In this document: in pieces, positions 1-44,140 of the stretch
How positions within the stretch are numbered: the stretch's first letter is position 1
Layout: the number at the start of each line of letters is the position of its first letter
Assembly (NCBI GenBank): GCA_964415155.1
Contig: CAYPZY010000001.1
Location: 1 to 44,140, forward strand
Length of the DNA stretch: 44,140 nt
Reading direction: 5' to 3'
Source: an uncultured Bdellovibrionales bacterium
GTDB taxonomy: Bacteria; Bdellovibrionota; Bdellovibrionia; Bdellovibrionales; SG-bin7
Notes under the pieces: model-generated
Told to the model about the DNA's origin: nothing
Seen by the model: only the letters and a program-made list of their open reading frames with translations
Databases searched by the model: none
Made by a program: the position numbers and the translations under genes

Positions 1-55
1 TTTAAAGGACACCCAAAATATAAAACAAGAATTGGAAGCTTCAAGAGAAGCTTTA
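1..55. repeat. Terminal direct repeat identical to 44086-44140 (circular-assembly overlap)
   Basis: 55/55 bases are identical at the two contig ends. The ORF starting at 44006 continues in frame into base 56. Confidence 0.95.
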
Positions 56-406
56 AAAGTGTTACAAACACGCCACACAAATCTTGAGCAAGAACACTCA
101 AAAATAAAAGCTGAATTAGCACGCTATCAAAATTTGGACAAATACTTATCTGAGCGCGAAGCGGATTTAATAAAAAAAGAAACAAACGCTGAAGTGATAA
201 AATTAAACATTCAACTCGCCTCTCAAAAGCAAGTCACTGACACAATATTTTCTCTTGTCGAAAAAGTATTTAAGAATCCAACCTATGTGAAGCATGGACT
301 TGGTCAAGTCCCGTGCACTGATACTTTTACAGATTCCAATGGACGCCAAAGCTCATACATAAACCAAAAATCTGTGGATCTTAGAACGACTGAAACAATC
401 GAGTAA
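2..406 (+). CDS. 3' portion of junction-spanning coiled-coil hypothetical protein (true start ATG 44006; about 161 aa after collapsing the duplicated 55 bp)
   Basis: The frame is open from base 2. Its translation LKDTQNIKQELEASREAL equals the end of the 44006 ORF, so the TTG at 32 in the ORF track is internal. The sequence is charged and heptad-like. Confidence 0.6.
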   Translation, partial: LKDTQNIKQELEASREALKVLQTRHTNLEQEHSKIKAELARYQNLDKYLSEREADLIKKETNAEVIKLNIQLASQKQVTDTIFSLVEKVFKNPTYVKHGLGQVPCTDTFTDSNGRQSSYINQKSVDLRTTETIE

Positions 407-408
407 TT

Positions 409-651
409 ATGAATCAAAGTACCAGTGGGAAAATTCTAGACGACCTTGGAGACATCACTATTTTTGTGAAGTCTGAAGGTCCCTTCGGGACCAAACTCAC
501 GCGATGGATTAAAGTTTATGAAAGGAACCTTGGCGCAAATAAATTACTTGTGGAGACCTTGCATGGCCCTCAATGGGTGGACTGGGATTTTATTCGGTTC
601 AATGATTACCTGTCTAAAGTTGAACTTGTAACTACAAAGAGGGGAGAATGA
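409..651 (+). CDS. hypothetical protein (80 aa)
   Basis: ATG lies 3 nt after the upstream stop. The gene is tightly packed in the plus-strand operon. No motif recognised. Confidence 0.55.
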   Translation: MNQSTSGKILDDLGDITIFVKSEGPFGTKLTRWIKVYERNLGANKLLVETLHGPQWVDWDFIRFNDYLSKVELVTTKRGE

Positions 652-1019
652 AATTCTTTAAAAGAATAAATGAAGGTGAAGTGATTCCGAAATATTACGG
701 CGTGTGCTGGTATGATGTAAATCGCTACGCTGCAATATGTGCTCCGATTGGATTGAATGTAATTATAGGATTTGCACGGAAGATTTATTTTAGAATTATA
801 ATTTGTATTCAACCCGATATTTATCAAAGGCTTTTATTAAAAAAAATTATTTTTGACAGACAATTGCAAGATGAAATTATTGACCTCTGCACAGAGTCAT
901 TAAACAAAGCTTTGGATTTAAAAGATTTGGCTTTAAAGGAATCGATAAAGTTATTCTTTGAAAATTTGAAAGCTGAACGTAAAACCTATGACGATGAGTG
1001 TAAGAAAAATCATTTATGA
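648..1019 (+). CDS. hypothetical protein (123 aa), hydrophobic centre plus C-terminal helical region
   Basis: ATGA stop/start overlap with an upstream GGGGAGA SD-like site. Hydrophobic stretch AAICAPIGLNVIIGF. Confidence 0.55.
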   Translation: MKFFKRINEGEVIPKYYGVCWYDVNRYAAICAPIGLNVIIGFARKIYFRIIICIQPDIYQRLLLKKIIFDRQLQDEIIDLCTESLNKALDLKDLALKESIKLFFENLKAERKTYDDECKKNHL

Positions 1020-1279
1020 TTACCCCGTGCCCTACTTGTAAAAATGATCTCGAAGTTCATACCTGCGTTTCGGATGCTTCGGACACGGCAGCGGTTCCGG
1101 GGGATCTTACGGTTTGTATTTATTGCGGTGCTTTTTTAATGTTTGATGAGGATTTATACCTTGAGCTCTGTGAAGATCCTTCAAAGATTGAAGGAGTTAC
1201 GGAAGACCTTATAAAATTTATTTGGAAAGTAAAAGCTTCTGTAGTTCGAAGGATACAATTGGAGGTTGACGATGGATGA
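1016..1279 (+). CDS. small zinc-ribbon protein (CPTC ... CIYC)
   Basis: ATGA overlap with the upstream gene. Two CxxC pairs (CPTCKN, CIYCGA). Confidence 0.55.
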   Translation: MITPCPTCKNDLEVHTCVSDASDTAAVPGDLTVCIYCGAFLMFDEDLYLELCEDPSKIEGVTEDLIKFIWKVKASVVRRIQLEVDDG

Positions 1280-1529
1280 GATTGCCCACCAAAGAGCCAT
1301 TAAAAAACAAGACTGCCGAGAATGGACTCCGCTTGATGCGTTAGAACATTTAGTGAAAGAGATTAAGGCAGGCACCGTTACCCCCTGTGAATTAAGCGTT
1401 CATTGGTTTGAAGATCAAAAAAACGGTAGCAGAAAACATGGTTATCAATGCGCTGGAGTTACATACAGTTCTCATATTGCGTTGCTGAACGTAGCTTTGA
1501 AATGCGTTTTAGAAGATTGGATGGAATAA
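1272..1529 (+). CDS. hypothetical protein (85 aa from ATG 1272)
   Basis: GGAGG at 1261-1265 lies 6 nt before ATG 1272. The TTG at 1266 in the ORF track is less likely to be the start. Confidence 0.55.
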   Translation: MDEIAHQRAIKKQDCREWTPLDALEHLVKEIKAGTVTPCELSVHWFEDQKNGSRKHGYQCAGVTYSSHIALLNVALKCVLEDWME

Positions 1530-1925
1530 ATGAGCCGAATAATTAAATTTAGAATTTGGAAGGGTGATTATTTTGAATTAATTGGATTTACAAACAATGA
1601 TCCATGCAAATTTCACCTTGATAATCCAAACATTAATCCGAGTTGTATAAATCAATTTACAGGCTTTACCGACCGTGAAAATAAAGAAATTTATGAAGGA
1701 GATATTCTTGAATTAGACAAGGAGACTCGAAAATGTTTTGGAGTGCCTGAATTTGAAGGGAAAGATATTGTTCAATTTGGGTTAGTGGGGTTTGAAAGAG
1801 GGTGTTGGATGATTGGGAGATCAGTGGAAGACCCCACGCACTTAAACACTTACCTTTGGGTTTTACATGACTATGCCAAAGCGGTCGGTAATATTTATGA
1901 GAATGCAGAGCTTTTGAAAATATGA
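1530..1925 (+). CDS. YopX-family protein
   Basis: N-terminal KFRIW and the central QFTGFTDRENKEIYEGDIL motif are typical of YopX domains. ATG directly follows the upstream TAA. Confidence 0.7.
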   Translation: MSRIIKFRIWKGDYFELIGFTNNDPCKFHLDNPNINPSCINQFTGFTDRENKEIYEGDILELDKETRKCFGVPEFEGKDIVQFGLVGFERGCWMIGRSVEDPTHLNTYLWVLHDYAKAVGNIYENAELLKI

Positions 1926-2152
1926 AAACAGGTAAGAGTCGAAAATTAAAGAGGAACGCTTCCAAGTGGCGCTATTTATTTACAGTTAAAGCTTTTCGCG
2001 ATGCGTTTTGCGGAATTATTTTTAGCCAAAAAAAATGTAAATTAAGAAAGACGAGAAGGTACAAGGGAAGCGAGGAATGGGCGGTGCTCAAGCGGAATGT
2101 TAACTCCTTAGAGCCTCGGATATTATACCAGAAAATGAACCCATACCCTTAA
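1922..2152 (+). CDS. very basic hypothetical protein (76 aa), uncertain
   Basis: ATGA coupling to the yopX stop. It is the only long ORF in this interval, but its composition is extremely basic and low-complexity. Confidence 0.35.
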   Translation: MKTGKSRKLKRNASKWRYLFTVKAFRDAFCGIIFSQKKCKLRKTRRYKGSEEWAVLKRNVNSLEPRILYQKMNPYP

Positions 2153-2235
2153 GGGTTTAAAGAATAAGGTAGAATAAATCTACGCCCACTTGAAAGTATA
2201 ATGGCCACATCGATTTTAAAATCTTCAGACGAAGA

Positions 2236-2346
2236 ATGAGAATATTATTTTTGATAATTTTATTATTAACAAGTTCATGCACTGTCACGCTAAAAAAATG
2301 TAATGAGGTGAAATCGGATACTAAAATTTGTCTAAAAGATAAATAG
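2236..2346 (+). CDS. candidate mini-lipoprotein (36 aa), below ORF-track cutoff
   Basis: Hand translation: MRILFLIILLLTSSCTVTLKKCNEVKSDTKICLKDK. It has a signal-peptide-like h-region ending in a Cys. The SD is weak. Confidence 0.3.
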   Translation: MRILFLIILLLTSSCTVTLKKCNEVKSDTKICLKDK

Positions 2347-2366
2347 GCTCAAACAAAGAATGAAAA

Positions 2367-2564
2367 ATGTGTGAACTTACAGAGCATGATTTTGAAAATC
2401 CTATTCGCAAAGGAAGAGCTTCTTGGTTTTGCTCAAAGTGCGGAGAAGATATTAGTTTAATGATTCTGTTATTAGAAGAAGCAAAAATGGAAGAACTGGA
2501 TTTAGACGAAGAGCGAGTGCCGGAATGCTGGCCAAGTGGGTTTGGTTTTGAGCAGAAAAATTGA
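2367..2564 (+). CDS. small Cys-containing protein (65 aa)
   Basis: ORF with a CSKCGEDI zinc-knuckle-like motif and an acidic C-terminus. Confidence 0.5.
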   Translation: MCELTEHDFENPIRKGRASWFCSKCGEDISLMILLLEEAKMEELDLDEERVPECWPSGFGFEQKN

Positions 2565-2582
2565 AATCTTAGGAGAGAAGGA

Positions 2583-2765
2583 ATGAATCATTGTCCTAAA
2601 TGTGGATGCCCAAGAATTACAGGGCCACGTTACCATAAGGATGTGTATGGTCATGAGTCATTAACTTACACTTGTAATCAATGTGGATATTCTGAATCAA
2701 CTGTTACTCTAGACTCCGAAAAAGCTAATGAGATTTTTAAGAAAAAATTACTAAAAACAAAATGA
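2583..2765 (+). CDS. small zinc-ribbon protein (CPKCGC ... CNQCG)
   Basis: AGGAGA SD upstream. Two CxxC pairs about 30 aa apart. Confidence 0.6.
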   Translation: MNHCPKCGCPRITGPRYHKDVYGHESLTYTCNQCGYSESTVTLDSEKANEIFKKKLLKTK

Positions 2766-3001
2766 CCTGTATTTATTATAATGTTTATCACCCCGATCAC
2801 GTGGACGCGTACGGACGAGTTTCATTACGAAGGCCAGTGGCTCAGGAAGTTTGTTCGCAGGACATCCCATATCCACCACCGGAAACTATTTGTGGGGTCA
2901 GGGAGGAGATTAGGAGCTACTACGTAGACCTTGGGAGAATGTTGGGAATGGTGGTTTGTGGAAGATCGAGGATAATTAGTTCTCGTAGCAATAGAAGATA
3001 A
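2762..3001 (+). CDS. hypothetical protein (79 aa)
   Basis: ATGA overlap with the upstream gene. No motif recognised. Confidence 0.45.
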   Translation: MTCIYYNVYHPDHVDAYGRVSLRRPVAQEVCSQDIPYPPPETICGVREEIRSYYVDLGRMLGMVVCGRSRIISSRSNRR

Positions 3002-3043
3002 ATTTAAAATAATTAATTCACTTAAACCAAAAGGAGACTCTCA

Positions 3044-3385
3044 ATGAAGTATTTCTTAATACAACCCATCGTCGAAGAATTCGGAGCTGACGGGAACCCC
3101 ATCCGCCTTGGGTATAAAATGCTCTTCGAAGCTTTGATTACTGCCCAGCACTCTTTAGACACCGAACAATTTTTAATGCTGGTTAGGGTTTGGAATAAAT
3201 TTAAAGATTTAAAAGACAATGATATTTTGGAAGTCGAAGACAATGAGCATGAATTATTAAAGTCAAAATTAAATTCTTATTTGAAAATAATCACTGAGAG
3301 GAACCCCTTACTTATTAAAGTAAAAGTGTTCCAAGACTTCGTAGATGATGTAGCGAATATGAAAAGCAACGGTCTTAATTCTTAA
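3044..3385 (+). CDS. hypothetical protein (113 aa)
   Basis: AAGGAG SD lies 8 nt upstream of the ATG. Confidence 0.6.
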   Translation: MKYFLIQPIVEEFGADGNPIRLGYKMLFEALITAQHSLDTEQFLMLVRVWNKFKDLKDNDILEVEDNEHELLKSKLNSYLKIITERNPLLIKVKVFQDFVDDVANMKSNGLNS

Positions 3386-3394
3386 AGAGGTTGT

Positions 3395-3574
3395 ATGATT
3401 GAGCCGAACATTCAAGACATGATTAGTGACTGTTTTGACTATCTCGATGATGACTACTTCAGCGGGTGGAAAAAAGATTTTATTGAAAGTATTGAGAATC
3501 AATACACCCGGCGAGGCAGCATTACCGATAAGCAGGAATTAATACTTGAAAGAATCTGGAAGAAAATATCTTAA
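3395..3574 (+). CDS. hypothetical protein (59 aa), below ORF-track cutoff
   Basis: Hand translation: MIEPNIQDMISDCFDYLDDDYFSGWKKDFIESIENQYTRRGSITDKQELILERIWKKIS. It exactly fills the gap between flanking genes. Confidence 0.5.
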   Translation: MIEPNIQDMISDCFDYLDDDYFSGWKKDFIESIENQYTRRGSITDKQELILERIWKKIS

Positions 3575-3585
3575 AAGGAGATAAA

Positions 3586-3813
3586 ATGGCTAGAACGATA
3601 GGTGCTAAAAATAAGAAGAAAAAATTACCATATGGTAATTCAGTGAGCCTGAAGATTGAGGAAATTAATAAAGAGGACGTTCCACAAAAACCAATAAAAC
3701 AAAAAACAAAAGAAGAAAACTCGCTCGGTATAATTAAATTAGTTCTTTCAAACGAAGACCTCAGTGATTTTGAAAAAATATGTTCAATAAGGTTTATCAC
3801 TCAATTATACTAA
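3586..3813 (+). CDS. basic hypothetical protein (75 aa)
   Basis: AAGGAG SD at 3576-3581. Lys-rich N-terminus. Confidence 0.55.
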   Translation: MARTIGAKNKKKKLPYGNSVSLKIEEINKEDVPQKPIKQKTKEENSLGIIKLVLSNEDLSDFEKICSIRFITQLY

Positions 3814-3817
3814 GGGT

Positions 3818-4096
3818 ATGCTTGAACTTATAAAAAAAGTATTCGACATAGCCCAAGTGATAATTGGTTATTATTTTGGAAAGAAAATCGGAGAGCAAGA
3901 GAATGAGTGGTTAAAACTTCAATCGGACATTAATCAAAAGGGGAAAGACATACTTTCAAAAGAATTAGAGCGCCGAGAAAGAATAAGAAAACAATATGAA
4001 ACTGATCCTGTTACTGATCCTTGGAAGTCTCCTTCTAGGGTGCCATCCAAAAATAGTTCAAACACCAATCGAAATTCCAAAGCCAAAGTGCGCTGA
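3818..4096 (+). CDS. i-spanin (Rz-like) candidate
   Basis: It has a weakly hydrophobic N-terminus (VFDIAQVIIGYYFG) followed by a charged coiled-coil-like region. Its 3' end is overlapped in the +1 frame by a lipoprotein ORF, the classic Rz/Rz1 arrangement. Confidence 0.35.
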   Translation: MLELIKKVFDIAQVIIGYYFGKKIGEQENEWLKLQSDINQKGKDILSKELERRERIRKQYETDPVTDPWKSPSRVPSKNSSNTNRNSKAKVR

Positions 4097-4223
4097 ACTG
4101 GTCGCTGAATTTTATAAAGACTTTGACGACATCGGTTATTTTCCACAACCCAATTACCGGGAATTTAAATCTATCATGACCTGCCTCAGACTGTACGGTT
4201 ATGAATATCAGGAGGAAAAATGA
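3996..4223 (+). CDS. o-spanin (Rz1-like) outer-membrane lipoprotein candidate
   Basis: The signal MKLILLLILGSLLLGC has an LLGC lipobox. The mature N-terminus is Pro-rich (HPKIVQTPIEIPKPKC) and carries an extra Cys. The ORF overlaps the 3818 ORF in the +1 frame. Confidence 0.5.
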   Translation: MKLILLLILGSLLLGCHPKIVQTPIEIPKPKCAELVAEFYKDFDDIGYFPQPNYREFKSIMTCLRLYGYEYQEEK

Positions 4224-4765
4224 TTATCCACGACGAAGAAGCGTTAGAAAGAATGCAAGCTAGATCCAAGGCAATTGACGACCGAGTTGCCCTCTTGGAT
4301 ATTATTCACGAGCAGGTGATTATTTTCGAACGGGTAGACACCGTGACCGCCAGCACTTTCCTCCATACTGACCCTCGGTCGGCAAGGGATCGGCTACGCA
4401 TGTCGTGGTATGGTCGGGTAGTTAAAGTAACCGACGTTGAGAGCAATGACATTATCACAGAAGCGAAAAAGAAACTCATCAAAAAAGACGACATCATTTC
4501 CTTTAACCCAGAGACCGGATACAGCCTAAACGTCGCAGGGTTCGACGAAATATGGATCGTGGGCACTGAAAACGTTCTGGTGGTGGACCGTGGGTTCAAC
4601 CCTATGAAGGCCAAAGAAGCTGCCATCCTACGCGCGCAAGAAGATGAAATAAAATTCATTCAAGAAAAAGAACAAGAAATAAAACTCAAGAAAGAAATCT
4701 TAGAGCGAAATGGACTTGGGCAGCAAAAAATTATGCAAGGGATGCCCACTCACATTCGGAGATAG
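4220..4765 (+). CDS. GroES/Hsp10-like domain protein with C-terminal coiled coil (tentative)
   Basis: Strong AGGAGG SD. The central region GRVVKVTDV ... KKDDIISFNPETGYSLNVAG ... IWIVGTENVLVV resembles the co-chaperonin beta-barrel pattern. The tail is Lys/Glu-rich. Confidence 0.4.
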   Translation: MIIHDEEALERMQARSKAIDDRVALLDIIHEQVIIFERVDTVTASTFLHTDPRSARDRLRMSWYGRVVKVTDVESNDIITEAKKKLIKKDDIISFNPETGYSLNVAGFDEIWIVGTENVLVVDRGFNPMKAKEAAILRAQEDEIKFIQEKEQEIKLKKEILERNGLGQQKIMQGMPTHIRR

Positions 4766-4767
4766 TC

Positions 4768-5196
4768 ATGACTGAAGAACAATTTAAAAGCCTAATAAAC
4801 GCCCAAACTAAAAAAGAATTTGATGTCCTTTTCAAAAAGGGAGTCGAATACACTCAAGCCTCCAAAGATAAGTTGATTAATTTTAAAGAGACGGCGGCTT
4901 ATATTCAAATCACCACTCTTCAGGCATGGGCAGTTCATTTCTACAAACATATCACAGCTATCTTCAGTTACATCAAAAGAGAGAAAACTCTCTCGGAGTC
5001 CATTCAAGATCGAATCCTAGATGCCCGCAACTATCTCCTCTTACTGCTCGCCATTATTCAAGAAAAAGAAAAAACTCCGAAAGATGCACGACAATTAAGT
5101 TTAAATTTCCGAAAAAGGAAAGCCGCTTCTAGGAGGAAGAAGCGGCTTATCGATGAGCCGAAGGGCGGGAAGGTCCCTTCTACGAAGGAGAATTAA
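4768..5196 (+). CDS. all-alpha DUF1599/MazG-like protein (tentative) with basic tail
   Basis: The pattern NF...QAWAVHFYKHI...ESIQDRILDARNYLLLLLAII resembles DUF1599 / NTP-pyrophosphohydrolase-like helices. Its stop overlaps the stop of the convergent holin gene. Confidence 0.35.
   Translation: MTEEQFKSLINAQTKKEFDVLFKKGVEYTQASKDKLINFKETAAYIQITTLQAWAVHFYKHITAIFSYIKREKTLSESIQDRILDARNYLLLLLAIIQEKEKTPKDARQLSLNFRKRKAASRRKKRLIDEPKGGKVPSTKEN
5110..5148 (-). terminator. Rho-independent terminator candidate for the minus-strand late operon
   Basis: A perfect 11-bp stem (5120-5130 / 5138-5148) encloses a 7-nt loop. On the minus strand it is followed by UCCUUUUUC. It lies 45-80 nt past the holin stop, inside the 3' end of the convergent gene. 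Confidence 0.5.
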
Positions 5197-5387
5197 TCTT
5201 TAACAACAGTCAGCGCTGGTTCATTCTTTTTACTCAATCCCCTAGAAATCGCATAAGCTAAAGACGAAATCGAACTTGCGATTACCGCGTACTTTGGATC
5301 TAAATGATCCATCAAAACCGCCGCCGTTGATCCGATAATTACAAAAAAACTTACCCAAAACTCACTTGTTTTCCATCCTGACTTCAT
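5193..5387 (-). CDS. holin candidate (64 aa, two hydrophobic segments, charged C-terminus)
   Basis: Two TM-like stretches (FWVSFFVIIGSTAAVLM and YAVIASSISSLAYAI). GGGGGAG SD upstream. It lies immediately downstream of the endolysin gene. Confidence 0.55.
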   Translation of the reverse strand: MKSGWKTSEFWVSFFVIIGSTAAVLMDHLDPKYAVIASSISSLAYAISRGLSKKNEPALTVVKD

Positions 5388-5399
5388 ACTCGCTCCCCC

Positions 5400-5783
5400 T
5401 TATTTTAAAATCGGAACCTGAAGATGAAGATGAAAATTACCACCCTCCCCATGCGCCAAAGCCGTGGGTCTTCCATCCGTCCTCGGATACCGACGATTAA
5501 TAGTCTCAACCATTTCTTTAATTTTACTTTTATCAGGGAAATCATTCAAGCGAATATCCACAGCGCGACCGTCTTCGTGAGGGGAGACAGTGGCGGTTGT
5601 CTTGCCTTCGGCCTTGAGACTTGCCTGCTGAGCCGCTGTCCTGCGCACGCAAGTGACAACCATTGGGTGCTTATGCTCCGCGAACAAAGTAGCTACGAAG
5701 CAAGTAATTGTTTGGATGCGAGTATTGGCGTGTAAGAATTCTTCTAAGAGAGGGTCTAACTTAAAATTTATTTCAATTTTCAT
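5400..5783 (-). CDS. endolysin, peptidase M15 (VanY / LAS-type zinc peptidase)
   Basis: SPHEDGRAVD matches the SxHxxGxAxD signature, and the C-terminal HLH supplies the HxH zinc ligand. ATGA coupling to the upstream gene. Confidence 0.7.
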   Translation of the reverse strand: MKIEINFKLDPLLEEFLHANTRIQTITCFVATLFAEHKHPMVVTCVRRTAAQQASLKAEGKTTATVSPHEDGRAVDIRLNDFPDKSKIKEMVETINRRYPRTDGRPTALAHGEGGNFHLHLQVPILK

Positions 5784-8700
5784 GGGAGGTTTTCCCTGAT
5801 AGAATCAGTTAAGTCTCTTCGAGCGCGATCAAAGGCCGAACGCTTTTTAACCCTCGCACGCGCCGCAGCCTTCTTCCCCCAAATTACATCTTTAGCCAAA
5901 GCTCCAGGACGGTCTTCGTATACGTCCGTGGTAGCGGCTTTGAATGCGGGGCCAACGCTTTTATTTAATTGGAGGCCGCCGGGGACCGAAAGCATGAGGC
6001 CGGTCTTTGCGAGATTCTCTTTCGAGAAGGCTTTCTTCCTCGACTTCTCGTCCGCCATCGAAACGTATAAATCTTGCATGAGTCCATAATATCCGGGGAT
6101 GCCATACTTAAAAGTGTTCATGAATGGCACGAAGTTAGTCACATCATAAAACTTAGGGATTCCTGTTTCTTCCGAAATTGTATTTGCAATCTCAATCCCA
6201 GCCACCGCTTTGAGCATCGAAGCAATCCCGTTAGCGGCGCCCTCTGTTCGAATGATATGAGGGATGTCCGTGGAGATTGTGGAGGCTAGGTTTAGGGTGA
6301 AGGTCTGAAATTGGGAGAAGGCCTTCCCCACGCTCGACTGAAGAAAACTCGAATCGGATCTTCCAAGTTTGGAAATGTCCGCATGGATTTTATCCACCCA
6401 CCCATCCGCAAAATTAATGGCCTGCTCGGTGGAAGCTCCAGAGTTTTTTGCTTTCAAGTAAGCGGTATGGAACGTTATCTTTGCAGCCTGTTTATCGAAC
6501 AGGTTAGTTGCAAAGCGTCCTGTGTTCATTACAAAATCTTTTACAGCACCCGCGGCGTTCGCTGCGAATTGCGGAACTGCCTTTTTCAAAACTTGGTTAT
6601 TGAATTCTCGTCCTTCAAATCCTTCCATCTTGCTAATATCTCTCATAGACAAATTTCGTGATAAGGCAGCCACTTCACGCCCCTCTTTCGTAAATTGATA
6701 CGAAAGAGCGTGTACCGCTTCTTTAGCGCCCAAAGAGAAGTTTAAAGGATAAGTAGCGGCTTGCTGGGCCCAGTTATTTAAGTTAAATAAAATCGCCGAC
6801 TCACCTAATTTTTGTTTTACCTTATTGATTACTTTATTTGCGGTACCTGTAATTTGAGTGTCTAAAAATTCAGGCTTGTCCAGTAAATATCGATCTTTAA
6901 AAGTATCTAAAAATGTCCGTAAATTATTCGGTGCAAAGCGCATTGACACATCAATCTCACGCACAAGATCGCTCATGTGAATTCGTTTTAAAGCAGGCTC
7001 AACATATTTTAAGAACGCACCAATGGCATCATCTTTAAACTCACCGCCAGTCCTTTTAAATTCATACTGAAACCGAGTCTTTGCATCTTTTGATTTAAGT
7101 GGAAGTTCAGTACGAATCACGCGTGTGTTAAAGTCTTGCTCTAACTTTGATAGGTCTCCTTTTTTAAGGAGCGTTCCAATCACTTCAGATAAAATATTTT
7201 GAGACTCTTGAAAGTGAGTAATGTAATCTTCACGCTTGGCAACGGTTGGAAAATTTAAAGACTTCATCACCGTATTAATTCTGCCAAAAAGATCGTCATA
7301 CATCCCTCGAAGAATGGGGGCACCCGCTTGAATTTTCTGTTTGGTTTTTTCAGGTAAATTGATCCACTCGTCGCTCGTTTGATTTAAACGTTTTTCAACA
7401 AATCGTTGCATCAAAGCAGACTCTTGCGTGTTCGCTTTGATACCGATGCTCGATAATTGTTTTTCCAACACCTGCCGCTCTTGATCGATTTTCATTTCTC
7501 TGACATGCAAAGAATTTCCAATGGAATCCCAGACCGGATTATTGGGACCAAATTCCTTCGAGAGTTTTCTCCAAACGTTCGCGGTATTTAAAAATGGAAC
7601 CCCAAAAGCCTTATTCACATTGTCTGCAATATCTCTCCCAGACACAAGCATCGCGTCCATTAAATTAGCGAGCCCGGAATCTTTCTTAATAAAATAAGGA
7701 TTGTCATCCCCTCCAAAAATTCTACCCACATCCTTATTTTCCAGAGGAGTAAAGTCACTTGTTTTGCTCGGCACGTAAACAGTGTCCAAAACTGTATCGA
7801 CCCTACTCTTTAACGCCGGGTCCAAAGTTTCATAAGCCGTGGATTCTTTATTCACCGTGCTCTGCAACTGAGACGCCCGCTGAGAATTCTCCGTCATTTG
7901 ATGCTTCAAAGTTGTGAACTGAGATTTTAATTCAGGGTCGGTAGAGAATTTTGGATCAGCCTTCAAAGTTCGCATTTGTTTAGAAATTTCTAAACGTTTT
8001 AAAGCGAGAAAACTTTGCTCTTCAGTTGCGCTCTTTAATTTCAAAGCACCCTGCAAAGAAGGCAATGTATCCGCATCCGCGTAAACAAACATGCCATCTT
8101 CAGCATTTTTATAACTATCCAAAAGTGTTTGGTGTAAATTTTGATTAAACGTAGTGGCTGTTTTGAGCACTTGATTGACATCCGCAAGTTTACTCAGGTC
8201 TTTAAAATCAAGCGTATTGCTCACAGCCTTGAAGCCAGCGCTTAGCAAATCATCGATAATACCATTGGCCTCTTCTTTATTTAGTCGTCGATTTTGGACG
8301 CCTTTAGAGCCAATAGTGCGTAAAATTCCACTGCCACCAGCTTCTTTTAAAGCTTTCAAGGCTTCTGGAGTTTTTGTGGTCAAGTAATCCATCACCAAAC
8401 CCTGATTGAGGTTGGGATATTGTCCTTGCTTACGAGAGACTACTCGCTCAGAGATTAACTTATTCATGGTCTCCGAGGTGGAAACTAGGGGAATTTGCAT
8501 GTAGCTCAAAGCATCTTTGCTGTTTTTGATCTGATTCCTTAATAGATTGCTCGTCGCAGCGTAAGCATCTGTCCACAAACCTGCGTCTACTAACTTTTTA
8601 AGAGCTGGAGTCGCTTCAACTAATTGCCCGATTACTGTGTCTGGATTGTTAAAAATATCTTGGCCGATCTTTCGCAACTCTGCCTCGCCTGTTTGCTTAA

Positions 8701-10090
8701 GCAAAGCAGGGTTCGCCAAAATTCCAAGCTCTGGTGCAATGTCTGGGGCCAGTCCTTTAAGCTTATTGAAAGTATTGTAGGCTTGGTTCTGCTCTTTGGT
8801 GAGAGTGCCCGCCTTTGCGCCGGCATCTAAAGTGGCGACCACCTCATTGACAGTGGCAGATTTTGACAATCTTTGAGCCACTTCGTCTTTTGCGACCGCT
8901 TGTGCGGCGACTTTTGCGCGAAGTTCTTGGGGATTGCCCAAAAGTGGGCCTTCTTTCCCTGCTGGACGTACCTTTAAGCCGCCCAATTTGCCAAACCCAA
9001 CCGCTACCGGCTGTAAAGCCATCGCACCAGCACCAAAAACCAAAGCATCCGAGATTCCTTGGGCTACCAAATCTTTAAAACTATATTCTCCGGTATCGTC
9101 GGTTGCCATTTTGACACCACCTTTAATGGTGCCAGTTACACCGCCAATCAAAGAACCTTCAATCCCAGTTTGAATAGTAGAGAGCACTGCTCCCTTTAAT
9201 CGTTGCCCTAATAATTGTTTGGAAATTTGCCCAGCGGCTTCGATATTTCCGGCGGCTTTAGCTGTAGTCTTCAAAACTTTCAAACTCTGTACTGTTTCAC
9301 GTGCAACATTTGTACTTTTTGCGACCGTGGAGATTAAAGGTAATTTTGAAATAAAGCTTGTGCCCGGAAGTCCAATCGCTAAACCACCAAGAATGGCCCC
9401 CACATTCGCCACTGACTGAATGTCTTGACTAATTCCTGTCGTATCCGGTTCGGGCACAATTCCAAGGGTCACATTGCTCGCCAATTTTTGAAGAAAGAAA
9501 TTATTTACTTTAACTCTGTCAGGCAAACTCTTCCAAAAACCACCGAAATTGTTCGCCGTGTAAGCATAAGCCTCACCCACATGTGCGGCTGTTTTTGCCG
9601 TTTTATCCCAAGCTTGAGCCAGTTTGTCGTAAGTAGATAATTCTGAAGTCTTTTGGTTCGCAATATTTTGGAGAGATTTCGATTGTTCGGTGGAGGTTTT
9701 TAAATCTTTGACTTGGTTAAAACCTTGATCGGAAGTGGTGACTATCCCTTGCTTTTTCTGCTCTGTAAAAGCAACGGCAGCATCCATGGGAAGCTTACCG
9801 CTCTTCACTGCCTCAATGATCTTTGGAGAATTTAAAATCTTGCCTTGAGCCACCAGAGCGTCAATGGACTCATTTCCTTGAGCCTTTAAATCAGCAACGT
9901 CCTTTTTTTGAAATGCAGATTGAGGTTTCTGAGGAGCCTCTACTGGCGCAGGACTTCCCTCTGATTTCTTACCTTTCCAAAAAGCTAAAGCCTCACTTAA
10001 AGGAAGCTCACCCTTCTGAATGGCTTGAATCATTTTTGGAGAGTTTGGGAGGTCTCCTTGCTGAACTAATTGATCTAGATTTTCAGCCAT
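5780..10090 (-). CDS. large virion internal/ejection (or tape-measure-like) protein, 1436 aa
   Basis: It is the longest ORF and the last structural gene before the lysis genes. It contains Gly-rich hydrophobic segments (VGAILGGLAIGLPG, ALVFGAGAMALQPVAVGFG) and a duplicated N-terminal 39-aa module. Confidence 0.6.
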   Translation of the reverse strand: MAENLDQLVQQGDLPNSPKMIQAIQKGELPLSEALAFWKGKKSEGSPAPVEAPQKPQSAFQKKDVADLKAQGNESIDALVAQGKILNSPKIIEAVKSGKLPMDAAVAFTEQKKQGIVTTSDQGFNQVKDLKTSTEQSKSLQNIANQKTSELSTYDKLAQAWDKTAKTAAHVGEAYAYTANNFGGFWKSLPDRVKVNNFFLQKLASNVTLGIVPEPDTTGISQDIQSVANVGAILGGLAIGLPGTSFISKLPLISTVAKSTNVARETVQSLKVLKTTAKAAGNIEAAGQISKQLLGQRLKGAVLSTIQTGIEGSLIGGVTGTIKGGVKMATDDTGEYSFKDLVAQGISDALVFGAGAMALQPVAVGFGKLGGLKVRPAGKEGPLLGNPQELRAKVAAQAVAKDEVAQRLSKSATVNEVVATLDAGAKAGTLTKEQNQAYNTFNKLKGLAPDIAPELGILANPALLKQTGEAELRKIGQDIFNNPDTVIGQLVEATPALKKLVDAGLWTDAYAATSNLLRNQIKNSKDALSYMQIPLVSTSETMNKLISERVVSRKQGQYPNLNQGLVMDYLTTKTPEALKALKEAGGSGILRTIGSKGVQNRRLNKEEANGIIDDLLSAGFKAVSNTLDFKDLSKLADVNQVLKTATTFNQNLHQTLLDSYKNAEDGMFVYADADTLPSLQGALKLKSATEEQSFLALKRLEISKQMRTLKADPKFSTDPELKSQFTTLKHQMTENSQRASQLQSTVNKESTAYETLDPALKSRVDTVLDTVYVPSKTSDFTPLENKDVGRIFGGDDNPYFIKKDSGLANLMDAMLVSGRDIADNVNKAFGVPFLNTANVWRKLSKEFGPNNPVWDSIGNSLHVREMKIDQERQVLEKQLSSIGIKANTQESALMQRFVEKRLNQTSDEWINLPEKTKQKIQAGAPILRGMYDDLFGRINTVMKSLNFPTVAKREDYITHFQESQNILSEVIGTLLKKGDLSKLEQDFNTRVIRTELPLKSKDAKTRFQYEFKRTGGEFKDDAIGAFLKYVEPALKRIHMSDLVREIDVSMRFAPNNLRTFLDTFKDRYLLDKPEFLDTQITGTANKVINKVKQKLGESAILFNLNNWAQQAATYPLNFSLGAKEAVHALSYQFTKEGREVAALSRNLSMRDISKMEGFEGREFNNQVLKKAVPQFAANAAGAVKDFVMNTGRFATNLFDKQAAKITFHTAYLKAKNSGASTEQAINFADGWVDKIHADISKLGRSDSSFLQSSVGKAFSQFQTFTLNLASTISTDIPHIIRTEGAANGIASMLKAVAGIEIANTISEETGIPKFYDVTNFVPFMNTFKYGIPGYYGLMQDLYVSMADEKSRKKAFSKENLAKTGLMLSVPGGLQLNKSVGPAFKAATTDVYEDRPGALAKDVIWGKKAAARARVKKRSAFDRARRDLTDSIRENLP

Positions 10091-10091
10091 A

Positions 10092-11138
10092 TTATCTCGA
10101 CTTATTTACTGTGGTCGGGCTAATTTTTACTTTCCTCTTCGAAAAAGCCATCGCTTCATCCAATAAACGATCCTCTTCATTCTCTGCTCCAAAAATACGT
10201 TTTGCACTACCCCTCATCGTGGTGGTCATAACAGCATTATTCGAAGGCATTGAAACGCCGATCTGCCTATCATCGTAAGACTCAATCAAAGAAGGATCGT
10301 CCTTTGAATAAACAGGCTTATCCACCAACGCTCCAACGCCGCCTGTTAAAAAAGTGCTACTCACGTTATTAGCCATGCTGTTTGCATAGCCCGCATTTAA
10401 CGGATGCCCCAAAACAGGGTCGCCACGAACCACATCATGAGTAACGGTGTAGAGTTGATCGACGATAGCGTTGGTAATATTATTGTCAATCTCTCCACGA
10501 GAAGACATTTCTGCCAATTGAGATTTAATTGGTTTGCCTGTTTTAAAAACAATATCTTTCCCCTTCAAATTTTTAATCCCAGTTTTTTTTGCCCAATCTT
10601 GAAGTGCTGGAAGGAATTGATTACTTCTCATGAAATATTCATTTTGAGTGACCGTCCCACCAGAAGCTCCACCACCGCCACCGGAGCGGCCAGCAGCCCG
10701 AAGCAACAAACCACCACCCTCGATTTCTCCAGCGGCTTCGCCCTTGGCCTTCATCTTTGCATCCGTAAATTTCCAGTTCTCAAAAGCTTGCAAGGTAGCC
10801 GCAGCGGCCTGCCTGATTTTGGGGTCAGCGGTTTGCATTGACTTTCCCAAAAGCCAAAAAACAGCCTCTTCGGGCTTCATGTCTTTTAAAGCTCCGAGAG
10901 CTTCCTTTTCATCCCCAATGCCCTCTTCGAGGGCACGAGCAGCAAACCTCGTGGCGGGCGTGCTCACCGCTTCTGGTTGAGCTAAAAGCTCAGTGCCCAG
11001 CTTTTGACGAGCAGCCTTAGTCTCTGATTCTTTTTGTAGAGCAATCGCTTCCTTGCGCTTTTCCTCTTTGCGATCTTGGCGAGTTTTTATTCCGCGCTGA
11101 AGCAGCTCTAAACCGCCTAACAAATCTGAAGTAGCCAT
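10092..11138 (-). CDS. virion internal-protein candidate (348 aa) with poly-Gly tract
   Basis: The ORF is tightly packed between two other internal-protein candidates. It contains a GRSGGGGGASGG tract and a charged helical N-terminus. Confidence 0.5.
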   Translation of the reverse strand: MATSDLLGGLELLQRGIKTRQDRKEEKRKEAIALQKESETKAARQKLGTELLAQPEAVSTPATRFAARALEEGIGDEKEALGALKDMKPEEAVFWLLGKSMQTADPKIRQAAAATLQAFENWKFTDAKMKAKGEAAGEIEGGGLLLRAAGRSGGGGGASGGTVTQNEYFMRSNQFLPALQDWAKKTGIKNLKGKDIVFKTGKPIKSQLAEMSSRGEIDNNITNAIVDQLYTVTHDVVRGDPVLGHPLNAGYANSMANNVSSTFLTGGVGALVDKPVYSKDDPSLIESYDDRQIGVSMPSNNAVMTTTMRGSAKRIFGAENEEDRLLDEAMAFSKRKVKISPTTVNKSR

Positions 11139-11142
11139 AAAT

Positions 11143-12786
11143 TTAAAATAATGAAGTGCTTAAACTCGCTCCATAATTTCCTAAATTATAAGGGGAAAGA
11201 GACGGTGCTGGGGTTGGGGAAGCTAGCAAAGAGGCGGAACTTCTTCCACCGCTCGGTGCTGGAGCGCCACCTCCGCCTCCGCCACCACCCCCGGCACCCA
11301 TAACCACACCTGCCAAACCTGCACCTGCACCAAGCAATTGCGTGAAAGCATCTAAGAAACCACCCTTGGTAGTTTGAGTAGTTTTCGCCTCTGCTAATTG
11401 TTTATTCTGTTCTACTCCTAACTGACTCGCTACAGGGTTCAATAAAGCGTTCGATAAATTTAAAGCATTGATATTTTGATTCGCGCCAAATGACAACGCA
11501 CCGCTTCCCGCATTCATTAAAGCCGGCAAATTCCCGTAAGCTAAATTCTTAATCTCATCCATTTTCGCTTTTTCAAGACCTAACAAAGCATCCGCCCTAC
11601 CGCCTTCAATACGCTCTCTCTTCTCGCCCTGAGAAGCCGCAAGTTTCGCACGAGCCTCGCCAACACCTTGAAGCTTATTGCCTTGAGACTCTGCCAAACT
11701 CACGCGCGCAAGGGAAATTTTTTGCTTACCTTCTTCGACGGCTGCGGTGATATTTAAAGCGCCTTCTGATTCCCGAACAGCCGCTTCATTTTCAAGCATC
11801 CTTAAAGCGTCTGTCTTGATTTTTAAAGCTGAGACCTTTTCAGCTTGGGAGCCTGGGGGGAGACCTAACAAAGCCGCTTGCTGTGCAGCTCTTTGGTCTG
11901 CCTGTTCTGAAAGTAAATTAAATTGAAATTTTGCACGTTCATAAGAGGACTCATTTACGCGCCTAAGAGCTGTAGTTAAAACCTCACCGCTTTGATTGTA
12001 ATTCACTTCTGCGGCCCTTAAAGCATCTTCAACATCAAACCCAGTTTGGTTAATTTGATCGACTAAATCATTTAGAGATTGAGTAACTGATTCTCCCGTT
12101 TGAGAACTTATCTGCAAAAGATTATCCACCGACGCATTCACCACATTACGAATCGGCGCTATGTAGGTGTCTACCTGAGCTGCCTGTTCTGGAGTAAAAC
12201 TCATATCTCCAGAAGTAAATTTTTTCACATTCGTTAAAAATTGATGTTCAATATCCGCGGTAGACTCTACTTTAAAAAGTTCTTCTTGCTTAATTTGCTG
12301 ACGCATCCCAGCGACTTGGTCAGAGCCTTCTCCGTAACGATCAATAGCTGCCAACACACGAGGGTCTTCTTTTTTCTTCAACTGATAATCGGTGTAGGTT
12401 ACTTGCTCCATTTCAGCGAGAGCTTGCTGTTTACGACTTAACTGTTCTTCCAATGACCTTAGATTACCACCGCCACCACCCCCGGCACCAAAACCTCCGC
12501 TCACACCACCCCTACCTGTAAAACCAGCGCCACCACCAGCAGCCGGTCCAGCCGCTTGCTGCGCACGAGCATCCGCGACCTTACCTTGCAATTCCGAAAT
12601 TTGATCTTTTAATAAATTCGCTTCTCCTTCATTTCGGTATTTAGTCTTTTGAGTGGGATTAACATCGTACCCACCAATCTCTTGAAGGTTGGAAAGCATG
12701 ATCTGAGTGAACAAAGCGTCGTAGCTTTCTCCACGGGCAGAAAGAGGGGCTAATTCAGTTTTAGTCTCAGTTTTTTTATCACACAT
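11143..12786 (-). CDS. coiled-coil virion internal-protein candidate (547 aa) with two poly-Gly tracts
   Basis: Long Ala/Gln/Glu-rich helical sequence with GFGAGGGGGGN and GAGGGGGGGGGAPAPSGG tracts. Its start overlaps the GNAT stop by 8 nt. Confidence 0.5.
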   Translation of the reverse strand: MCDKKTETKTELAPLSARGESYDALFTQIMLSNLQEIGGYDVNPTQKTKYRNEGEANLLKDQISELQGKVADARAQQAAGPAAGGGAGFTGRGGVSGGFGAGGGGGGNLRSLEEQLSRKQQALAEMEQVTYTDYQLKKKEDPRVLAAIDRYGEGSDQVAGMRQQIKQEELFKVESTADIEHQFLTNVKKFTSGDMSFTPEQAAQVDTYIAPIRNVVNASVDNLLQISSQTGESVTQSLNDLVDQINQTGFDVEDALRAAEVNYNQSGEVLTTALRRVNESSYERAKFQFNLLSEQADQRAAQQAALLGLPPGSQAEKVSALKIKTDALRMLENEAAVRESEGALNITAAVEEGKQKISLARVSLAESQGNKLQGVGEARAKLAASQGEKRERIEGGRADALLGLEKAKMDEIKNLAYGNLPALMNAGSGALSFGANQNINALNLSNALLNPVASQLGVEQNKQLAEAKTTQTTKGGFLDAFTQLLGAGAGLAGVVMGAGGGGGGGGGAPAPSGGRSSASLLASPTPAPSLSPYNLGNYGASLSTSLF

Positions 12787-13252
12787 TTTCTAAAACCTTA
12801 AAATATTCAGAAGAGAATTTAAGATACCCTTTACTCAACGCAAAATCATTTCCCCTCTGAGAATTGTTAGAAACAATTTCTGTTACCCCAAATATAGCAA
12901 ATTTCGCACCCTTTTGCTTCCCCCAATTTTCAAATTCCGCTAACATCTCAGCCCCTATCCCAAGGCCTTGATACTCAGGGAGAACATAAGTATAAAGCTC
13001 TGCGGCCACTAAATCTTTAGTAAAAGGATATTGTGTTACCTGTCCTAAAAATGTCCCAACCGCCTTCCCATCCATAAATGCACAAACAAAAAATTTATTA
13101 GGATTAACTGAATGATCTTTTAAAGTATTTGTAAATTCTTCAGGGCTTGCAGTCGAGGAAATTAAATGAAAGCCAGTGGCCTTTATACAGTGCAAAGCAA
13201 GGTCAATAATAGTTTGAGACAATTCAGTAACCTCTATTATCTCTAGCGCCAT
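12779..13252 (-). CDS. GNAT-family N-acetyltransferase
   Basis: The acetyl-CoA motif-A-like sequence YQGLGIGAEMLAEFENWGKQKG follows beta-strand-rich VCAFMDGKAVGTF. The size (157 aa) is typical of the family. Confidence 0.65.
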   Translation of the reverse strand: MALEIIEVTELSQTIIDLALHCIKATGFHLISSTASPEEFTNTLKDHSVNPNKFFVCAFMDGKAVGTFLGQVTQYPFTKDLVAAELYTYVLPEYQGLGIGAEMLAEFENWGKQKGAKFAIFGVTEIVSNNSQRGNDFALSKGYLKFSSEYFKVLENV

Positions 13253-13518
13253 CTTGTGCTTTTCCTTCCTCGATTAAATTTTACACTAGTCACTCTTAAA
13301 TTACTCGAAGAATTTCCAGCCTTCACTCCATGAACATGATCCACATCTTTCCCAATTAAATATTTTTTTCCATATTTTTGGATCATTTTATTACGAGCCT
13401 TCATACGAGGATAACGATTATCTTTTTGCGCCTCTGTCCGCTGAGAATATTCGGTCACATAATTTCTAGGGTATGTATACGTTTTGCCGTTTTTCTTTAC
13501 ATGTTTGGTTCCAATCAT
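13243..13518 (-). CDS. basic 91-aa protein with HNH-like motif (tentative)
   Basis: GKDVDHVHGVKAGNSSSNLRVTSVKFNRG has DH ... N ... N spacing reminiscent of HNH/His-Me finger nucleases, but no Cys zinc site. It overlaps the GNAT start by 10 nt. Confidence 0.35.
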   Translation of the reverse strand: MIGTKHVKKNGKTYTYPRNYVTEYSQRTEAQKDNRYPRMKARNKMIQKYGKKYLIGKDVDHVHGVKAGNSSSNLRVTSVKFNRGRKSTRWR

Positions 13519-13622
13519 ATAAATTAACGCCTTTTCTATGCACGTCGTCTACCGGCAGCGGCCATACTTGCCATTTTTTTAGCACCATTGATTTTGTTTT
13601 CAATTTTTGCCATATTCTTATT

Positions 13623-13961
13623 ATGAAAAGTAGAACTTATTATTTCAATATCTATAAAAAATTTAAAAAAATAAGTTGTGAAAAATGTTTTAATAATAAA
13701 AATTTAATTGTCCATCATCTAGATGACGATATGACAAATAACGTTCCACAAAATTTACAAACTCTTTGCCGACGATGTCATCAAATTGAACATAAATGTT
13801 GGTTAAATTTTCCAAAAAATCTTGTTCCATGGAATAAATTAAAACCTCAAAAATGCAAATGGTGCACAAAGGAATTTATTCGTCATGGTGGAAATATAAA
13901 CCAAAAATTTTGCAGTAGACATTGTTTTATGAAAAATAGAAATTCTATTTTCTACCTTTAG
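13623..13961 (+). CDS. free-standing HNH homing-endonuclease-like protein (112 aa from ATG 13623)
   Basis: CEKCFNNKNLIVHHLDDDMTNNVPQNLQTLCRRCHQIEH is a canonical CxxC-HH-N-N-CxxCH HNH motif. It is the only plus-strand gene inside the 25-kb minus-strand block and is visibly AT-rich. Confidence 0.75.
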   Translation: MKSRTYYFNIYKKFKKISCEKCFNNKNLIVHHLDDDMTNNVPQNLQTLCRRCHQIEHKCWLNFPKNLVPWNKLKPQKCKWCTKEFIRHGGNINQKFCSRHCFMKNRNSIFYL

Positions 13962-14041
13962 CTGCTAATTTTTGAAATTTTATTTTTCCATATTTTTTGC
14001 GCCCAATTGTCGCTGCCAATCCACCCGGATTAGTCACCCCT

Positions 14042-14269
14042 TTACGAGTTGACAATTTTTTCTTTAATGCTTTGAACCGTGCTCCCGATCCCAGCTTTGC
14101 TTTCATGAGCGACTCCTTCTTTAATTAAATTTTCTTTTTGAAATGCTTCTTGAATTTTTATAAAAATATTGTCGCATGCACGAGCATATTTTAAACCCAT
14201 TGAACGAGTAGCGGCATCGAGGATGTTAATTAATTCGTTAACCTCTTTATTATTTAATTCAAGTTGCAT
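14042..14269 (-). CDS. hypothetical protein (75 aa) downstream of fibre gene
   Basis: ORF with an AGGAGAG SD-like site upstream. Helical composition. Confidence 0.5.
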   Translation of the reverse strand: MQLELNNKEVNELINILDAATRSMGLKYARACDNIFIKIQEAFQKENLIKEGVAHESKAGIGSTVQSIKEKIVNS

Positions 14270-14300
14270 TTACTCTCCTATCAAAAAATAAAATTTATCT

Positions 14301-15494
14301 TTATACATCGGCCACTCTAAATGCGACCTTGTATAAATCTTCCACATTAACATCAGCGCAATGGATTGATCTTGAACCTATATTTACAGAAAGAAGATTT
14401 TGTTTTTGCAATTTTATTAAATTTGAACCCGCAACAAGATTGAAAACCTGAGTTATAGTTACAGGGACATTAAGACCTGGAACACCTGTTGCTAGCTGCA
14501 TTAAAACTCCAGCTTGGAATCTTGTCCCATTTTCAGTTGGAGAAACAAGCCTAAATGCTGTATTTGTTTGCAAAGCAGTATTTATAACTCCATCAACCTC
14601 TAGTGTGAATTTAAAAATAACTAAATAATACCCAGCCACCCCCACACTTACTGTAAGAGCTGCATTCGTGGCATCTACATCGGCAAACGCTCCATCGGTA
14701 GTAGCCCCAATATCAATATTAGCTGTATTATAAGTGTTAGTGGTAAGCCCGTTTGTCCTAAGATAAGGCTTTGCACTTGATCCGTCATGAGCTTGTAAAA
14801 CACCACTTACCAAAGCTAAAGATCTATTCGCCGCAGGAGCTGAAGTTGGAAGTAAGATTGGCCCATCAACAGTAGTAGTTCCACTCAAAGTTACACCTGA
14901 CAAAGAAGTCCCACCTTCTGCATTCGAGCTGTGGTCATGAACTGCATCCGTCCAAAGACTGTCCCAATCCGCTTGACCAATAACTAAAAGAGTACCTGCC
15001 ACGTCTGGCAATGTCCAAATACGATTCGCAGAATTTGCATGGTCAAAAGTGCCAGTGAAAGCAGTCCCAGAATTAAAAACCAAATTATCCGTGAAAGTTT
15101 TACTAGTTAAATTTTGAACACCTGTTGTTAAAACAAAAACTCCAGATAAATCAGGGAAAGTAAAAGTGCGAATATCCGTCAAACTTAACGTACTTAAAGT
15201 CCCTGAATTTCCATCCGAATTAACAGTAAAGGTATCGGATGAAGTCCCAGAAATTGGAGTCGCTCCGGCAGCTAATAAATTTATTCTTTGCTCTAAAGAT
15301 TGAGATAAATTTGCTACACCATCATTGTCGAATTCATAACCTGCAACAAAACAATCTTTGCTGAGTTGAGTTAAGTTTAAATTAATTGTAAAAAAAGATT
15401 CTTCAGCAGCCTCTCTCCAAGCATCTAAGTTTTGCTCAAATAGAACACGAGCATTCGCATATTCTTTTGGTAAAACCACATCTTCGAGCGCCAT
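14301..15494 (-). CDS. tail fibre / receptor-binding protein candidate (397 aa)
   Basis: The N-terminal motif QL..D.F...Y.FDNDG..NL is shared with the upstream 248-aa gene. The protein is Thr/Ser/Gly-rich and beta-type, and its C-terminus (AGYYLVIFKFTLEV...) resembles a jelly-roll tip. Confidence 0.55.
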   Translation of the reverse strand: MALEDVVLPKEYANARVLFEQNLDAWREAAEESFFTINLNLTQLSKDCFVAGYEFDNDGVANLSQSLEQRINLLAAGATPISGTSSDTFTVNSDGNSGTLSTLSLTDIRTFTFPDLSGVFVLTTGVQNLTSKTFTDNLVFNSGTAFTGTFDHANSANRIWTLPDVAGTLLVIGQADWDSLWTDAVHDHSSNAEGGTSLSGVTLSGTTTVDGPILLPTSAPAANRSLALVSGVLQAHDGSSAKPYLRTNGLTTNTYNTANIDIGATTDGAFADVDATNAALTVSVGVAGYYLVIFKFTLEVDGVINTALQTNTAFRLVSPTENGTRFQAGVLMQLATGVPGLNVPVTITQVFNLVAGSNLIKLQKQNLLSVNIGSRSIHCADVNVEDLYKVAFRVADV

Positions 15495-15498
15495 ATAA

Positions 15499-16245
15499 TC
15501 ACCACACTTTCATAGCTGAAAAGTAAGTAGCTCTTTCACCCAAAACAACATCCAAAGCACCGCCGCTATTTTGATAAACGTACACCTCATAATAATCGCC
15601 CACACTCGCGGAATCGTCAGCACTAATTTGAAGAAAAGAATCAAAGCCCGCGGAAGCTGTCGGGGAGACATAAGAAGCAATCTTACTTCCATTTTTATAA
15701 ATGTGCATCTCTCTACGGCCCGTTGCATTTGACGCAAATCTTGCTTGTGCGTGAAATTTATAAATACCAGAACCTCCGGCAGGGATAGTCAAACGACTGG
15801 GGTTCGTCGAGTTATCGTGCATTGCTCCCACGTCGTAAGTTTCAGATAAAAAAGAAAGCACTGTTTCTGTGGCGTCGGGAATTGATTGGTTACTAGTCAC
15901 TCGCCAAACACGAGCACGCATTTGACCACTCGAAGAAATTGTAGATAAATGAGTGACTGGATTTTCAAACGCAACATTCTGCTCAAAAGTCCAACTTCCA
16001 GTAACATGGTCATCACGACCCAATTTTGCAAAAGAATTATAAATTGGAGAATCTAAATTATTTAAACCATCATTGTCGTACGTATAAGAAGGATCAAAAA
16101 TATCTAACCGAAGTTGCTCCATATTGTTTGCAAAATATGTGGTGAGATAAGTTTCAATCGAAGTCATTGCAGTATTTAAATGTACCTGTCTTAATATTTT
16201 TAAAGCCTGATAATTTTCAGTTACATTGAGTGGAATAATTGCCAT
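15499..16245 (-). CDS. tail fibre / receptor-binding protein candidate (248 aa), C1q/TNF-like C-terminus (tentative)
   Basis: It shares the N-terminal DNDG..NL motif with the 397-aa protein. Its C-terminal pattern GIYKFHAQARF ... IYKNG ... GDYYEVYVYQNSG resembles gC1q/TNF jelly-roll tips. Confidence 0.55.
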   Translation of the reverse strand: MAIIPLNVTENYQALKILRQVHLNTAMTSIETYLTTYFANNMEQLRLDIFDPSYTYDNDGLNNLDSPIYNSFAKLGRDDHVTGSWTFEQNVAFENPVTHLSTISSSGQMRARVWRVTSNQSIPDATETVLSFLSETYDVGAMHDNSTNPSRLTIPAGGSGIYKFHAQARFASNATGRREMHIYKNGSKIASYVSPTASAGFDSFLQISADDSASVGDYYEVYVYQNSGGALDVVLGERATYFSAMKVW

Positions 16246-16247
16246 AA

Positions 16248-17822
16248 TTAAGCTACCGTCGTCCCCATCACGTTTGGAGACACCCGGTCCACGTCTAAGA
16301 TTAATCCTAAAAACTCAAACCCTTCTTCCCCATCCACAAAAGACTGTCCTTTGTGTTCTAAGAAAAACTCATAAATCATGCCGCTTCCCTTAACTTCTTT
16401 TTTAGAAACGTTCACTTTAGGAATCCCTCCAAGAACTGACTGCCCTGGTATAAAGTCTACTCCAAGAGAGTCCCCAAGGGAAGTATCTTCCATGTTGAAA
16501 GTTAAAGTTTCTATCGTTCTCCCATCAATTTTATAAGTAATCGTAAAACTACCTTTCAACTGAGGAACAAAAACAGCCGTTAGATTTGAAAAGCAAAATT
16601 GATCCTGAACCATGCCGGAAGGAGTAATCAAACCACTTTGAAAAGTAAGATTAAAAGGAATGCCATAATCAGTCGTCTTCGTTTCATCCAACACCCCCAA
16701 CTGACCCGTTTTAGATCCAACCATAGTTCTAACACGCTTGGTAATTGGATCTAAATATCTAAACAAACAGGTATGGTTAAAGTTTCTCCACTTATACCAT
16801 TTCTTTGCCAAAATTGAATATCCCCACACCGAATCAGGGTAGAGTCTCGAAATGGATGGGAACGCGACAATGTAAGAACTAAGGGTCCTATCGTAGGCCG
16901 CATACATATATTTCGCACGATTGAAATTTACTCCATTTACCCATTCTGGCTGAATCTGAGACGAAACGAAGTCCGTCTCCACTTCCGATAATTTGTCAGT
17001 AGAGCTTAAAACATGGACCCCTAAATCGGAAGGAAACATAATCACCGAACTAATCGCGACGACCGCATTGTGACTTAGGCACCCGATTCCATCGCTGATT
17101 TTAGTAGGGGCGAATTGAAGCGTTCCATCGCTTAAGAATACAGGAGAAATTTTATATAAAGAAAATCGCTTAGTAACATAAAGTGCTCCCTGAGCACCAA
17201 AAAAAGGAGGAAAAATTGCGGTGAGGCCATCCGGGTTATCGTCATTAACATCAAGGTCAATCGACCCAGAATCACCGCCTGTAAAGTCCACTGTACCAGT
17301 ATTTGAGTGCAAAAGACGACCTGGGACGGTTGGGTCTGGGAGCCATAATTTATTTAACCAAACACGTCCAAAAGGAGCATTGGGAGCAGTCGCAGAGAGG
17401 TCTACAATATTACCACTCTGAGTCCACCGTTTAGGTGCGAAATTCCCACCACTGAAGAAAATAACCAAAAGACCTTGAAACGCTAAAAAAGAAACAACTT
17501 CGTTTTGAGGTAGCGAATAAGGACCCGTGATATCATCAAGCACACCACTAGGATTAAATGCGTAAAGACGATTACCATTGTAAGCTACTGTCCTCTGCGT
17601 GCCCAATCTAAAAAAATCAAACCCAGAGAGAATTGGGCGGCCTCCAGGAACTACTGCTTGAAACTGTTTTTTTAATCCCGGTCGTTTTTTTTTAGTCGAA
17701 TAGGTCGTGTAAATAATATTATCGGACGAAACAATATCGTCAGGTCTAATTAGGAGAGGATGCTTTGTGGAATCTTGAGACCCATCATAAGGAACCAGTT
17801 TTAATTCAGCTAAAATATCCAC
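16248..17822 (-). CDS. virion structural protein (524 aa), tail module, function unassigned
   Basis: Long ORF packed 2 nt from its neighbours in the structural operon. Beta-rich composition. Confidence 0.55.
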   Translation of the reverse strand: MDILAELKLVPYDGSQDSTKHPLLIRPDDIVSSDNIIYTTYSTKKKRPGLKKQFQAVVPGGRPILSGFDFFRLGTQRTVAYNGNRLYAFNPSGVLDDITGPYSLPQNEVVSFLAFQGLLVIFFSGGNFAPKRWTQSGNIVDLSATAPNAPFGRVWLNKLWLPDPTVPGRLLHSNTGTVDFTGGDSGSIDLDVNDDNPDGLTAIFPPFFGAQGALYVTKRFSLYKISPVFLSDGTLQFAPTKISDGIGCLSHNAVVAISSVIMFPSDLGVHVLSSTDKLSEVETDFVSSQIQPEWVNGVNFNRAKYMYAAYDRTLSSYIVAFPSISRLYPDSVWGYSILAKKWYKWRNFNHTCLFRYLDPITKRVRTMVGSKTGQLGVLDETKTTDYGIPFNLTFQSGLITPSGMVQDQFCFSNLTAVFVPQLKGSFTITYKIDGRTIETLTFNMEDTSLGDSLGVDFIPGQSVLGGIPKVNVSKKEVKGSGMIYEFFLEHKGQSFVDGEEGFEFLGLILDVDRVSPNVMGTTVA

Positions 17823-17827
17823 GATTG

Positions 17828-18859
17828 TTATCCCGTTTCATGAATGCGGGAAATCCAATGCAATTGCTTTCTCCTATCGCAGTCCCGCAATCGTCTGTAC
17901 CGATAACCATTCACTACCATTCTCGGCTTGCTTTCCGACTTTTTCTGTTCAGCTCTCATTTCTTTTAAAAGATCTCTAGCCTTACGCTGCTCACGATCTG
18001 CTGACTGTTGCTGGCCATTTCTTTGATACCACTCATAAAGCGCATCATGAACAAGTATCCACCGATTATCAATTGGCATTAAAGGGACTTGATCCGTCTC
18101 AGTAAGCGGCTCAACTTTCAAAGAATAATCAATATGAAAAATAGTTCTTTGAAGAGGCTCAATCGGATAAATTCTTAATTTTTCACCAACATCTGTAGTA
18201 TTGCCACCTAAAAAATCATAATCCAAAACCTCCACATCAAGTGGAGGAATACTCTCATAACTAATTTGCCCATCAACGGTCCAAAGAGAAGGATCTCCAA
18301 TCCACTCAGTGCTTGTGGATAAAATCCTATTAAACTCCACAACGCTAGAATAATCTAACTGCCCACCATTCGAAAAATCATAATAATTATAATTATCGAT
18401 ATAAATTTGATTTACTCCATCACAATCTGGAGGAACTGGAAATTCATAACGATAAATTTTATAACTCGCGCCTGCGGCTGTGGGACCCACATATCTTGTA
18501 TCTAAGATAATTGAATTCGCACCAATATCCACGCCAATAATCCGATACAATTCTGGACGAGTGGCCGATTTAAAAGTTCGATCTTGTAAATTTTCTGTAA
18601 CCGTTAAACCCACGAATACAACCTCACGACTATCTAAAGTAACAGTACAAGTCCCGGTTGATATAGCAGGCTCAATCACTTCCGATCGTTCAAACTTTCT
18701 CCATGTCCAATTCCTCTCAGTGGCAATTGTCATGTAAGATTCGTTGATCGCTGAAGTAAAAAAATCACGTACACTAGTTTGAACCGTTCCTTGTTGTTTG
18801 GCTCGGTTCTCACAAATATCTATAATATTTCCAAAAGTTCGTGGAATTGTAACTGCCAT
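17828..18859 (-). CDS. virion structural protein (343 aa), tail/adaptor module, function unassigned
   Basis: ORF contiguous with the tail-module genes. No enzymatic motif seen. Confidence 0.55.
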   Translation of the reverse strand: MAVTIPRTFGNIIDICENRAKQQGTVQTSVRDFFTSAINESYMTIATERNWTWRKFERSEVIEPAISTGTCTVTLDSREVVFVGLTVTENLQDRTFKSATRPELYRIIGVDIGANSIILDTRYVGPTAAGASYKIYRYEFPVPPDCDGVNQIYIDNYNYYDFSNGGQLDYSSVVEFNRILSTSTEWIGDPSLWTVDGQISYESIPPLDVEVLDYDFLGGNTTDVGEKLRIYPIEPLQRTIFHIDYSLKVEPLTETDQVPLMPIDNRWILVHDALYEWYQRNGQQQSADREQRKARDLLKEMRAEQKKSESKPRMVVNGYRYRRLRDCDRRKQLHWISRIHETG

Positions 18860-19132
18860 TTAATTTGCCCTAGATATTTTTTTATCTATTTCTTTTAACT
18901 GATCTTTAACCTCTGTTAAAATTTCCCGAATAAATTTTATTTCTTCTTTGCTCGCATACTGTTCACGAACTTCAATTCTGAAATTTTCGATTGTCTTTTT
19001 ATTGTCGTCTTTAATCGCACCCAGTGCATTAAAATAAGAAGAAAGTCCGCCAATCAAAGAAATAAAAATTGACAAAAGAATAGTAATCCAAAACTTTTTA
19101 TCTTCATTTCTCATTATCCGATCACCATCCAA
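18860..19132 (-). CDS. small membrane-anchored coiled-coil protein (90 aa)
   Basis: TM-like segment FWITILLSIFISLIGGLSSYF followed by a charged helix. The gene is AT-rich relative to its neighbours. Confidence 0.5.
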   Translation of the reverse strand: MDGDRIMRNEDKKFWITILLSIFISLIGGLSSYFNALGAIKDDNKKTIENFRIEVREQYASKEEIKFIREILTEVKDQLKEIDKKISRAN

Positions 19133-19596
19133 TCGAATGTAGAGGTGTCTAAAACGTTTATAGTTCCATCCGCGATGTTTGCCCTCACAACGAACGAAGT
19201 TCCAACGCTACGATCTGCGGAAGGAGCCGATAAACTTACTGTTAAATTTCCAGCCCCAGGACTTGCATCTTTCAAGGTCACAACGATTCTGCTATTTGCC
19301 GTAATTGCTGCGGTGATCGTTACTGTTCCAGCATTTAAAGTATCCGATCCTGACAAAATCCCAAGATTGGTTCTTGAAGTACCAGCGCTTGCTACATCTG
19401 AAAGATTGGAAGATCTTTGACAGCTTGAACCCAACACTGAAGCCGCAGCGCCAGCAGTATCAAAAGCTCCAGCCGCTTCGACGGCTGCCGTGCCTAATCC
19501 TAAACTTGTTCTCATGGCAGAGGCCGCAGAGGCATCCAAAGGATTAATATCTGCCACTCGATCCAAAGTATTATTGCCCATGTCTAAAGTAGCCAT
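19114..19596 (-). CDS. fibre-like structural protein (160 aa)
   Basis: Ala/Gly/Ser/Thr-rich, with the repeated motifs RTSLGLGTAA and RTNLGILSGS that are common at phage fibre N-termini. Confidence 0.45.
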   Translation of the reverse strand: MATLDMGNNTLDRVADINPLDASAASAMRTSLGLGTAAVEAAGAFDTAGAAASVLGSSCQRSSNLSDVASAGTSRTNLGILSGSDTLNAGTVTITAAITANSRIVVTLKDASPGAGNLTVSLSAPSADRSVGTSFVVRANIADGTINVLDTSTFDWMVIG

Positions 19597-19597
19597 A

Positions 19598-21217
19598 TTA
19601 TGTGTACCTCATCTTAATTTGAACGAATATGTCTTCAGCGGTACTTGCGGCATCCGAATCAACTTGCAGCCCAATTGCGTCACCTGCGGCTAGTCCTGCC
19701 AATGCTGAAGTGACAACCAAAGAACTACCATTGGTAATGGTTCCAGTGACTCCGGTTGCTACACCATTCACAAGCACTGTATAAGTATCCGTATGAGCCG
19801 CACCGTTTCCAATGCGGCTTGCCACTCGAAGTTCATCGATGTAAGCTGGAGAACGATCACAAATCATGAGAGGGAGAATTTGAGATTGAAGTTGATCGCC
19901 CGAAAAATAACGAGTGACTCCAGTTGGGATAGTACCTAAATGGCGAGCCGTTTGAGTGACTCTATATCTAAAATCACATCCAAAATTATTATCGGCGCTT
20001 TGTAAATATTCGTACCAAAATTGAGGAATGAATGTGGAAGAAATAAAAGCTAAGTCACCTTTCCTGACCGTGGCAGGTGTAGTGCCTGTGAGATTATAAG
20101 TTGTCACTCCGCTTGTAGCCCCCAAAAAACGACTGTTCTCAGTGATCCTTGCAATACATCCACAATCATTCATATTCCAAGTATTGTTAGGATTGTCTTG
20201 AAATATTCCACCATTTGTAATGCGAATTGGTTCGCTAAAATCATCTAAATTTATTGTCATGGAAGTAGACATATTTATATGCCCACCTGACCCAGCCGAC
20301 ACAAAAGAAGTTGCACCGTTGCCTGTCATATTCCATGTGCCACCGCCTGCAAAACCAAGTAATGAAAAATTAGAAGCTTGAAAACATGTCCCTGTTATGC
20401 CAGTAATTGTAAGCCCAGATAAAAATAAAAGAAAAGATTGATTAGCTGTAGTGAAAGCATTTACCGGGGAAGTGATTATTCCTCCCGCAGTAGAAGCTAG
20501 CCATGTTCCTCGTGACTGTTGAGATAAACTGATCGCCGTTCCACAATCAGTAAAATTGCAATTTTGAACAAAAATATTTGAACGTTGTGCTGAAATTCCT
20601 GTATTTGCCCCGGTTCCTAAAAAAGTTATTCCATTAAATAAATAACTCGAATTTACATTTGTTAAACTAAATATAGTGGAGCCACTACTCAAAACCACAT
20701 TTGCAGGCGTAGCAGCATTCCCAACTATTGAAATTTTAGAACTTCCATATGTTGAACTTAATGCAGGACCATAATAATCACGAGCTACAATTGTCTCAGG
20801 ATAAGTGCCATCTGCAAGATTGATAACAATATCCCCTGGACCTAAAAGAGGAATTTGAGCTAAAGCAAAAGCAAGGGTCTGCCAAGCATTGCCTGCACCA
20901 GCAGATAACCCAGTATTTGCATCATTCCCGTTCACCACATCCACAAATCGAGTAACCGTAGACGGTGTTGTGTCCGTTTGAAATCCTTGCACATTCGTAA
21001 CAATGCCTGTGTTTGGATCTCTAATAAAATTCACATTTGCTTGTAAAGTATCTGCGCTACCCCAGATAGGAACCGAATTGGCTGACCCTGTGCCCACCGC
21101 TCCGACTTCTGTGGCCCCAGTGAGTGCTAAAACATCTCCCACGTTCGTTCCAACGGCAACCGTGACTGCGCCACCTCCACCGCCACCTGTACCTCTTGTA
21201 GGATATTTAACTGGCAT
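19598..21217 (-). CDS. tailspike candidate with right-handed beta-helix (pectate-lyase-like) repeats
   Basis: PbH1-like repeats (ITFLGTGANTGISAQRSNIFVQNCNFTDCGTAISL, SGLTITGITGTCFQASNFSL). N-terminal GGGGGG linker. Confidence 0.55.
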   Translation of the reverse strand: MPVKYPTRGTGGGGGGAVTVAVGTNVGDVLALTGATEVGAVGTGSANSVPIWGSADTLQANVNFIRDPNTGIVTNVQGFQTDTTPSTVTRFVDVVNGNDANTGLSAGAGNAWQTLAFALAQIPLLGPGDIVINLADGTYPETIVARDYYGPALSSTYGSSKISIVGNAATPANVVLSSGSTIFSLTNVNSSYLFNGITFLGTGANTGISAQRSNIFVQNCNFTDCGTAISLSQQSRGTWLASTAGGIITSPVNAFTTANQSFLLFLSGLTITGITGTCFQASNFSLLGFAGGGTWNMTGNGATSFVSAGSGGHINMSTSMTINLDDFSEPIRITNGGIFQDNPNNTWNMNDCGCIARITENSRFLGATSGVTTYNLTGTTPATVRKGDLAFISSTFIPQFWYEYLQSADNNFGCDFRYRVTQTARHLGTIPTGVTRYFSGDQLQSQILPLMICDRSPAYIDELRVASRIGNGAAHTDTYTVLVNGVATGVTGTITNGSSLVVTSALAGLAAGDAIGLQVDSDAASTAEDIFVQIKMRYT

Positions 21218-21227
21218 GAATCACTCC

Positions 21228-21569
21228 TTAACTTGCATTATCAAAGGCAAAATATTGAACTACCGCAACATCTCCATTAGCATCTGAGTCCAAATAAATT
21301 TTAGACAAATCAAAACCTAAAACATCTCCATCGCCATCAAGAGCACCATGCCCATGAACAAAATTTACTGGAAAGTTTTTAGGGCGAGGAATCCACGTGT
21401 TGTCAACGGTCGAATCACCAACATACATGTTAGCCCCAGCATTCGAATTCAAAGGAAATACTTCAAAATCAGTCACAAATAATGGAGTTGCACTGATTGG
21501 CACTTGCGTCCCAGCAGTTACAACCGTGACTGCGATTTTTCTCATCCCTATAGTTCTTACATTTGCCAT
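21228..21569 (-). CDS. small structural protein (113 aa), function unassigned
   Basis: It is the first ORF after the terminator-like hairpin. Beta-rich. Confidence 0.5.
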   Translation of the reverse strand: MANVRTIGMRKIAVTVVTAGTQVPISATPLFVTDFEVFPLNSNAGANMYVGDSTVDNTWIPRPKNFPVNFVHGHGALDGDGDVLGFDLSKIYLDSDANGDVAVVQYFAFDNAS

Positions 21570-21586
21570 AAATTAAAACCCCTTTT

Positions 21587-21624
21587 AACAAAAAGGGCGG
21601 GTAGGTTCATCACCCAACCCGCCC
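21587..21624 (-). terminator. Rho-independent terminator/attenuator candidate after the capsid cassette
   Basis: On the minus strand, GGGCGGGU ... ACCCGCCC (21595-21602 / 21617-21624) forms an 8-bp GC stem followed by UUUUUGUU. It sits in the 81-nt gap after the 271-aa gene. Confidence 0.55.
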
Positions 21625-21650
21625 AAATATTTCCAGCAAGGAAGCTAAAA

Positions 21651-22466
21651 TTAAGTAGTAGCTCTAAATACAAAATAACTTAAAATATGATCGTTGCTAG
21701 GATCTCCTGACAAAACAACGTTAATTTGCCCAGCCGCGCATGCCGCAGAAACAATAGACCTAGGCGTACCCCCTGCGGTCTGAACCATCACAATCGCTAA
21801 ATCAGTTCCTAATATTGAAGCATCCACAATCGCTTCGTTAGCATCACCACCAACCGTAGTGAAAGAACCAGCCAACACACACATGTTTGAGGCGCTAACA
21901 CCAGAGGCTAACTTCACCTTTGTAATAGCACCGTTTCCAATAGTCATTGCTCCAGAAGCAGCCAATGTGGCATCACCACTCAAAGCAACTGAAGTCGCTA
22001 CACCGCCAGCGCTACCTACTAAAATATTTCCAGAAGATAATGTGGCTAATTTTGCAAAATCAATGGCAGCCGCCGCATTAATATCGGCATTTACAATCAC
22101 GCCAGCGGCAATAGAGGTAACTCCAGCATTTGTAATGCCTATATCTCCAGTAACCGCAACGTCTGTAGCTACGTTGAGAGCGCTACCAACAAAAATGTGG
22201 GCATCTGTAAGAGCGCCAATGGCACCAGCCACATCAACCAATGACCAAGATGGAGCGGCGGCTGATCCAATATTTTGATAAATCGCCGGGACGCCCAAAC
22301 CACTATCTGTCCGAATAATGACACAACCATGTGCAAAAACATTTGCAGTAGTAGGGGCTGCACCGACACATTTCGCAAAAACCGCCAAACCGTCTGGGTC
22401 AGTCAAAGCAATAGAAAGTGTGGCATTTACATCCGAGAAAAAATTAGTACCATTCCCTGTTGCCAT
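21651..22466 (-). CDS. Ala/Gly-rich head-fibre or decoration-like protein (271 aa)
   Basis: It lies immediately downstream of the capsid candidate. It contains an internal repeat (VAVTGDIGITNAGVTSIAAGVI..INAAAAIDFAKLA / VALSGDATLAASGAMTIGNGAITKVKLA). Confidence 0.45.
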   Translation of the reverse strand: MATGNGTNFFSDVNATLSIALTDPDGLAVFAKCVGAAPTTANVFAHGCVIIRTDSGLGVPAIYQNIGSAAAPSWSLVDVAGAIGALTDAHIFVGSALNVATDVAVTGDIGITNAGVTSIAAGVIVNADINAAAAIDFAKLATLSSGNILVGSAGGVATSVALSGDATLAASGAMTIGNGAITKVKLASGVSASNMCVLAGSFTTVGGDANEAIVDASILGTDLAIVMVQTAGGTPRSIVSAACAAGQINVVLSGDPSNDHILSYFVFRATT

Positions 22467-22481
22467 TTTTATACTCCCTTA

Positions 22482-23399
22482 TTAAGCTCCAGGATTTCCA
22501 GCAGCTCCGCGCCACTGACCATATCCTTGAGCAAAACGACAAGATGCAATTAACTCCCATGCAAAAGCTTTTTTGTCGTAATCGGAACTTGTATTGAGAC
22601 CTTCACGAGTTAAAAACATCAAGCCATGATCTTCTTTAGGAGCTAAAATAAACCAGGCTGTAGAAGATGAAAGATATTGCCAACATCCGCCAGGCACCAA
22701 GGTTGCCGTCTGATAAATGGTATTGATTGCGTTGTTCGCATTCTCAGGCTCAAAATTCGATTTTAACAATCGAGCAGCAACATCTTGAAGATCTTGAGGA
22801 ACCACCAAATACTGCATTTGATAGCGAAGTAATTGCCCATCTTCGTTAACGGTCTCTTGTAAAATATTTCGAAGTTCGATGAATGAAGTGCGAGATAAAG
22901 CAGAAGCTGCCGCCGGACGATTGATGCCGAATCCAGGTGCATTTTCTAAAGGATGTGTGGTCGAAAATAAAGACACCCCATCGTAGCCGGCAACCGTAAA
23001 TCCATCGTCCAAAACTTCAGCGGCGGACAATTCTTTAATTTCAAACATACCTTTCGAAAAAGAATCCGTGGCACGTTTGATAAAATTGAATTTGCCATCA
23101 TCCACTGTCTCTTTTGAAATTCTATAACCAGTCGCGTATGTCGGCGCGGTGTAGGTCTTTTTAAAACCCGTCTTGATAGTCTGAAAAGTAACCGGAGCAT
23201 TTTCAGGCTTAACAGAAGGATTTCTCAAACCTGAGAGTGTGGTCGTTTGATAAATATCCGTTGACATCATTTCCTCATTGAAGAGTAAAGGAATCATCGA
23301 GGGATAAGAATCTGCTTTTGCTGAAACGACCGCTTCAAGTTCTGGCAATTTTGATTCGCCAAAAAAATCTGCAAAATTACTTCTTAAATTGGTTGGCAT
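22482..23399 (-). CDS. major capsid protein candidate (305 aa, HK97-fold size class)
   Basis: Strong AAGGAGG SD. The position (portal - scaffold-like - x - x - this gene) and the size fit a major capsid protein. The call was not verified by search. Confidence 0.55.
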   Translation of the reverse strand: MPTNLRSNFADFFGESKLPELEAVVSAKADSYPSMIPLLFNEEMMSTDIYQTTTLSGLRNPSVKPENAPVTFQTIKTGFKKTYTAPTYATGYRISKETVDDGKFNFIKRATDSFSKGMFEIKELSAAEVLDDGFTVAGYDGVSLFSTTHPLENAPGFGINRPAAASALSRTSFIELRNILQETVNEDGQLLRYQMQYLVVPQDLQDVAARLLKSNFEPENANNAINTIYQTATLVPGGCWQYLSSSTAWFILAPKEDHGLMFLTREGLNTSSDYDKKAFAWELIASCRFAQGYGQWRGAAGNPGA

Positions 23400-23419
23400 T
23401 TAAAGCCTCCTTAAAAAAA

Positions 23420-23926
23420 TTAAATTCCTACAGAGCCAGCCTTGAAGTAGTGTTGGTTGAACCGACATTCAACCGCAACATTAGTTCCAAGACTATTTCC
23501 AGTGCTATCAATCACACTACGTACCCGCGTAATTTTAATAGGAAGAGTAGCTGTAGTAGCCTGAGTGCTACCGTCGATTTCCATTTGAGAACGTCCAAAA
23601 GAATCGGGAGCAGTAACCACAATATCATATGCCAAACCTAAGTCGGTTTGAGCACTCACAGTAGCATCGTCTACTTGAGCTTCCATGATAATGTCGGGAT
23701 CATCATAAACGGCAATTTCACCTGTAACGTTTGCCGCTTTATATTCAGCAGCGACTCCAATTACCGTAACGGATGATGCTTGAGCGCGATGAACACAACC
23801 ATCGTCACGCATTTCGACCAAATCATAAAGACCGATCGCATCATGCGTCGCATTCATCTGATAATAATTAGTACGCGCGTTCCCTTTAATAGGAATAAAG
23901 CCTCTTGGAAAATCTACACCGGCCAT
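23420..23926 (-). CDS. beta-rich head accessory/decoration protein candidate (168 aa)
   Basis: AAGGAG SD. It lies directly upstream of the capsid candidate. Its composition resembles small cement/decoration proteins. Confidence 0.35.
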   Translation of the reverse strand: MAGVDFPRGFIPIKGNARTNYYQMNATHDAIGLYDLVEMRDDGCVHRAQASSVTVIGVAAEYKAANVTGEIAVYDDPDIIMEAQVDDATVSAQTDLGLAYDIVVTAPDSFGRSQMEIDGSTQATTATLPIKITRVRSVIDSTGNSLGTNVAVECRFNQHYFKAGSVGI

Positions 23927-23938
23927 AGTATGTACTCC

Positions 23939-24472
23939 TTATAAACTTGACGCAGGCACTTCAGTAGAAGCTTGGCCTGCCCGCGCAGCAACCATTTCTT
24001 CCACCAAAGATTCTTCATCAATTGTTTCTACAGTTTCAGTCGCTGTAGGTGTAAAACCTTGAAGTTCAGGATTCTTTGTAATTAAATCAGTTCTCTTTAA
24101 ATGTTTACGGATAACCATCTCTTCTAATTGTCGCTCTTGATATTCGTGCTTCGGCATATAAGCCAAAACCATTTCATTGCGATGAAGTAATCCGTCAAAA
24201 TCTTTTTGGAATTTAGTAGGGCCAGAATCTTCTTGTTCAATAACAAACGGTTTAAAACCACCCGAATGCCAAAAACCACTTTGAGCCAATTCTTGATAAT
24301 TCAAGAAAACAAATTCTTTGTCTGGATGAGCTTTGAGAATTTCAGGGGGGACAACAAGAACGGATTTCCGTTGAAAACGATTCTTCAACGCACGCTCCAA
24401 AACATTTCTTGGATTAAATGCAAGAGACTTACTTTGACCAACCTTAGCAGTCGATATTGACCTTCTAGCCAT
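23939..24472 (-). CDS. hypothetical head-module protein (177 aa)
   Basis: It is the first gene after the 103-nt AT-rich gap that carries the conserved 28-nt motif. Confidence 0.5.
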   Translation of the reverse strand: MARRSISTAKVGQSKSLAFNPRNVLERALKNRFQRKSVLVVPPEILKAHPDKEFVFLNYQELAQSGFWHSGGFKPFVIEQEDSGPTKFQKDFDGLLHRNEMVLAYMPKHEYQERQLEEMVIRKHLKRTDLITKNPELQGFTPTATETVETIDEESLVEEMVAARAGQASTEVPASSL

Positions 24473-24521
24473 TACTTACCCCTTCCTTTAATTTTTAATT
24501 AAACTTGTACAAAAGTCAATC

Positions 24522-24549
24522 TAATTAAATATAATTATAATTAATTTTA
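24522..24549 (-). promoter_or_regulatory. Conserved AT-rich 28-nt motif upstream of the capsid cassette (late promoter/operator candidate)
   Basis: TAATTAAATATAATTATAATTAATTTTA matches 30252-30279 at 26/28 positions. Both copies lie 30-80 nt upstream of the first gene of a minus-strand unit. Confidence 0.4.
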
Positions 24550-24575
24550 ATATAATTTATTTAAATTAAAATTAA

Positions 24576-25250
24576 TTAAGCAATCTTAAGTTTACGATGA
24601 GCTTCGTACTTGTCTTGGTTAATACCAAAAAAAGCCGCGAATTCTTTCTCACGCTCACCCATTTTCTTTTTTCCATCCCCAGCTCCATCGCTACCTTCAA
24701 CAAAGTTATTTTTGTTAGAGATAGTGGCGCGAGCGATATTCATACGAGACGCTGCACGATTCACTGCGTTCCATGCCGCGTCAGGTTGATTACGAGCAAC
24801 CTTGGTCATCATGTTGAATTCTTTCCGCGCCTCCATTAAAAGCTTGCTATTCTCATCATAAAACCCAGGATAGTAAGTCTTAATCATATTTTCGTATTCA
24901 TTCTTTTGCTCTTTGGCTGATAAGTTTTCATCAACCTCCGCCAAAATTTCTTGCTTGCTTGGAGCCTTCTTTGTAACAGCCTTATCAATTAAATTGAGAA
25001 TGGCAGTCGATTGAGCGTCATCTAAACCCAATGCTTCAATCTCAGCCTGATATTCTCCATGAGAAGAGTTTGTTTTTTGAGGGGTTGGATTACTGTTTTG
25101 AGAACTTTTTAAGCCCTCCACAAGACCCTCAAACTTACTCTGAATATTTGACACCGCACTCTCGACCAACATTCTACTTTCGTTTACAATCTCTTGCTTG
25201 AAAGCCGTTGGGTCAAAAGTGTTTTTATTTTCCTCATTTTGTTCTGGCAT
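24576..25250 (-). CDS. scaffolding-protein candidate (224 aa)
   Basis: Acidic, helical and low-complexity. Located between the portal and capsid genes. Confidence 0.4.
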   Translation of the reverse strand: MPEQNEENKNTFDPTAFKQEIVNESRMLVESAVSNIQSKFEGLVEGLKSSQNSNPTPQKTNSSHGEYQAEIEALGLDDAQSTAILNLIDKAVTKKAPSKQEILAEVDENLSAKEQKNEYENMIKTYYPGFYDENSKLLMEARKEFNMMTKVARNQPDAAWNAVNRAASRMNIARATISNKNNFVEGSDGAGDGKKKMGEREKEFAAFFGINQDKYEAHRKLKIA

Positions 25251-25259
25251 ATTTTCTCC

Positions 25260-25472
25260 TTAATAAGATTTGTTAGTACTTTTGATAGGTGCGCCGCCAC
25301 CCATCATCTTTACTTTTTTAGTTTTCTTTTTCAGAATAGTGCTTGTGGACAACGGAGTCTTTTTTAAAGAGGACATCTCCCCAAGACTCATCCCTGCCGC
25401 ACGCTTCACCTTCCGAGGATTCATCATTGACATTGACTGCGACTGCTTTGCGATTTTTCGGATCTTAGCCAT
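25260..25472 (-). CDS. small basic protein (70 aa)
   Basis: Lys-rich ORF packed between its neighbours. Confidence 0.45.
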   Translation of the reverse strand: MAKIRKIAKQSQSMSMMNPRKVKRAAGMSLGEMSSLKKTPLSTSTILKKKTKKVKMMGGGAPIKSTNKSY

Positions 25473-25842
25473 TTTGTTTTTCCTTTCGTTCTTCTTCTTG
25501 AAGTTTTAAAAATAACATCCAAATACGATCTCTTTCTTGTTTAAGAACTGTGAGCGCATGTTTCACGCCCGCATTAAACGCCATATTTTCGCCGTAAGAA
25601 TTACTCTGAAAAACTCCAGCCGGAGGAGGCCTGTAAGCGGTCGATAAAATCTTAATCATCTCCGCATTCTCCAATTCCAAGTAAACCTTAAACGCAGCAT
25701 CCTCTCGAAGATGCACTGTCGCTTGCGCCCAACGGCTCTCGCCTTCAGTGATACGAAGGGCTGGGTTCTTTACTTCCTTTTTCTTAAAGGCGCTTTTCCT
25801 TGCCTCTTCCCGGCGCGCCTCTAATTCTTCCGCATAGCTCAT
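25465..25842 (-). CDS. hypothetical head-module protein (125 aa)
   Basis: ORF starting 3 nt after the portal stop. Confidence 0.5.
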   Translation of the reverse strand: MSYAEELEARREEARKSAFKKKEVKNPALRITEGESRWAQATVHLREDAAFKVYLELENAEMIKILSTAYRPPPAGVFQSNSYGENMAFNAGVKHALTVLKQERDRIWMLFLKLQEEERKEKQNG

Positions 25843-25844
25843 AA

Positions 25845-28172
25845 TTATTCTCCTTCTGGGTTAGGTGGTTCTTCCTCTCCCCCTTGCCCGCCGCCCCCTC
25901 CGGGGGCCTCCTGTGGGGCCTGGGGATTGATTTCAATATTATTGCCTTGCTGACCTAGAGTAGGGGACTGATTCTCCCCTGTCGGATTCGTGACATTTTG
26001 AGGTCGGTTAATTGTGGCTAAAAACCTTTGATGTTCACCAATCGCCCAATCCAAAACAGCCATAGCGTTGGAATTTACCATTCCATGCTCAGACTCAATC
26101 TGAGCCTGATCGGAATTTTTAATCTCCGTAAATTTGCCGATCTTCATTTGATGTTCTGGATCATTCAAAATGATCGGCGGTTTTAAGCCTTGCATAATCA
26201 AAAGTAGTTCAGCCTGAATAGGCATGGCAGGCATATCGTCCGGCTTTGTAATGAATTTATAGATTTGTTGTTTACCCATCTTACGAAGTAATTCATCGTA
26301 GATCGCGTAAACGTTATGAGGACGCACAACCCCTGTATTGAGTCCAATGGGCTGAAGAAGAAACTGAGCAGCGACTTGCGCGTTGCGCATCTGACCCTCA
26401 CGGTTCATGGTCTGAGAATTAGCGTAAATACCAAAATGGACTCGCCCACGCACCTCTGCCTTATTCAAAGTTTCATACGTGATCTCACCATTCTCATTGC
26501 GTAACGGTATTCCATCTTCGCCGATGACTGTAATCTTTAAACTCTCCGGCATTTGAGCCATCGAGTCATAATAAAGCCCCTCGAACAATGCGCTCACACA
26601 CTGCTTCGCGCGGGTTACGAGTGGGTCCAAATTCACGTCAGTCTGCCCCAAAACATCCCTGACTCCCTGCGCAGACCGAAGGGGACCCACTGTTGGCCCG
26701 ACCTGACCCGAACTTAAAGGTCCTAAAGAAGTTGATTGATAAGCAAAACTTAATAGAGTGGATTGTAACCCGGCACTCCAGTTTGGATTTGTGCGCCATT
26801 CAAAAAATCGAATATCATTATTCGGATCATCACATTTGATACCCAATCCCGGTTCAATTCGTACCTCACCCGGATCAAAGTTCGATCCCCCACGATAACC
26901 GAACATGGGTTGATTCGCCAGCAAACCAGCGTCAATTGATTGATTAACCAACATATCTAAAGCTTCACTTAAAGAATATTGAGTCTCCACAACACCGCGA
27001 CCAAGGCTTCTTCGCGGGCGGCGATAAAGATGAGCCATGTGAAGTGGTAATTTTCCGGTGCTTGATTCACGATCTAGAAAAGTCCAGCGTGCTAATTTTC
27101 TTGTATTGGTATTAACGAAATAAATTAAATGATCGCAAATTCTTGAAGTGCTTTTCAGCGGAGTCTTGTCATACACGCAAAGAAACTCATAAACATCTTC
27201 ATCGCCCTGCGCGTTTTGCGTATCCACTCCGCTCGCCCTATCACGCACCCGCTCTACATTTGCAGCACCTCTAGAACCTGCTGTAGAGAAATTCCGCTTC
27301 ACAGGTTTCGTTGCCAAAATTTCATTTACCACATCTTCATCGAAGAATTGACTTTGACTAAATTGAATAAGCTGGCTTGGTGTAAAATAACAAACCTTCA
27401 TGACTGTTTCGTGAAGATCTAAGTTGGTGGAGTCTGCCACATAACCTTTAAACAAAACATAAAGCGGATCTTCTGCGATAACTATGGGACCATTAAATAC
27501 TGTACGGACAATTGATTTTTCCACATAAGGAAGTTTTAAAATTTGCTTCGACATCTCCGCAAAATCTTTTTCTTCGGTGTCTTCCAACATCTTAATCAAA
27601 TCACGCCGCATCGCCATGAACTCACGATTCTCTTCCACCACCACCGCGCGCCGCTGATCCACGCACCACGCCCTTGAGAAGATGCCAACCCCTAAAGTAG
27701 AGAGGTCCCACGCCCAATCGTCAATCGCGTTATAGATGCCGTTGTTATAATTCGCATAGCGCATCAAAATATATTTCATCAATAATTCTATTTTTTGAAT
27801 TCGTGCAGAATCGAGCTCTTCTTGCGGCTCAATAAAAAACCAAGGGTAAGAAAAGAAGACCGCCTGCAAAATTCTCGCGTGCATATTATTGCATTGGATT
27901 TCAGGCAGCGGCATGTGGAGATTCGACGACCCATCCCACAACCCGCGCCGAATGGGAGTTAGATAATCGTCAAAACCAATATAAAATTCTTCCACTCGGT
28001 CGATCCAATTGAAACGGTCAATAGTAAATTGGTCGAATTTCTTCATCGCACGATCAACCAAAAAATCGGTATCTACCGGCAAGTCCGGGATGCGGTAAAC
28101 AGGGTCAACCGGGCGATGGATAATGGGATCATTATATTTAATAATTTTTTGATCGGAGGTATTAATTGGCAT
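25845..28172 (-). CDS. portal protein candidate (775 aa from ATG 28172; ORF open to 28229)
   Basis: Large ORF immediately after TerL. A GAGGAAA SD precedes ATG 28172, and the overlap with the terL stop is 11 nt. The tail is acidic and Gly-rich (PGGGGGQGGEEE). Confidence 0.6.
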   Translation of the reverse strand: MPINTSDQKIIKYNDPIIHRPVDPVYRIPDLPVDTDFLVDRAMKKFDQFTIDRFNWIDRVEEFYIGFDDYLTPIRRGLWDGSSNLHMPLPEIQCNNMHARILQAVFFSYPWFFIEPQEELDSARIQKIELLMKYILMRYANYNNGIYNAIDDWAWDLSTLGVGIFSRAWCVDQRRAVVVEENREFMAMRRDLIKMLEDTEEKDFAEMSKQILKLPYVEKSIVRTVFNGPIVIAEDPLYVLFKGYVADSTNLDLHETVMKVCYFTPSQLIQFSQSQFFDEDVVNEILATKPVKRNFSTAGSRGAANVERVRDRASGVDTQNAQGDEDVYEFLCVYDKTPLKSTSRICDHLIYFVNTNTRKLARWTFLDRESSTGKLPLHMAHLYRRPRRSLGRGVVETQYSLSEALDMLVNQSIDAGLLANQPMFGYRGGSNFDPGEVRIEPGLGIKCDDPNNDIRFFEWRTNPNWSAGLQSTLLSFAYQSTSLGPLSSGQVGPTVGPLRSAQGVRDVLGQTDVNLDPLVTRAKQCVSALFEGLYYDSMAQMPESLKITVIGEDGIPLRNENGEITYETLNKAEVRGRVHFGIYANSQTMNREGQMRNAQVAAQFLLQPIGLNTGVVRPHNVYAIYDELLRKMGKQQIYKFITKPDDMPAMPIQAELLLIMQGLKPPIILNDPEHQMKIGKFTEIKNSDQAQIESEHGMVNSNAMAVLDWAIGEHQRFLATINRPQNVTNPTGENQSPTLGQQGNNIEINPQAPQEAPGGGGGQGGEEEPPNPEGE

Positions 28173-29709
28173 AATAAAAATTTCCTCTTCCTGTTCTTTG
28201 GTATGGGTTTTGTCTTTGGTAAGCACCATTGTAGGTACGCATCATCGCTGCACTCTGGGCGGGCGTTTCAAAACGGGGAGCCTTGGTCTCAATATAACGA
28301 TCACAGTCAATCAGATCGTTCGACTTCGCGATCGGTTTCACCTCATCGCCCTGCACCGTCTTCTTGGGCCATTGGTAATGGACAAGCTCTTTCTTGTACT
28401 CCACGCAATTCTTAAACACGTATTGCTGCACTCTAGACTCGCCCTTCTCATCCTTGACCACCCGATAAAGATCGCGCAATTTTCGAATACCCGCATGCAA
28501 CCAATCTCTCTTGCCCGCCATCTGCGGCATAAGGTGCTCACCGCACTCGCGCAAATAGCGTCGCAGCTCATCGTATTGATTTATTTTAAAATGGAGATCT
28601 TTTTGATTTAAAGAAGTATCCGAGACAGAGCAGACCACTTCAGCGCCCTCGGAGCGAAGGTCTTCTCTCACGAGGGAAATTTCCCTCGCAAATTCAGCCA
28701 TTCCGCCATCAAACTTCAACTCGCGCACCACATACCGCTCATTGCGTTCATTAATCGCTTTCCACAACACGGCATGCGCTTTGCCAGGATGCGGATCAAT
28801 CCCCTCATAAATCGAAAAATCTGCGCCCAGTTTAAACGGATTCACGTCGTGGACGAACGAATCGTAGGTGTCTATCACTAACCCCTCAAGCTTACGGAAC
28901 TTGCCGTAGAATCGAACCTCGCGCTCCGCAGGGGTCATTTCATCGAAGTAGAGTTTTCGAATCTCCGGGGGAACGAAGATATTATCGTCCATTGTGCCAT
29001 CAAAACATTGTACATACTTTTTCTTGCCCGTTAAGCCCGGTTCCCATAAATCATCAAATAACCACGGTTCGGACAGCGGCGTTGCCGTGATCCAAATTAT
29101 GCCAGCAAAATCCACGATACCGCGGAAATTAGCAATGTACAGCTCGCGTGGCGGCGGTTCATCAAACGCCACATAGTGCCAATTAGACCCCTCAGCCTTG
29201 GCAATCGATTGATCGTAGGTACCGAATCTTATCTCGGAGCCATTAGCGAAGTTTAAGCCTACCAATTGCCCATTGTTATTTAAATGCCTGCCCCGCTTCT
29301 TCGCCAAGTATTTCTCCGGCAACCATTCATCAATCTTCTTCGCAAAGGTTTCCATGAGCATGGAGTACGACTCCGAGTAAATCTTCCCACGGTTGGGTAC
29401 GGGGATCTTCTTATGTGGATGAATGCCCAGGGCAATTTGAAACGCTTCTAATGCCGAAGCAGTTGTCTTGCCCCAGCGATTGCCTGTCACGACAATGCGC
29501 ACCGTGGCGTTGGAACGATGGAATGCCTCTTGACCATCGTAGACGCCTGGAGGTGGGTTAGGGTCTCGCGAATATTTGCCGTTGTGTGGGGTGTAGGATA
29601 AAAGTTTGGAGTCCGACCATGCTTGCTCTTGCTCCGTACAAAGCTTGATTAAAGCAATCAAGTCCTCTTTATTGGAGGGCAGCGACTCTGTGGTGGTCGG
29701 TTCAGTCAT
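28162..29709 (-). CDS. terL: terminase large subunit
   Basis: Walker A VVTGNRWGKTT and Walker B HYVAFDEPP. ATG 29709 forms an ATGACTGA overlap with the upstream stop. The longer 29787 start lies inside the upstream gene. Confidence 0.8.
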   Translation of the reverse strand: MTEPTTTESLPSNKEDLIALIKLCTEQEQAWSDSKLLSYTPHNGKYSRDPNPPPGVYDGQEAFHRSNATVRIVVTGNRWGKTTASALEAFQIALGIHPHKKIPVPNRGKIYSESYSMLMETFAKKIDEWLPEKYLAKKRGRHLNNNGQLVGLNFANGSEIRFGTYDQSIAKAEGSNWHYVAFDEPPPRELYIANFRGIVDFAGIIWITATPLSEPWLFDDLWEPGLTGKKKYVQCFDGTMDDNIFVPPEIRKLYFDEMTPAEREVRFYGKFRKLEGLVIDTYDSFVHDVNPFKLGADFSIYEGIDPHPGKAHAVLWKAINERNERYVVRELKFDGGMAEFAREISLVREDLRSEGAEVVCSVSDTSLNQKDLHFKINQYDELRRYLRECGEHLMPQMAGKRDWLHAGIRKLRDLYRVVKDEKGESRVQQYVFKNCVEYKKELVHYQWPKKTVQGDEVKPIAKSNDLIDCDRYIETKAPRFETPAQSAAMMRTYNGAYQRQNPYQRTGRGNFYYAN

Positions 29710-30223
29710 TGGACTCCTCTTCGGTGGTGGACATGGGGATCGCCTGGGGCGATTCGGTGGATGTTTGAGACTGAAGATCTTCCTCAAACTCCCCTTCGAG
29801 GACCTCTCCCGACTGATCTTCCTTCATGGCACTCAAAAGCTTCTGCACATCAAAATTCGGGTTCAAATGCTTTAAACTGCGGATCTTCGATAAAAGAATG
29901 GCGACCAATTGATTCTCCGGAAGTTTCTGGTACTCCATCGTGTGCTCAATCTTACTCACCACCCCATGCCCAGACTGACCCAACAAAAACGCACAAGCAT
30001 TATAAGAAACCGAGTCCGACTTGCTAAACGCCAACTCCATCATGCGGTGCTGCACGTCGGGGAGCGTGATTGTCTTCATCTTATCAATGTTACGCTCTTG
30101 ATAAGGACCCTCCAGCGCACGGCGCCAATCAAAGGTGTCCGCATAATCCTCGCTGTGGGAATCATGGACTTCCTTACCCTCCGGTTCCTCATACCAATCT
30201 TTGCAAAGTGAATCGTGACCCAT
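29702..30223 (-). CDS. small terminase subunit candidate (173 aa)
   Basis: Positional evidence only: it is the first gene of the late arm and is translationally coupled to terL. Confidence 0.35.
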   Translation of the reverse strand: MGHDSLCKDWYEEPEGKEVHDSHSEDYADTFDWRRALEGPYQERNIDKMKTITLPDVQHRMMELAFSKSDSVSYNACAFLLGQSGHGVVSKIEHTMEYQKLPENQLVAILLSKIRSLKHLNPNFDVQKLLSAMKEDQSGEVLEGEFEEDLQSQTSTESPQAIPMSTTEEESND

Positions 30224-30251
30224 AAGAACTTTGACTTAACTTGAATAGATT

Positions 30252-30279
30252 TAATTAAATATAATTATGTTTAATTTTA
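30252..30279 (-). promoter_or_regulatory. Second copy of the conserved AT-rich 28-nt motif, upstream of the terminase operon
   Basis: TAATTAAATATAATTATGTTTAATTTTA matches 24522-24549 at 26/28 positions. Partial copies lie at 30631-30646 and 30671-30683. Confidence 0.4.
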
Positions 30280-30848
30280 TTTAAAGTAAATACAATTTAT
30301 ACTTAATTATGTAACATTGTGCATAAAAAGTCTATTATATTTTTAAATATGTTTATTTGTTTGTGTTTAAATAAATGAGATGAATGACGGGGTTTGGGTG
30401 GGGGAGAATATGTTGTGAGGTTGGGTTGTGGTACGCTGTTACACGACTACGCTGTATTGCAGCGATGCCGGGCTTTGAGAGATTTATTTAAATAGAAGTG
30501 TTAATGTGAAGTTTGCGGCCTTAATGGGTAGGCATACCTCCCGGCGCGTCGACTCGGCCCAACCCCCTCCGCGTCAACCGAAACGAAGGTCGCTGCCATG
30601 CCGCGGTGCGCGACGCTGCAATGTTATGTATAATTATGCTTAATTAATATTAATTTAGTATTGTTATTATTAATTAAATATAACTACACCTATGTTTTCT
30701 TGCGGTCCGATATGCACTTTGTGAGTGGTCGCGGTCCAGCGTTGCAGGTTACAAGGTTCGCATAACATGTAGTATGTAACATTCTTGCGTAAGTGCTTGA
30801 TTTTGCGTTGATCGAAAAAAGTTATCCACAAGTGAAATAAATATTTGA

Positions 30849-31365
30849 AAAAGTGTGGTAGTGGCACGTGGTTTGCATTACCACACTTTTCGGTCATTTT
30901 GGTTACACTAAATTCACTTTATTTTTCGGAAGTTTAACTATAAGTTTTTTCAATTCTGTGGTCCTTATATATATAGGAAAGTTTTATAATATAATTATAT
31001 TATATTATGTACAGAATTTTATGACCATATATATATGGTCATTTTCAGCAAATTATAAAACTTTCATAGATTAGAAATCGAAGGACCACACTTCTGAAAA
31101 AACTTATAGTTAACTATATGATAAATAAGGGGAAAAAAGTGTAACTTTTTTTCCGTGCCAAACTTATAAGTGCTTGAAATATAAAGAGAAGCTAAAAATA
31201 GCATTTTGGTTACACCGCTGCGCCGCACTACCACACTTTGAAAAAACTTATAGTTAAACACATGACAAATAAAGAGAATTTAGTGTAACTTTTTTAAGGC
31301 CAATATTTACAAATACTTGAAATCTAAGTGTTTTATTTTTAATAAAAAAACCGCAACGCCGCGAT
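30849..31365. repeat. Iteron-like repeat scaffold (candidate origin / divergent control region)
   Basis: ACCACACTT occurs four times, plus one variant. The 19-22-nt core TGAAAAAACTTATAGTTAA occurs three times, once inverted. Two tandem units of about 144 nt lie at 31084-31228 and 31229-31365. A 12-bp inverted repeat lies at 30849-30860 / 30879-30890. Confidence 0.85.
31021..31042. repeat. Perfect 22-bp palindrome ATGACCATATATATATGGTCAT at the symmetry centre
   Basis: The sequence is self-complementary. It is flanked by a 14-bp inverted repeat (30977-30990 / 31052-31065) and a second (TA)n tract at 30966-30975. Confidence 0.9.
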
Positions 31366-31461
31366 GCCGCGTCAAGCAAAATCGTATTCTGTACAAAATA
31401 TATTTTTTTATGAGGTGTACACACCCCAATTTATAGCCATAAATTATGTACAGAATATTTT

Positions 31462-31499
31462 ATTTTGTACATAATTTTTTATTTTGTACATAATTTTTT
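31462..31499. repeat. Two perfect tandem 19-nt units ATTTTGTACATAATTTTTT
   Basis: Direct reading shows 31462-31480 equals 31481-31499. The units are part of a TGTACA hexamer cluster. Confidence 0.9.
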
Positions 31500-31512
31500 A
31501 TTAGGGTAAAAT
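31484..31512 (+). promoter_or_regulatory. sigma70-like promoter candidate (TTGTAC-17-TAAAAT)
   Basis: The hexamers lie at 31484-31489 and 31507-31512. A sister candidate, TTGTAC-18-CATAAT, starts at 31465. The AT-rich context makes false positives likely. Confidence 0.3.
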
Positions 31513-31651
31513 TATACCCACCTATCTATCAAAATCCCCTTACCATTATTATATCCACCATTAAAAAAACTTTTCCAACCTTTATCACCCCCGACACCCC
31601 CCAAACAGATTTAATAAATCTAAATTATTTTATTTAAATATATTTTTTTAG

Positions 31652-31680
31652 TTGACATTATATTTAAAAAGATTTACAAA
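31652..31680 (+). promoter_or_regulatory. sigma70-like early promoter candidate (TTGACA-17-TACAAA)
   Basis: A perfect -35 hexamer at 31652-31657 is followed by a 17-nt spacer and TACAAA at 31675-31680. An A/T-rich UP-like tract lies upstream. The site is about 100 nt before the first early gene. Confidence 0.4.
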
Positions 31681-31783
31681 TTCTTTATCGTCGCAATACC
31701 GCGACGCTGCAAAATTCAAAACGCAAAGCAGTAACACGCAACATACAAAACTAAACCGCGCAAAGCGCAAAGGAGAAAAACAC

Positions 31784-32044
31784 ATGACGCAAATCAATTC
31801 AAATTACGGTCGCATTAAGGCATGGCCGGGCGAAGCCCCTACCCAAACATCCATCAATCGATCAGAGGTGAGTCGAGCATTGGCGAAGGCAATTGCTTAT
31901 AAGAACTGCGGAAAAGATTTAGAGGCGATGGAATGGGCGAGGAAGTTAGTGATTCAATTGCAGTGTGCGGACATCCTCGGTGAAGACCAAGATTTCGTAG
32001 ACAAATCCTCAATGGCCGATCGAATGGGGGTGTCTCATGTCTAA
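31784..32044 (+). CDS. first early protein (86 aa), hypothetical
   Basis: AAGGAGA SD at 31770-31776 precedes ATG 31784. The TTG at 31652 in the ORF track is the -35 hexamer. Confidence 0.6.
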   Translation: MTQINSNYGRIKAWPGEAPTQTSINRSEVSRALAKAIAYKNCGKDLEAMEWARKLVIQLQCADILGEDQDFVDKSSMADRMGVSHV

Positions 32045-32921
32045 AGAAATCTACGAGCAAATTACTAATACCTTTCTTGCTGCCTTAGAAGAGGAGCGAA
32101 TTCCTTGGCGCAAACCGTGGAGCGCGGGGCCGCGAAACTTCAGTACAGGCTCCGAGTACCACGGAATAAACTTTTGGTTGTTATCGATGATAGCCGAGAA
32201 GAATCAATGGCCCAATAGGTGGGCCACGTTTAACCAGGTGAAGGGTTTAGATGGCTCTATTGTGGCGGGCTCGAAGGGAACTCGGATTTACTTCTGGAAG
32301 CCTTTGAAGATTAAGGGGAAGGGGACCAAAACCGAAGGTGGGGAGAGCACCCAAGAGAAGTATCGAACGATACCCTTGCTTAAGACCTTCACGGTGTTCA
32401 ACCTTGCGCAATGCAGCGGACTCCCCCTAAAAGTGACCGAAAGCACCCAAAAGGTTGAACCAAGTTTAGAAGCGGATCAAATTACCACCGCCTATTGCGA
32501 ACGAGAAGGCCTCAAGGTTGAGACTTCTCATCGTGCTGCCTATTCACCCTCAAAGGACCTCATTTATATGCCTGACGTGGGAGCATTTACGGAGCGCGCG
32601 GAGTATTACTCCACTTTCTTTCATGAGCTTGTGCATTCGACCGGGCACGGAGCTCGTCTTTCACGGGAGGGGATAGTGGAGACGCATTACTTTGGGGATG
32701 AGACGTACTCGAAGGAGGAATTGATTGCGGAAATGGGTGCCTCGTTTCTTTGCAGCAAAGCGGCGGTGTCGTCTCCCCAGTCGTTCGCAAATTCGAAGGC
32801 GTACATTCAGGGCTGGATCAGCGCGTTAAAGAATGACCCGAAGTTGCTGATGCAAGCGGCGAGCAAAGCGCAGCGCGCGGCGGACTATGTGCTGAATGGG
32901 AAAGGGGAGGTGCAATCATGA
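32037..32921 (+). CDS. ardC: ArdC-like antirestriction protein (N-terminal ssDNA-binding domain plus zincin HExxH domain)
   Basis: The N-terminal IPWRKPW ... YHGINFWLL and C-terminal FFHELVHSTGHGARLSRE closely match the ArdC family pattern. Confidence 0.75.
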   Translation: MSKEIYEQITNTFLAALEEERIPWRKPWSAGPRNFSTGSEYHGINFWLLSMIAEKNQWPNRWATFNQVKGLDGSIVAGSKGTRIYFWKPLKIKGKGTKTEGGESTQEKYRTIPLLKTFTVFNLAQCSGLPLKVTESTQKVEPSLEADQITTAYCEREGLKVETSHRAAYSPSKDLIYMPDVGAFTERAEYYSTFFHELVHSTGHGARLSREGIVETHYFGDETYSKEELIAEMGASFLCSKAAVSSPQSFANSKAYIQGWISALKNDPKLLMQAASKAQRAADYVLNGKGEVQS

Positions 32922-33244
32922 CATTTAAGATAATGGGTCGCTGGTTAATGCAACCCTCGATTCGTCAAATCATCCTCTACATTGCGCGCTACTCAAGGGA
33001 TTTGAGTACTTCGGAGTTGATCCGAAATTCATTAAAACTTCAGAGAAATTTGTATGCGTGCATGATGACCTTTGAAACACCGTTCAATGATCCTGAAAAG
33101 AAAGCAGAGGTGCAAAGGTTATTTAAAAAAATATGGGATTCGGCACCCGTGATTGAGAAGGAATTCTTTCTTGAAAGATTTTTTAAACATTTAAATAAAA
33201 AGAAAACTAAAAGGAGCAAAACATATGCAAATAAAATTATTTGA
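32918..33244 (+). CDS. hypothetical protein (108 aa)
   Basis: ATGA overlap with the ardC stop. Confidence 0.5.
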   Translation: MTFKIMGRWLMQPSIRQIILYIARYSRDLSTSELIRNSLKLQRNLYACMMTFETPFNDPEKKAEVQRLFKKIWDSAPVIEKEFFLERFFKHLNKKKTKRSKTYANKII

Positions 33245-33590
33245 AGTGAGGGATAGGTCAACGTTTATGCCCTGCATGGTGATTAAGCTGGGGTTCAAGG
33301 GCGAAGCCGAGGCGTGGTTACTCCGGCGGGCGGGATATGGCCCGGACTATCGAATCTTTGATGAAGCGAGGGAAGGGTTCTTTTTGTTTCACCCGTTAGA
33401 GACGAATAGAATTGAATGGGACTATTGTGCTTGGGAGGGTCGGACACTGCCGACGGTGCATGGATACGTGAAGTCGAATTGGGATACGCTGCAAAGCGGT
33501 GACATCTTAGACGTTGAATTCATCCTCGGTGAAACGTCTGTGAAGAAGGAGACCGAGCGCGGTCATGACGGGGAGGGACCCCATGCTTAA
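33225..33590 (+). CDS. hypothetical protein (121 aa)
   Basis: AAGGAG SD at 33211-33216. Confidence 0.6.
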   Translation: MQIKLFEVRDRSTFMPCMVIKLGFKGEAEAWLLRRAGYGPDYRIFDEAREGFFLFHPLETNRIEWDYCAWEGRTLPTVHGYVKSNWDTLQSGDILDVEFILGETSVKKETERGHDGEGPHA

Positions 33591-33852
33591 ATTCATAGAC
33601 AAAGATCGTGCATGGTTATTCTTACTCGCGATGCTGTTTGGCTTCTTATCGGCTTGGATTATGCAAGCCTATTCGTCTCCCCAAATCAATACACCCTACT
33701 CCATCTTCGTGGAGAAGGTCACCCCCGCGATGCAGCGAGCTTGTCAGCGCGACGCGAACTGCATGGACCTGGGCACGTGGGCGGACCTCCCAAGTAGGGA
33801 TTTAGAGGCGGATCGTAAGCAGGCGGAGCGGCAAGAGAGGGGAGGGGAATAA
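33583..33852 (+). CDS. small membrane protein (89 aa from ATG 33583)
   Basis: GGAGG lies 6 nt before ATG 33583. TM-like segment AWLFLLAMLFGFLSAWIMQAY. Confidence 0.5.
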   Translation: MLKFIDKDRAWLFLLAMLFGFLSAWIMQAYSSPQINTPYSIFVEKVTPAMQRACQRDANCMDLGTWADLPSRDLEADRKQAERQERGGE

Positions 33853-33853
33853 G

Positions 33854-34105
33854 ATGACTAAAGAAACAATCAAAATAGCAGTGTCTTATGCTTACCCTAC
33901 TTCTCCATACGCTATTGCTTTTGGTAAAAGCAAAACAGGCTGTTTTGTCTTAGAATTTATTAATCAGGATAACACGGCCACGGCTGAAAGGAGTTTTGAT
34001 ACTGAAGAGGAAGCATATATTTATGCAGACCAGTTAAAGTTACCATATTCTCGATACGATCGAAGAACGTACGAACGTTTACTCAAAACAGAAGGGAATT
34101 TATGA
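33854..34105 (+). CDS. hypothetical protein (83 aa)
   Basis: GAGGGGAGGGG SD-like run upstream. Confidence 0.55.
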   Translation: MTKETIKIAVSYAYPTSPYAIAFGKSKTGCFVLEFINQDNTATAERSFDTEEEAYIYADQLKLPYSRYDRRTYERLLKTEGNL

Positions 34106-34359
34106 AATGCTTTGATGAGGACGGCACCGAAATGGTGCCGTGTAATTGTGGCTATTTTGGCGATAGGATTGGGCGTTTAATAACCGAGTGCTGCAATGGC
34201 TCGCGGTGTAGCTGCGGTGGGGAGCCTGTTGACTTAGGGCCTTGTCGTATTTGTAAAGGCACTGGGTATCGCAGGGTCGATGCCGATACGCGTAAAAACA
34301 TTGAAGAAGTAAGAAGAATAGCCGAAGCGACCGGCGGATATATTGGGCGTCGTATTTAA
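34102..34359 (+). CDS. Cys-rich zinc-finger protein (DnaJ-type CxxCxGxG element)
   Basis: It has 10 Cys residues, including CRICKGTGY. ATGA coupling to the upstream gene. Confidence 0.55.
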   Translation: MKCFDEDGTEMVPCNCGYFGDRIGRLITECCNGSRCSCGGEPVDLGPCRICKGTGYRRVDADTRKNIEEVRRIAEATGGYIGRRI

Positions 34360-34460
34360 AATACTATTTGATATTATTTTAATTTTGATTTAAAATGAAA
34401 TAAATCTGCAAAATTGTAAAATGGAACACTTAACAATAACAACCTAACAAAGGAGAAAAT

Positions 34461-34691
34461 ATGAAAGTGCAATCAGGTTCCCACCTCGGTGTATACACCG
34501 AGTCCCCGTACGTCTATCGGAAACCCACGGTGGTATTCGAGGAGGCGTTGGCGAACGGGGGATTAAGCGGTAACGTGAACGATGATAACTACGCTGGGAA
34601 TTATATGTACATGCACTCGACCGACACCGCTGATAGTTTCAAGCACATTGTGACGCGGGAATACTTAACCCTGCCACGCGGGGGTGTGTGA
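34461..34691 (+). CDS. hypothetical protein (76 aa)
   Basis: AAAGGAGAAAAT SD. Its stop overlaps the start of the metzincin gene. Confidence 0.55.
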   Translation: MKVQSGSHLGVYTESPYVYRKPTVVFEEALANGGLSGNVNDDNYAGNYMYMHSTDTADSFKHIVTREYLTLPRGGV

Positions 34692-35188
34692 TGAAGTTGT
34701 CTGCAAAAATATTTTTGTTTATTATTTTATTTTTTGTTGGATGCGGAACAAAACATCAAGAGGCAAACGCGTTTAATCCTCTTTTTCAATTTATTCCGAT
34801 TGGAATTCACGCGCAACACCTAACAGGTGCGCAAGAAATTGAACTTCAAAAGGCAATTAATTTTTGGAACGATGAACTTAGTTATGAATTATTGGCAATA
34901 GATTCAGACATTCAAAATGCAACCATTGATATTGAATTTACCCCTGATCTTGAAGGGGAGTTTGAAGACTTAGCCGGCTTTGCAATTCCAAACATTAATA
35001 CTTGTGAGGTGAAAATAAAATTAAATGTGTGGTTCTATATTGCCCACGAAATTGGGCACTGCTTAGGGTTTGGGCATTCACCCATTGAAAATTCAATTAT
35101 GAATATTCATGTGCCAATTCACCCAATTTTGAATGAAGATTACAAGCGACAAATTGTCGAATATTTAAATGCGCTAATAGGAGAATAA
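34691..35188 (+). CDS. lipoprotein metzincin zinc metalloprotease (matrixin-like HExxHxxGxxHS)
   Basis: The signal peptide MKLSAKIFLFIILFFVGC ends in a lipobox-like VGC. HEIGHCLGFGHS lies at 35045-35080 and is followed by an SIM Met-turn-like motif. Confidence 0.7.
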   Translation: MKLSAKIFLFIILFFVGCGTKHQEANAFNPLFQFIPIGIHAQHLTGAQEIELQKAINFWNDELSYELLAIDSDIQNATIDIEFTPDLEGEFEDLAGFAIPNINTCEVKIKLNVWFYIAHEIGHCLGFGHSPIENSIMNIHVPIHPILNEDYKRQIVEYLNALIGE

Positions 35189-35191
35189 AAA

Positions 35192-35527
35192 ATGTTCAAA
35201 CTTCATCAAAATACAATTCGAGAAATATCTCGGCTGTTCCCCTACATTGATAAATCTCAATTGTTTTTGATCGATGTTGAGGACGTGCTTGAGGAAGTGG
35301 AGGACCCTCGCGAAAAAGTATACAAAATAAATCTGCAAAATGGCGAAATGGAAACATGCAAATTTAAGAAAGGCCAAGATCTTTTCGACGAGCTGCAACG
35401 CGCGAAGTGCAGCATCGCGGTGCGCAAAGTGGAAAATGACGAAGCTCAAATCTTAAATGAACTGTACTTGCCAATTAAACCCTACGTTTGGGTGGCCTTG
35501 GCGAGTACGAGAGAATCACTACACTAA
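35192..35527 (+). CDS. hypothetical protein (111 aa)
   Basis: AGGAGA SD. It begins 3 nt after the protease stop. Confidence 0.55.
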   Translation: MFKLHQNTIREISRLFPYIDKSQLFLIDVEDVLEEVEDPREKVYKINLQNGEMETCKFKKGQDLFDELQRAKCSIAVRKVENDEAQILNELYLPIKPYVWVALASTRESLH

Positions 35528-35582
35528 GAATCAAGGTAGTATCCCCACCCCTGACCGGGGAGAACATCTTGGAGGAGACACA

Positions 35583-35825
35583 ATGATTAAAGACGTAAAG
35601 ACCCAAAAAGGGGTGGATGGTAAGGCTGAATATAACACTCAGGTGGCACGCAAGATGCCCTACGATAGGACAGACATCCTGAAGGTAAGGCATGTCAACT
35701 TCGCGGCAACTTCTGCGATGTACAACGCGATTATGGAGCATGCCATCGCGGAGAAGATGAAGATGAGTGAATGGGTTCGTGGCGTGGTGGCCGCAGAGCT
35801 GGACCGCCGTAGCGCGGTAAAATGA
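35583..35825 (+). CDS. ribbon-helix-helix (CopG/Arc-like) DNA-binding protein candidate (80 aa)
   Basis: GGAGGAG SD precedes ATG 35583. The C-terminal KVRHVNFAATSAMYNAIMEHAIAEKMKMSEWVRGVVAAEL fits a strand-helix-helix layout. Confidence 0.5.
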   Translation: MIKDVKTQKGVDGKAEYNTQVARKMPYDRTDILKVRHVNFAATSAMYNAIMEHAIAEKMKMSEWVRGVVAAELDRRSAVK

Positions 35826-35834
35826 GGTGAGTCT

Positions 35835-36209
35835 ATGGGGAAAGTTACTTTTCATAAGGCCTTGAAGTTTGGCGACAAGCTCCCGGACTTTCGAGGGGCC
35901 GAACACAAGGAAGGAACCTGGCATTCAATAACCCTCGACCGATTTAAGAGACTGACCGTCGAGGAGTTATTGAAGTCAGATTTAAGATTAGTATTCGAAT
36001 GGTCCTTTAATGAGGACGATACTCGGAAGAAGCTCCGAGTATGTACCTTAAGACAGGACGTGGATACTTTGAAAAGAAAATACCCGAACGACCCCGTCAT
36101 TAATTTAGAGGCCGTTAAAAAATTATTGGAAGTGGATATTCAAAACACCGGAGTAGTTTTGGGAAATATTTATTGGGCCGCCTATTTAGGGGCGACCGTG
36201 GAGGGGTAA
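35835..36209 (+). CDS. hypothetical protein (124 aa)
   Basis: ORF with a GAGGTGAG SD-like site. Confidence 0.55.
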   Translation: MGKVTFHKALKFGDKLPDFRGAEHKEGTWHSITLDRFKRLTVEELLKSDLRLVFEWSFNEDDTRKKLRVCTLRQDVDTLKRKYPNDPVINLEAVKKLLEVDIQNTGVVLGNIYWAAYLGATVEG

Positions 36210-36210
36210 A

Positions 36211-36408
36211 ATGGATAAAAGAATTTGTATAGTTTATGGAATACTTTTCTTAACGTTGCTTGTGGTAGGAGTCTTGTACACACTTGCAGATAATAATTAC
36301 CAAGTAGAAATAAAATCCCTACAAATTGAATTGAAGATGGCGAAGAATGCCGCAGCGATGTTCGAAAATAATTGGGCGGCCTGTGAGGCCGTTTTGAATG
36401 CGGAATAA
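36211..36408 (+). CDS. small membrane protein (65 aa)
   Basis: TM-like segment ICIVYGILFLTLLVVGVLY. GGAGGGG SD. Confidence 0.55.
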   Translation: MDKRICIVYGILFLTLLVVGVLYTLADNNYQVEIKSLQIELKMAKNAAAMFENNWAACEAVLNAE

Positions 36409-36411
36409 ACT

Positions 36412-36669
36412 ATGGATGATTTATACAATTATAAAACTTCTTATTCGGATGCAGAAATAATGGCTTTGGCGGATAACGCGCTTGTGCGAACGATGATTAA
36501 GTTTGCCAGTTCTTATGGGTACAACAAATCAAATTTCACGTCTAGCGCTGCAATTGCGGCTAAAGCAATGTATCTTCGGTTCGAAAAGGAATGCTTGGCG
36601 CGGTTAAAGCAACGCCACAACCCGGAATGTTTAGTCGGTGCTAAACTTCCACTCCATGAATCTATATGA
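36412..36669 (+). CDS. hypothetical protein (85 aa)
   Basis: ORF coupled by ATGA to the downstream helicase gene. Confidence 0.5.
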   Translation: MDDLYNYKTSYSDAEIMALADNALVRTMIKFASSYGYNKSNFTSSAAIAAKAMYLRFEKECLARLKQRHNPECLVGAKLPLHESI

Positions 36670-38036
36670 TTGATTTAAAAGAACATCAAAAAGAAGGCAT
36701 GGAATTCCTGAAGAGCCGCACCGCCGGTGGCCTCTTCTACGAAATGGGTTTGGGGAAAACTCTAACCACGCTAGCAACGCTGGAAGAAAAGAATGTATGG
36801 CCGGTGCTCGTCGTATGCCCTCTCTCTGTGGTGGGTGTATGGGCGGCGGAGGTTAAAAAGTTTGGGTTCAAGAGGAAGGTCCTCTCCCTGGTCGGGAGTC
36901 GGTTCGAACGATTGGATTTATTGGAAGAGCCCGCGGATATTTACGTCATCAATTATGATGGCATGCGAATACTTGCGGACGAACTTCTGAAAAGAAAATG
37001 GGGTGCAATCGTTTTGGACGAATCCCACCGGATCAAGAATATCACCTCCACCCAAACCAAGGTTGCATTGAAGTTAAGTAAATGTGCCGAGCACCGCTAC
37101 ATTCTCACAGGTACTCCAATCACCAAAACCCCAGAGGACGTATGGTCTCAAATTTATTTCCTGGACCCCACTCACTTCACAAACTTCTATGCGTTTAGGG
37201 CCAGGCATGTGGAATATAAGGTAAGGCAAGTGCGAACGCCGGGGGGCATGAGAGAAGTTCGAATCCCCTATCGGTTTAAAAACCTGGAAGAACTTGAGGA
37301 GAAGATGGGGAGAATTTGTCTACGAAAAACGAAGGCTGAATGCTTGGACCTTCCGGAAAAAATCTACAAGAAAATTTATTGCGAACTCGAAGGGGACCAA
37401 AAGACACACTACTACGAACTAAAACATAGCTTAGTCGCAATGCTGGAGAGCGGCAACTTTGAAGTGCGGGCTGGGGGGGCGCTCGTTCAAAAGCTAAGAC
37501 AGGTCTGCCAAGGTTTTTTATACGTCAATGAAGATACTCACTTAACCAAGGAAAACGTAAAATTAAAATATTTAAAAGACCTGCTTGAGGACATTCAAGG
37601 TGAAAAGAAAATTCTGTACACATATTTTAAAGCCGAAACGGAATTGCTCTTAAAAGAATTATCGAAGACTCAAAAGGTTTTTTATTATGATGGCTCCCCT
37701 GATGAGCGCGCGCTCACGATTGCAGGGTTTGAAGAGCATGAAGGCGACGCCATTCTATTAATGCAAATCGATCAGGCAATTGGAATGAACTTAGCATTTG
37801 TGAGCCACGTAATTTATTATTCAAATTCATGGAATTACGCGACGCGGTTACAAAGCGAAGATCGAGCTCACAGAATCGGACAAAAAAATTCTGTGGTGTA
37901 TTACGATTTTGTTTGCCCGCGAACTATTGATGAGCATGTCTTAGATCTGCTTCTAATCAAAAAAGATTTAGCGGACCAAGTAACGGGAGACGTTAAAAAA
38001 CTTGCGCAAAATTATTTAAATAAATACAATTCTTAA
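36666..38036 (+). CDS. SNF2-family helicase/ATPase
   Basis: Motif I GLGKT, motif II DESH, motif III LTGTPI and motif VI QSEDRAHRIGQ are all present in the canonical order. Confidence 0.85.
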   Translation: MIDLKEHQKEGMEFLKSRTAGGLFYEMGLGKTLTTLATLEEKNVWPVLVVCPLSVVGVWAAEVKKFGFKRKVLSLVGSRFERLDLLEEPADIYVINYDGMRILADELLKRKWGAIVLDESHRIKNITSTQTKVALKLSKCAEHRYILTGTPITKTPEDVWSQIYFLDPTHFTNFYAFRARHVEYKVRQVRTPGGMREVRIPYRFKNLEELEEKMGRICLRKTKAECLDLPEKIYKKIYCELEGDQKTHYYELKHSLVAMLESGNFEVRAGGALVQKLRQVCQGFLYVNEDTHLTKENVKLKYLKDLLEDIQGEKKILYTYFKAETELLLKELSKTQKVFYYDGSPDERALTIAGFEEHEGDAILLMQIDQAIGMNLAFVSHVIYYSNSWNYATRLQSEDRAHRIGQKNSVVYYDFVCPRTIDEHVLDLLLIKKDLADQVTGDVKKLAQNYLNKYNS

Positions 38037-38053
38037 ATCGGTGGGAGGATGGG

Positions 38054-38527
38054 ATGGAAAATGTTGACGTATTGGAACTGCAAGACGAGTTTGTTCAAGA
38101 CTTTCAAGAACAAAAATCGAAAAGCCTTGAAGAATTAAAAATAATCTTAGAAGAAAAAGGCAAAGCTCTTAAAGCTTTACTTGAGGAAGAGCTGCGCCTG
38201 ACTCGCCAATTAAAAACAATCGACTCCTCCATCTTTAATCTAAAAGAAGAAATTCGAAAAGAATGGCTCCCCTATACGGTCGGGACCGACAAAGCAGAGC
38301 TCGCAATGGACGGGGTATGTCTTATCATGGAAGAAGTCTTAAGCCTGAAAGCCGAAGACAAGGACGCCGCAGTGAAGTGGTGTTTGGATAATGGCTTTGA
38401 GGGGGTCATGAAGTGGCAAATCCACGACCAAACTCTTAAGAAAATTGCCAGAGATAAATTCGAGTCAGATATTTTAATTCCCGGCGTTGAATATAATAAA
38501 GTGAAAATTGTAAAAATTAAAAAATAA
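38054..38527 (+). CDS. coiled-coil protein, Gp157/Gam-like size and layout (tentative)
   Basis: 157 aa with an N-terminal coiled coil and a C-terminal globular part. Located between helicase and replication genes. Confidence 0.3.
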   Translation: MENVDVLELQDEFVQDFQEQKSKSLEELKIILEEKGKALKALLEEELRLTRQLKTIDSSIFNLKEEIRKEWLPYTVGTDKAELAMDGVCLIMEEVLSLKAEDKDAAVKWCLDNGFEGVMKWQIHDQTLKKIARDKFESDILIPGVEYNKVKIVKIKK

Positions 38528-38544
38528 AATTGTAAAGGAGCCCT

Positions 38545-39273
38545 ATGACACAACAAGTCGCAGTAAATGAACCCAAAGCTTTAAAAAAGATTGACGAGAA
38601 GGCCCTCTCCGCAGAGCTGGCAGGCCTGCAAGACGACTTTCAGCAAGAAACGAAGATCCGGGCAGAATTAATCAAAATCCCTACCATAAGGCTCACAAAC
38701 TCGATGAGCAAGTCTTCCAAGTCCAGGTTGGCAATGGATGGGGATTTTTGCTGCATGGAATCGAGCGTGGTTTTTGGAAATGAAATTTGGGTGGTCCCCT
38801 TCTATTTTAGGGAGACGGCCTCTTTGATGACCAAGGCCGGAAAGCTCATGTGCCGCAGCGAAGGGCTTGTAAAAAATATTCACGGTGAGGCTTGCTTAAA
38901 ATGCCCGCACGACTCCTATTGGGATGATTGGACCAAAGGACCGCCGGCTTGCAGCAAGGCTATTAATTTTTATGGGGTGGTGAACGGGAACGTTTATGAA
39001 TTAATTTTTAGAAAAACAAGTTACGATGCTGGAAAGTCTTTACTTAATTTATTGCTCAACGATAAAATTTGTACTCATAAATATTTATTAAAGGCTCAAC
39101 CTGACAAGCGGGACAGCTACGAATTCTTTTCAATCAATCCTGTTATTTCCAAGCAAGCTTTAACGATGGAAGAATTATCGGCGATCGTCCCCAAAGTGAA
39201 GAAAGTAAAAGATTTAATTAAGGCAAGACGGATCGACACGGAAGAAAAACCAGAAGAAGAATTTCCTTTATAA
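38545..39273 (+). CDS. hypothetical replication/recombination-module protein with Cys cluster (242 aa)
   Basis: AAAGGAG SD. Contains the Cys cluster CRSEG...CLKCPH...C. Family not recognised. Confidence 0.55.
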   Translation: MTQQVAVNEPKALKKIDEKALSAELAGLQDDFQQETKIRAELIKIPTIRLTNSMSKSSKSRLAMDGDFCCMESSVVFGNEIWVVPFYFRETASLMTKAGKLMCRSEGLVKNIHGEACLKCPHDSYWDDWTKGPPACSKAINFYGVVNGNVYELIFRKTSYDAGKSLLNLLLNDKICTHKYLLKAQPDKRDSYEFFSINPVISKQALTMEELSAIVPKVKKVKDLIKARRIDTEEKPEEEFPL

Positions 39274-39301
39274 TCGGCTCAAGAATGGGTGGGGGGTAGG
39301 T

Positions 39302-41902
39302 GTGGAAGACCTTACGGGTTACTTTCCCTTAATTTGGGGCAGGGCGGTACTGCGCCAAGAACATCGATACGAACTTAAACTTAAACGAGGTTTCTCAGAT
39401 GCCATAATTGATTTATTGCAATTCAAATCGGCGGGTGAATACCTTGGCAAACAATCGCCAAAAGAATGGCCTACTGCCATCAAAGCACCGCTGTGGCGCG
39501 ACAATATATTAATCCCCTACTTCAATGAGAAGGGGGATCTGTATCATATTAGACCCCACAAGGATGGCTTTAAAGACGTTGGTGTCCAGCCCTATATCCC
39601 CTACCCTCTCCTGGGGGAGGACACCAGCCATCTTGTGTTAGCAGAATCTGAATTCAAAGCTGCCGCCTCTTGCGTTATGGGCGTTCCGGCGATTGGGATA
39701 CCTGGAATAACCTCTCACAGTCGTAAAAATCTTCCAAACCTATTAAGAGTCCTCGAAGCGTTGAAGTGCAAAAAGGTTACTATCTGCTTCGACAACGAAA
39801 CAAAAGAACAAAAATCAGATTGGACCAAACGCTATGACACAATCATTTATGAGATCATCATGGCGAGCGAGCTCAACAGCAAGGGGTACGCAACTAAGAT
39901 TGCCAGGCTTAAGGATGAATGGAGAAAGGATGGAAAGGCCGACATCGATGGAGTACTTGCCCAAGGAGTTGCTCACGAAAACTACAAGGAGTGCATTTTT
40001 GATGCTTTATCCCCCACTGAATACCGAAAGACTTTAAAATTATTACCTGTCCATAAAGCCTATGTAGACCGAAAAATAGATGCTCATTTTTACGCGGGAC
40101 CTATCGAAGAAAAAGACGGCTTTATTTTTTACAAAACAAAAGACGATGCTCGGATTCGGATCGCTAATTTCACAATGAAGATTATTCACACGCTCATGAA
40201 CGACAACCTCGCAGAGCGTTTTGTGAAAATTACCAGCCCATACGGGATGAGCCATACTCGAATAATCACCCCGGATATAATGGTTTCCCTCCCCTCCTTC
40301 CAACGATTCCTATACGAAATTGGAGACTACGAGTTTTTAGGAAGACCCGAAATGCTTCACGCTTTGTGGTCGTACGTGATGCTGAAGCAGGACGGACAGT
40401 ACGTCACGAAGCTTAAGTATTATGGATACGACAAAGAAGCGAAGGTTTGGTTCTTTGAAAACGGTGCGTACCGCGATGGAAACTTTTACGAGATGGGAGA
40501 TAATAAGATTGTTTGGATCGATGGGAATGGGTTTCTTTTACCGGACACCTTGAATGAATTCGACCTTCCGCGCCTGTCCGATGAGACGGAGTTTGACACA
40601 GGGGAGCCTATTTCAGGCGTAGAGAATCTATTAAAAATGATCGAAACTAAAATGTCGAATATTCTAGAAAAGAATATTGCCAAAATGCTTTTAGGTTGGA
40701 CGCTGGGTAATTTTTTCATGCCGGAAATTTTAGCCTCGTTTAAAGGTTTTCCGTTTCTATTCTTCTACGGAAAATGGGAGGAAGGGAAATCGACCACCTC
40801 TAATTGGCTCGCTCAATTCTTTGGATTTACTCTCAAGGGAGTCCCCTTCAGTTCCTCTGAACCAGGCATCCGCAACGCCGTGAACCAGTTGAGCATGGTC
40901 CCTATTTGGTTGGAAGAATACCGAAATGACAATGCGAACATCCGAGAAAAGAATTCCCTCCTCCGATCGATCTATGATCGATCGTCGATCATCAAAGCCA
41001 CTCGGACGCCAGGGGAAATAAAGACTTACCTATTAAGGTCTTCCCTCATAATCTCTGGGCAAGAACACCCGAAAGATTCCGCACTCTGCTCGCGTTGCCT
41101 GCTCGTCGCTCTCCGTGTCAAAAAAGACAAAGTAAATTATGAGTGGATGATGCGCAACGCGAGTCAGTTTAACGTAATCGGTCACTGGGTCTTGATGAAT
41201 AAGAATAAATTTTGGCCCCTTATTCACGCGCGAGCCCTGGAGTATATTAAGGCAATGGACGCGAACTTAAAAGAGATGGGGGTAAGAGTTAAAAGCTCTC
41301 ACGCCCTACTTGGCGCAATCTGTGACGTGTTTTTTGGAGAGGACCAAGACTTCACGGATTTTATAGGCACACGCGCGGTGGTGGAAAATGTAAAGATCAA
41401 TAGTTACGATTCTCTCTCGGTCTTTTACGACGATATTTTGACCATGTTTATGTCACAAAAAATTAAGTTTAGATTCTTGCAATTAGTGACGATGAAGTCT
41501 CCAAACACAGGTTATTCAAAAGACGCCGTTAATTTTTGGTTCGCTGGGGTATTTAATGAATGGGAACTTACCTACAAAAAGCATCGAGAAGATATTCCAG
41601 CCAGTCGCGCCGCGATGCGCGACCTGCTCAGCCGTGAACCTTATGTAATTCAAGCCGAGGCCAGTGGTCGCATGGACGGAAAGACAATGAAGGTTTTTAA
41701 GCTCGATTATGAACATCCAAAGTTTCCAAAACCACTTTTGGAAATCATTAAAATTTATCAACAAGAAGTAAGGAGCTCCGAGGTCGAGACTTGGGTTCCT
41801 TATCCAGGGGAGGAATCCAATGACGACAGAAATAACACCGGAGGAAAAGAAGCGCCGCAGCGCAGTGGGGCGGCGGTCAAGAAACAAGGGTGGGAGAGGT
41901 GA
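39302..41902 (+). CDS. primase-helicase (Toprim-like N-terminal half, P-loop NTPase C-terminal half)
   Basis: Toprim-like LVLAESEFKAA ... TICFDNETKE, and Walker A FFYGKWEEGKST. GTG start follows a GGGGGG run. 866 aa. Confidence 0.7.
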   Translation: MEDLTGYFPLIWGRAVLRQEHRYELKLKRGFSDAIIDLLQFKSAGEYLGKQSPKEWPTAIKAPLWRDNILIPYFNEKGDLYHIRPHKDGFKDVGVQPYIPYPLLGEDTSHLVLAESEFKAAASCVMGVPAIGIPGITSHSRKNLPNLLRVLEALKCKKVTICFDNETKEQKSDWTKRYDTIIYEIIMASELNSKGYATKIARLKDEWRKDGKADIDGVLAQGVAHENYKECIFDALSPTEYRKTLKLLPVHKAYVDRKIDAHFYAGPIEEKDGFIFYKTKDDARIRIANFTMKIIHTLMNDNLAERFVKITSPYGMSHTRIITPDIMVSLPSFQRFLYEIGDYEFLGRPEMLHALWSYVMLKQDGQYVTKLKYYGYDKEAKVWFFENGAYRDGNFYEMGDNKIVWIDGNGFLLPDTLNEFDLPRLSDETEFDTGEPISGVENLLKMIETKMSNILEKNIAKMLLGWTLGNFFMPEILASFKGFPFLFFYGKWEEGKSTTSNWLAQFFGFTLKGVPFSSSEPGIRNAVNQLSMVPIWLEEYRNDNANIREKNSLLRSIYDRSSIIKATRTPGEIKTYLLRSSLIISGQEHPKDSALCSRCLLVALRVKKDKVNYEWMMRNASQFNVIGHWVLMNKNKFWPLIHARALEYIKAMDANLKEMGVRVKSSHALLGAICDVFFGEDQDFTDFIGTRAVVENVKINSYDSLSVFYDDILTMFMSQKIKFRFLQLVTMKSPNTGYSKDAVNFWFAGVFNEWELTYKKHREDIPASRAAMRDLLSREPYVIQAEASGRMDGKTMKVFKLDYEHPKFPKPLLEIIKIYQQEVRSSEVETWVPYPGEESNDDRNNTGGKEAPQRSGAAVKKQGWER

Positions 41903-42197
41903 AAGAGAATTTGTACAGATTTTAAAAGACCACGGCTGGGATGCGCGAAGGTCTCAGCAATATTGTGGCAAGGGGGGCGACGAGGATGTGATTTGCGAGG
42001 CCCTCCCAGTCCACCATGAGGTCAAGTACCGTCAATCCCTAAACGTCCATCAGGCCATCGCACAAGCCGTCAAAGATTGTATTAAAAGCAAGTGGCGATG
42101 CGTGGTGTGGAAGAAAGATCGCGCCGGCTGGGTAGCTCTTTTACCCCTGGAGGATTATCTGGACATCATGAAAGAACTGACTGAATTAAAAAAATAA
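41820..42197 (+). CDS. PD-(D/E)xK nuclease, Holliday-junction-resolvase-like
   Basis: GERE ... D ... HEVK spacing is typical of small phage PD-(D/E)xK resolvases. GGAGG SD lies 7 nt before the ATG. It overlaps the primase 3' end by 83 nt. Confidence 0.55.
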   Translation: MTTEITPEEKKRRSAVGRRSRNKGGRGEREFVQILKDHGWDARRSQQYCGKGGDEDVICEALPVHHEVKYRQSLNVHQAIAQAVKDCIKSKWRCVVWKKDRAGWVALLPLEDYLDIMKELTELKK

Positions 42198-42263
42198 AAA
42201 TAAATAAATTATTTTATTTACAAATAAATAAACTTGTGGTTACCTTAAATTAAGGAGGTGGTT

Positions 42264-42527
42264 ATGGAGGAAGTAAAAATGGAAGACGGAAAACAGGGAT
42301 CAAAAAAAGAGAAGACCATTGATTATTTGGAGTTGGTTTCGAACCTGGACCAAGACCGAATGAAGGAATATTTAGTGGAGGCTCTCAAAATTATCTCCGA
42401 AGACGAGAATTTTATTCTCTCCACTTCCAGGCATATGGGAATTCCTGCTCGGATGTTGGGACTCTATTTACTTCGAAGAGTTCACTTAATGGATTGTGTA
42501 AAAAAAAATCAGGTCTTGTTTGTATGA
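42264..42527 (+). CDS. small HTH-like protein (87 aa from ATG 42264)
   Basis: AAGGAGG lies 5 nt before ATG 42264. The segment STSRHMGIPARMLGLYLLR looks like a helix-turn-helix. Confidence 0.5.
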   Translation: MEEVKMEDGKQGSKKEKTIDYLELVSNLDQDRMKEYLVEALKIISEDENFILSTSRHMGIPARMLGLYLLRRVHLMDCVKKNQVLFV

Positions 42528-42616
42528 GTTTAAAACAAGAATTTTATCTTTGGATCATTATTACTATTTTAATTTTCGGAACTATTTATTTAGCTAAGCC
42601 AGTCTCAGGATTTTAA
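42524..42616 (+). CDS. 30-aa single-TM miniprotein, below ORF-track cutoff
   Basis: Hand translation: MSLKQEFYLWIIITILIFGTIYLAKPVSGF. ATGA overlap upstream, and its stop abuts the next ATG. Confidence 0.45.
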   Translation: MSLKQEFYLWIIITILIFGTIYLAKPVSGF

Positions 42617-42847
42617 ATGGCGACTACCATTTGCATGACTTGCAACACTGGGAACGTTTCAAGCCCTTGTGAGGTTTGCGGAGGGACGGATATTAGCTGG
42701 GATGAATGGGACGATCATCACGAGAAAGATTTGGAGGAAGAATGGAAGGCATCCAAGCAATGGACCCCGACTCTGAAGATGAAAAAATTTCTTATGAATT
42801 GGTGGGATTTTACAAGGAATTTATTCAAACGAATGTCATTAATCTAA
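42617..42847 (+). CDS. small zinc-ribbon protein (CMTC ... CEVCGG)
   Basis: Two CxxC pairs in the first 25 aa. The 3' third overlaps the next ORF. Confidence 0.5.
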   Translation: MATTICMTCNTGNVSSPCEVCGGTDISWDEWDDHHEKDLEEEWKASKQWTPTLKMKKFLMNWWDFTRNLFKRMSLI

Positions 42848-43104
42848 TAGACAGAAACGAAAAATTAACTCCTCGAATGAAGATAACAATACTCGGTACG
42901 ATTTTCACAGACCTTCTGGTTAATCTGCTCAACGGTTTCTTTACAATAGAAGGCAAAGCTAATTTTATTAAAATATTTTTAACCGAACTAAAGATAGATT
43001 GGTCAGAAAGCAAAGAATCCACTCAGGCGAATGTCATTAATTTAAAGGAGGAAGAAGTTATCTACGAAAACAAAGCGCCGTGCGAAAGGGACGCTCATGA
43101 CTGA
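42742..43104 (+). CDS. hypothetical protein (120 aa from ATG 42742; ORF open from 42706)
   Basis: GGAGG lies 4 nt before ATG 42742. The ORF is in the -1 frame relative to the upstream Zn-ribbon ORF. Confidence 0.45.
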   Translation: MEGIQAMDPDSEDEKISYELVGFYKEFIQTNVINLIDRNEKLTPRMKITILGTIFTDLLVNLLNGFFTIEGKANFIKIFLTELKIDWSESKESTQANVINLKEEEVIYENKAPCERDAHD

Positions 43105-43237
43105 CTGGGTCTACATTACAATGTTTTTGGTTTGGTTTATTATCTTCCTCCCAATTGTGCTGGCTGGTGGACTTATTCAAGCATTCATCGAGGCTTTTGA
43201 AATGGGAAGAGAACTATTTAAAAGGATGTTAAAATAA
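43097..43237 (+). CDS. 46-aa membrane miniprotein, below ORF-track cutoff
   Basis: Hand translation: MTDWVYITMFLVWFIIFLPIVLAGGLIQAFIEAFEMGRELFKRMLK. It overlaps the upstream stop by 8 nt. Confidence 0.45.
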   Translation: MTDWVYITMFLVWFIIFLPIVLAGGLIQAFIEAFEMGRELFKRMLK

Positions 43238-43413
43238 TGTCTATTTTTTCTTTAGAACGCAAAGAAGGTGAAACTTTTGAAGACTATAAGCGACGCCGCA
43301 ACGCGCTTAAAACAAAAGAGAAACTCGAATTAAAACCAAGAATGGTTTGGCCTGCCAGTAGAGGCACCTATGTAAAGCCAAAACCGGAAGGGGAGGAAGA
43401 ATGCGAGAAGTAA
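43237..43413 (+). CDS. 58-aa basic protein, below ORF-track cutoff
   Basis: Hand translation: MSIFSLERKEGETFEDYKRRRNALKTKEKLELKPRMVWPASRGTYVKPKPEGEEECEK. TAATG coupling to the upstream gene. Confidence 0.45.
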   Translation: MSIFSLERKEGETFEDYKRRRNALKTKEKLELKPRMVWPASRGTYVKPKPEGEEECEK

Positions 43414-43601
43414 CAATGGTAGTTACTATATTTGTTTCTCTATTTTTATTTATTTTAGGATTTATTTATCTTGCCACTTGCAAGGAAGTGGCGGTGGTAA
43501 ATAAATTATTCGATAAAAATTACACCTGCTCCGAGTTCTTCTGGTCAGGGGATACAATTAAACAATCATTAATAGGTCATAAAGTTAATTTTTCGGAGTG
43601 A
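43401..43601 (+). CDS. small membrane protein (66 aa)
   Basis: GGAGG lies 4 nt before the ATG. TM-like segment VVTIFVSLFLFILGFIYLA. Confidence 0.5.
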   Translation: MREVTMVVTIFVSLFLFILGFIYLATCKEVAVVNKLFDKNYTCSEFFWSGDTIKQSLIGHKVNFSE

Positions 43602-43603
43602 AT

Positions 43604-43753
43604 ATGCGACAACGCTGTAAAGTTTGCGGAAAAATGAGGAAGCGCGTGCACGAAGCAAAAATGCCTTGCGGCTTTCCTCGTAAAAAAGAAGTTCAGTTTT
43701 ATGACGTACCGGCGAAGCGATTGAAAAGAACTATTATGATGAGGTTTAAATAA
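43604..43753 (+). CDS. 49-aa basic Cys-containing miniprotein, below ORF-track cutoff
   Basis: Hand translation: MRQRCKVCGKMRKRVHEAKMPCGFPRKKEVQFYDVPAKRLKRTIMMRFK. It has a CxxC plus a further Cys and His. Its stop overlaps the next ATG. Confidence 0.4.
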   Translation: MRQRCKVCGKMRKRVHEAKMPCGFPRKKEVQFYDVPAKRLKRTIMMRFK

Positions 43754-44013
43754 TGAAAACTAAACTTCAAAGTGAATGTGTAGAACAATTATATAAAATT
43801 TTCGGGAAGTTTACAGAAATGGGTTCTCCAAGACCCATTGGAATAGTTATTGTGGAAATTGAATCTTCAAAGGAAAGAAAAGCTTACATTGGAACTGGGG
43901 TTGGGGTGAGTGAAGAGAGAGACATTGATATGATTTTAAACCACGGCGCAAAATTTCATTTATTCACAGCGGAATCAATTATTGAAAAACTTAAAGGGGG
44001 AAATAATGGGTGA
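43753..44013 (+). CDS. hypothetical protein (86 aa)
   Basis: ORF coupled at both ends (TAATG upstream, ATGGGTGA downstream). Confidence 0.55.
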   Translation: MKTKLQSECVEQLYKIFGKFTEMGSPRPIGIVIVEIESSKERKAYIGTGVGVSEERDIDMILNHGAKFHLFTAESIIEKLKGGNNG

Positions 44014-44140
44014 CTTACAATCTCAACTCTTACAATTGATCGAGTCTCAATTACCAGAGCAAACCGCTGGGGTGCTGCGATCCTATTTAAAGGACACCCA
44101 AAATATAAAACAAGAATTGGAAGCTTCAAGAGAAGCTTTA
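44006..44140 (+). CDS. 5' portion of junction-spanning coiled-coil protein (continues at base 56)
   Basis: ATG 44006 overlaps the upstream stop. The frame stays open to the contig end, and its last 18 codons lie within the 55-bp terminal repeat (bases 2-55). Confidence 0.6.
   Translation, partial: MGDLQSQLLQLIESQLPEQTAGVLRSYLKDTQNIKQELEASREAL
44086..44140. repeat. Terminal direct repeat identical to 1-55
   Basis: Exact 55-bp identity with the contig start. Confidence 0.95.

Follow-up and report, generated by a model that had tools for sequence, protein, structure and literature searches.

Why should a gene for a small GNAT acetyltransferase stand at the head of a group of podoviral late genes that encode large, probably ejected proteins? 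The question is raised by the window analyzed here, a stretch of 44,140 nucleotides that represents a complete podovirus-like genome, in which a GNAT gene follows a P22 gp10-like hub and fibre genes and leads a tight block of three ejection-type genes and an M15-type lysin gene (Table 1). An earlier note on this DNA suggested two roles for the enzyme, one as a packaged protein delivered with the DNA and the other as a modifier of virion proteins during assembly. To our knowledge, no biochemical function has ever been assigned to the acetyltransferase-fold gene at the head of the podovirus ejection operon, T7 gene 13 and P22 gene 14 having been known for decades. The slot in which the gene lies is already known and widespread, which went unrecognized in the earlier note, and since a GNAT is the usual occupant of this slot, the protein is most likely an assembly helper and not an injected enzyme.

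Table 1. Features of the late region around the GNAT gene, with positions in the window.
Feature	Positions	Strand	Length	Basis or remark
Tail-hub protein, P22 gp10 type	16248..17822	-	524 aa	Synteny anchor
Two fibre-like genes	14301..16245	-	248 and 397 aa	Between hub and ejection module; PHROG tail-fibre and minor-tail matches
HNH homing-endonuclease gene, AT-rich	13623..13961	+		Opposite-strand insert just 5' of the module
HNH-like small gene	13243..13518	-	91 aa	phrog_4590, E=2.3e-13; weak HNH_3 match
Late block	13518 down to 5400	-		Uninterrupted; gene spacings -10, -8, +4, +1, -4 nt
GNAT acetyltransferase, IVP-A slot occupant	12779..13252	-	157 aa	Pfam, PHROG, AF2, Foldseek
First ejection/internal-protein candidate (IVP-B position)	11143..12786	-	547 aa	8-nt overlap with GNAT
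Second internal-protein candidate	10092..11138	-	348 aa	4 nt from 547-aa gene
Large internal/ejection-protein candidate (IVP-D position)	5780..10090	-	1436 aa	Position; homologues in L012 and L008
M15/L,D-endopeptidase-like lysin, ends block	5400..5783	-	127 aa	phrog_465 endolysin, E=8.9e-6
Terminator-like hairpin	5120..5148	-		11 pairs and T run, 3' of late block; consensus scan, pattern match only

The reading frame contains the motif YQGLGIGAEMLAEFENWGKQKG, from which the earlier note had called a GNAT, and this identification was confirmed. Profile searches, which might have returned another fold, assigned the protein to Acetyltransf_1 (PF00583; E=1.6e-10, 41.7 bits against a gathering cut-off of 20.7), to PF13508 (30.5 bits against 27) and to the 'acetyltransferase' family phrog_1249 (E=2.7e-16). 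The AlphaFold2 model (mean pLDDT 84, pTM 0.82) displays the GNAT-type alpha/beta topology with the GNAT order of strands and helices; it places an intact motif A, Q95-G-L-G98-I-G100, at the beta4/alpha3 junction and depicts a bare catalytic domain without an additional targeting or packaging domain. With this model as query, Foldseek returned, at E<=1e-3, 200 matches from viruses and 730 from the PDB; the top matches listed were GNATs, and a probability of 1.00 was reached against many GNATs. At overall identities of 25-38%, 13 members of the clade (alignment A3) have retained the acetyl-CoA pyrophosphate loop, R/Q-x-x-G-x-[G/A/F/S], a conservation that suggests selection for binding of the cofactor. 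Based on these profiles and the predicted fold, membership of the GNAT superfamily can be regarded as confirmed. The protein N-terminal acetyltransferases RimI/RimJ/RimL, archaeal Ard1 and Naa30/50/60, which are likewise minimal single-domain proteins of similar size, ranked with the best PDB matches to the model; sequence and fold searches of the PDB singled out no specific substrate class, and none can be assigned because aminoglycoside and uncharacterized GNATs match equally well in Foldseek.

The gene is transcribed and translated late, tightly joined to the ejection-type genes. Read directly from the sequence, it shares 10 nt (ATGGCGCTAG) with the 91-aa gene upstream and 8 nt (ATGTGTGA) with the 547-aa gene downstream, as the earlier note had stated, and its membership of one operon with the large proteins was also borne out by the continuity of the block and by the persistence of the link in relatives and cultured phages. 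The 547-aa protein starts with Met-Cys, carries a Gly tract and coiled-coil regions, and has a C-terminal hydrophobic segment resembling a glycine zipper (residues 477-502); homologues with 39% identity come after the slot gene in L012 and L008. The 348-aa protein has a counterpart of similar size (353 aa) at the same place in L012. The 1436-aa protein includes two Gly-rich hydrophobic segments (223-250 and 341-367) and shares 27% identity with a 1632-aa protein of L012 and 23% with one of >1278 aa in L008, both at the same position. Searches of Pfam and PHROG found nothing above threshold for the 547-aa protein and no family for the other two, the 1436-aa protein had no match among GenBank phages, and word-based and IMG/VR searches with the GNAT and the 547- and 1436-aa proteins gave self-hits or nothing. 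The lysin gene overlaps the 1436-aa gene by 4 nt, and Pfam related its product weakly, below threshold, to DUF5715 and Peptidase_M15_2. A promoter and terminator scan of the window gave counts not above chance, the hairpin behind the block being the sole convincing hit.

Upstream of the block, the tail-hub protein shares about 50% identity with its homologues in L006-L011 and 29% with the 'phage stabilization protein' of MW202601; its weak match to phrog_578 ('head closure Hc3') is a label that P22 gp10 also receives. The order of the fibre-like genes is kept in L008, L010 and L011. The opposite-strand HNH insert has a GC of 0.25 and a GC3 of 0.18, compared with about 0.42 for the window as a whole, and the reading frame that includes it (13473-13961) had weak, sub-threshold matches to Pfam HNH and HNH_3. 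The 91-aa gene is lineage-specific and not a conserved partner of the GNAT, because no homologue of it was found 5' of the GNAT in L011, L012, QDWS535 or CRP-901.

The synteny comparison called for in the earlier note placed a GNAT directly 5' of the ejection genes in the divergent metagenomic relatives L011 and L012 and in QDWS535, CRP-901 and VpV262. L011 and L012, the closest full-length GNAT relatives with readable context, have theirs in the same slot. In L012 three proteins follow the GNAT, one of 512 aa that is 39% identical to the 547-aa protein, one of 353 aa and one of 1632 aa, and in L011 the order runs from the hub through fibres and small genes to the GNAT and the beginning of the 547-aa homologue; the IMG/VR relatives L005 and L006 end just past the first fibre gene and so do not bear on the slot. 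The arrangement recurs in cultured phages. In Alcaligenes phage vB_Af_QDWS535 the GNAT (gp16) precedes proteins of 354, 332 and 1190 aa and then a lysozyme; in Roseobacter phage CRP-901 it is gp34, followed by gp33, gp32 ('virion structural protein') and gp31; and in Vibrio phage VpV262 it is ORFS, which overlaps ORFT by 8 nt, as the window gene overlaps its successor, and is followed by a 1536-aa internal virion protein. In all three, as in the window, the genes directly after the slot are those of two or three large proteins and of a lysin. The GNATs of L011, L012, QDWS535 and CRP-901 matched phrog_1249 with E-values of 4e-15 to 7e-21, and the VpV262 protein matched it as well; together with pc40 of SIO1/cobaviruses, the slot GNATs of these cultured phages thus belong to the same PHROG as the window protein, to which they are only about 20-40% identical over parts of its length. 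A profile of the clade aligned with VpV262 ORFS by hhalign at E=1.6e-4. The ejection proteins themselves showed no detectable homology between the window and the phages with phrog_1249 slot GNATs, and the first protein after the slot is 547 aa long in the window versus 203 aa in VpV262. In Colwellvirinae-type phages, related GNATs of the phrog_1249 type are found ahead of the portal gene instead of the ejection genes. The GNAT of SIO1 has been equated with T7 gp13 (Bischoff et al., 2019, PMC6775973).

In the scheme of Hardies et al. (2016, PMC4819975), T7 gp13, P22 gp14 and epsilon15 gp13 make up "IVP-A", an acetyltransferase-fold protein whose gene comes first in the internal-virion-protein module; morphogenesis requires it, and virions do not retain it. 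For T7 gp13, the same paper cites Kemp et al. (2005) for its absence from virions and its requirement for infectious particles, and the slot gene of the phiRIO-1 group was termed 'nonstructural' (Hardies et al., 2016). The IVP-A proteins (138-154 aa) are close in size to the window GNAT, and each is encoded by the first gene of the module, immediately behind the tail genes. P22 gp14 lies between gp10/gp26 and gp7/gp20/gp16, and T7 gp13 before gp14-16; the order of hub, small slot gene and large internal proteins is the same in the window, P22, T7, epsilon15 and VpV262, with the difference that fibre genes and two HNH genes separate hub and slot in the window. In fold, the GNAT model matched the VpV262 slot GNAT and the T7-gp13 homologues of CR8 and ICP3, which bear the name 'host specificity protein A' (E=2.6e-6 and 7.5e-6), where generic GNATs score as well as these homologues do, and a RefSeq note on epsilon15 gp13 records an HHpred match to GNAT. 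In sequence, HMMER at E<=10 found no match of the window GNAT to the families of T7 gp13 (PF11090/phrog_308) or P22 gp14 (PF11039 DUF2824/phrog_651), and hhalign of the clade profile against T7 gp13, P22 gp14 and epsilon15 gp13 gave a probability of <=1%, with single-sequence templates of low sensitivity. The tie to T7 gp13 and P22 gp14 is thus one of fold and position only. The window protein also differs from P22 gp14 and epsilon15 gp13 in its canonical, full Q-x-x-G-x-G loop and its score above the Pfam threshold, these two having lost the G-x-G loop as judged by eye.

The slot is conserved, and it is not always filled by a GNAT. In the sister lineage L008/L009 and in Achromobacter phage CF418P1 it holds an unrelated all-helical protein of 146-157 aa (phrog_21390), whose L008 member was modelled as a helical bundle without a significant counterpart in the PDB. 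As a phenomenon, this replacement is like that of phiRIO-1 gp39, the 'alternative to IVP-A' (Hardies et al., 2016), whereas the window has the GNAT itself. What the slot does may thus not depend on acetyl transfer. MW202601, the nearest GenBank phage (TerL, portal, MCP and hub at 24-29% identity), has no GNAT; a 155-aa gene of that region has no Pfam match and shows a hydrophobic N-terminus and the look of an IVP-B. When 20 kb of the window were compared with GenBank phages by Megablast, no match was returned, and a host-link search of the phage contig against the rest of its bin found no spacer-like matches. HTVC023P gp57 and gp58 were considered as hidden GNATs and rejected, having no GNAT match.

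With a probability of roughly two in three, we consider the window GNAT to be the IVP-A slot occupant of its lineage, acting in assembly as the counterpart of T7 gene 13, P22 gene 14, epsilon15 gene 13 and VpV262 ORFS. By analogy with the published equivalents, the second role in the earlier note, modification of virion proteins at assembly, is favoured. The enzyme would act inside the infected cell while the procapsid is being loaded, most probably moving an acetyl or other acyl group from acyl-CoA onto an ejection-type protein, for which the first ejection protein would be the prime candidate; alternatively or additionally, it may chaperone the ejection proteins. These would thereby be packaged in a form able to exit the capsid and enter the host envelope, and the GNAT itself would probably not be kept in the particle. 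A literature search yielded no study of what any IVP-A GNAT modifies, no reported proteome of CRP-901 and no paper on QDWS535. Since the clade keeps the canonical acetyl-CoA loop and the cultured CRP-901 and QDWS535 share the cassette, these phages would be good systems for testing pre-packaging modification of ejection proteins. For annotation, the main outcome is that the gene is best described as an IVP-A-type assembly gene of a new podovirus lineage, rather than as a weapon delivered by injection or an accessory to metabolism.

Some phage GNATs, among them AcrVA5 and LUZ19 Rac, inactivate host proteins, and the window protein has an intact motif A loop and is co-expressed and translationally joined with probably ejected proteins. 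It could accordingly be pictured as being loaded with them and injected with the DNA, acetylating a host target, for example a protein of the defence systems, a factor in translation or an amine of the envelope, which was the first role in the earlier note. This role is disfavoured by analogy because its T7 equivalent is reported not to stay in the virion (Kemp et al., 2005, cited in PMC4819975), and the 'nonstructural' label of the phiRIO-1 slot gene, the bare catalytic domain and the ability of the slot to hold a helical, non-enzyme-like protein also speak against it; we regard such an effector as very unlikely. The least probable reading is that of a host-directed auxiliary gene, either an AMG or an anti-defence moron, that lies in the late operon by chance and has no link to the virion. 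The CRP-901 acetyltransferase was indeed read as an AMG regulating host metabolism (PMC10149686), two HNH-type mobile genes adjoin the site, and the protein resembles PhnO, AAC(6') and RimI models weakly, but every NCBIfam match is far under its cut-off (PhnO, 20.4 against 142; AAC6' group E, 16.8 against 140; TIGR01575 rimI, 16.2 against 86.4). Moreover, phages with structural proteins only 24-50% identical have the slot in common, the best homologues with readable context are phage slot genes and not bacterial genes, and the GC3 of the GNAT gene (0.29) is that of the neighbouring late genes (0.24-0.36), unlike that of the HNH insert, so that it is no compositional outlier.

An assembly role could also be performed without catalysis, if the GNAT fold served purely as a scaffold that bound the ejection proteins and brought them into the procapsid, no acyl group being transferred. 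The missing loop of P22 gp14 and epsilon15 gp13, the filling of the slot by an unrelated helical protein and the Pfam name of PF11090, 'probable scaffold protein', are consistent with this idea, but the retention of the acetyl-CoA loop in the clade despite low overall identity and the above-threshold Pfam score of the window protein speak against it, and a purely non-catalytic chaperone is considered unlikely.

Within the preferred assembly role, a more specific and tentative proposal, against which the odds lie, is that the slot GNAT is a dedicated N-terminal acyl- or acetyltransferase for the first ejection protein. This protein starts with Met and a small residue in 12 of the 15 lineages compared. 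Four of the 15 start with Met-Cys, namely the window protein (MCDKK), T7 gp14 (MCWAAA), epsilon15 gp14 (MCSPAI) and QDWS535 gp17 (MCGFID), against a background of about 1.6% Cys at position 2 in the ORFs of these phage loci. The pattern was noticed post hoc, among lineages that are not independent, and the GNAT-bearing L011 lacks it. If the proposal is correct, capping of the exposed alpha-amine (or of the Cys) would neutralize charge and ready the protein for insertion into the host envelope.

The 157-aa ORF at 12779-13252 is a GNAT acetyltransferase by all tests run, as had been claimed from the sequence. The profile searches, suggested as a check for a non-GNAT fold, matched it above the Pfam cut-offs in PF00583 (41.7 bits; gathering cut-off 20.7) and PF13508 (30.5 bits; cut-off 27), and it matched the PHROG family phrog_1249 'acetyltransferase' (E=2.7e-16). 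The AlphaFold2 model, obtained with six homologues as input, has a mean pLDDT of 84, a pTM of 0.82 and the GNAT strand-helix order, and in Foldseek many GNATs, viral ones as well as ones with solved structures, matched it at probability 1.00. The GC3 of the gene (0.29) is like that of its late-gene neighbours. Both reported overlaps are exact: the 10 nt ATGGCGCTAG are common to the GNAT and the 91-aa ORF on its 5' side, and the 8 nt ATGTGTGA to the GNAT and the 547-aa ORF on its 3' side. The spacings from 13518 to 5400 are -10, -8, +4, +1, and -4 nt.

The window is the entire contig C1 of a 607-contig bin and carries an exact 55-nt direct repeat at 1-55 and 44086-44140; it is therefore a whole phage genome, assembled as a circle, with a length of about 44,085 bp (~44.1 kb). 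Its GC content is 0.418 vs. 0.429 in the remaining bin, the tetranucleotide correlation between the two is 0.90, and no spacer-like matches were found between the phage and other contigs of the bin. Genes for tail tube, sheath or chaperone frameshift were not detected in the window. Relatives of its major capsid protein (MCP) include the cultured short-tailed phages HTVC023P (a pelagiphage) and CRP-901 (a roseophage).

Positions and order of the features (window coordinates unless another locus is named)
Feature	Position	Strand	Remark
Small terminase candidate, TerL, portal, MCP		-	start of late arm
Several unassigned structural genes		-	after MCP, before hub
Hub, 524 aa	16248-17822	-	related to MW202601 'phage stabilization protein'; weak match to PHROG labelled like P22 gp10
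Two fibre-like and two small genes		-	between hub and HNH pair
HNH pair			between small genes and GNAT
HNH endonuclease gene	13623-13961	+	AT-rich, GC 0.25, compositional outlier vs. late genes
HNH-like small gene, 91 aa	13243-13518	-	adjoins ejection module, overlaps GNAT
GNAT, 157 aa	12779-13252	-	ORF translation contains ...VLPEYQGLGIGAEMLAEFENWGKQKGAKF...
547-aa ORF	11143-12786	-	
GNAT, then 547-, 348-, 1436-aa proteins, then M15-like lysin		-	after HNH pair
Strong predicted hairpin	5120-5148		after M15-like lysin gene
Met-Cys start of post-slot protein	window 12781-12786; L023 3729; L025 11586; L019 13207		
Alternative slot protein, 146-157 aa, phrog_21390	L008 13981-14421; L009 14123-14563; L027 5369-5842		
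CF418P1 2684-aa 'putative portal'	L027 8822-16876 (record coordinates, OQ817832.1)		
155-aa gene of MW202601.1 (L004)	25817-26284		before 494-aa gene, 3' of tail genes; not GNAT

The three large proteins after the GNAT had no family match in Pfam, PHROG, NCBIfam or GenBank-phage searches. A glycine-zipper-like hydrophobic segment is present in the C-terminal part of the 547-aa protein, and two hydrophobic segments rich in Gly are present in the 1436-aa protein. Because of their position, size and hydrophobic segments, we infer that they are ejection (internal virion) proteins.

No close relative of the phage was found in GenBank, and the closest full-length GNAT homologues in an exhaustive HMMER search were 29-38% identical. 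Genomic context was readable for two members of the GNAT clade, the divergent metagenomic relatives L011 and L012, and in both the same slot, the small-gene position heading the ejection module, holds a GNAT. In L012, a 99-aa protein precedes the GNAT (161 aa), after which come proteins of 512, 353, and 1632 aa; the first of these three shares 39% identity with the 547-aa protein and the last 27% with the 1436-aa protein. In L011, the hub (52% identical) is followed by proteins of 250 and 388 aa, three small genes, the GNAT (158 aa), and the start of a homologue of the 547-aa protein. Their downstream joints are as tight as in the window (4-nt gaps or overlaps). The cassette headed by a GNAT was also seen in more distant, cultured phages: Alcaligenes phage vB_Af_QDWS535 (gp16, then 354, 332, and 1190 aa and a lysozyme), Roseobacter phage CRP-901 (gp34, the next genes being gp33, gp32, labelled 'virion structural protein', and gp31) and Vibrio phage VpV262 (ORFS, overlapping ORFT by 8 nt, then a 1536-aa 'internal virion protein'). 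These slot GNATs all match phrog_1249. The conserved link of the GNAT is the downstream one, to ejection-protein genes, across very divergent phages. No conservation of the genes 5' of the GNAT was found across the relatives, in which the small genes at the site of the HNH pair are unrelated to those of the window; the 10-nt upstream overlap is therefore a local accident. The internal virion protein (IVP) module of Pf-WMP3 was also drawn with a homing endonuclease inside (Hardies et al., 2016, PMC4819975).

A GNAT at the head of the ejection module is an arrangement already published. P22 gene 14 (151 aa, PF11039 DUF2824, 'head morphogenesis') sits at precisely this place, flanked by gp10/gp26 on one side and by the ejection proteins gp7/gp20/gp16 on the other, and the neighbours of T7 gene 13 (138 aa, PF11090) are tail tubular B and gp14-16. 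It was reported that the T7 protein, IVP-A, matches acetyltransferases, that its homologues are syntenic in P22 and epsilon15, and that phiRIO-1-like phages differ in what fills the slot, some having an acetyltransferase-family gene and others an unrelated alternative (Hardies et al., 2016, PMC4819975). The same paper, citing Kemp et al. (2005), reports the T7 protein as necessary for morphogenesis and as missing from finished virions. The GNAT beside the IVP genes of SIO1/cobaviruses was equated with T7 gp13 (Bischoff et al., 2019, PMC6775973), and an HHpred GNAT match is recorded in the RefSeq entry for epsilon15 gp13. With the window model, Foldseek ranked the VpV262 slot GNAT 14th and retrieved the T7-gp13 homologues of CR8 (E=2.6e-6) and ICP3 (E=7.5e-6). 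Membership in PF11090 or PF11039 was not found at sequence level by HMMER or hhalign, and hhalign against VpV262 ORFS gave E=1.6e-4; by sequence, the window GNAT groups with the canonical slot GNATs, not with those two families.

Two roles had been offered in the earlier note, a packaged enzyme and a modifier of virion proteins during assembly. By analogy with T7, the slot GNAT would act during morphogenesis and would stay out of the particle; the assembly-time role is favoured on this basis and the packaged enzyme disfavoured. The CRP-901 GNAT was read as a host-metabolism AMG, the position of the gene not being commented on (PMC10149686). The acetyl-CoA loop R/Q-x-x-G-x-[G/A/F/S] is kept in the GNAT clade despite 25-38% overall identity, which argues for catalysis. 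PDB neighbours of the model include many protein N-terminal acetyltransferases, besides aminoglycoside and uncharacterised GNATs, and all NCBIfam equivalog scores are far under their cut-offs.

In the sister lineage L008/L009, the 547-aa protein is represented by a 534-aa homologue (39% identical), and the slot holds an unrelated 146-aa protein, predicted to be an all-helical bundle (pLDDT 72); that such a protein can occupy the slot argues against catalysis being essential. This phrog_21390 protein, for which no significant PDB fold match was obtained, recurs in that slot, ahead of the ejection genes, in the distant lineage of Achromobacter phage CF418P1 (L027). The 2684-aa protein of CF418P1 occupies the large ejection-protein position, and its 'putative portal' label is probably wrong. 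In Colwellvirinae-type T7-like phages (Marinomonas phage CB5A, Pseudomonas phage Achelous, L014, and L016), a phrog_1249-type GNAT lies directly 5' of the portal gene. Tail tubular B is followed there by the first internal protein with no small gene in between, which looks like a relocation of the slot gene to the start of the structural genes. In the nearest GenBank phage, MW202601.1, the N-terminus of the 155-aa protein (MGVLETIAVITGIAGVLQG...) is similar to T7 gp14-type IVP-B proteins, those following IVP-A.

The post-slot protein starts with Met-Cys in 4 of 15 lineages (window, T7 gp14, epsilon15 gp14, and QDWS535 gp17). In L012 and CRP-901 a Cys comes slightly later, as residue 4 or 5, and in most of the remaining lineages Met is followed by Ala, Gly or Ser; in L011 the GNAT is present but the post-slot protein is without a Met-Cys-type start. 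Cys occupies position 2 in 1.6% of 546 ORFs from the same phage loci, giving a nominal, post hoc P of ~9e-5 for lineages that are not independent, since the IVP-B proteins of T7 and epsilon15 are homologous. As an exploratory lead from this pattern, the post-slot protein may be modified at its N-terminus.

Eleven late proteins of the window (5780-24472, minus strand) start with Met-Ala. An AAGGAG-type Shine-Dalgarno sequence precedes many late genes, and a weak AAGG precedes the Met-Cys-starting 547-aa gene.

What the first reader, a model, noticed from the sequence alone, without database searches (positions are those of the whole stretch)
30849..31365. Iteron-like repeat scaffold with global inverted symmetry in the 1.56-kb divergent region (candidate origin or early/late switch)
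No credible ORF explains 30224-31783, yet the region is highly ordered.

- The 9-mer ACCACACTT occurs at 30880-30888, 31085-31093 and 31230-31238 (+) and at 30851-30859 (-). A variant lies at 30956-30962 (-).
- A 12-bp inverted repeat (30849-30860 / 30879-30890) brackets a CACGTG palindrome.
- The core TGAAAAAACTTATAGTTAA occurs at 31095-31113 and 31239-31257. It is perfectly inverted over 22 nt at 30932-30953 relative to 31238-31259.
- GTTACACTAAATTC (30902-30915) is inverted at 31276-31289.
- The right side is two tandem units of about 144 nt, each carrying CTTGAAAT and ACCGCnnCGCCGC sub-motifs. The left side is one inverted copy of about 60 nt of the unit's 5' part (the ACCACA-type 9-mer through GTGTAAC); the later sub-motifs are not seen there.
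- The centre holds a 14-bp inverted repeat (30977-30990 / 31052-31065) around a perfect 22-bp palindrome (31021-31042), plus two (TA)5-6 tracts that look like an unwinding element.

A 22-nt perfect inverted match is far beyond chance in 44 kb. The phage encodes a primase-helicase but no recognisable initiator or polymerase, so the protein that reads these sites is unknown.
Basis: partly seen in the sequence, partly recalled or inferred. Interest (0 to 1): 0.8.

Follow-up and report, generated by a model that had tools for sequence, protein, structure and literature searches.

The report
Probable phage replication origin and control region
The repeats are real and most likely mark the replication origin, interleaved with early promoters, of an uncultured 44-kb phage whose primase-helicase resembles known self-loading initiator helicases; this is an ordinary kind of element in a new phage lineage.

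Summary
The 19-mer occurs three times against 0.06 expected. The longest exact inverted match is 22 nt, against at most 17 in null sequences.

The core, 30902-31145, is a 244-nt imperfect palindrome. Its TA-rich centre is the least stable 200-bp stretch of the genome. It is flanked by one leftward and two rightward copies of a ~60-nt module.

No gene, tRNA or Rfam family explains the region. No other part of the genome carries comparable repeats. Several relatives (TerL 45-59% identical) have the same layout with different repeat sequences.

A confident AlphaFold model of the 866-aa primase-helicase matches SCCmec Cch and SaPI Rep. Both are self-loading initiator helicases. SaPI Rep reads iterons on both sides of an AT-rich centre.

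My best reading is a bidirectional iteron-plus-unwinding-element origin mixed with early promoters or operators (confidence about 0.5). A purely transcriptional control region is the main rival. This would be a new member of a known kind, of moderate interest, with no experimental support yet.

The parts
30849..30890 (.). Left outer element: the 12-bp inverted repeat AAAAGTGTGGTA / TACCACACTTTT (two ACCACACTT 9-mers facing each other) around CACGTG at 30865-30870.
30902..30962 (-). Unit C, the leftward-pointing copy of the ~60-nt module. It runs from the ACCACAG variant (30956-30962) through the 19-mer TGAAAAAACTTATAGTTAA (30934-30952) to AGTGTAAC (30902-30909).
   Evidence: 88% complementary to unit B over 52 nt, and 74% to unit A over 74 nt.
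30963..31071 (.). TA-rich centre and candidate DNA-unwinding element. It holds: (TA)5 at 30966-30975; a perfect 20-nt AT-only palindrome at 30985-31004; the 14-bp palindrome ATTATGTACAGAAT at 31004-31017; the perfect 22-bp palindrome at 31021-31042; and the 20-bp inverted repeat 30971-30990 / 31052-31071.
   Evidence: 30929-31128 is the least stable 200-bp window of the genome (z 3.5).
30902..31145 (.). The whole 244-nt imperfect palindrome (unit C, the centre, and the 5' module of unit A).
   Evidence: E 3e-24. (single-stranded DNA fold, z -13.8).
31085..31229 (+). Unit A, rightward. Its parts are ACCACACTT 31085-31093, the 19-mer 31095-31113, GTGTAAC 31139-31145, a -10-like TATAAG 31165-31170, CTTGAAAT 31173-31180, and ACCGCTGCGCCGC 31214-31226.
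31230..31373 (+). Unit B, rightward, a 144-nt tandem copy of unit A. Its parts are ACCACACTT 31230-31238, the 19-mer 31239-31257, GTGTAAC 31283-31289, ATTTACAAAT 31305-31314 (the same 10-mer as at the putative early promoter), CTTGAAAT 31316-31323, and ACCGCAACGCCGC 31350-31362.
31386..31502 (.). Four further copies of the 14-bp palindrome ATTNTGTACANAAT, at 31386, 31443, 31462 and 31481. The last three form a 19-nt tandem repeat (3.2 copies). They look like operators and overlap promoter-like hexamer pairs.
31652..31680 (+). Putative early promoter TTGACA-17 nt-TACAAA, 104 nt upstream of the first early gene (ATG at 31784).
   Evidence: Read. The exact 10-mer ATTTACAAAT is shared with unit B and with 42216. 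This is an inference.
30822..30830 (+). A single perfect DnaA-box consensus, TTATCCACA, just left of the repeat scaffold.
   Evidence: Such boxes are not clustered here, so this is weak evidence.
39302..41902 (+). Gene for the 866-aa primase-helicase, with a Toprim-like N-terminal part (DUF3854) and an MCM/Rep-like helicase part. It is the proposed reader of the repeats.

Best explanation
The 30849-31373 scaffold is most likely the phage's bidirectional origin of replication, built into the divergent early/late control region.

Anatomy. A TA-rich centre (30963-31071) melts easily. It is flanked by one leftward and two rightward copies of a phage-specific ~60-nt module: ACCACA, then TGAAAAAACTTATAGTTAA, then AGTGTAAC.

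Proposed mechanism:
1. The modules dock a sequence-specific initiator. The best candidate is the 866-aa primase-helicase, which has the fold of the SaPI Rep and SCCmec Cch self-loading initiator helicases.
2. One hexamer assembles on each side, facing the other, and the TA centre opens.
3. The protein's own Toprim domain lays primers, and a host polymerase extends them. No phage polymerase was found.
4. The 3' halves of units A and B, and the TGTACA palindromes to the right, probably act as early promoters or operators. Transcription and initiation would then be coupled at one locus.

What is shown: the repeat anatomy, its statistical significance, its uniqueness in the genome, the low helical stability of the centre, recurrence of the layout in several relatives, and the structural class of the helicase.

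What is inferred: that the helicase binds these modules, that replication starts here, and the promoter roles.
For: - The repeats are far beyond chance.
- The region does not look coding. Gene callers on independent contigs call nothing across window 30224-31085 and 31148-31783. The small ORFs hit no Pfam family. Copies of the module are read in different frames and differ by a 1-nt indel (sequence, ORFs).
- There is no tRNA or Rfam match.
- Genome-wide, the only long non-coding direct and inverted repeats lie in 30.2-31.8 kb. Nothing iteron-like lies in or after the helicase gene.
- 30929-31128 is the least stable 200-bp window of the genome.
- Relatives (TerL 45-59% identical) keep a 0.8-1.7 kb gap between terS and the early genes. 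A (TA)n tract sits inside the gap in 8 of the 11 examined.
- Four relatives carry their own repeats in both orientations in the gap. L008, L094 and L095 have them on opposite sides of the TA tract: L008 has ATGTTCAAT x8 or more with 45-nt inverted arms, L094 has 37-nt arms, L095 has AATAACTTACAA as 2 leftward and 2 rightward copies. L011 has CCGGTTGCACG-type repeats x8 and no TA tract.
- The AlphaFold model of the 866-aa protein has pLDDT 89. Foldseek top hits are Cch 5DGK (E 4e-15) and SaPIbov1 Rep 8TCH (E 1e-10) over about 585 columns, then PriRep1, PriRep5 and MCMs.
- Published work shows that SaPI Rep reads iterons placed on both sides of a central AT-rich region, with at least two per side pointing in opposite directions, and self-loads (PMC9371898). 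Cch2 binds direct repeats of its putative origin (PMC7581432).
- The cumulative GC-skew minimum falls at 30-31 kb.
Against: - There are no experimental data.
- The GC-skew minimum coincides with the flip in gene orientation, so it is not independent evidence.
- In SaPIs and SCCmec the origin lies immediately downstream of the helicase gene. Here it is about 8 kb upstream.
- The repeats are three long composite units, not 6-12 short iterons.
- A search with the C-terminal 267 residues alone gave no significant match. The best hits were weak winged-helix proteins (TcpK 5VFY, E 0.27; forkhead domains; Orc1/Cdc6). A DNA-reading winged helix is therefore not confirmed.
- Other AT-rich gaps (24.5 kb, 30.25 kb) are about as unstable at the 50-100 bp scale.
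- Relatives L003 and L021 show few repeats.
- Parts of the units resemble promoters, which a purely transcriptional reading would also explain.
Confidence: 0.5

Rival explanations
1. The scaffold is a purely transcriptional control region. It would hold tandem early promoters (units A and B, plus the TGTACA repeats) and a leftward promoter, with the repeated modules and the 14-bp palindromes serving as operators for a phage regulator that times early and late expression. It would have no role in replication.
For: - It lies exactly between the divergent late (terS, 30223 leftward) and early (31784 rightward) operons.
- Five exact copies of the palindrome ATTNTGTACANAAT occur only here. That is typical of a dimeric regulator's operators.
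- Promoter-like hexamer pairs overlap the palindromes and the centre.
- The 10-mer ATTTACAAAT is shared by unit B, the putative early promoter and the region upstream of the gene at 42264.
- Tandem strong early promoters are common in lytic phages (own knowledge, for example T7 A1-A3).
Against: - The conserved blocks of the three units do not line up with a conserved -35/-10 pair. Only unit A has good -10 hexamers (read).
- The promoter-like count in the region (13) does not exceed shuffles (8.5 +/- 3.1).
- This reading does not explain a 244-nt palindrome with a double (TA)n core, nor why a (TA)n tract recurs in 8 of 11 relatives whose repeats differ.
- A good promoter candidate already sits 104 nt before the first early gene.
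Confidence: 0.25
2. The scaffold is a packaging recognition site (pac- or cosB-like). The repeated modules on both sides of a central cut or bend region would be bound by the small terminase encoded next door.
For: - It lies in the gap next to the terS-terL genes (29702-30223 and 28162-29787).
- Known pac and cos sites use repeated elements in both orientations around a central site (P1 pac hexamers, lambda cosB R sites; own knowledge).
- The repeat sequences are phage-specific, as small-terminase specificity is.
Against: - The scaffold starts about 630 nt from terS.
- A separate GC-rich island (30385-30621), conserved at the sequence level in relatives, lies between the two. It is a better packaging-site candidate.
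- Contigs of 99%-identical variants end inside that island, not in the scaffold.
- The assembly breaks at 31085 and 31148 are explained by the repeats themselves.
Confidence: 0.08
3. The units encode small non-coding RNAs, or the 244-nt palindrome is transcribed into a long hairpin RNA with a regulatory or anti-defence role.
For: - The fold is very stable (z -13.8).
- A weak terminator-like hairpin with a T-run sits on the minus strand at 31371-31343.
Against: - No Rfam family matches even at E <= 5.
- The terminator-like feature is not repeated in unit A.
- The stability follows trivially from the palindrome.
- Relatives have no alignable sequence, so covariation cannot be tested.
Confidence: 0.05
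4. The palindrome is a target for a DNA-processing enzyme, such as a telomere-resolution site, a cruciform cut site or an inversion switch.
For: - The layout, a perfect 22-bp TA-centred palindrome nested inside further inverted repeats, resembles the N15 telRL/tos arrangement (own knowledge).
- A PDDEXK, resolvase-like ORF lies at 41820-42197.
Against: - No protelomerase, tyrosine or serine recombinase, or integrase was found among about 45 ORFs scanned. That set includes every ORF over 300 aa except 22482-23399, whose 306-aa counterparts in relatives hit a capsid family.
- The assembly reads straight through the site and closes into a circle.
Confidence: 0.03

Closest known systems
SaPI (staphylococcal pathogenicity island) origins read by Rep or PriRep self-loading helicases
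   Same: - Repeats sit on both sides of a central AT-rich region, with at least two per side pointing in opposite directions.
- The initiator is itself the replicative helicase and is fused to, or paired with, a primase.
- Repeat sequence differs between related elements (PMC9371898).
- The 866-aa protein matches SaPIbov1 Rep 8TCH (E 1e-10), PriRep1 7PDS and PriRep5 7OLA by fold.
   Different: - There is no detectable sequence similarity.
- SaPI origins lie just downstream of rep and use 6-12 penta- or hexanucleotide iterons. Here the locus is about 8 kb from the gene, and the repeats are three composite ~60-144-nt units inside a 244-nt palindrome.
- This element is a complete 44-kb phage, not a satellite.
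SCCmec Cch/Cch2 helicase and its putative origin
   Same: - This is the best structural match to the helicase part (5DGK, E 4e-15, about 585 aligned columns).
- Cch2 binds direct repeats in an intergenic putative origin that also carries inverted repeats (PMC7581432).
   Different: - The Cch2 site is a single 23-bp direct-repeat region downstream of its gene.
- Its primase is a separate protein of a different type.
- No large palindrome or (TA)n core is described in the passages read.
Satellite phage P4 ori/crr read by the alpha primase-helicase (own knowledge, not checked in a paper here)
   Same: - One polypeptide carries primase, helicase and a C-terminal origin-binding domain.
- Its cis sites contain repeats in direct and inverted orientation.
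- crr is two direct repeats of about 120 bp, which recalls the two 144-nt units here.
   Different: - P4 alpha is an SF3 (D5-like) helicase, whereas this protein's helicase part matches MCM/Rep-like folds.
- P4 needs two separate loci (ori and crr). Here everything lies in one locus.
Lambda-type iteron origins, and lactococcal phage c2/sk1 origins in the early/late intergenic region (own knowledge)
   Same: - Repeats lie next to an AT-rich stretch.
- In c2 the origin lies in the non-coding gap between divergent early and late genes and overlaps an early promoter.
   Different: - Lambda ori lies inside the O gene and is read by a dedicated initiator that recruits the host helicase.
- No O/P-like or DnaA-like initiator was found here.
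N15 telRL/tos telomere-resolution site (own knowledge)
   Same: - A perfect 22-bp palindrome is nested inside further inverted repeats, between the structural and early arms of the genome.
   Different: - No protelomerase gene was found.
- The assembly is circular, with no sign of hairpin ends.

Membership tests
Rep/Cch-type self-loading-helicase origin (SaPI, SCCmec) | The element encodes an MCM-like or Rep-like helicase that doubles as the initiator. | tested here: met
   AlphaFold model pLDDT 89. Foldseek hits 5DGK (E 4e-15) and 8TCH (E 1e-10), TM-score normalised to the target about 0.61. The match is structural only; sequence searches found nothing.
Rep/Cch-type self-loading-helicase origin (SaPI, SCCmec) | Repeats lie on both sides of a central AT-rich region, with at least two per side pointing in opposite directions. 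| tested here: met
   ACCACA-type sites lie at 30851(-) and 30956(-) on the left, and 31085(+) and 31230(+) on the right. The 19-mer lies at 30934(-) against 31095(+) and 31239(+). The TA-rich centre is 30963-31071.
Rep/Cch-type self-loading-helicase origin (SaPI, SCCmec) | The origin lies immediately downstream of the helicase gene. | tested here: not met
   No repeats lie in or after 39302-41902. The scaffold is about 8 kb upstream of the gene.
Rep/Cch-type self-loading-helicase origin (SaPI, SCCmec) | A C-terminal winged-helix domain recognises the iterons. | tested here: inconclusive
   The secondary-structure order at residues 745-801 (helix, helix, beta-hairpin) is compatible with a winged helix. 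The C-terminal model alone gives only weak hits to winged-helix proteins (best E 0.27).
Rep/Cch-type self-loading-helicase origin (SaPI, SCCmec) | The helicase binds and melts its cognate origin specifically. | not testable with these tools
   This needs EMSA, footprinting or melting assays.
Lambda-type iteron origin | A dedicated O-like initiator with the iterons inside its own gene. | tested here: not met
   No such family appeared among the early proteins scanned. The scaffold is non-coding.
DnaA-dependent origin | A cluster of DnaA boxes next to the unwinding element. | tested here: not met
   There is one perfect box at 30822 and one TTATGCACA at 30318. The other 20 near-matches are scattered over the genome.
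Protelomerase target (telRL) | A protelomerase gene and hairpin telomeres. | tested here: not met
   No matching Pfam family was found in the ORFs scanned. The assembly closes into a circle with a 55-nt overlap.
attP or an invertible switch | A tyrosine or serine recombinase encoded by the element. | tested here: not met
   None was found. All ORFs over 300 aa were scanned except 22482-23399, whose 306-aa counterparts in relatives hit a capsid family.
Known structured RNA families | A match to an Rfam covariance model. | tested here: not met
   Nothing reached the gathering score. Only chance-level hits appeared at E <= 5.

The most novel reading that the evidence does not exclude
The 244-bp palindrome, with its perfect TA-centred 22-bp core, might not be a simple protein-docking origin. 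It could instead be a cruciform- or hairpin-extruding DNA element, which the phage uses as a new kind of initiation or processing site. Examples would be hairpin-dependent loading or priming by the Toprim-MCM-like protein, or cleavage by the PDDEXK nuclease. Such a mechanism has no described counterpart among tailed phages of this type.
Probability: 0.06. Interest if true: 0.7.

Novelty: new member of a known kind. Interest (0 to 1): 0.33.

Why it matters
If confirmed, this would give a defined origin and a defined initiator for a widespread but uncultured lineage of 44-47 kb phages from groundwater, wastewater and sludge metagenomes. These phages have no cultured relative above about 26% protein identity.

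It would also extend the SaPI/SCCmec type of self-loading, MCM-like initiator helicase, here fused to a Toprim primase, from satellites and cassettes to complete lytic-type phage genomes. In this case the origin would sit away from the helicase gene, inside the early/late control region.

In practical terms, the locus would be the natural starting point for building replicons or for host-prediction tools for this lineage. It does not change any general principle.

Tried and rejected
- **Known RNAs.** Rfam at gathering score and at E <= 5, and tRNA/tmRNA searches, found nothing.
- **DNA homology.** The region has no match in the 50,697 phage records. The 19-mer and TerL peptide patterns have no match in IMG/VR. 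No close relative exists, so base-by-base conservation could not be tested. The only other contigs are 100% identical (L001, L114) or 99% variants that stop before the scaffold.
- **Coding.** The small ORFs have no Pfam hit. Copies of the module are read in different frames.
- **Enzymes that would point to other functions.** No protelomerase, integrase or invertase, ParA/ParB, RNA polymerase or DNA polymerase was found.
- **Alternative origin sites.** No repeats lie in or downstream of the helicase gene.
- **DnaA-box cluster.** Absent.
- **TTGAAAT as a lineage-wide promoter motif.** It recurs in the gap in several relatives, but with no consistent -10 partner or orientation. It is not linked to gene starts in the window.
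- **GC-rich island as a structured RNA.** The fold z-score is about 0 on both strands.
- **C-terminal domain of the helicase as a proven winged helix.** The domain-only fold search was not significant.
- **Sequence-level link of the helicase to solved structures.** None found.
- **Host assignment.** The only lead is one TerL homologue on a 3-kb contig binned as Candidatus Colwellbacteria. That is too weak to use.

Full report
**Context**

The window is a complete, circularly closed assembly. Its last 55 nt repeat its first 55 nt. It is a 44.1-kb tailed phage.
- Structural and packaging genes run leftward from 30223: a terS candidate at 29702-30223, TerL at 28162-29787, and an SU10-type portal at 25845-28229.
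- Early and replication genes run rightward from 31784: an 86-aa protein, ArdC at 32037-32921, an SNF2 helicase at 36666-38036, a primase-helicase at 39302-41902, and a PDDEXK nuclease at 41820-42197.
- The finding lies in the 1.56-kb divergent gap, 30224-31783.

Yes. Every motif is at the stated coordinates.
- The 19-mer TGAAAAAACTTATAGTTAA occurs three times, against 0.06 expected even with three mismatches allowed.
- Four of the five ACCACACTT copies in the genome are here.
- The longest exact inverted match (22 nt) and direct match (26 nt) exceed anything seen in Markov nulls, which reach at most 16-18.
30902-31145 is one 244-nt imperfect palindrome (E 3e-24). Its right arm is the start of unit A (31085-31229). 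Unit B (31230-31373) is a 144-nt tandem copy of unit A.
- As single-stranded DNA the palindrome folds with z = -13.8.
- One correction: the central inverted repeat is 20 bp (30971-30990 / 31052-31071), not 14 bp.
- One addition: a 14-bp palindrome, ATTNTGTACANAAT, has five exact copies, all in this gap. One lies at the centre (31004) and four lie at 31386-31494.

**What it is not**

- No tRNA or Rfam family matches.
- Gene callers on independent contigs of the same phage call no gene across window 30224-31085 and 31148-31783.
- The small ORFs have no Pfam hit. The repeat copies are read in different frames and differ by a 1-nt indel, so a protein does not explain the pattern.
- No protelomerase, recombinase, partition protein or polymerase was found among about 45 ORFs scanned. 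This argues against a telomere site, attP, an invertible switch or a centromere.

**Surroundings and relatives**

- No cultured phage is close. The best protein identities are about 26%, and there is no DNA match.
- TerL homologues at 45-59% identity come from metagenomic contigs of 44-47 kb. I fetched more than 100 loci.
- The DNA of the gap cannot be aligned between relatives, but the layout recurs.
- The gap between terS and the early genes is 0.8-1.7 kb.
- A GC-rich island lies 60-420 nt from terS.
- A (TA)n tract lies inside the gap in 8 of 11 relatives examined.
- Four relatives carry their own repeats in both orientations in the gap. In L008, L094 and L095 these sit on opposite sides of the TA tract. 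L008 has ATGTTCAAT eight or more times with 45-nt inverted arms. L094 has 37-nt arms around a TA palindrome. L095 has AATAACTTACAA as two leftward and two rightward copies. L011 has CCGGTTGCACG-type repeats about eight times but no TA tract.
- L019 and L013 have tandem arrays. L003 and L021 show little.
- A layout that is kept while the sequence changes is what a cis site read by a fast-evolving specific DNA-binding protein would show.

**A candidate reader**

- The 866-aa primase-helicase has homologues at 39-47% identity over about 94% of its length. Conservation falls after residue 600.
- Its AlphaFold model is confident (pLDDT 89).
- Its best PDB matches are SCCmec Cch (5DGK, E 4e-15) and SaPIbov1 Rep (8TCH, E 1e-10) over about 585 columns. 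PriRep1, PriRep5 and MCM proteins follow.
- These are self-loading helicases that also act as initiators. SaPI Rep reads iterons through a C-terminal winged helix. SaPI origins have iterons on both sides of a central AT-rich region, with at least two per side pointing in opposite directions (PMC9371898). Cch2 binds the direct repeats of its putative origin (PMC7581432).
- The window's scaffold has exactly this geometry. ACCACA sites lie at 30851(-) and 30956(-) against 31085(+) and 31230(+). The 19-mer lies at 30934(-) against 31095(+) and 31239(+). Between them is a centre that is the least stable 200-bp window of the genome (z 3.5).
- Nothing comparable exists elsewhere in the genome, including in and after the helicase gene.

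**Limits**

- The structural match is not backed by sequence similarity.
- A model of the C-terminal 267 residues alone gave only weak, non-significant hits. Those hits happen to be winged-helix DNA binders: TcpK (E 0.27), forkhead domains and Orc1/Cdc6.
- The scaffold is 8 kb from the helicase gene, unlike in SaPIs.
- The repeats are three long composite units rather than many short iterons.
- The GC-skew minimum at 30-31 kb coincides with the switch in gene orientation.
- Other AT-rich gaps are about as unstable at the 50-100 bp scale.

**Transcription**

- A plausible early promoter, TTGACA-17-TACAAA, lies at 31652-31680.
- Its 10-mer ATTTACAAAT recurs exactly in unit B (31305) and upstream of the gene at 42264. 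Unit A has TATAAG at the equivalent place.
- The 19-nt TGTACA tandem repeats create overlapping -35/-10-like pairs.
- The right-hand part of the scaffold is therefore probably also an array of early promoters or operators. I treat replication and transcription control as interleaved rather than exclusive. A purely transcriptional reading is the main rival, at 0.25.
- A packaging-site reading is weaker, at 0.08. A separate GC-rich island that is conserved in sequence lies between the scaffold and terS, and it is the better candidate.

**Verdict**

The origin reading is plausible and now has a candidate initiator. The statement that there is no initiator is wrong. The early/late switch idea is untested.
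- The best explanation is a bidirectional iteron-plus-unwinding-element origin read by a Rep/Cch-like primase-helicase and embedded in the early control region. My confidence is about 0.5.
- This is a new member of a known kind of element in a new phage lineage, and it is of moderate interest.

Noticed in passing
window 30385-30621: A GC-rich island lies between terS and the scaffold. It runs from a G-run (GGGTTTGGGTGGGGGAG) through TAGGC and ACTC to CCCAACCCCCTCC. It is the only part of the gap conserved at the sequence level in relatives, for example 'ACTCAACCCCC' in L016 and L021 and 'ACTCAGACCCCCC' in L008. It may be the cos or pac site. As RNA it folds no better than shuffled sequence (z about 0 on both strands).
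   Followed up: partly
window 30401-30404 (starts of contigs L112 and L115): Two independent assemblies of a 99%-identical variant (SRR35878594 and SRR35878595) end 3 nt apart inside the G-run of that island. This could be a physical genome end or an assembly or coverage artefact at the G-run.
   Followed up: partly
window 31004-31017, 31386-31399, 31443-31456, 31462-31475, 31481-31494: There are five exact copies of the 14-bp palindrome ATTNTGTACANAAT and none elsewhere in 44 kb. TGTACA-type sites also recur in the same gap in relatives L020 (5 copies), L005, L011 and L018. They look like operators for a conserved dimeric regulator or a host factor.
   Followed up: partly
window 30609-30621 and 31700-31712: The exact 13-mer CGCGACGCTGCAA occurs twice. 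Each copy lies inside a similar GC-rich motif (CGCTGCCATGCCGCG... and CGTCGCAATACCGCG...). The second lies just downstream of the putative early promoter, so it may form a 5' leader hairpin.
   Followed up: no
window 30822-30830: A single perfect DnaA-box consensus, TTATCCACA, lies immediately left of the scaffold. Near-matches are twice as frequent genome-wide as in shuffles (22 against 10.7) but are not clustered here.
   Followed up: partly
window 1-55 and 44086-44140: The last 55 nt are identical to the first 55 nt. This is a k-mer overlap from a circular assembly, so the true genome length is 44,085 bp.
   Followed up: yes
window 31085 and 31148 (ends of contigs L114 and L001, SRR14932510): Another assembly of the identical phage breaks at the start of unit A and inside its T-run. 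The 144-nt tandem units therefore confuse short-read assemblers, and the number of tandem units in the window could be under- or over-collapsed.
   Followed up: partly
TerL homologues P0003, P0012, P0023, P0037, P0040, P0043, P0046, P0049, P0056, P0064, P0067: Many relatives have TerL proteins of 780-890 aa, several of them with Hint/intein Pfam domains. Inteins in the large terminase therefore look common in this lineage. The window's own TerL has none.
   Followed up: no
window 34398-34426 and 35325-35353: A 29-nt direct repeat, AAATAAATCTGCAAAAT(T/G)G..AAATGGAA, occurs 927 nt apart in the early region at 90% identity. It may be a repeated regulatory site.
   Followed up: no
window 24488-24587: This is the least stable 50-100 bp stretch of the genome. 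It is an AT-only nest of palindromes in a short gap between late genes, and is probably a late promoter or terminator region.
   Followed up: no
L013:1-90: The contig of a relative starts with a perfect tandem array of an 11-nt unit (TATATGACTTT, eight or more copies), about 550 nt upstream of terS. This is another phage-specific repeat array in the same gap.
   Followed up: no
P0066 (MBI2594748.1): One TerL homologue (55% identity) sits on a 3.2-kb contig binned as Candidatus Colwellbacteria (Patescibacteria). This is the only hint of a host for the lineage, and it is a weak one.
   Followed up: no

Follow-up and report, generated by a model that had tools for sequence, protein, structure and literature searches.

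A phage-encoded mini-matrixin, predicted to be lipid-anchored, as a possible remodeller of the host envelope

A complete phage genome carries, in its non-structural arm, a small gene for a putative protease of the metzincin/matrixin type. This molecular identity is well supported by sequence profiles and by a predicted structure, and the protein, here called mini-matrixin, would best be classified as a separate and minimal matrixin variant with a membrane anchor, carried by phages. Taking the lines of evidence together, we lean, slightly beyond an even balance, towards an overall explanation in which this phage-borne product is a Sec/SPII-exported, lipid-anchored and pro-domain-less enzyme that would remodel the envelope of the host.

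The window (the whole stretch of DNA analysed, 44,140 nucleotides) is of phage origin, as the initial annotation had proposed, and the contig represents a complete phage genome of 44,085 bp. Completeness follows from a 55-bp exact terminal overlap in the window; a contig from another run bridges the junction, and four sequencing runs (SRR14932510 and SRR14610236, 241 and 247) hold 100% identical phage sequence. Neighbouring run numbers (SRR14610252-255) come from a study of a Pacific oxygen-minimum zone, a project that may also include the three SRR146102xx runs of the phage. The phage genes include those for a large terminase, a portal, a major head protein, tail proteins, an SNF2 helicase, a primase-like protein and an ArdC-type anti-restriction protein. 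Structural genes occupy the minus strand from about 5.2 to 30.2 kb, and the non-structural genes form a plus-strand arm that begins at 31.65 kb and continues past the junction as far as 5.2 kb. Three kb into this plus-strand arm lies the mini-matrixin gene, with ArdC (32037-32921) before it and the helicase (36666-38036) after it. Placement in an 'early arm', which had been part of the original claim, is reasonable on positional grounds, given the plus-strand non-structural block with its ArdC, SNF2 helicase and primase genes. An AGGAG-type Shine-Dalgarno sequence precedes about half of the phage genes. Terminase and helicase have distant relatives only, which are taxonomically scattered, and a megablast search of the region against 50,697 phage records returned nothing, revealing no close cultured relatives. 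No Rfam family was detected across the whole window, and the phage genome holds no tRNA genes.

The coding sequence of mini-matrixin (34691-35188, plus strand) runs from an ATG at 34691 to a TAA ending at 35188, and its 165-residue product, a predicted lipoprotein, in translation of the ORF starts MKLSAKIFLFIILFFVGC. The proposed translational coupling to an upstream 76-aa ORF (34461-34691, plus strand) is borne out by a TGA at 34689-34691 that overlaps the ATG by 1 nt (TGATG). On the other side, a 111-aa ORF (35192-35527, plus strand) starts 4 nt past the mini-matrixin stop, and its AGGAG sits within the 3' end of the mini-matrixin gene. The 1-nt overlap and the 4-nt spacing thus make the three ORFs at 34461-35527 a single tightly packed unit. 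The 76-aa ORF, whose product has no signal peptide, gave no Pfam, PHROG or PADLOC match and is absent as a conserved neighbour from other loci of the family, and the 111-aa ORF gave weak sub-threshold matches only, to DUF7141 in Pfam and to DrmC in PADLOC. In the 100-nt AT-rich gap 5' of the unit lies a sigma-70-like promoter candidate, TTGATA-17-TAAAAT (34368-34396, plus strand), a consensus match at 10 of 12 positions in a region where the total count of promoter-like sites does not exceed that of shuffled sequences. The gene is indeed more AT-rich than its neighbours, with a GC content of 0.34 against 0.53 upstream and 0.42 downstream. The genome is a GC mosaic that ranges from 0.25 to 0.58 (mean 0.418), with values of 0.35 or less in 16 of about 75 ORFs. 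The AT-richness of the mini-matrixin gene is ordinary for such a mosaic genome and does not make it a genome-wide outlier.

The N-terminus of mini-matrixin carries Lys2 and Lys6, a nine-residue hydrophobic core (IFLFIILFF) and then the sequence F-V-G-C18, which a PROSITE-type lipobox expression delimits as an SPII-type signal peptide (34691-34744, plus strand). The codon of Cys18 occupies 34742-34744, and Gly follows at position +2. The rule used to call lipoproteins, of the PROSITE PS51257 type, asks for a basic n-region, a hydrophobic h-region and a lipobox of the form [LVI..][ASTVI..][GAS]-C within the first 15-35 residues. Under it, the signal peptide ending in Cys that had been read from the sequence was recovered, and Cys18 is nearly invariant in the alignment of 24 homologues described below (A1). 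Consequently, the assignment of mini-matrixin as a predicted lipoprotein with an N-terminal signal is strongly supported at the level of sequence. Between Cys18 and the first β-strand of the predicted structure lies a short N-terminal segment or tether (residues 19-35; 34745-34795, plus strand); model confidence (pLDDT) is 68-74 for residues 1-30 and at least 95 from residue 31, with the first strand at residues 37-41. A lipobox occurs in 32 of the 54 non-identical relatives that carry the active-site motif, and a strongly hydrophobic N-terminal segment occurs in most others; many of the relatives with the hydrophobic segment rather than the lipobox reside on viral contigs of 130-390 kb. Since most relatives have one or the other, a predicted membrane tether is a trait of the family. 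Note that a looser lipobox scan of the phage ORFs returned two more small lipoprotein candidates besides mini-matrixin.

The complete metzincin zinc site reported previously was recovered at exactly 35045-35080 (plus strand), where residues 119-130 form the zinc-binding consensus HEIGHCLGFGHS, with His119, Glu120, His123, Cys124, Gly126, His129 and Ser130, in agreement with the HExxHxxGxxH/D pattern. Downstream, the S-I-M motif that had been described as resembling a Met-turn (residues 135-137; 35093-35101, plus strand) places an invariant Met137 eight residues past His129, the spacing seen in aligned MMP chains and in 48 of the 54 relatives. Eight residues are invariant in alignment A1 (W59, H119, E120, G122, H123, G126, H129 and M137), and C18, N60, C105 and C124 are kept in at least 90% of its 24 sequences. 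The emphasis that had been placed on a Ser after the third His, as in matrixins, holds for this protein, in which Ser130 is present, but not for the family, in which the residue varies: it is S in 26 of the 54 relatives, D in 17, V in 4, T in 3, N in 2, and A and R in one each. The motif is not a chance occurrence, judging from a match to the Pfam Matrixin family (PF00413) above its cut-off and from the invariance of active-site residues in the 24 homologues. Overall, sequence conservation and the model strongly support an intact predicted catalytic apparatus, in which an MMP-type fold carries the active site and the Met-turn of metzincins.

The Pfam match reached 30.8 bits, above the gathering cut-off of 24, and spans residues 112-141 only, so the assignment of a full domain depends on the family profile and on the predicted structure. 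A profile built from alignment A1 and compared with all PDB sequences gave MMP-20 as its best match (E = 5.5e-12) in an alignment that takes in most of the domain (profile positions 33-139), and the matches listed were MMPs and the bacterial MMP-like karilysin only. Prediction with AlphaFold2 (AF2) from the single sequence reached a pLDDT of 35.6; the model built with alignment A1 (pLDDT 91.4, pTM 0.83) was used instead. It comprises five strands and three helices in the order typical of MMPs, namely strands 37-41, helix 46-63, strands 68-70, 79-83, 96-101 and 104-109, and helices 114-125 and 149-164. The predicted catalytic domain (residues 36-165; 34796-35185, plus strand) thereby displays the MMP fold with a shortened S-loop. 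When the model was compared with the PDB using Foldseek, the top 50 matches were all catalytic domains of MMPs or karilysin (E of about 1e-7), with a probability of 1.00 to MMPs and TM scores of about 0.6 when normalised on the full precursor. The initial annotation had made its proposal depend on placement in the metzincin fold, and on this point Pfam, the PDB profile search and Foldseek agree. Because these constitute three semi-independent lines of evidence, the metzincin/matrixin fold is well supported.

Mini-matrixin therefore shares with the matrixins (MEROPS M10A, which includes vertebrate MMPs and karilysin of Tannerella forsythia) the HExxHxxGxxHS motif, the Met-turn spacing of 8, the five-stranded sheet and the three helices. 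It falls within the clan and within the Pfam family, and two features of classical matrixins are missing. It differs from matrixins in that its catalytic domain has only about 130 residues, is predicted to be lipid-anchored and is phage-encoded, and in that it has no pro-domain or cysteine switch and a shortened S-loop, in place of which a conserved Cys pair is present. The stretch from Cys18 to the first strand spans about 17 residues, and the protein contains neither a pro-domain nor the cysteine-switch motif PRCGxPD. Aligned to the profile, MMP-20 shows some 16-20 additional residues after strand III and before strand IV; this segment is the S-loop, the site of structural zinc and calcium in MMPs. 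Outside the active-site motif, alignment A1 contains no conserved His or Asp. On these alignments, the S-loop with its structural Zn/Ca sites is deleted in the mini-matrixin family. A protease of similar dimensions exists in snapalysin (M7), a secreted Streptomyces enzyme that is active with a catalytic domain of about 130 residues and an HExxHxxGxxH motif and is not a lipoprotein. The best profile and structure matches of mini-matrixin are nevertheless to M10A and not to M7.

The Cys pair provides a plausible counterpart to these losses. Cys105 (codon 35003-35005, plus strand), nearly invariant and proposed as the disulfide partner of Cys124, sits on strand β-V, just before the active-site helix, and Cys124 comes right after the second zinc-binding His (HExxHC). 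In alignment A1, which was assembled independently of the motif pattern, both cysteines are present in 22 sequences, neither is present in 2, and none has only one of them. In the wider set, a Cys occurs 8-30 residues upstream of the motif in 47 of 51 HExxHC proteins. This co-variation suggests that C105 and C124 probably form a disulfide that stabilises the shrunken domain. Such a bond, if correct, would imply an oxidising compartment, for example the periplasm or the cell exterior, which fits with export. Structural metal sites of MMPs are missing, and one might take the protein for a pseudo-enzyme or binding module, or for a protein that stays in the cytoplasm and whose hydrophobic start does not act as a signal peptide, but this is highly improbable given that all catalytic and Met-turn residues are invariant across the 24 homologues, that the lipobox Cys and the co-varying Cys pair are conserved, and that snapalysin, a metzincin of like size, is active.

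Relatives are rare: when 1.84 billion cluster representatives were searched exhaustively with HMMER (E ≤ 1e-3), 27 related proteins were recovered, the closest with 42% identity and nearly all with lengths of 136-225 aa. In comparison, a word-indexed protein search with mini-matrixin alone matched only itself, and a PHROG scan gave no more than a weak 'metallo-protease' match (phrog_87, E = 0.014). The closest homologue (P0002) belongs to a phage-like contig with Terminase_2 and VRR_NUC, and another relative (P0020) is encoded just downstream of a Cro-like HTH gene. A scan of IMG/VR for the pattern HE[LI]GHC[LIM]G yielded 31 confirmed viral loci, and metagenome contigs from JGI and ENA added 28 further relatives. 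Searches with tblastn against the 50,697 phage records, using mini-matrixin, the family consensus and two further queries (L036 and P0017), returned nothing. Representative genomes of 185,579 species contributed at least four relatives; the four come from the first 600 pattern matches listed and are all in MAGs, which belong to Actinomycetes, Deltaproteobacteria, Bacteriovoracaceae and Oligoflexales. The more distant proteins of the family occur in plainly cellular contexts. Some hosts of the family are probably Gram-negative, and jumbo-phage contigs encode some of the relatives.

The neighbourhoods of these relatives are variable. Several viral loci have PolA, NT5C, gyrase B or DnaB-type genes a few kb away, and an all-vs-all BLAST of neighbours placed PolA at about 5 kb in several of them and revealed no conserved adjacent gene. 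Pfam profiling of 115 immediate neighbours likewise uncovered no recurrent family and no candidate inhibitor or partner. Next to L067, a distant relative, lies a flagellin gene, an isolated case.

Viral proteins with a related fold have been seen before. Structure searches against BFVD gave matches with E between 1e-6 and 1e-4 to MMPs of baculoviruses, ascoviruses and entomopoxviruses and to phage entries such as A0A6J5P205, labelled 'Peptidase M10' and derived from an uncultured Caudovirales phage, and a 'Matrixin family metalloprotease' of Maribacter phage Colly_1. The likeness of these viral M10 entries to mini-matrixin is detectable by structure only, and our literature search found no paper characterising the phage Peptidase M10/matrixin entries. 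The statement that a protease of this kind is not a standard phage function should accordingly be softened, since relatives occur on 31 IMG/VR contigs and phage proteins already labelled as Peptidase M10 or matrixin exist in BFVD. The mini-matrixin family is real and recurrent in viruses, and genes with the M10 fold were already annotated in phages.

The evidence can be assembled into a possible course of events. The mini-matrixin gene would be transcribed with early or middle genes as part of the tight three-gene unit. The pre-protein would be exported and lipidated at Cys18 and, in a Gram-negative host, would come to sit on the periplasmic side of one of the membranes. Gly at +2 would direct it to the outer membrane if the E. 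coli +2 rule is applied, although the sorting rules of the host itself may differ. Within the folded domain, the Cys105-Cys124 disulfide would stand in for the structural Zn/Ca sites of classical MMPs. Because there is neither a cysteine-switch pro-domain nor an adjacent inhibitor gene, the enzyme may be active upon folding. Held by a tether of about 10-17 residues, it would then cut one or more protein substrates near the anchoring membrane.

The purpose of such envelope proteolysis is a more tentative matter. By analogy with known phage lipoproteins, a receptor or another envelope protein may be removed or clipped, which would exclude superinfecting phages and spare the loss of progeny on debris; we regard this as possible, at a weight well short of even. 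The logic would be that of Llp of phage T5 and Cor of phages phi80 and N15, carried out enzymatically. These proteins resemble mini-matrixin in being small lipoproteins encoded by non-structural phage genes, with a predicted envelope location near receptors. Llp and Cor lack a protease fold and act by binding to FhuA, which they block, and the PHROG scan revealed no sequence similarity of mini-matrixin to known superinfection-exclusion proteins, Llp and Cor included. The timing context is provided by relatives encoded near PolA, NT5C, gyrase B or DnaB-type genes or after the Cro-like HTH gene. We know of no characterised phage precedent for superinfection exclusion by a protease that destroys a receptor.

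The main rival, though in our judgement an unlikely one, is that the tethered protease helps lysis and egress by loosening envelope links, such as Lpp/OmpA-type tethers between outer membrane and peptidoglycan or proteins of wall remodelling, so that endolysin and spanins would act faster. It owes this position to Mtz of Listeria, a secreted, phage-derived metzincin that together with a TIMP-like lipoprotein, Tim, sensitises cells to phage lysins; Mtz raises sensitivity to holin-lysin and boosts virion release, and as the only characterised phage-linked metzincin it promotes lysis rather than exclusion (PMC8235301). By description, the Mtz-Tim system and mini-matrixin are alike in an exported metzincin (by prediction for mini-matrixin), in early regulatory regions of phages or prophages (compare the relative encoded after the Cro-like HTH gene) and in action, here only proposed, at the envelope. 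The differences are also considerable: Mtz has an SPI signal and needs the adjacent lipoprotein Tim, whereas mini-matrixin is itself a predicted lipoprotein and has no conserved partner, and the host of the phage, in contrast to Listeria, is probably Gram-negative. The Mtz-Tim type of arrangement was not found here. No lipoprotein partner gene adjoins, given that the 76-aa product lacks a signal peptide and that neither this ORF nor the downstream 111-aa ORF is among the lipobox candidates of the ORF scans of the genome. The predicted membrane site in a probable diderm host would be where tethers of the Lpp/OmpA type are situated, and this is consistent with a helper of lysis.

Gene position and neighbourhood argue against that role. 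The two arms of the genome converge on a candidate lysis region at about 3.8-5.8 kb. It includes a candidate endolysin of 127 aa (5400-5783, minus strand; PHROG 'endolysin' match, E = 9e-6), a transmembrane protein of 64 aa (5193-5387, minus strand) and two overlapping spanin-like ORFs on the plus strand, one of 92 aa (3818-4096), which is hydrophobic at the N-terminus and then charged over a long stretch, and one of 75 aa that is Pro-rich and carries a lipobox (3996-4223), which together look like an Rz/Rz1 pair. By its architecture, the overlapped pair points to a Gram-negative (diderm) host. The mini-matrixin gene lies about 13 kb from this cluster of spanin, endolysin and transmembrane genes, in the replication arm. 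Across the family no neighbour is recurrent, and the 25 neighbour families listed do not include any lysis family. Separately, we considered mini-matrixin as the lysis enzyme of the phage and rejected this possibility, as the candidate endolysin/transmembrane pair and the spanin-like pair sit elsewhere.

A protease made early in infection could instead destroy a periplasmic or envelope component of an anti-phage system, or a stress sensor. This is a quite doubtful reading, although the arm that holds mini-matrixin also holds the ArdC-type anti-restriction gene (32037-32921), a Lar-like restriction-alleviation match is present in the phage genome (E = 4e-4), and the family is distributed in a patchy, mosaic way and lacks fixed neighbours, as accessory conflict genes typically do. 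Against it, PADLOC defence-system models gave no match, no known envelope-located target can be named, and most characterised anti-defence proteins act in the cytoplasm.

Equally doubtful is the view that mini-matrixin is an accessory protease of the moron type, released or exposed at the surface, that would benefit the host by acting on external proteins in nutrient acquisition, on proteins of biofilm or capsule matrices, or on competitors. The GC content falls from 0.53 to 0.34 precisely where the upstream ORF gives way to the gene, which suggests a horizontally acquired cassette, distant cellular relatives exist in MAGs of Bacteriovoracaceae, Oligoflexales, Deltaproteobacteria and Actinomycetes, and bacterial MMP-like enzymes such as karilysin act extracellularly. 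The arrangement of the gene and its product speaks for a different role. No integrase or repressor domain was detected in the phage genome, so that a setting of lysogenic conversion is unsupported; the short tether and the anchor conserved across the family favour action at the membrane; and the gene is embedded in a tight operon without a promoter and terminator of its own.

Returning to the membrane-tethered, envelope-remodelling enzyme that we favour, its significance is both structural and biological. A disulfide-stapled MMP core with a single zinc, if true, would be a new minimal matrixin architecture, and a matrixin scaffold of about 130 residues is relevant to the evolution of proteases, including the debate on horizontal transfer of MMPs, and to engineering. 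Practical value is limited until host and substrate are identified. Superinfection, receptor availability and lysis are under the control of phage accessory genes whose products act on the envelope of the host. To our knowledge, almost all known phage accessory proteins of this kind work by binding or by modifying glycans and not by proteolysis. As a conjecture that we hold loosely, and consider rather improbable in its full form, membrane-tethered mini-matrixins may represent a widespread enzymatic editing of the envelope by phages, with early destruction of receptors from the periplasmic side as a means of superinfection exclusion. A family of tethered proteases conserved across unrelated phages would extend the repertoire of envelope-acting phage functions with an enzymatic mechanism.

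The window is a complete phage genome of 44,085 bp, circular or terminally redundant, because its ends (1-55 and 44086-44140) form an exact 55-bp terminal overlap and a contig from a different run, L001, reads through the resulting junction. Sequence 100% identical to it was present in 4 sequencing runs.

The two arms of this genome, structural genes on the minus strand and non-structural genes on the plus strand, are separated by an AT-rich divergent control region of 1.4 kb (30224-31650). It contains five or more copies of a palindrome of about 20 nt centred on TGTACA, three of which stand in tandem at 31440-31497 with a spacing of 19 nt, together with inverted repeats of 52-74 nt at 30902-30975, 31072-31145 and 31238-31289. 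The region may represent an operator array or an origin. A second kind of repeat, the exact 17-mer AAATAAATCTGCAAAAT, occurs twice on the plus strand and a third time, with one mismatch, at 23361-23377. One exact copy (34398-34414) adjoins the promoter-like site in the gap 5' of the three-gene unit that includes the metzincin, the predicted lipoprotein mini-matrixin of 165 aa, and the other (35325-35341) falls within the 111-aa ORF located 3' of the metzincin gene. When up to three mismatches were allowed, an equal number of matches was reached in only 1 of 100 shuffles.

The arm that carries the metzincin also encodes, at 32037-32921 (+), an ArdC-type anti-restriction protein containing an MPTase-PolyVal metalloprotease domain. 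A scan of 51 window ORFs returned a weak Lar restriction-alleviation match (E 4e-4) in one further ORF, and the two may constitute a small counter-defence set in this arm. The same strand holds a 36-aa ORF (2236-2346, +) with a good lipoprotein signal (MRILFLIILLLTSSC), which lies within an otherwise unassigned gap and is the third lipoprotein candidate of the phage.

Two overlapping plus-strand genes resemble an Rz/Rz1 spanin pair. The product of the first (3818-4096) has 92 aa and is hydrophobic at the N-terminus, after which comes a long charged stretch. The second (3996-4223) is read in a different frame; its 75-aa product carries a perfect lipobox (LLGC), and the mature part is rich in Pro. 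The likeness of this pair (3818-4223) to Rz/Rz1 suggests a Gram-negative host. A candidate lysis pair closes the late arm on the minus strand, composed of a putative endolysin of 127 aa (5400-5783; PHROG 'endolysin' match, E 9e-6, and a sub-threshold DUF5715 match), for which a sequence search against the PDB gave no match, and, coming after it, a 64-aa protein with a single hydrophobic helix (5193-5387), a possible holin. Within the structural arm, a K1 capsule-lyase C-terminal domain (E 6e-9) is present in a 160-aa tail-region protein (19114-19596, -), which also gives a weak PHROG match to tail fibres; this hints at a capsulated host. An HNH-endonuclease-like ORF (13473-13961, +; GC 0.28; sub-threshold Pfam matches), encoded on the strand opposite to the surrounding arm, probably represents an inserted homing or mobile element, and a GNAT acetyltransferase gene (12779-13252, -) adjoins it.

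Beyond this genome, homologues of the metzincin that are TM-anchored and of the HELGHCLGLAHD/DHD type were found on the viral IMG/VR contigs L017, L019, L027-L031, L036 and L043, most of which are very large and measure 130-390 kb (L031 measures 57 kb). Some of these homologues adjoin genes for PolA-UDG fusions, gyrase B or NT5C. Within the family, the TM-anchored proteins look like a distinct jumbo-phage branch.
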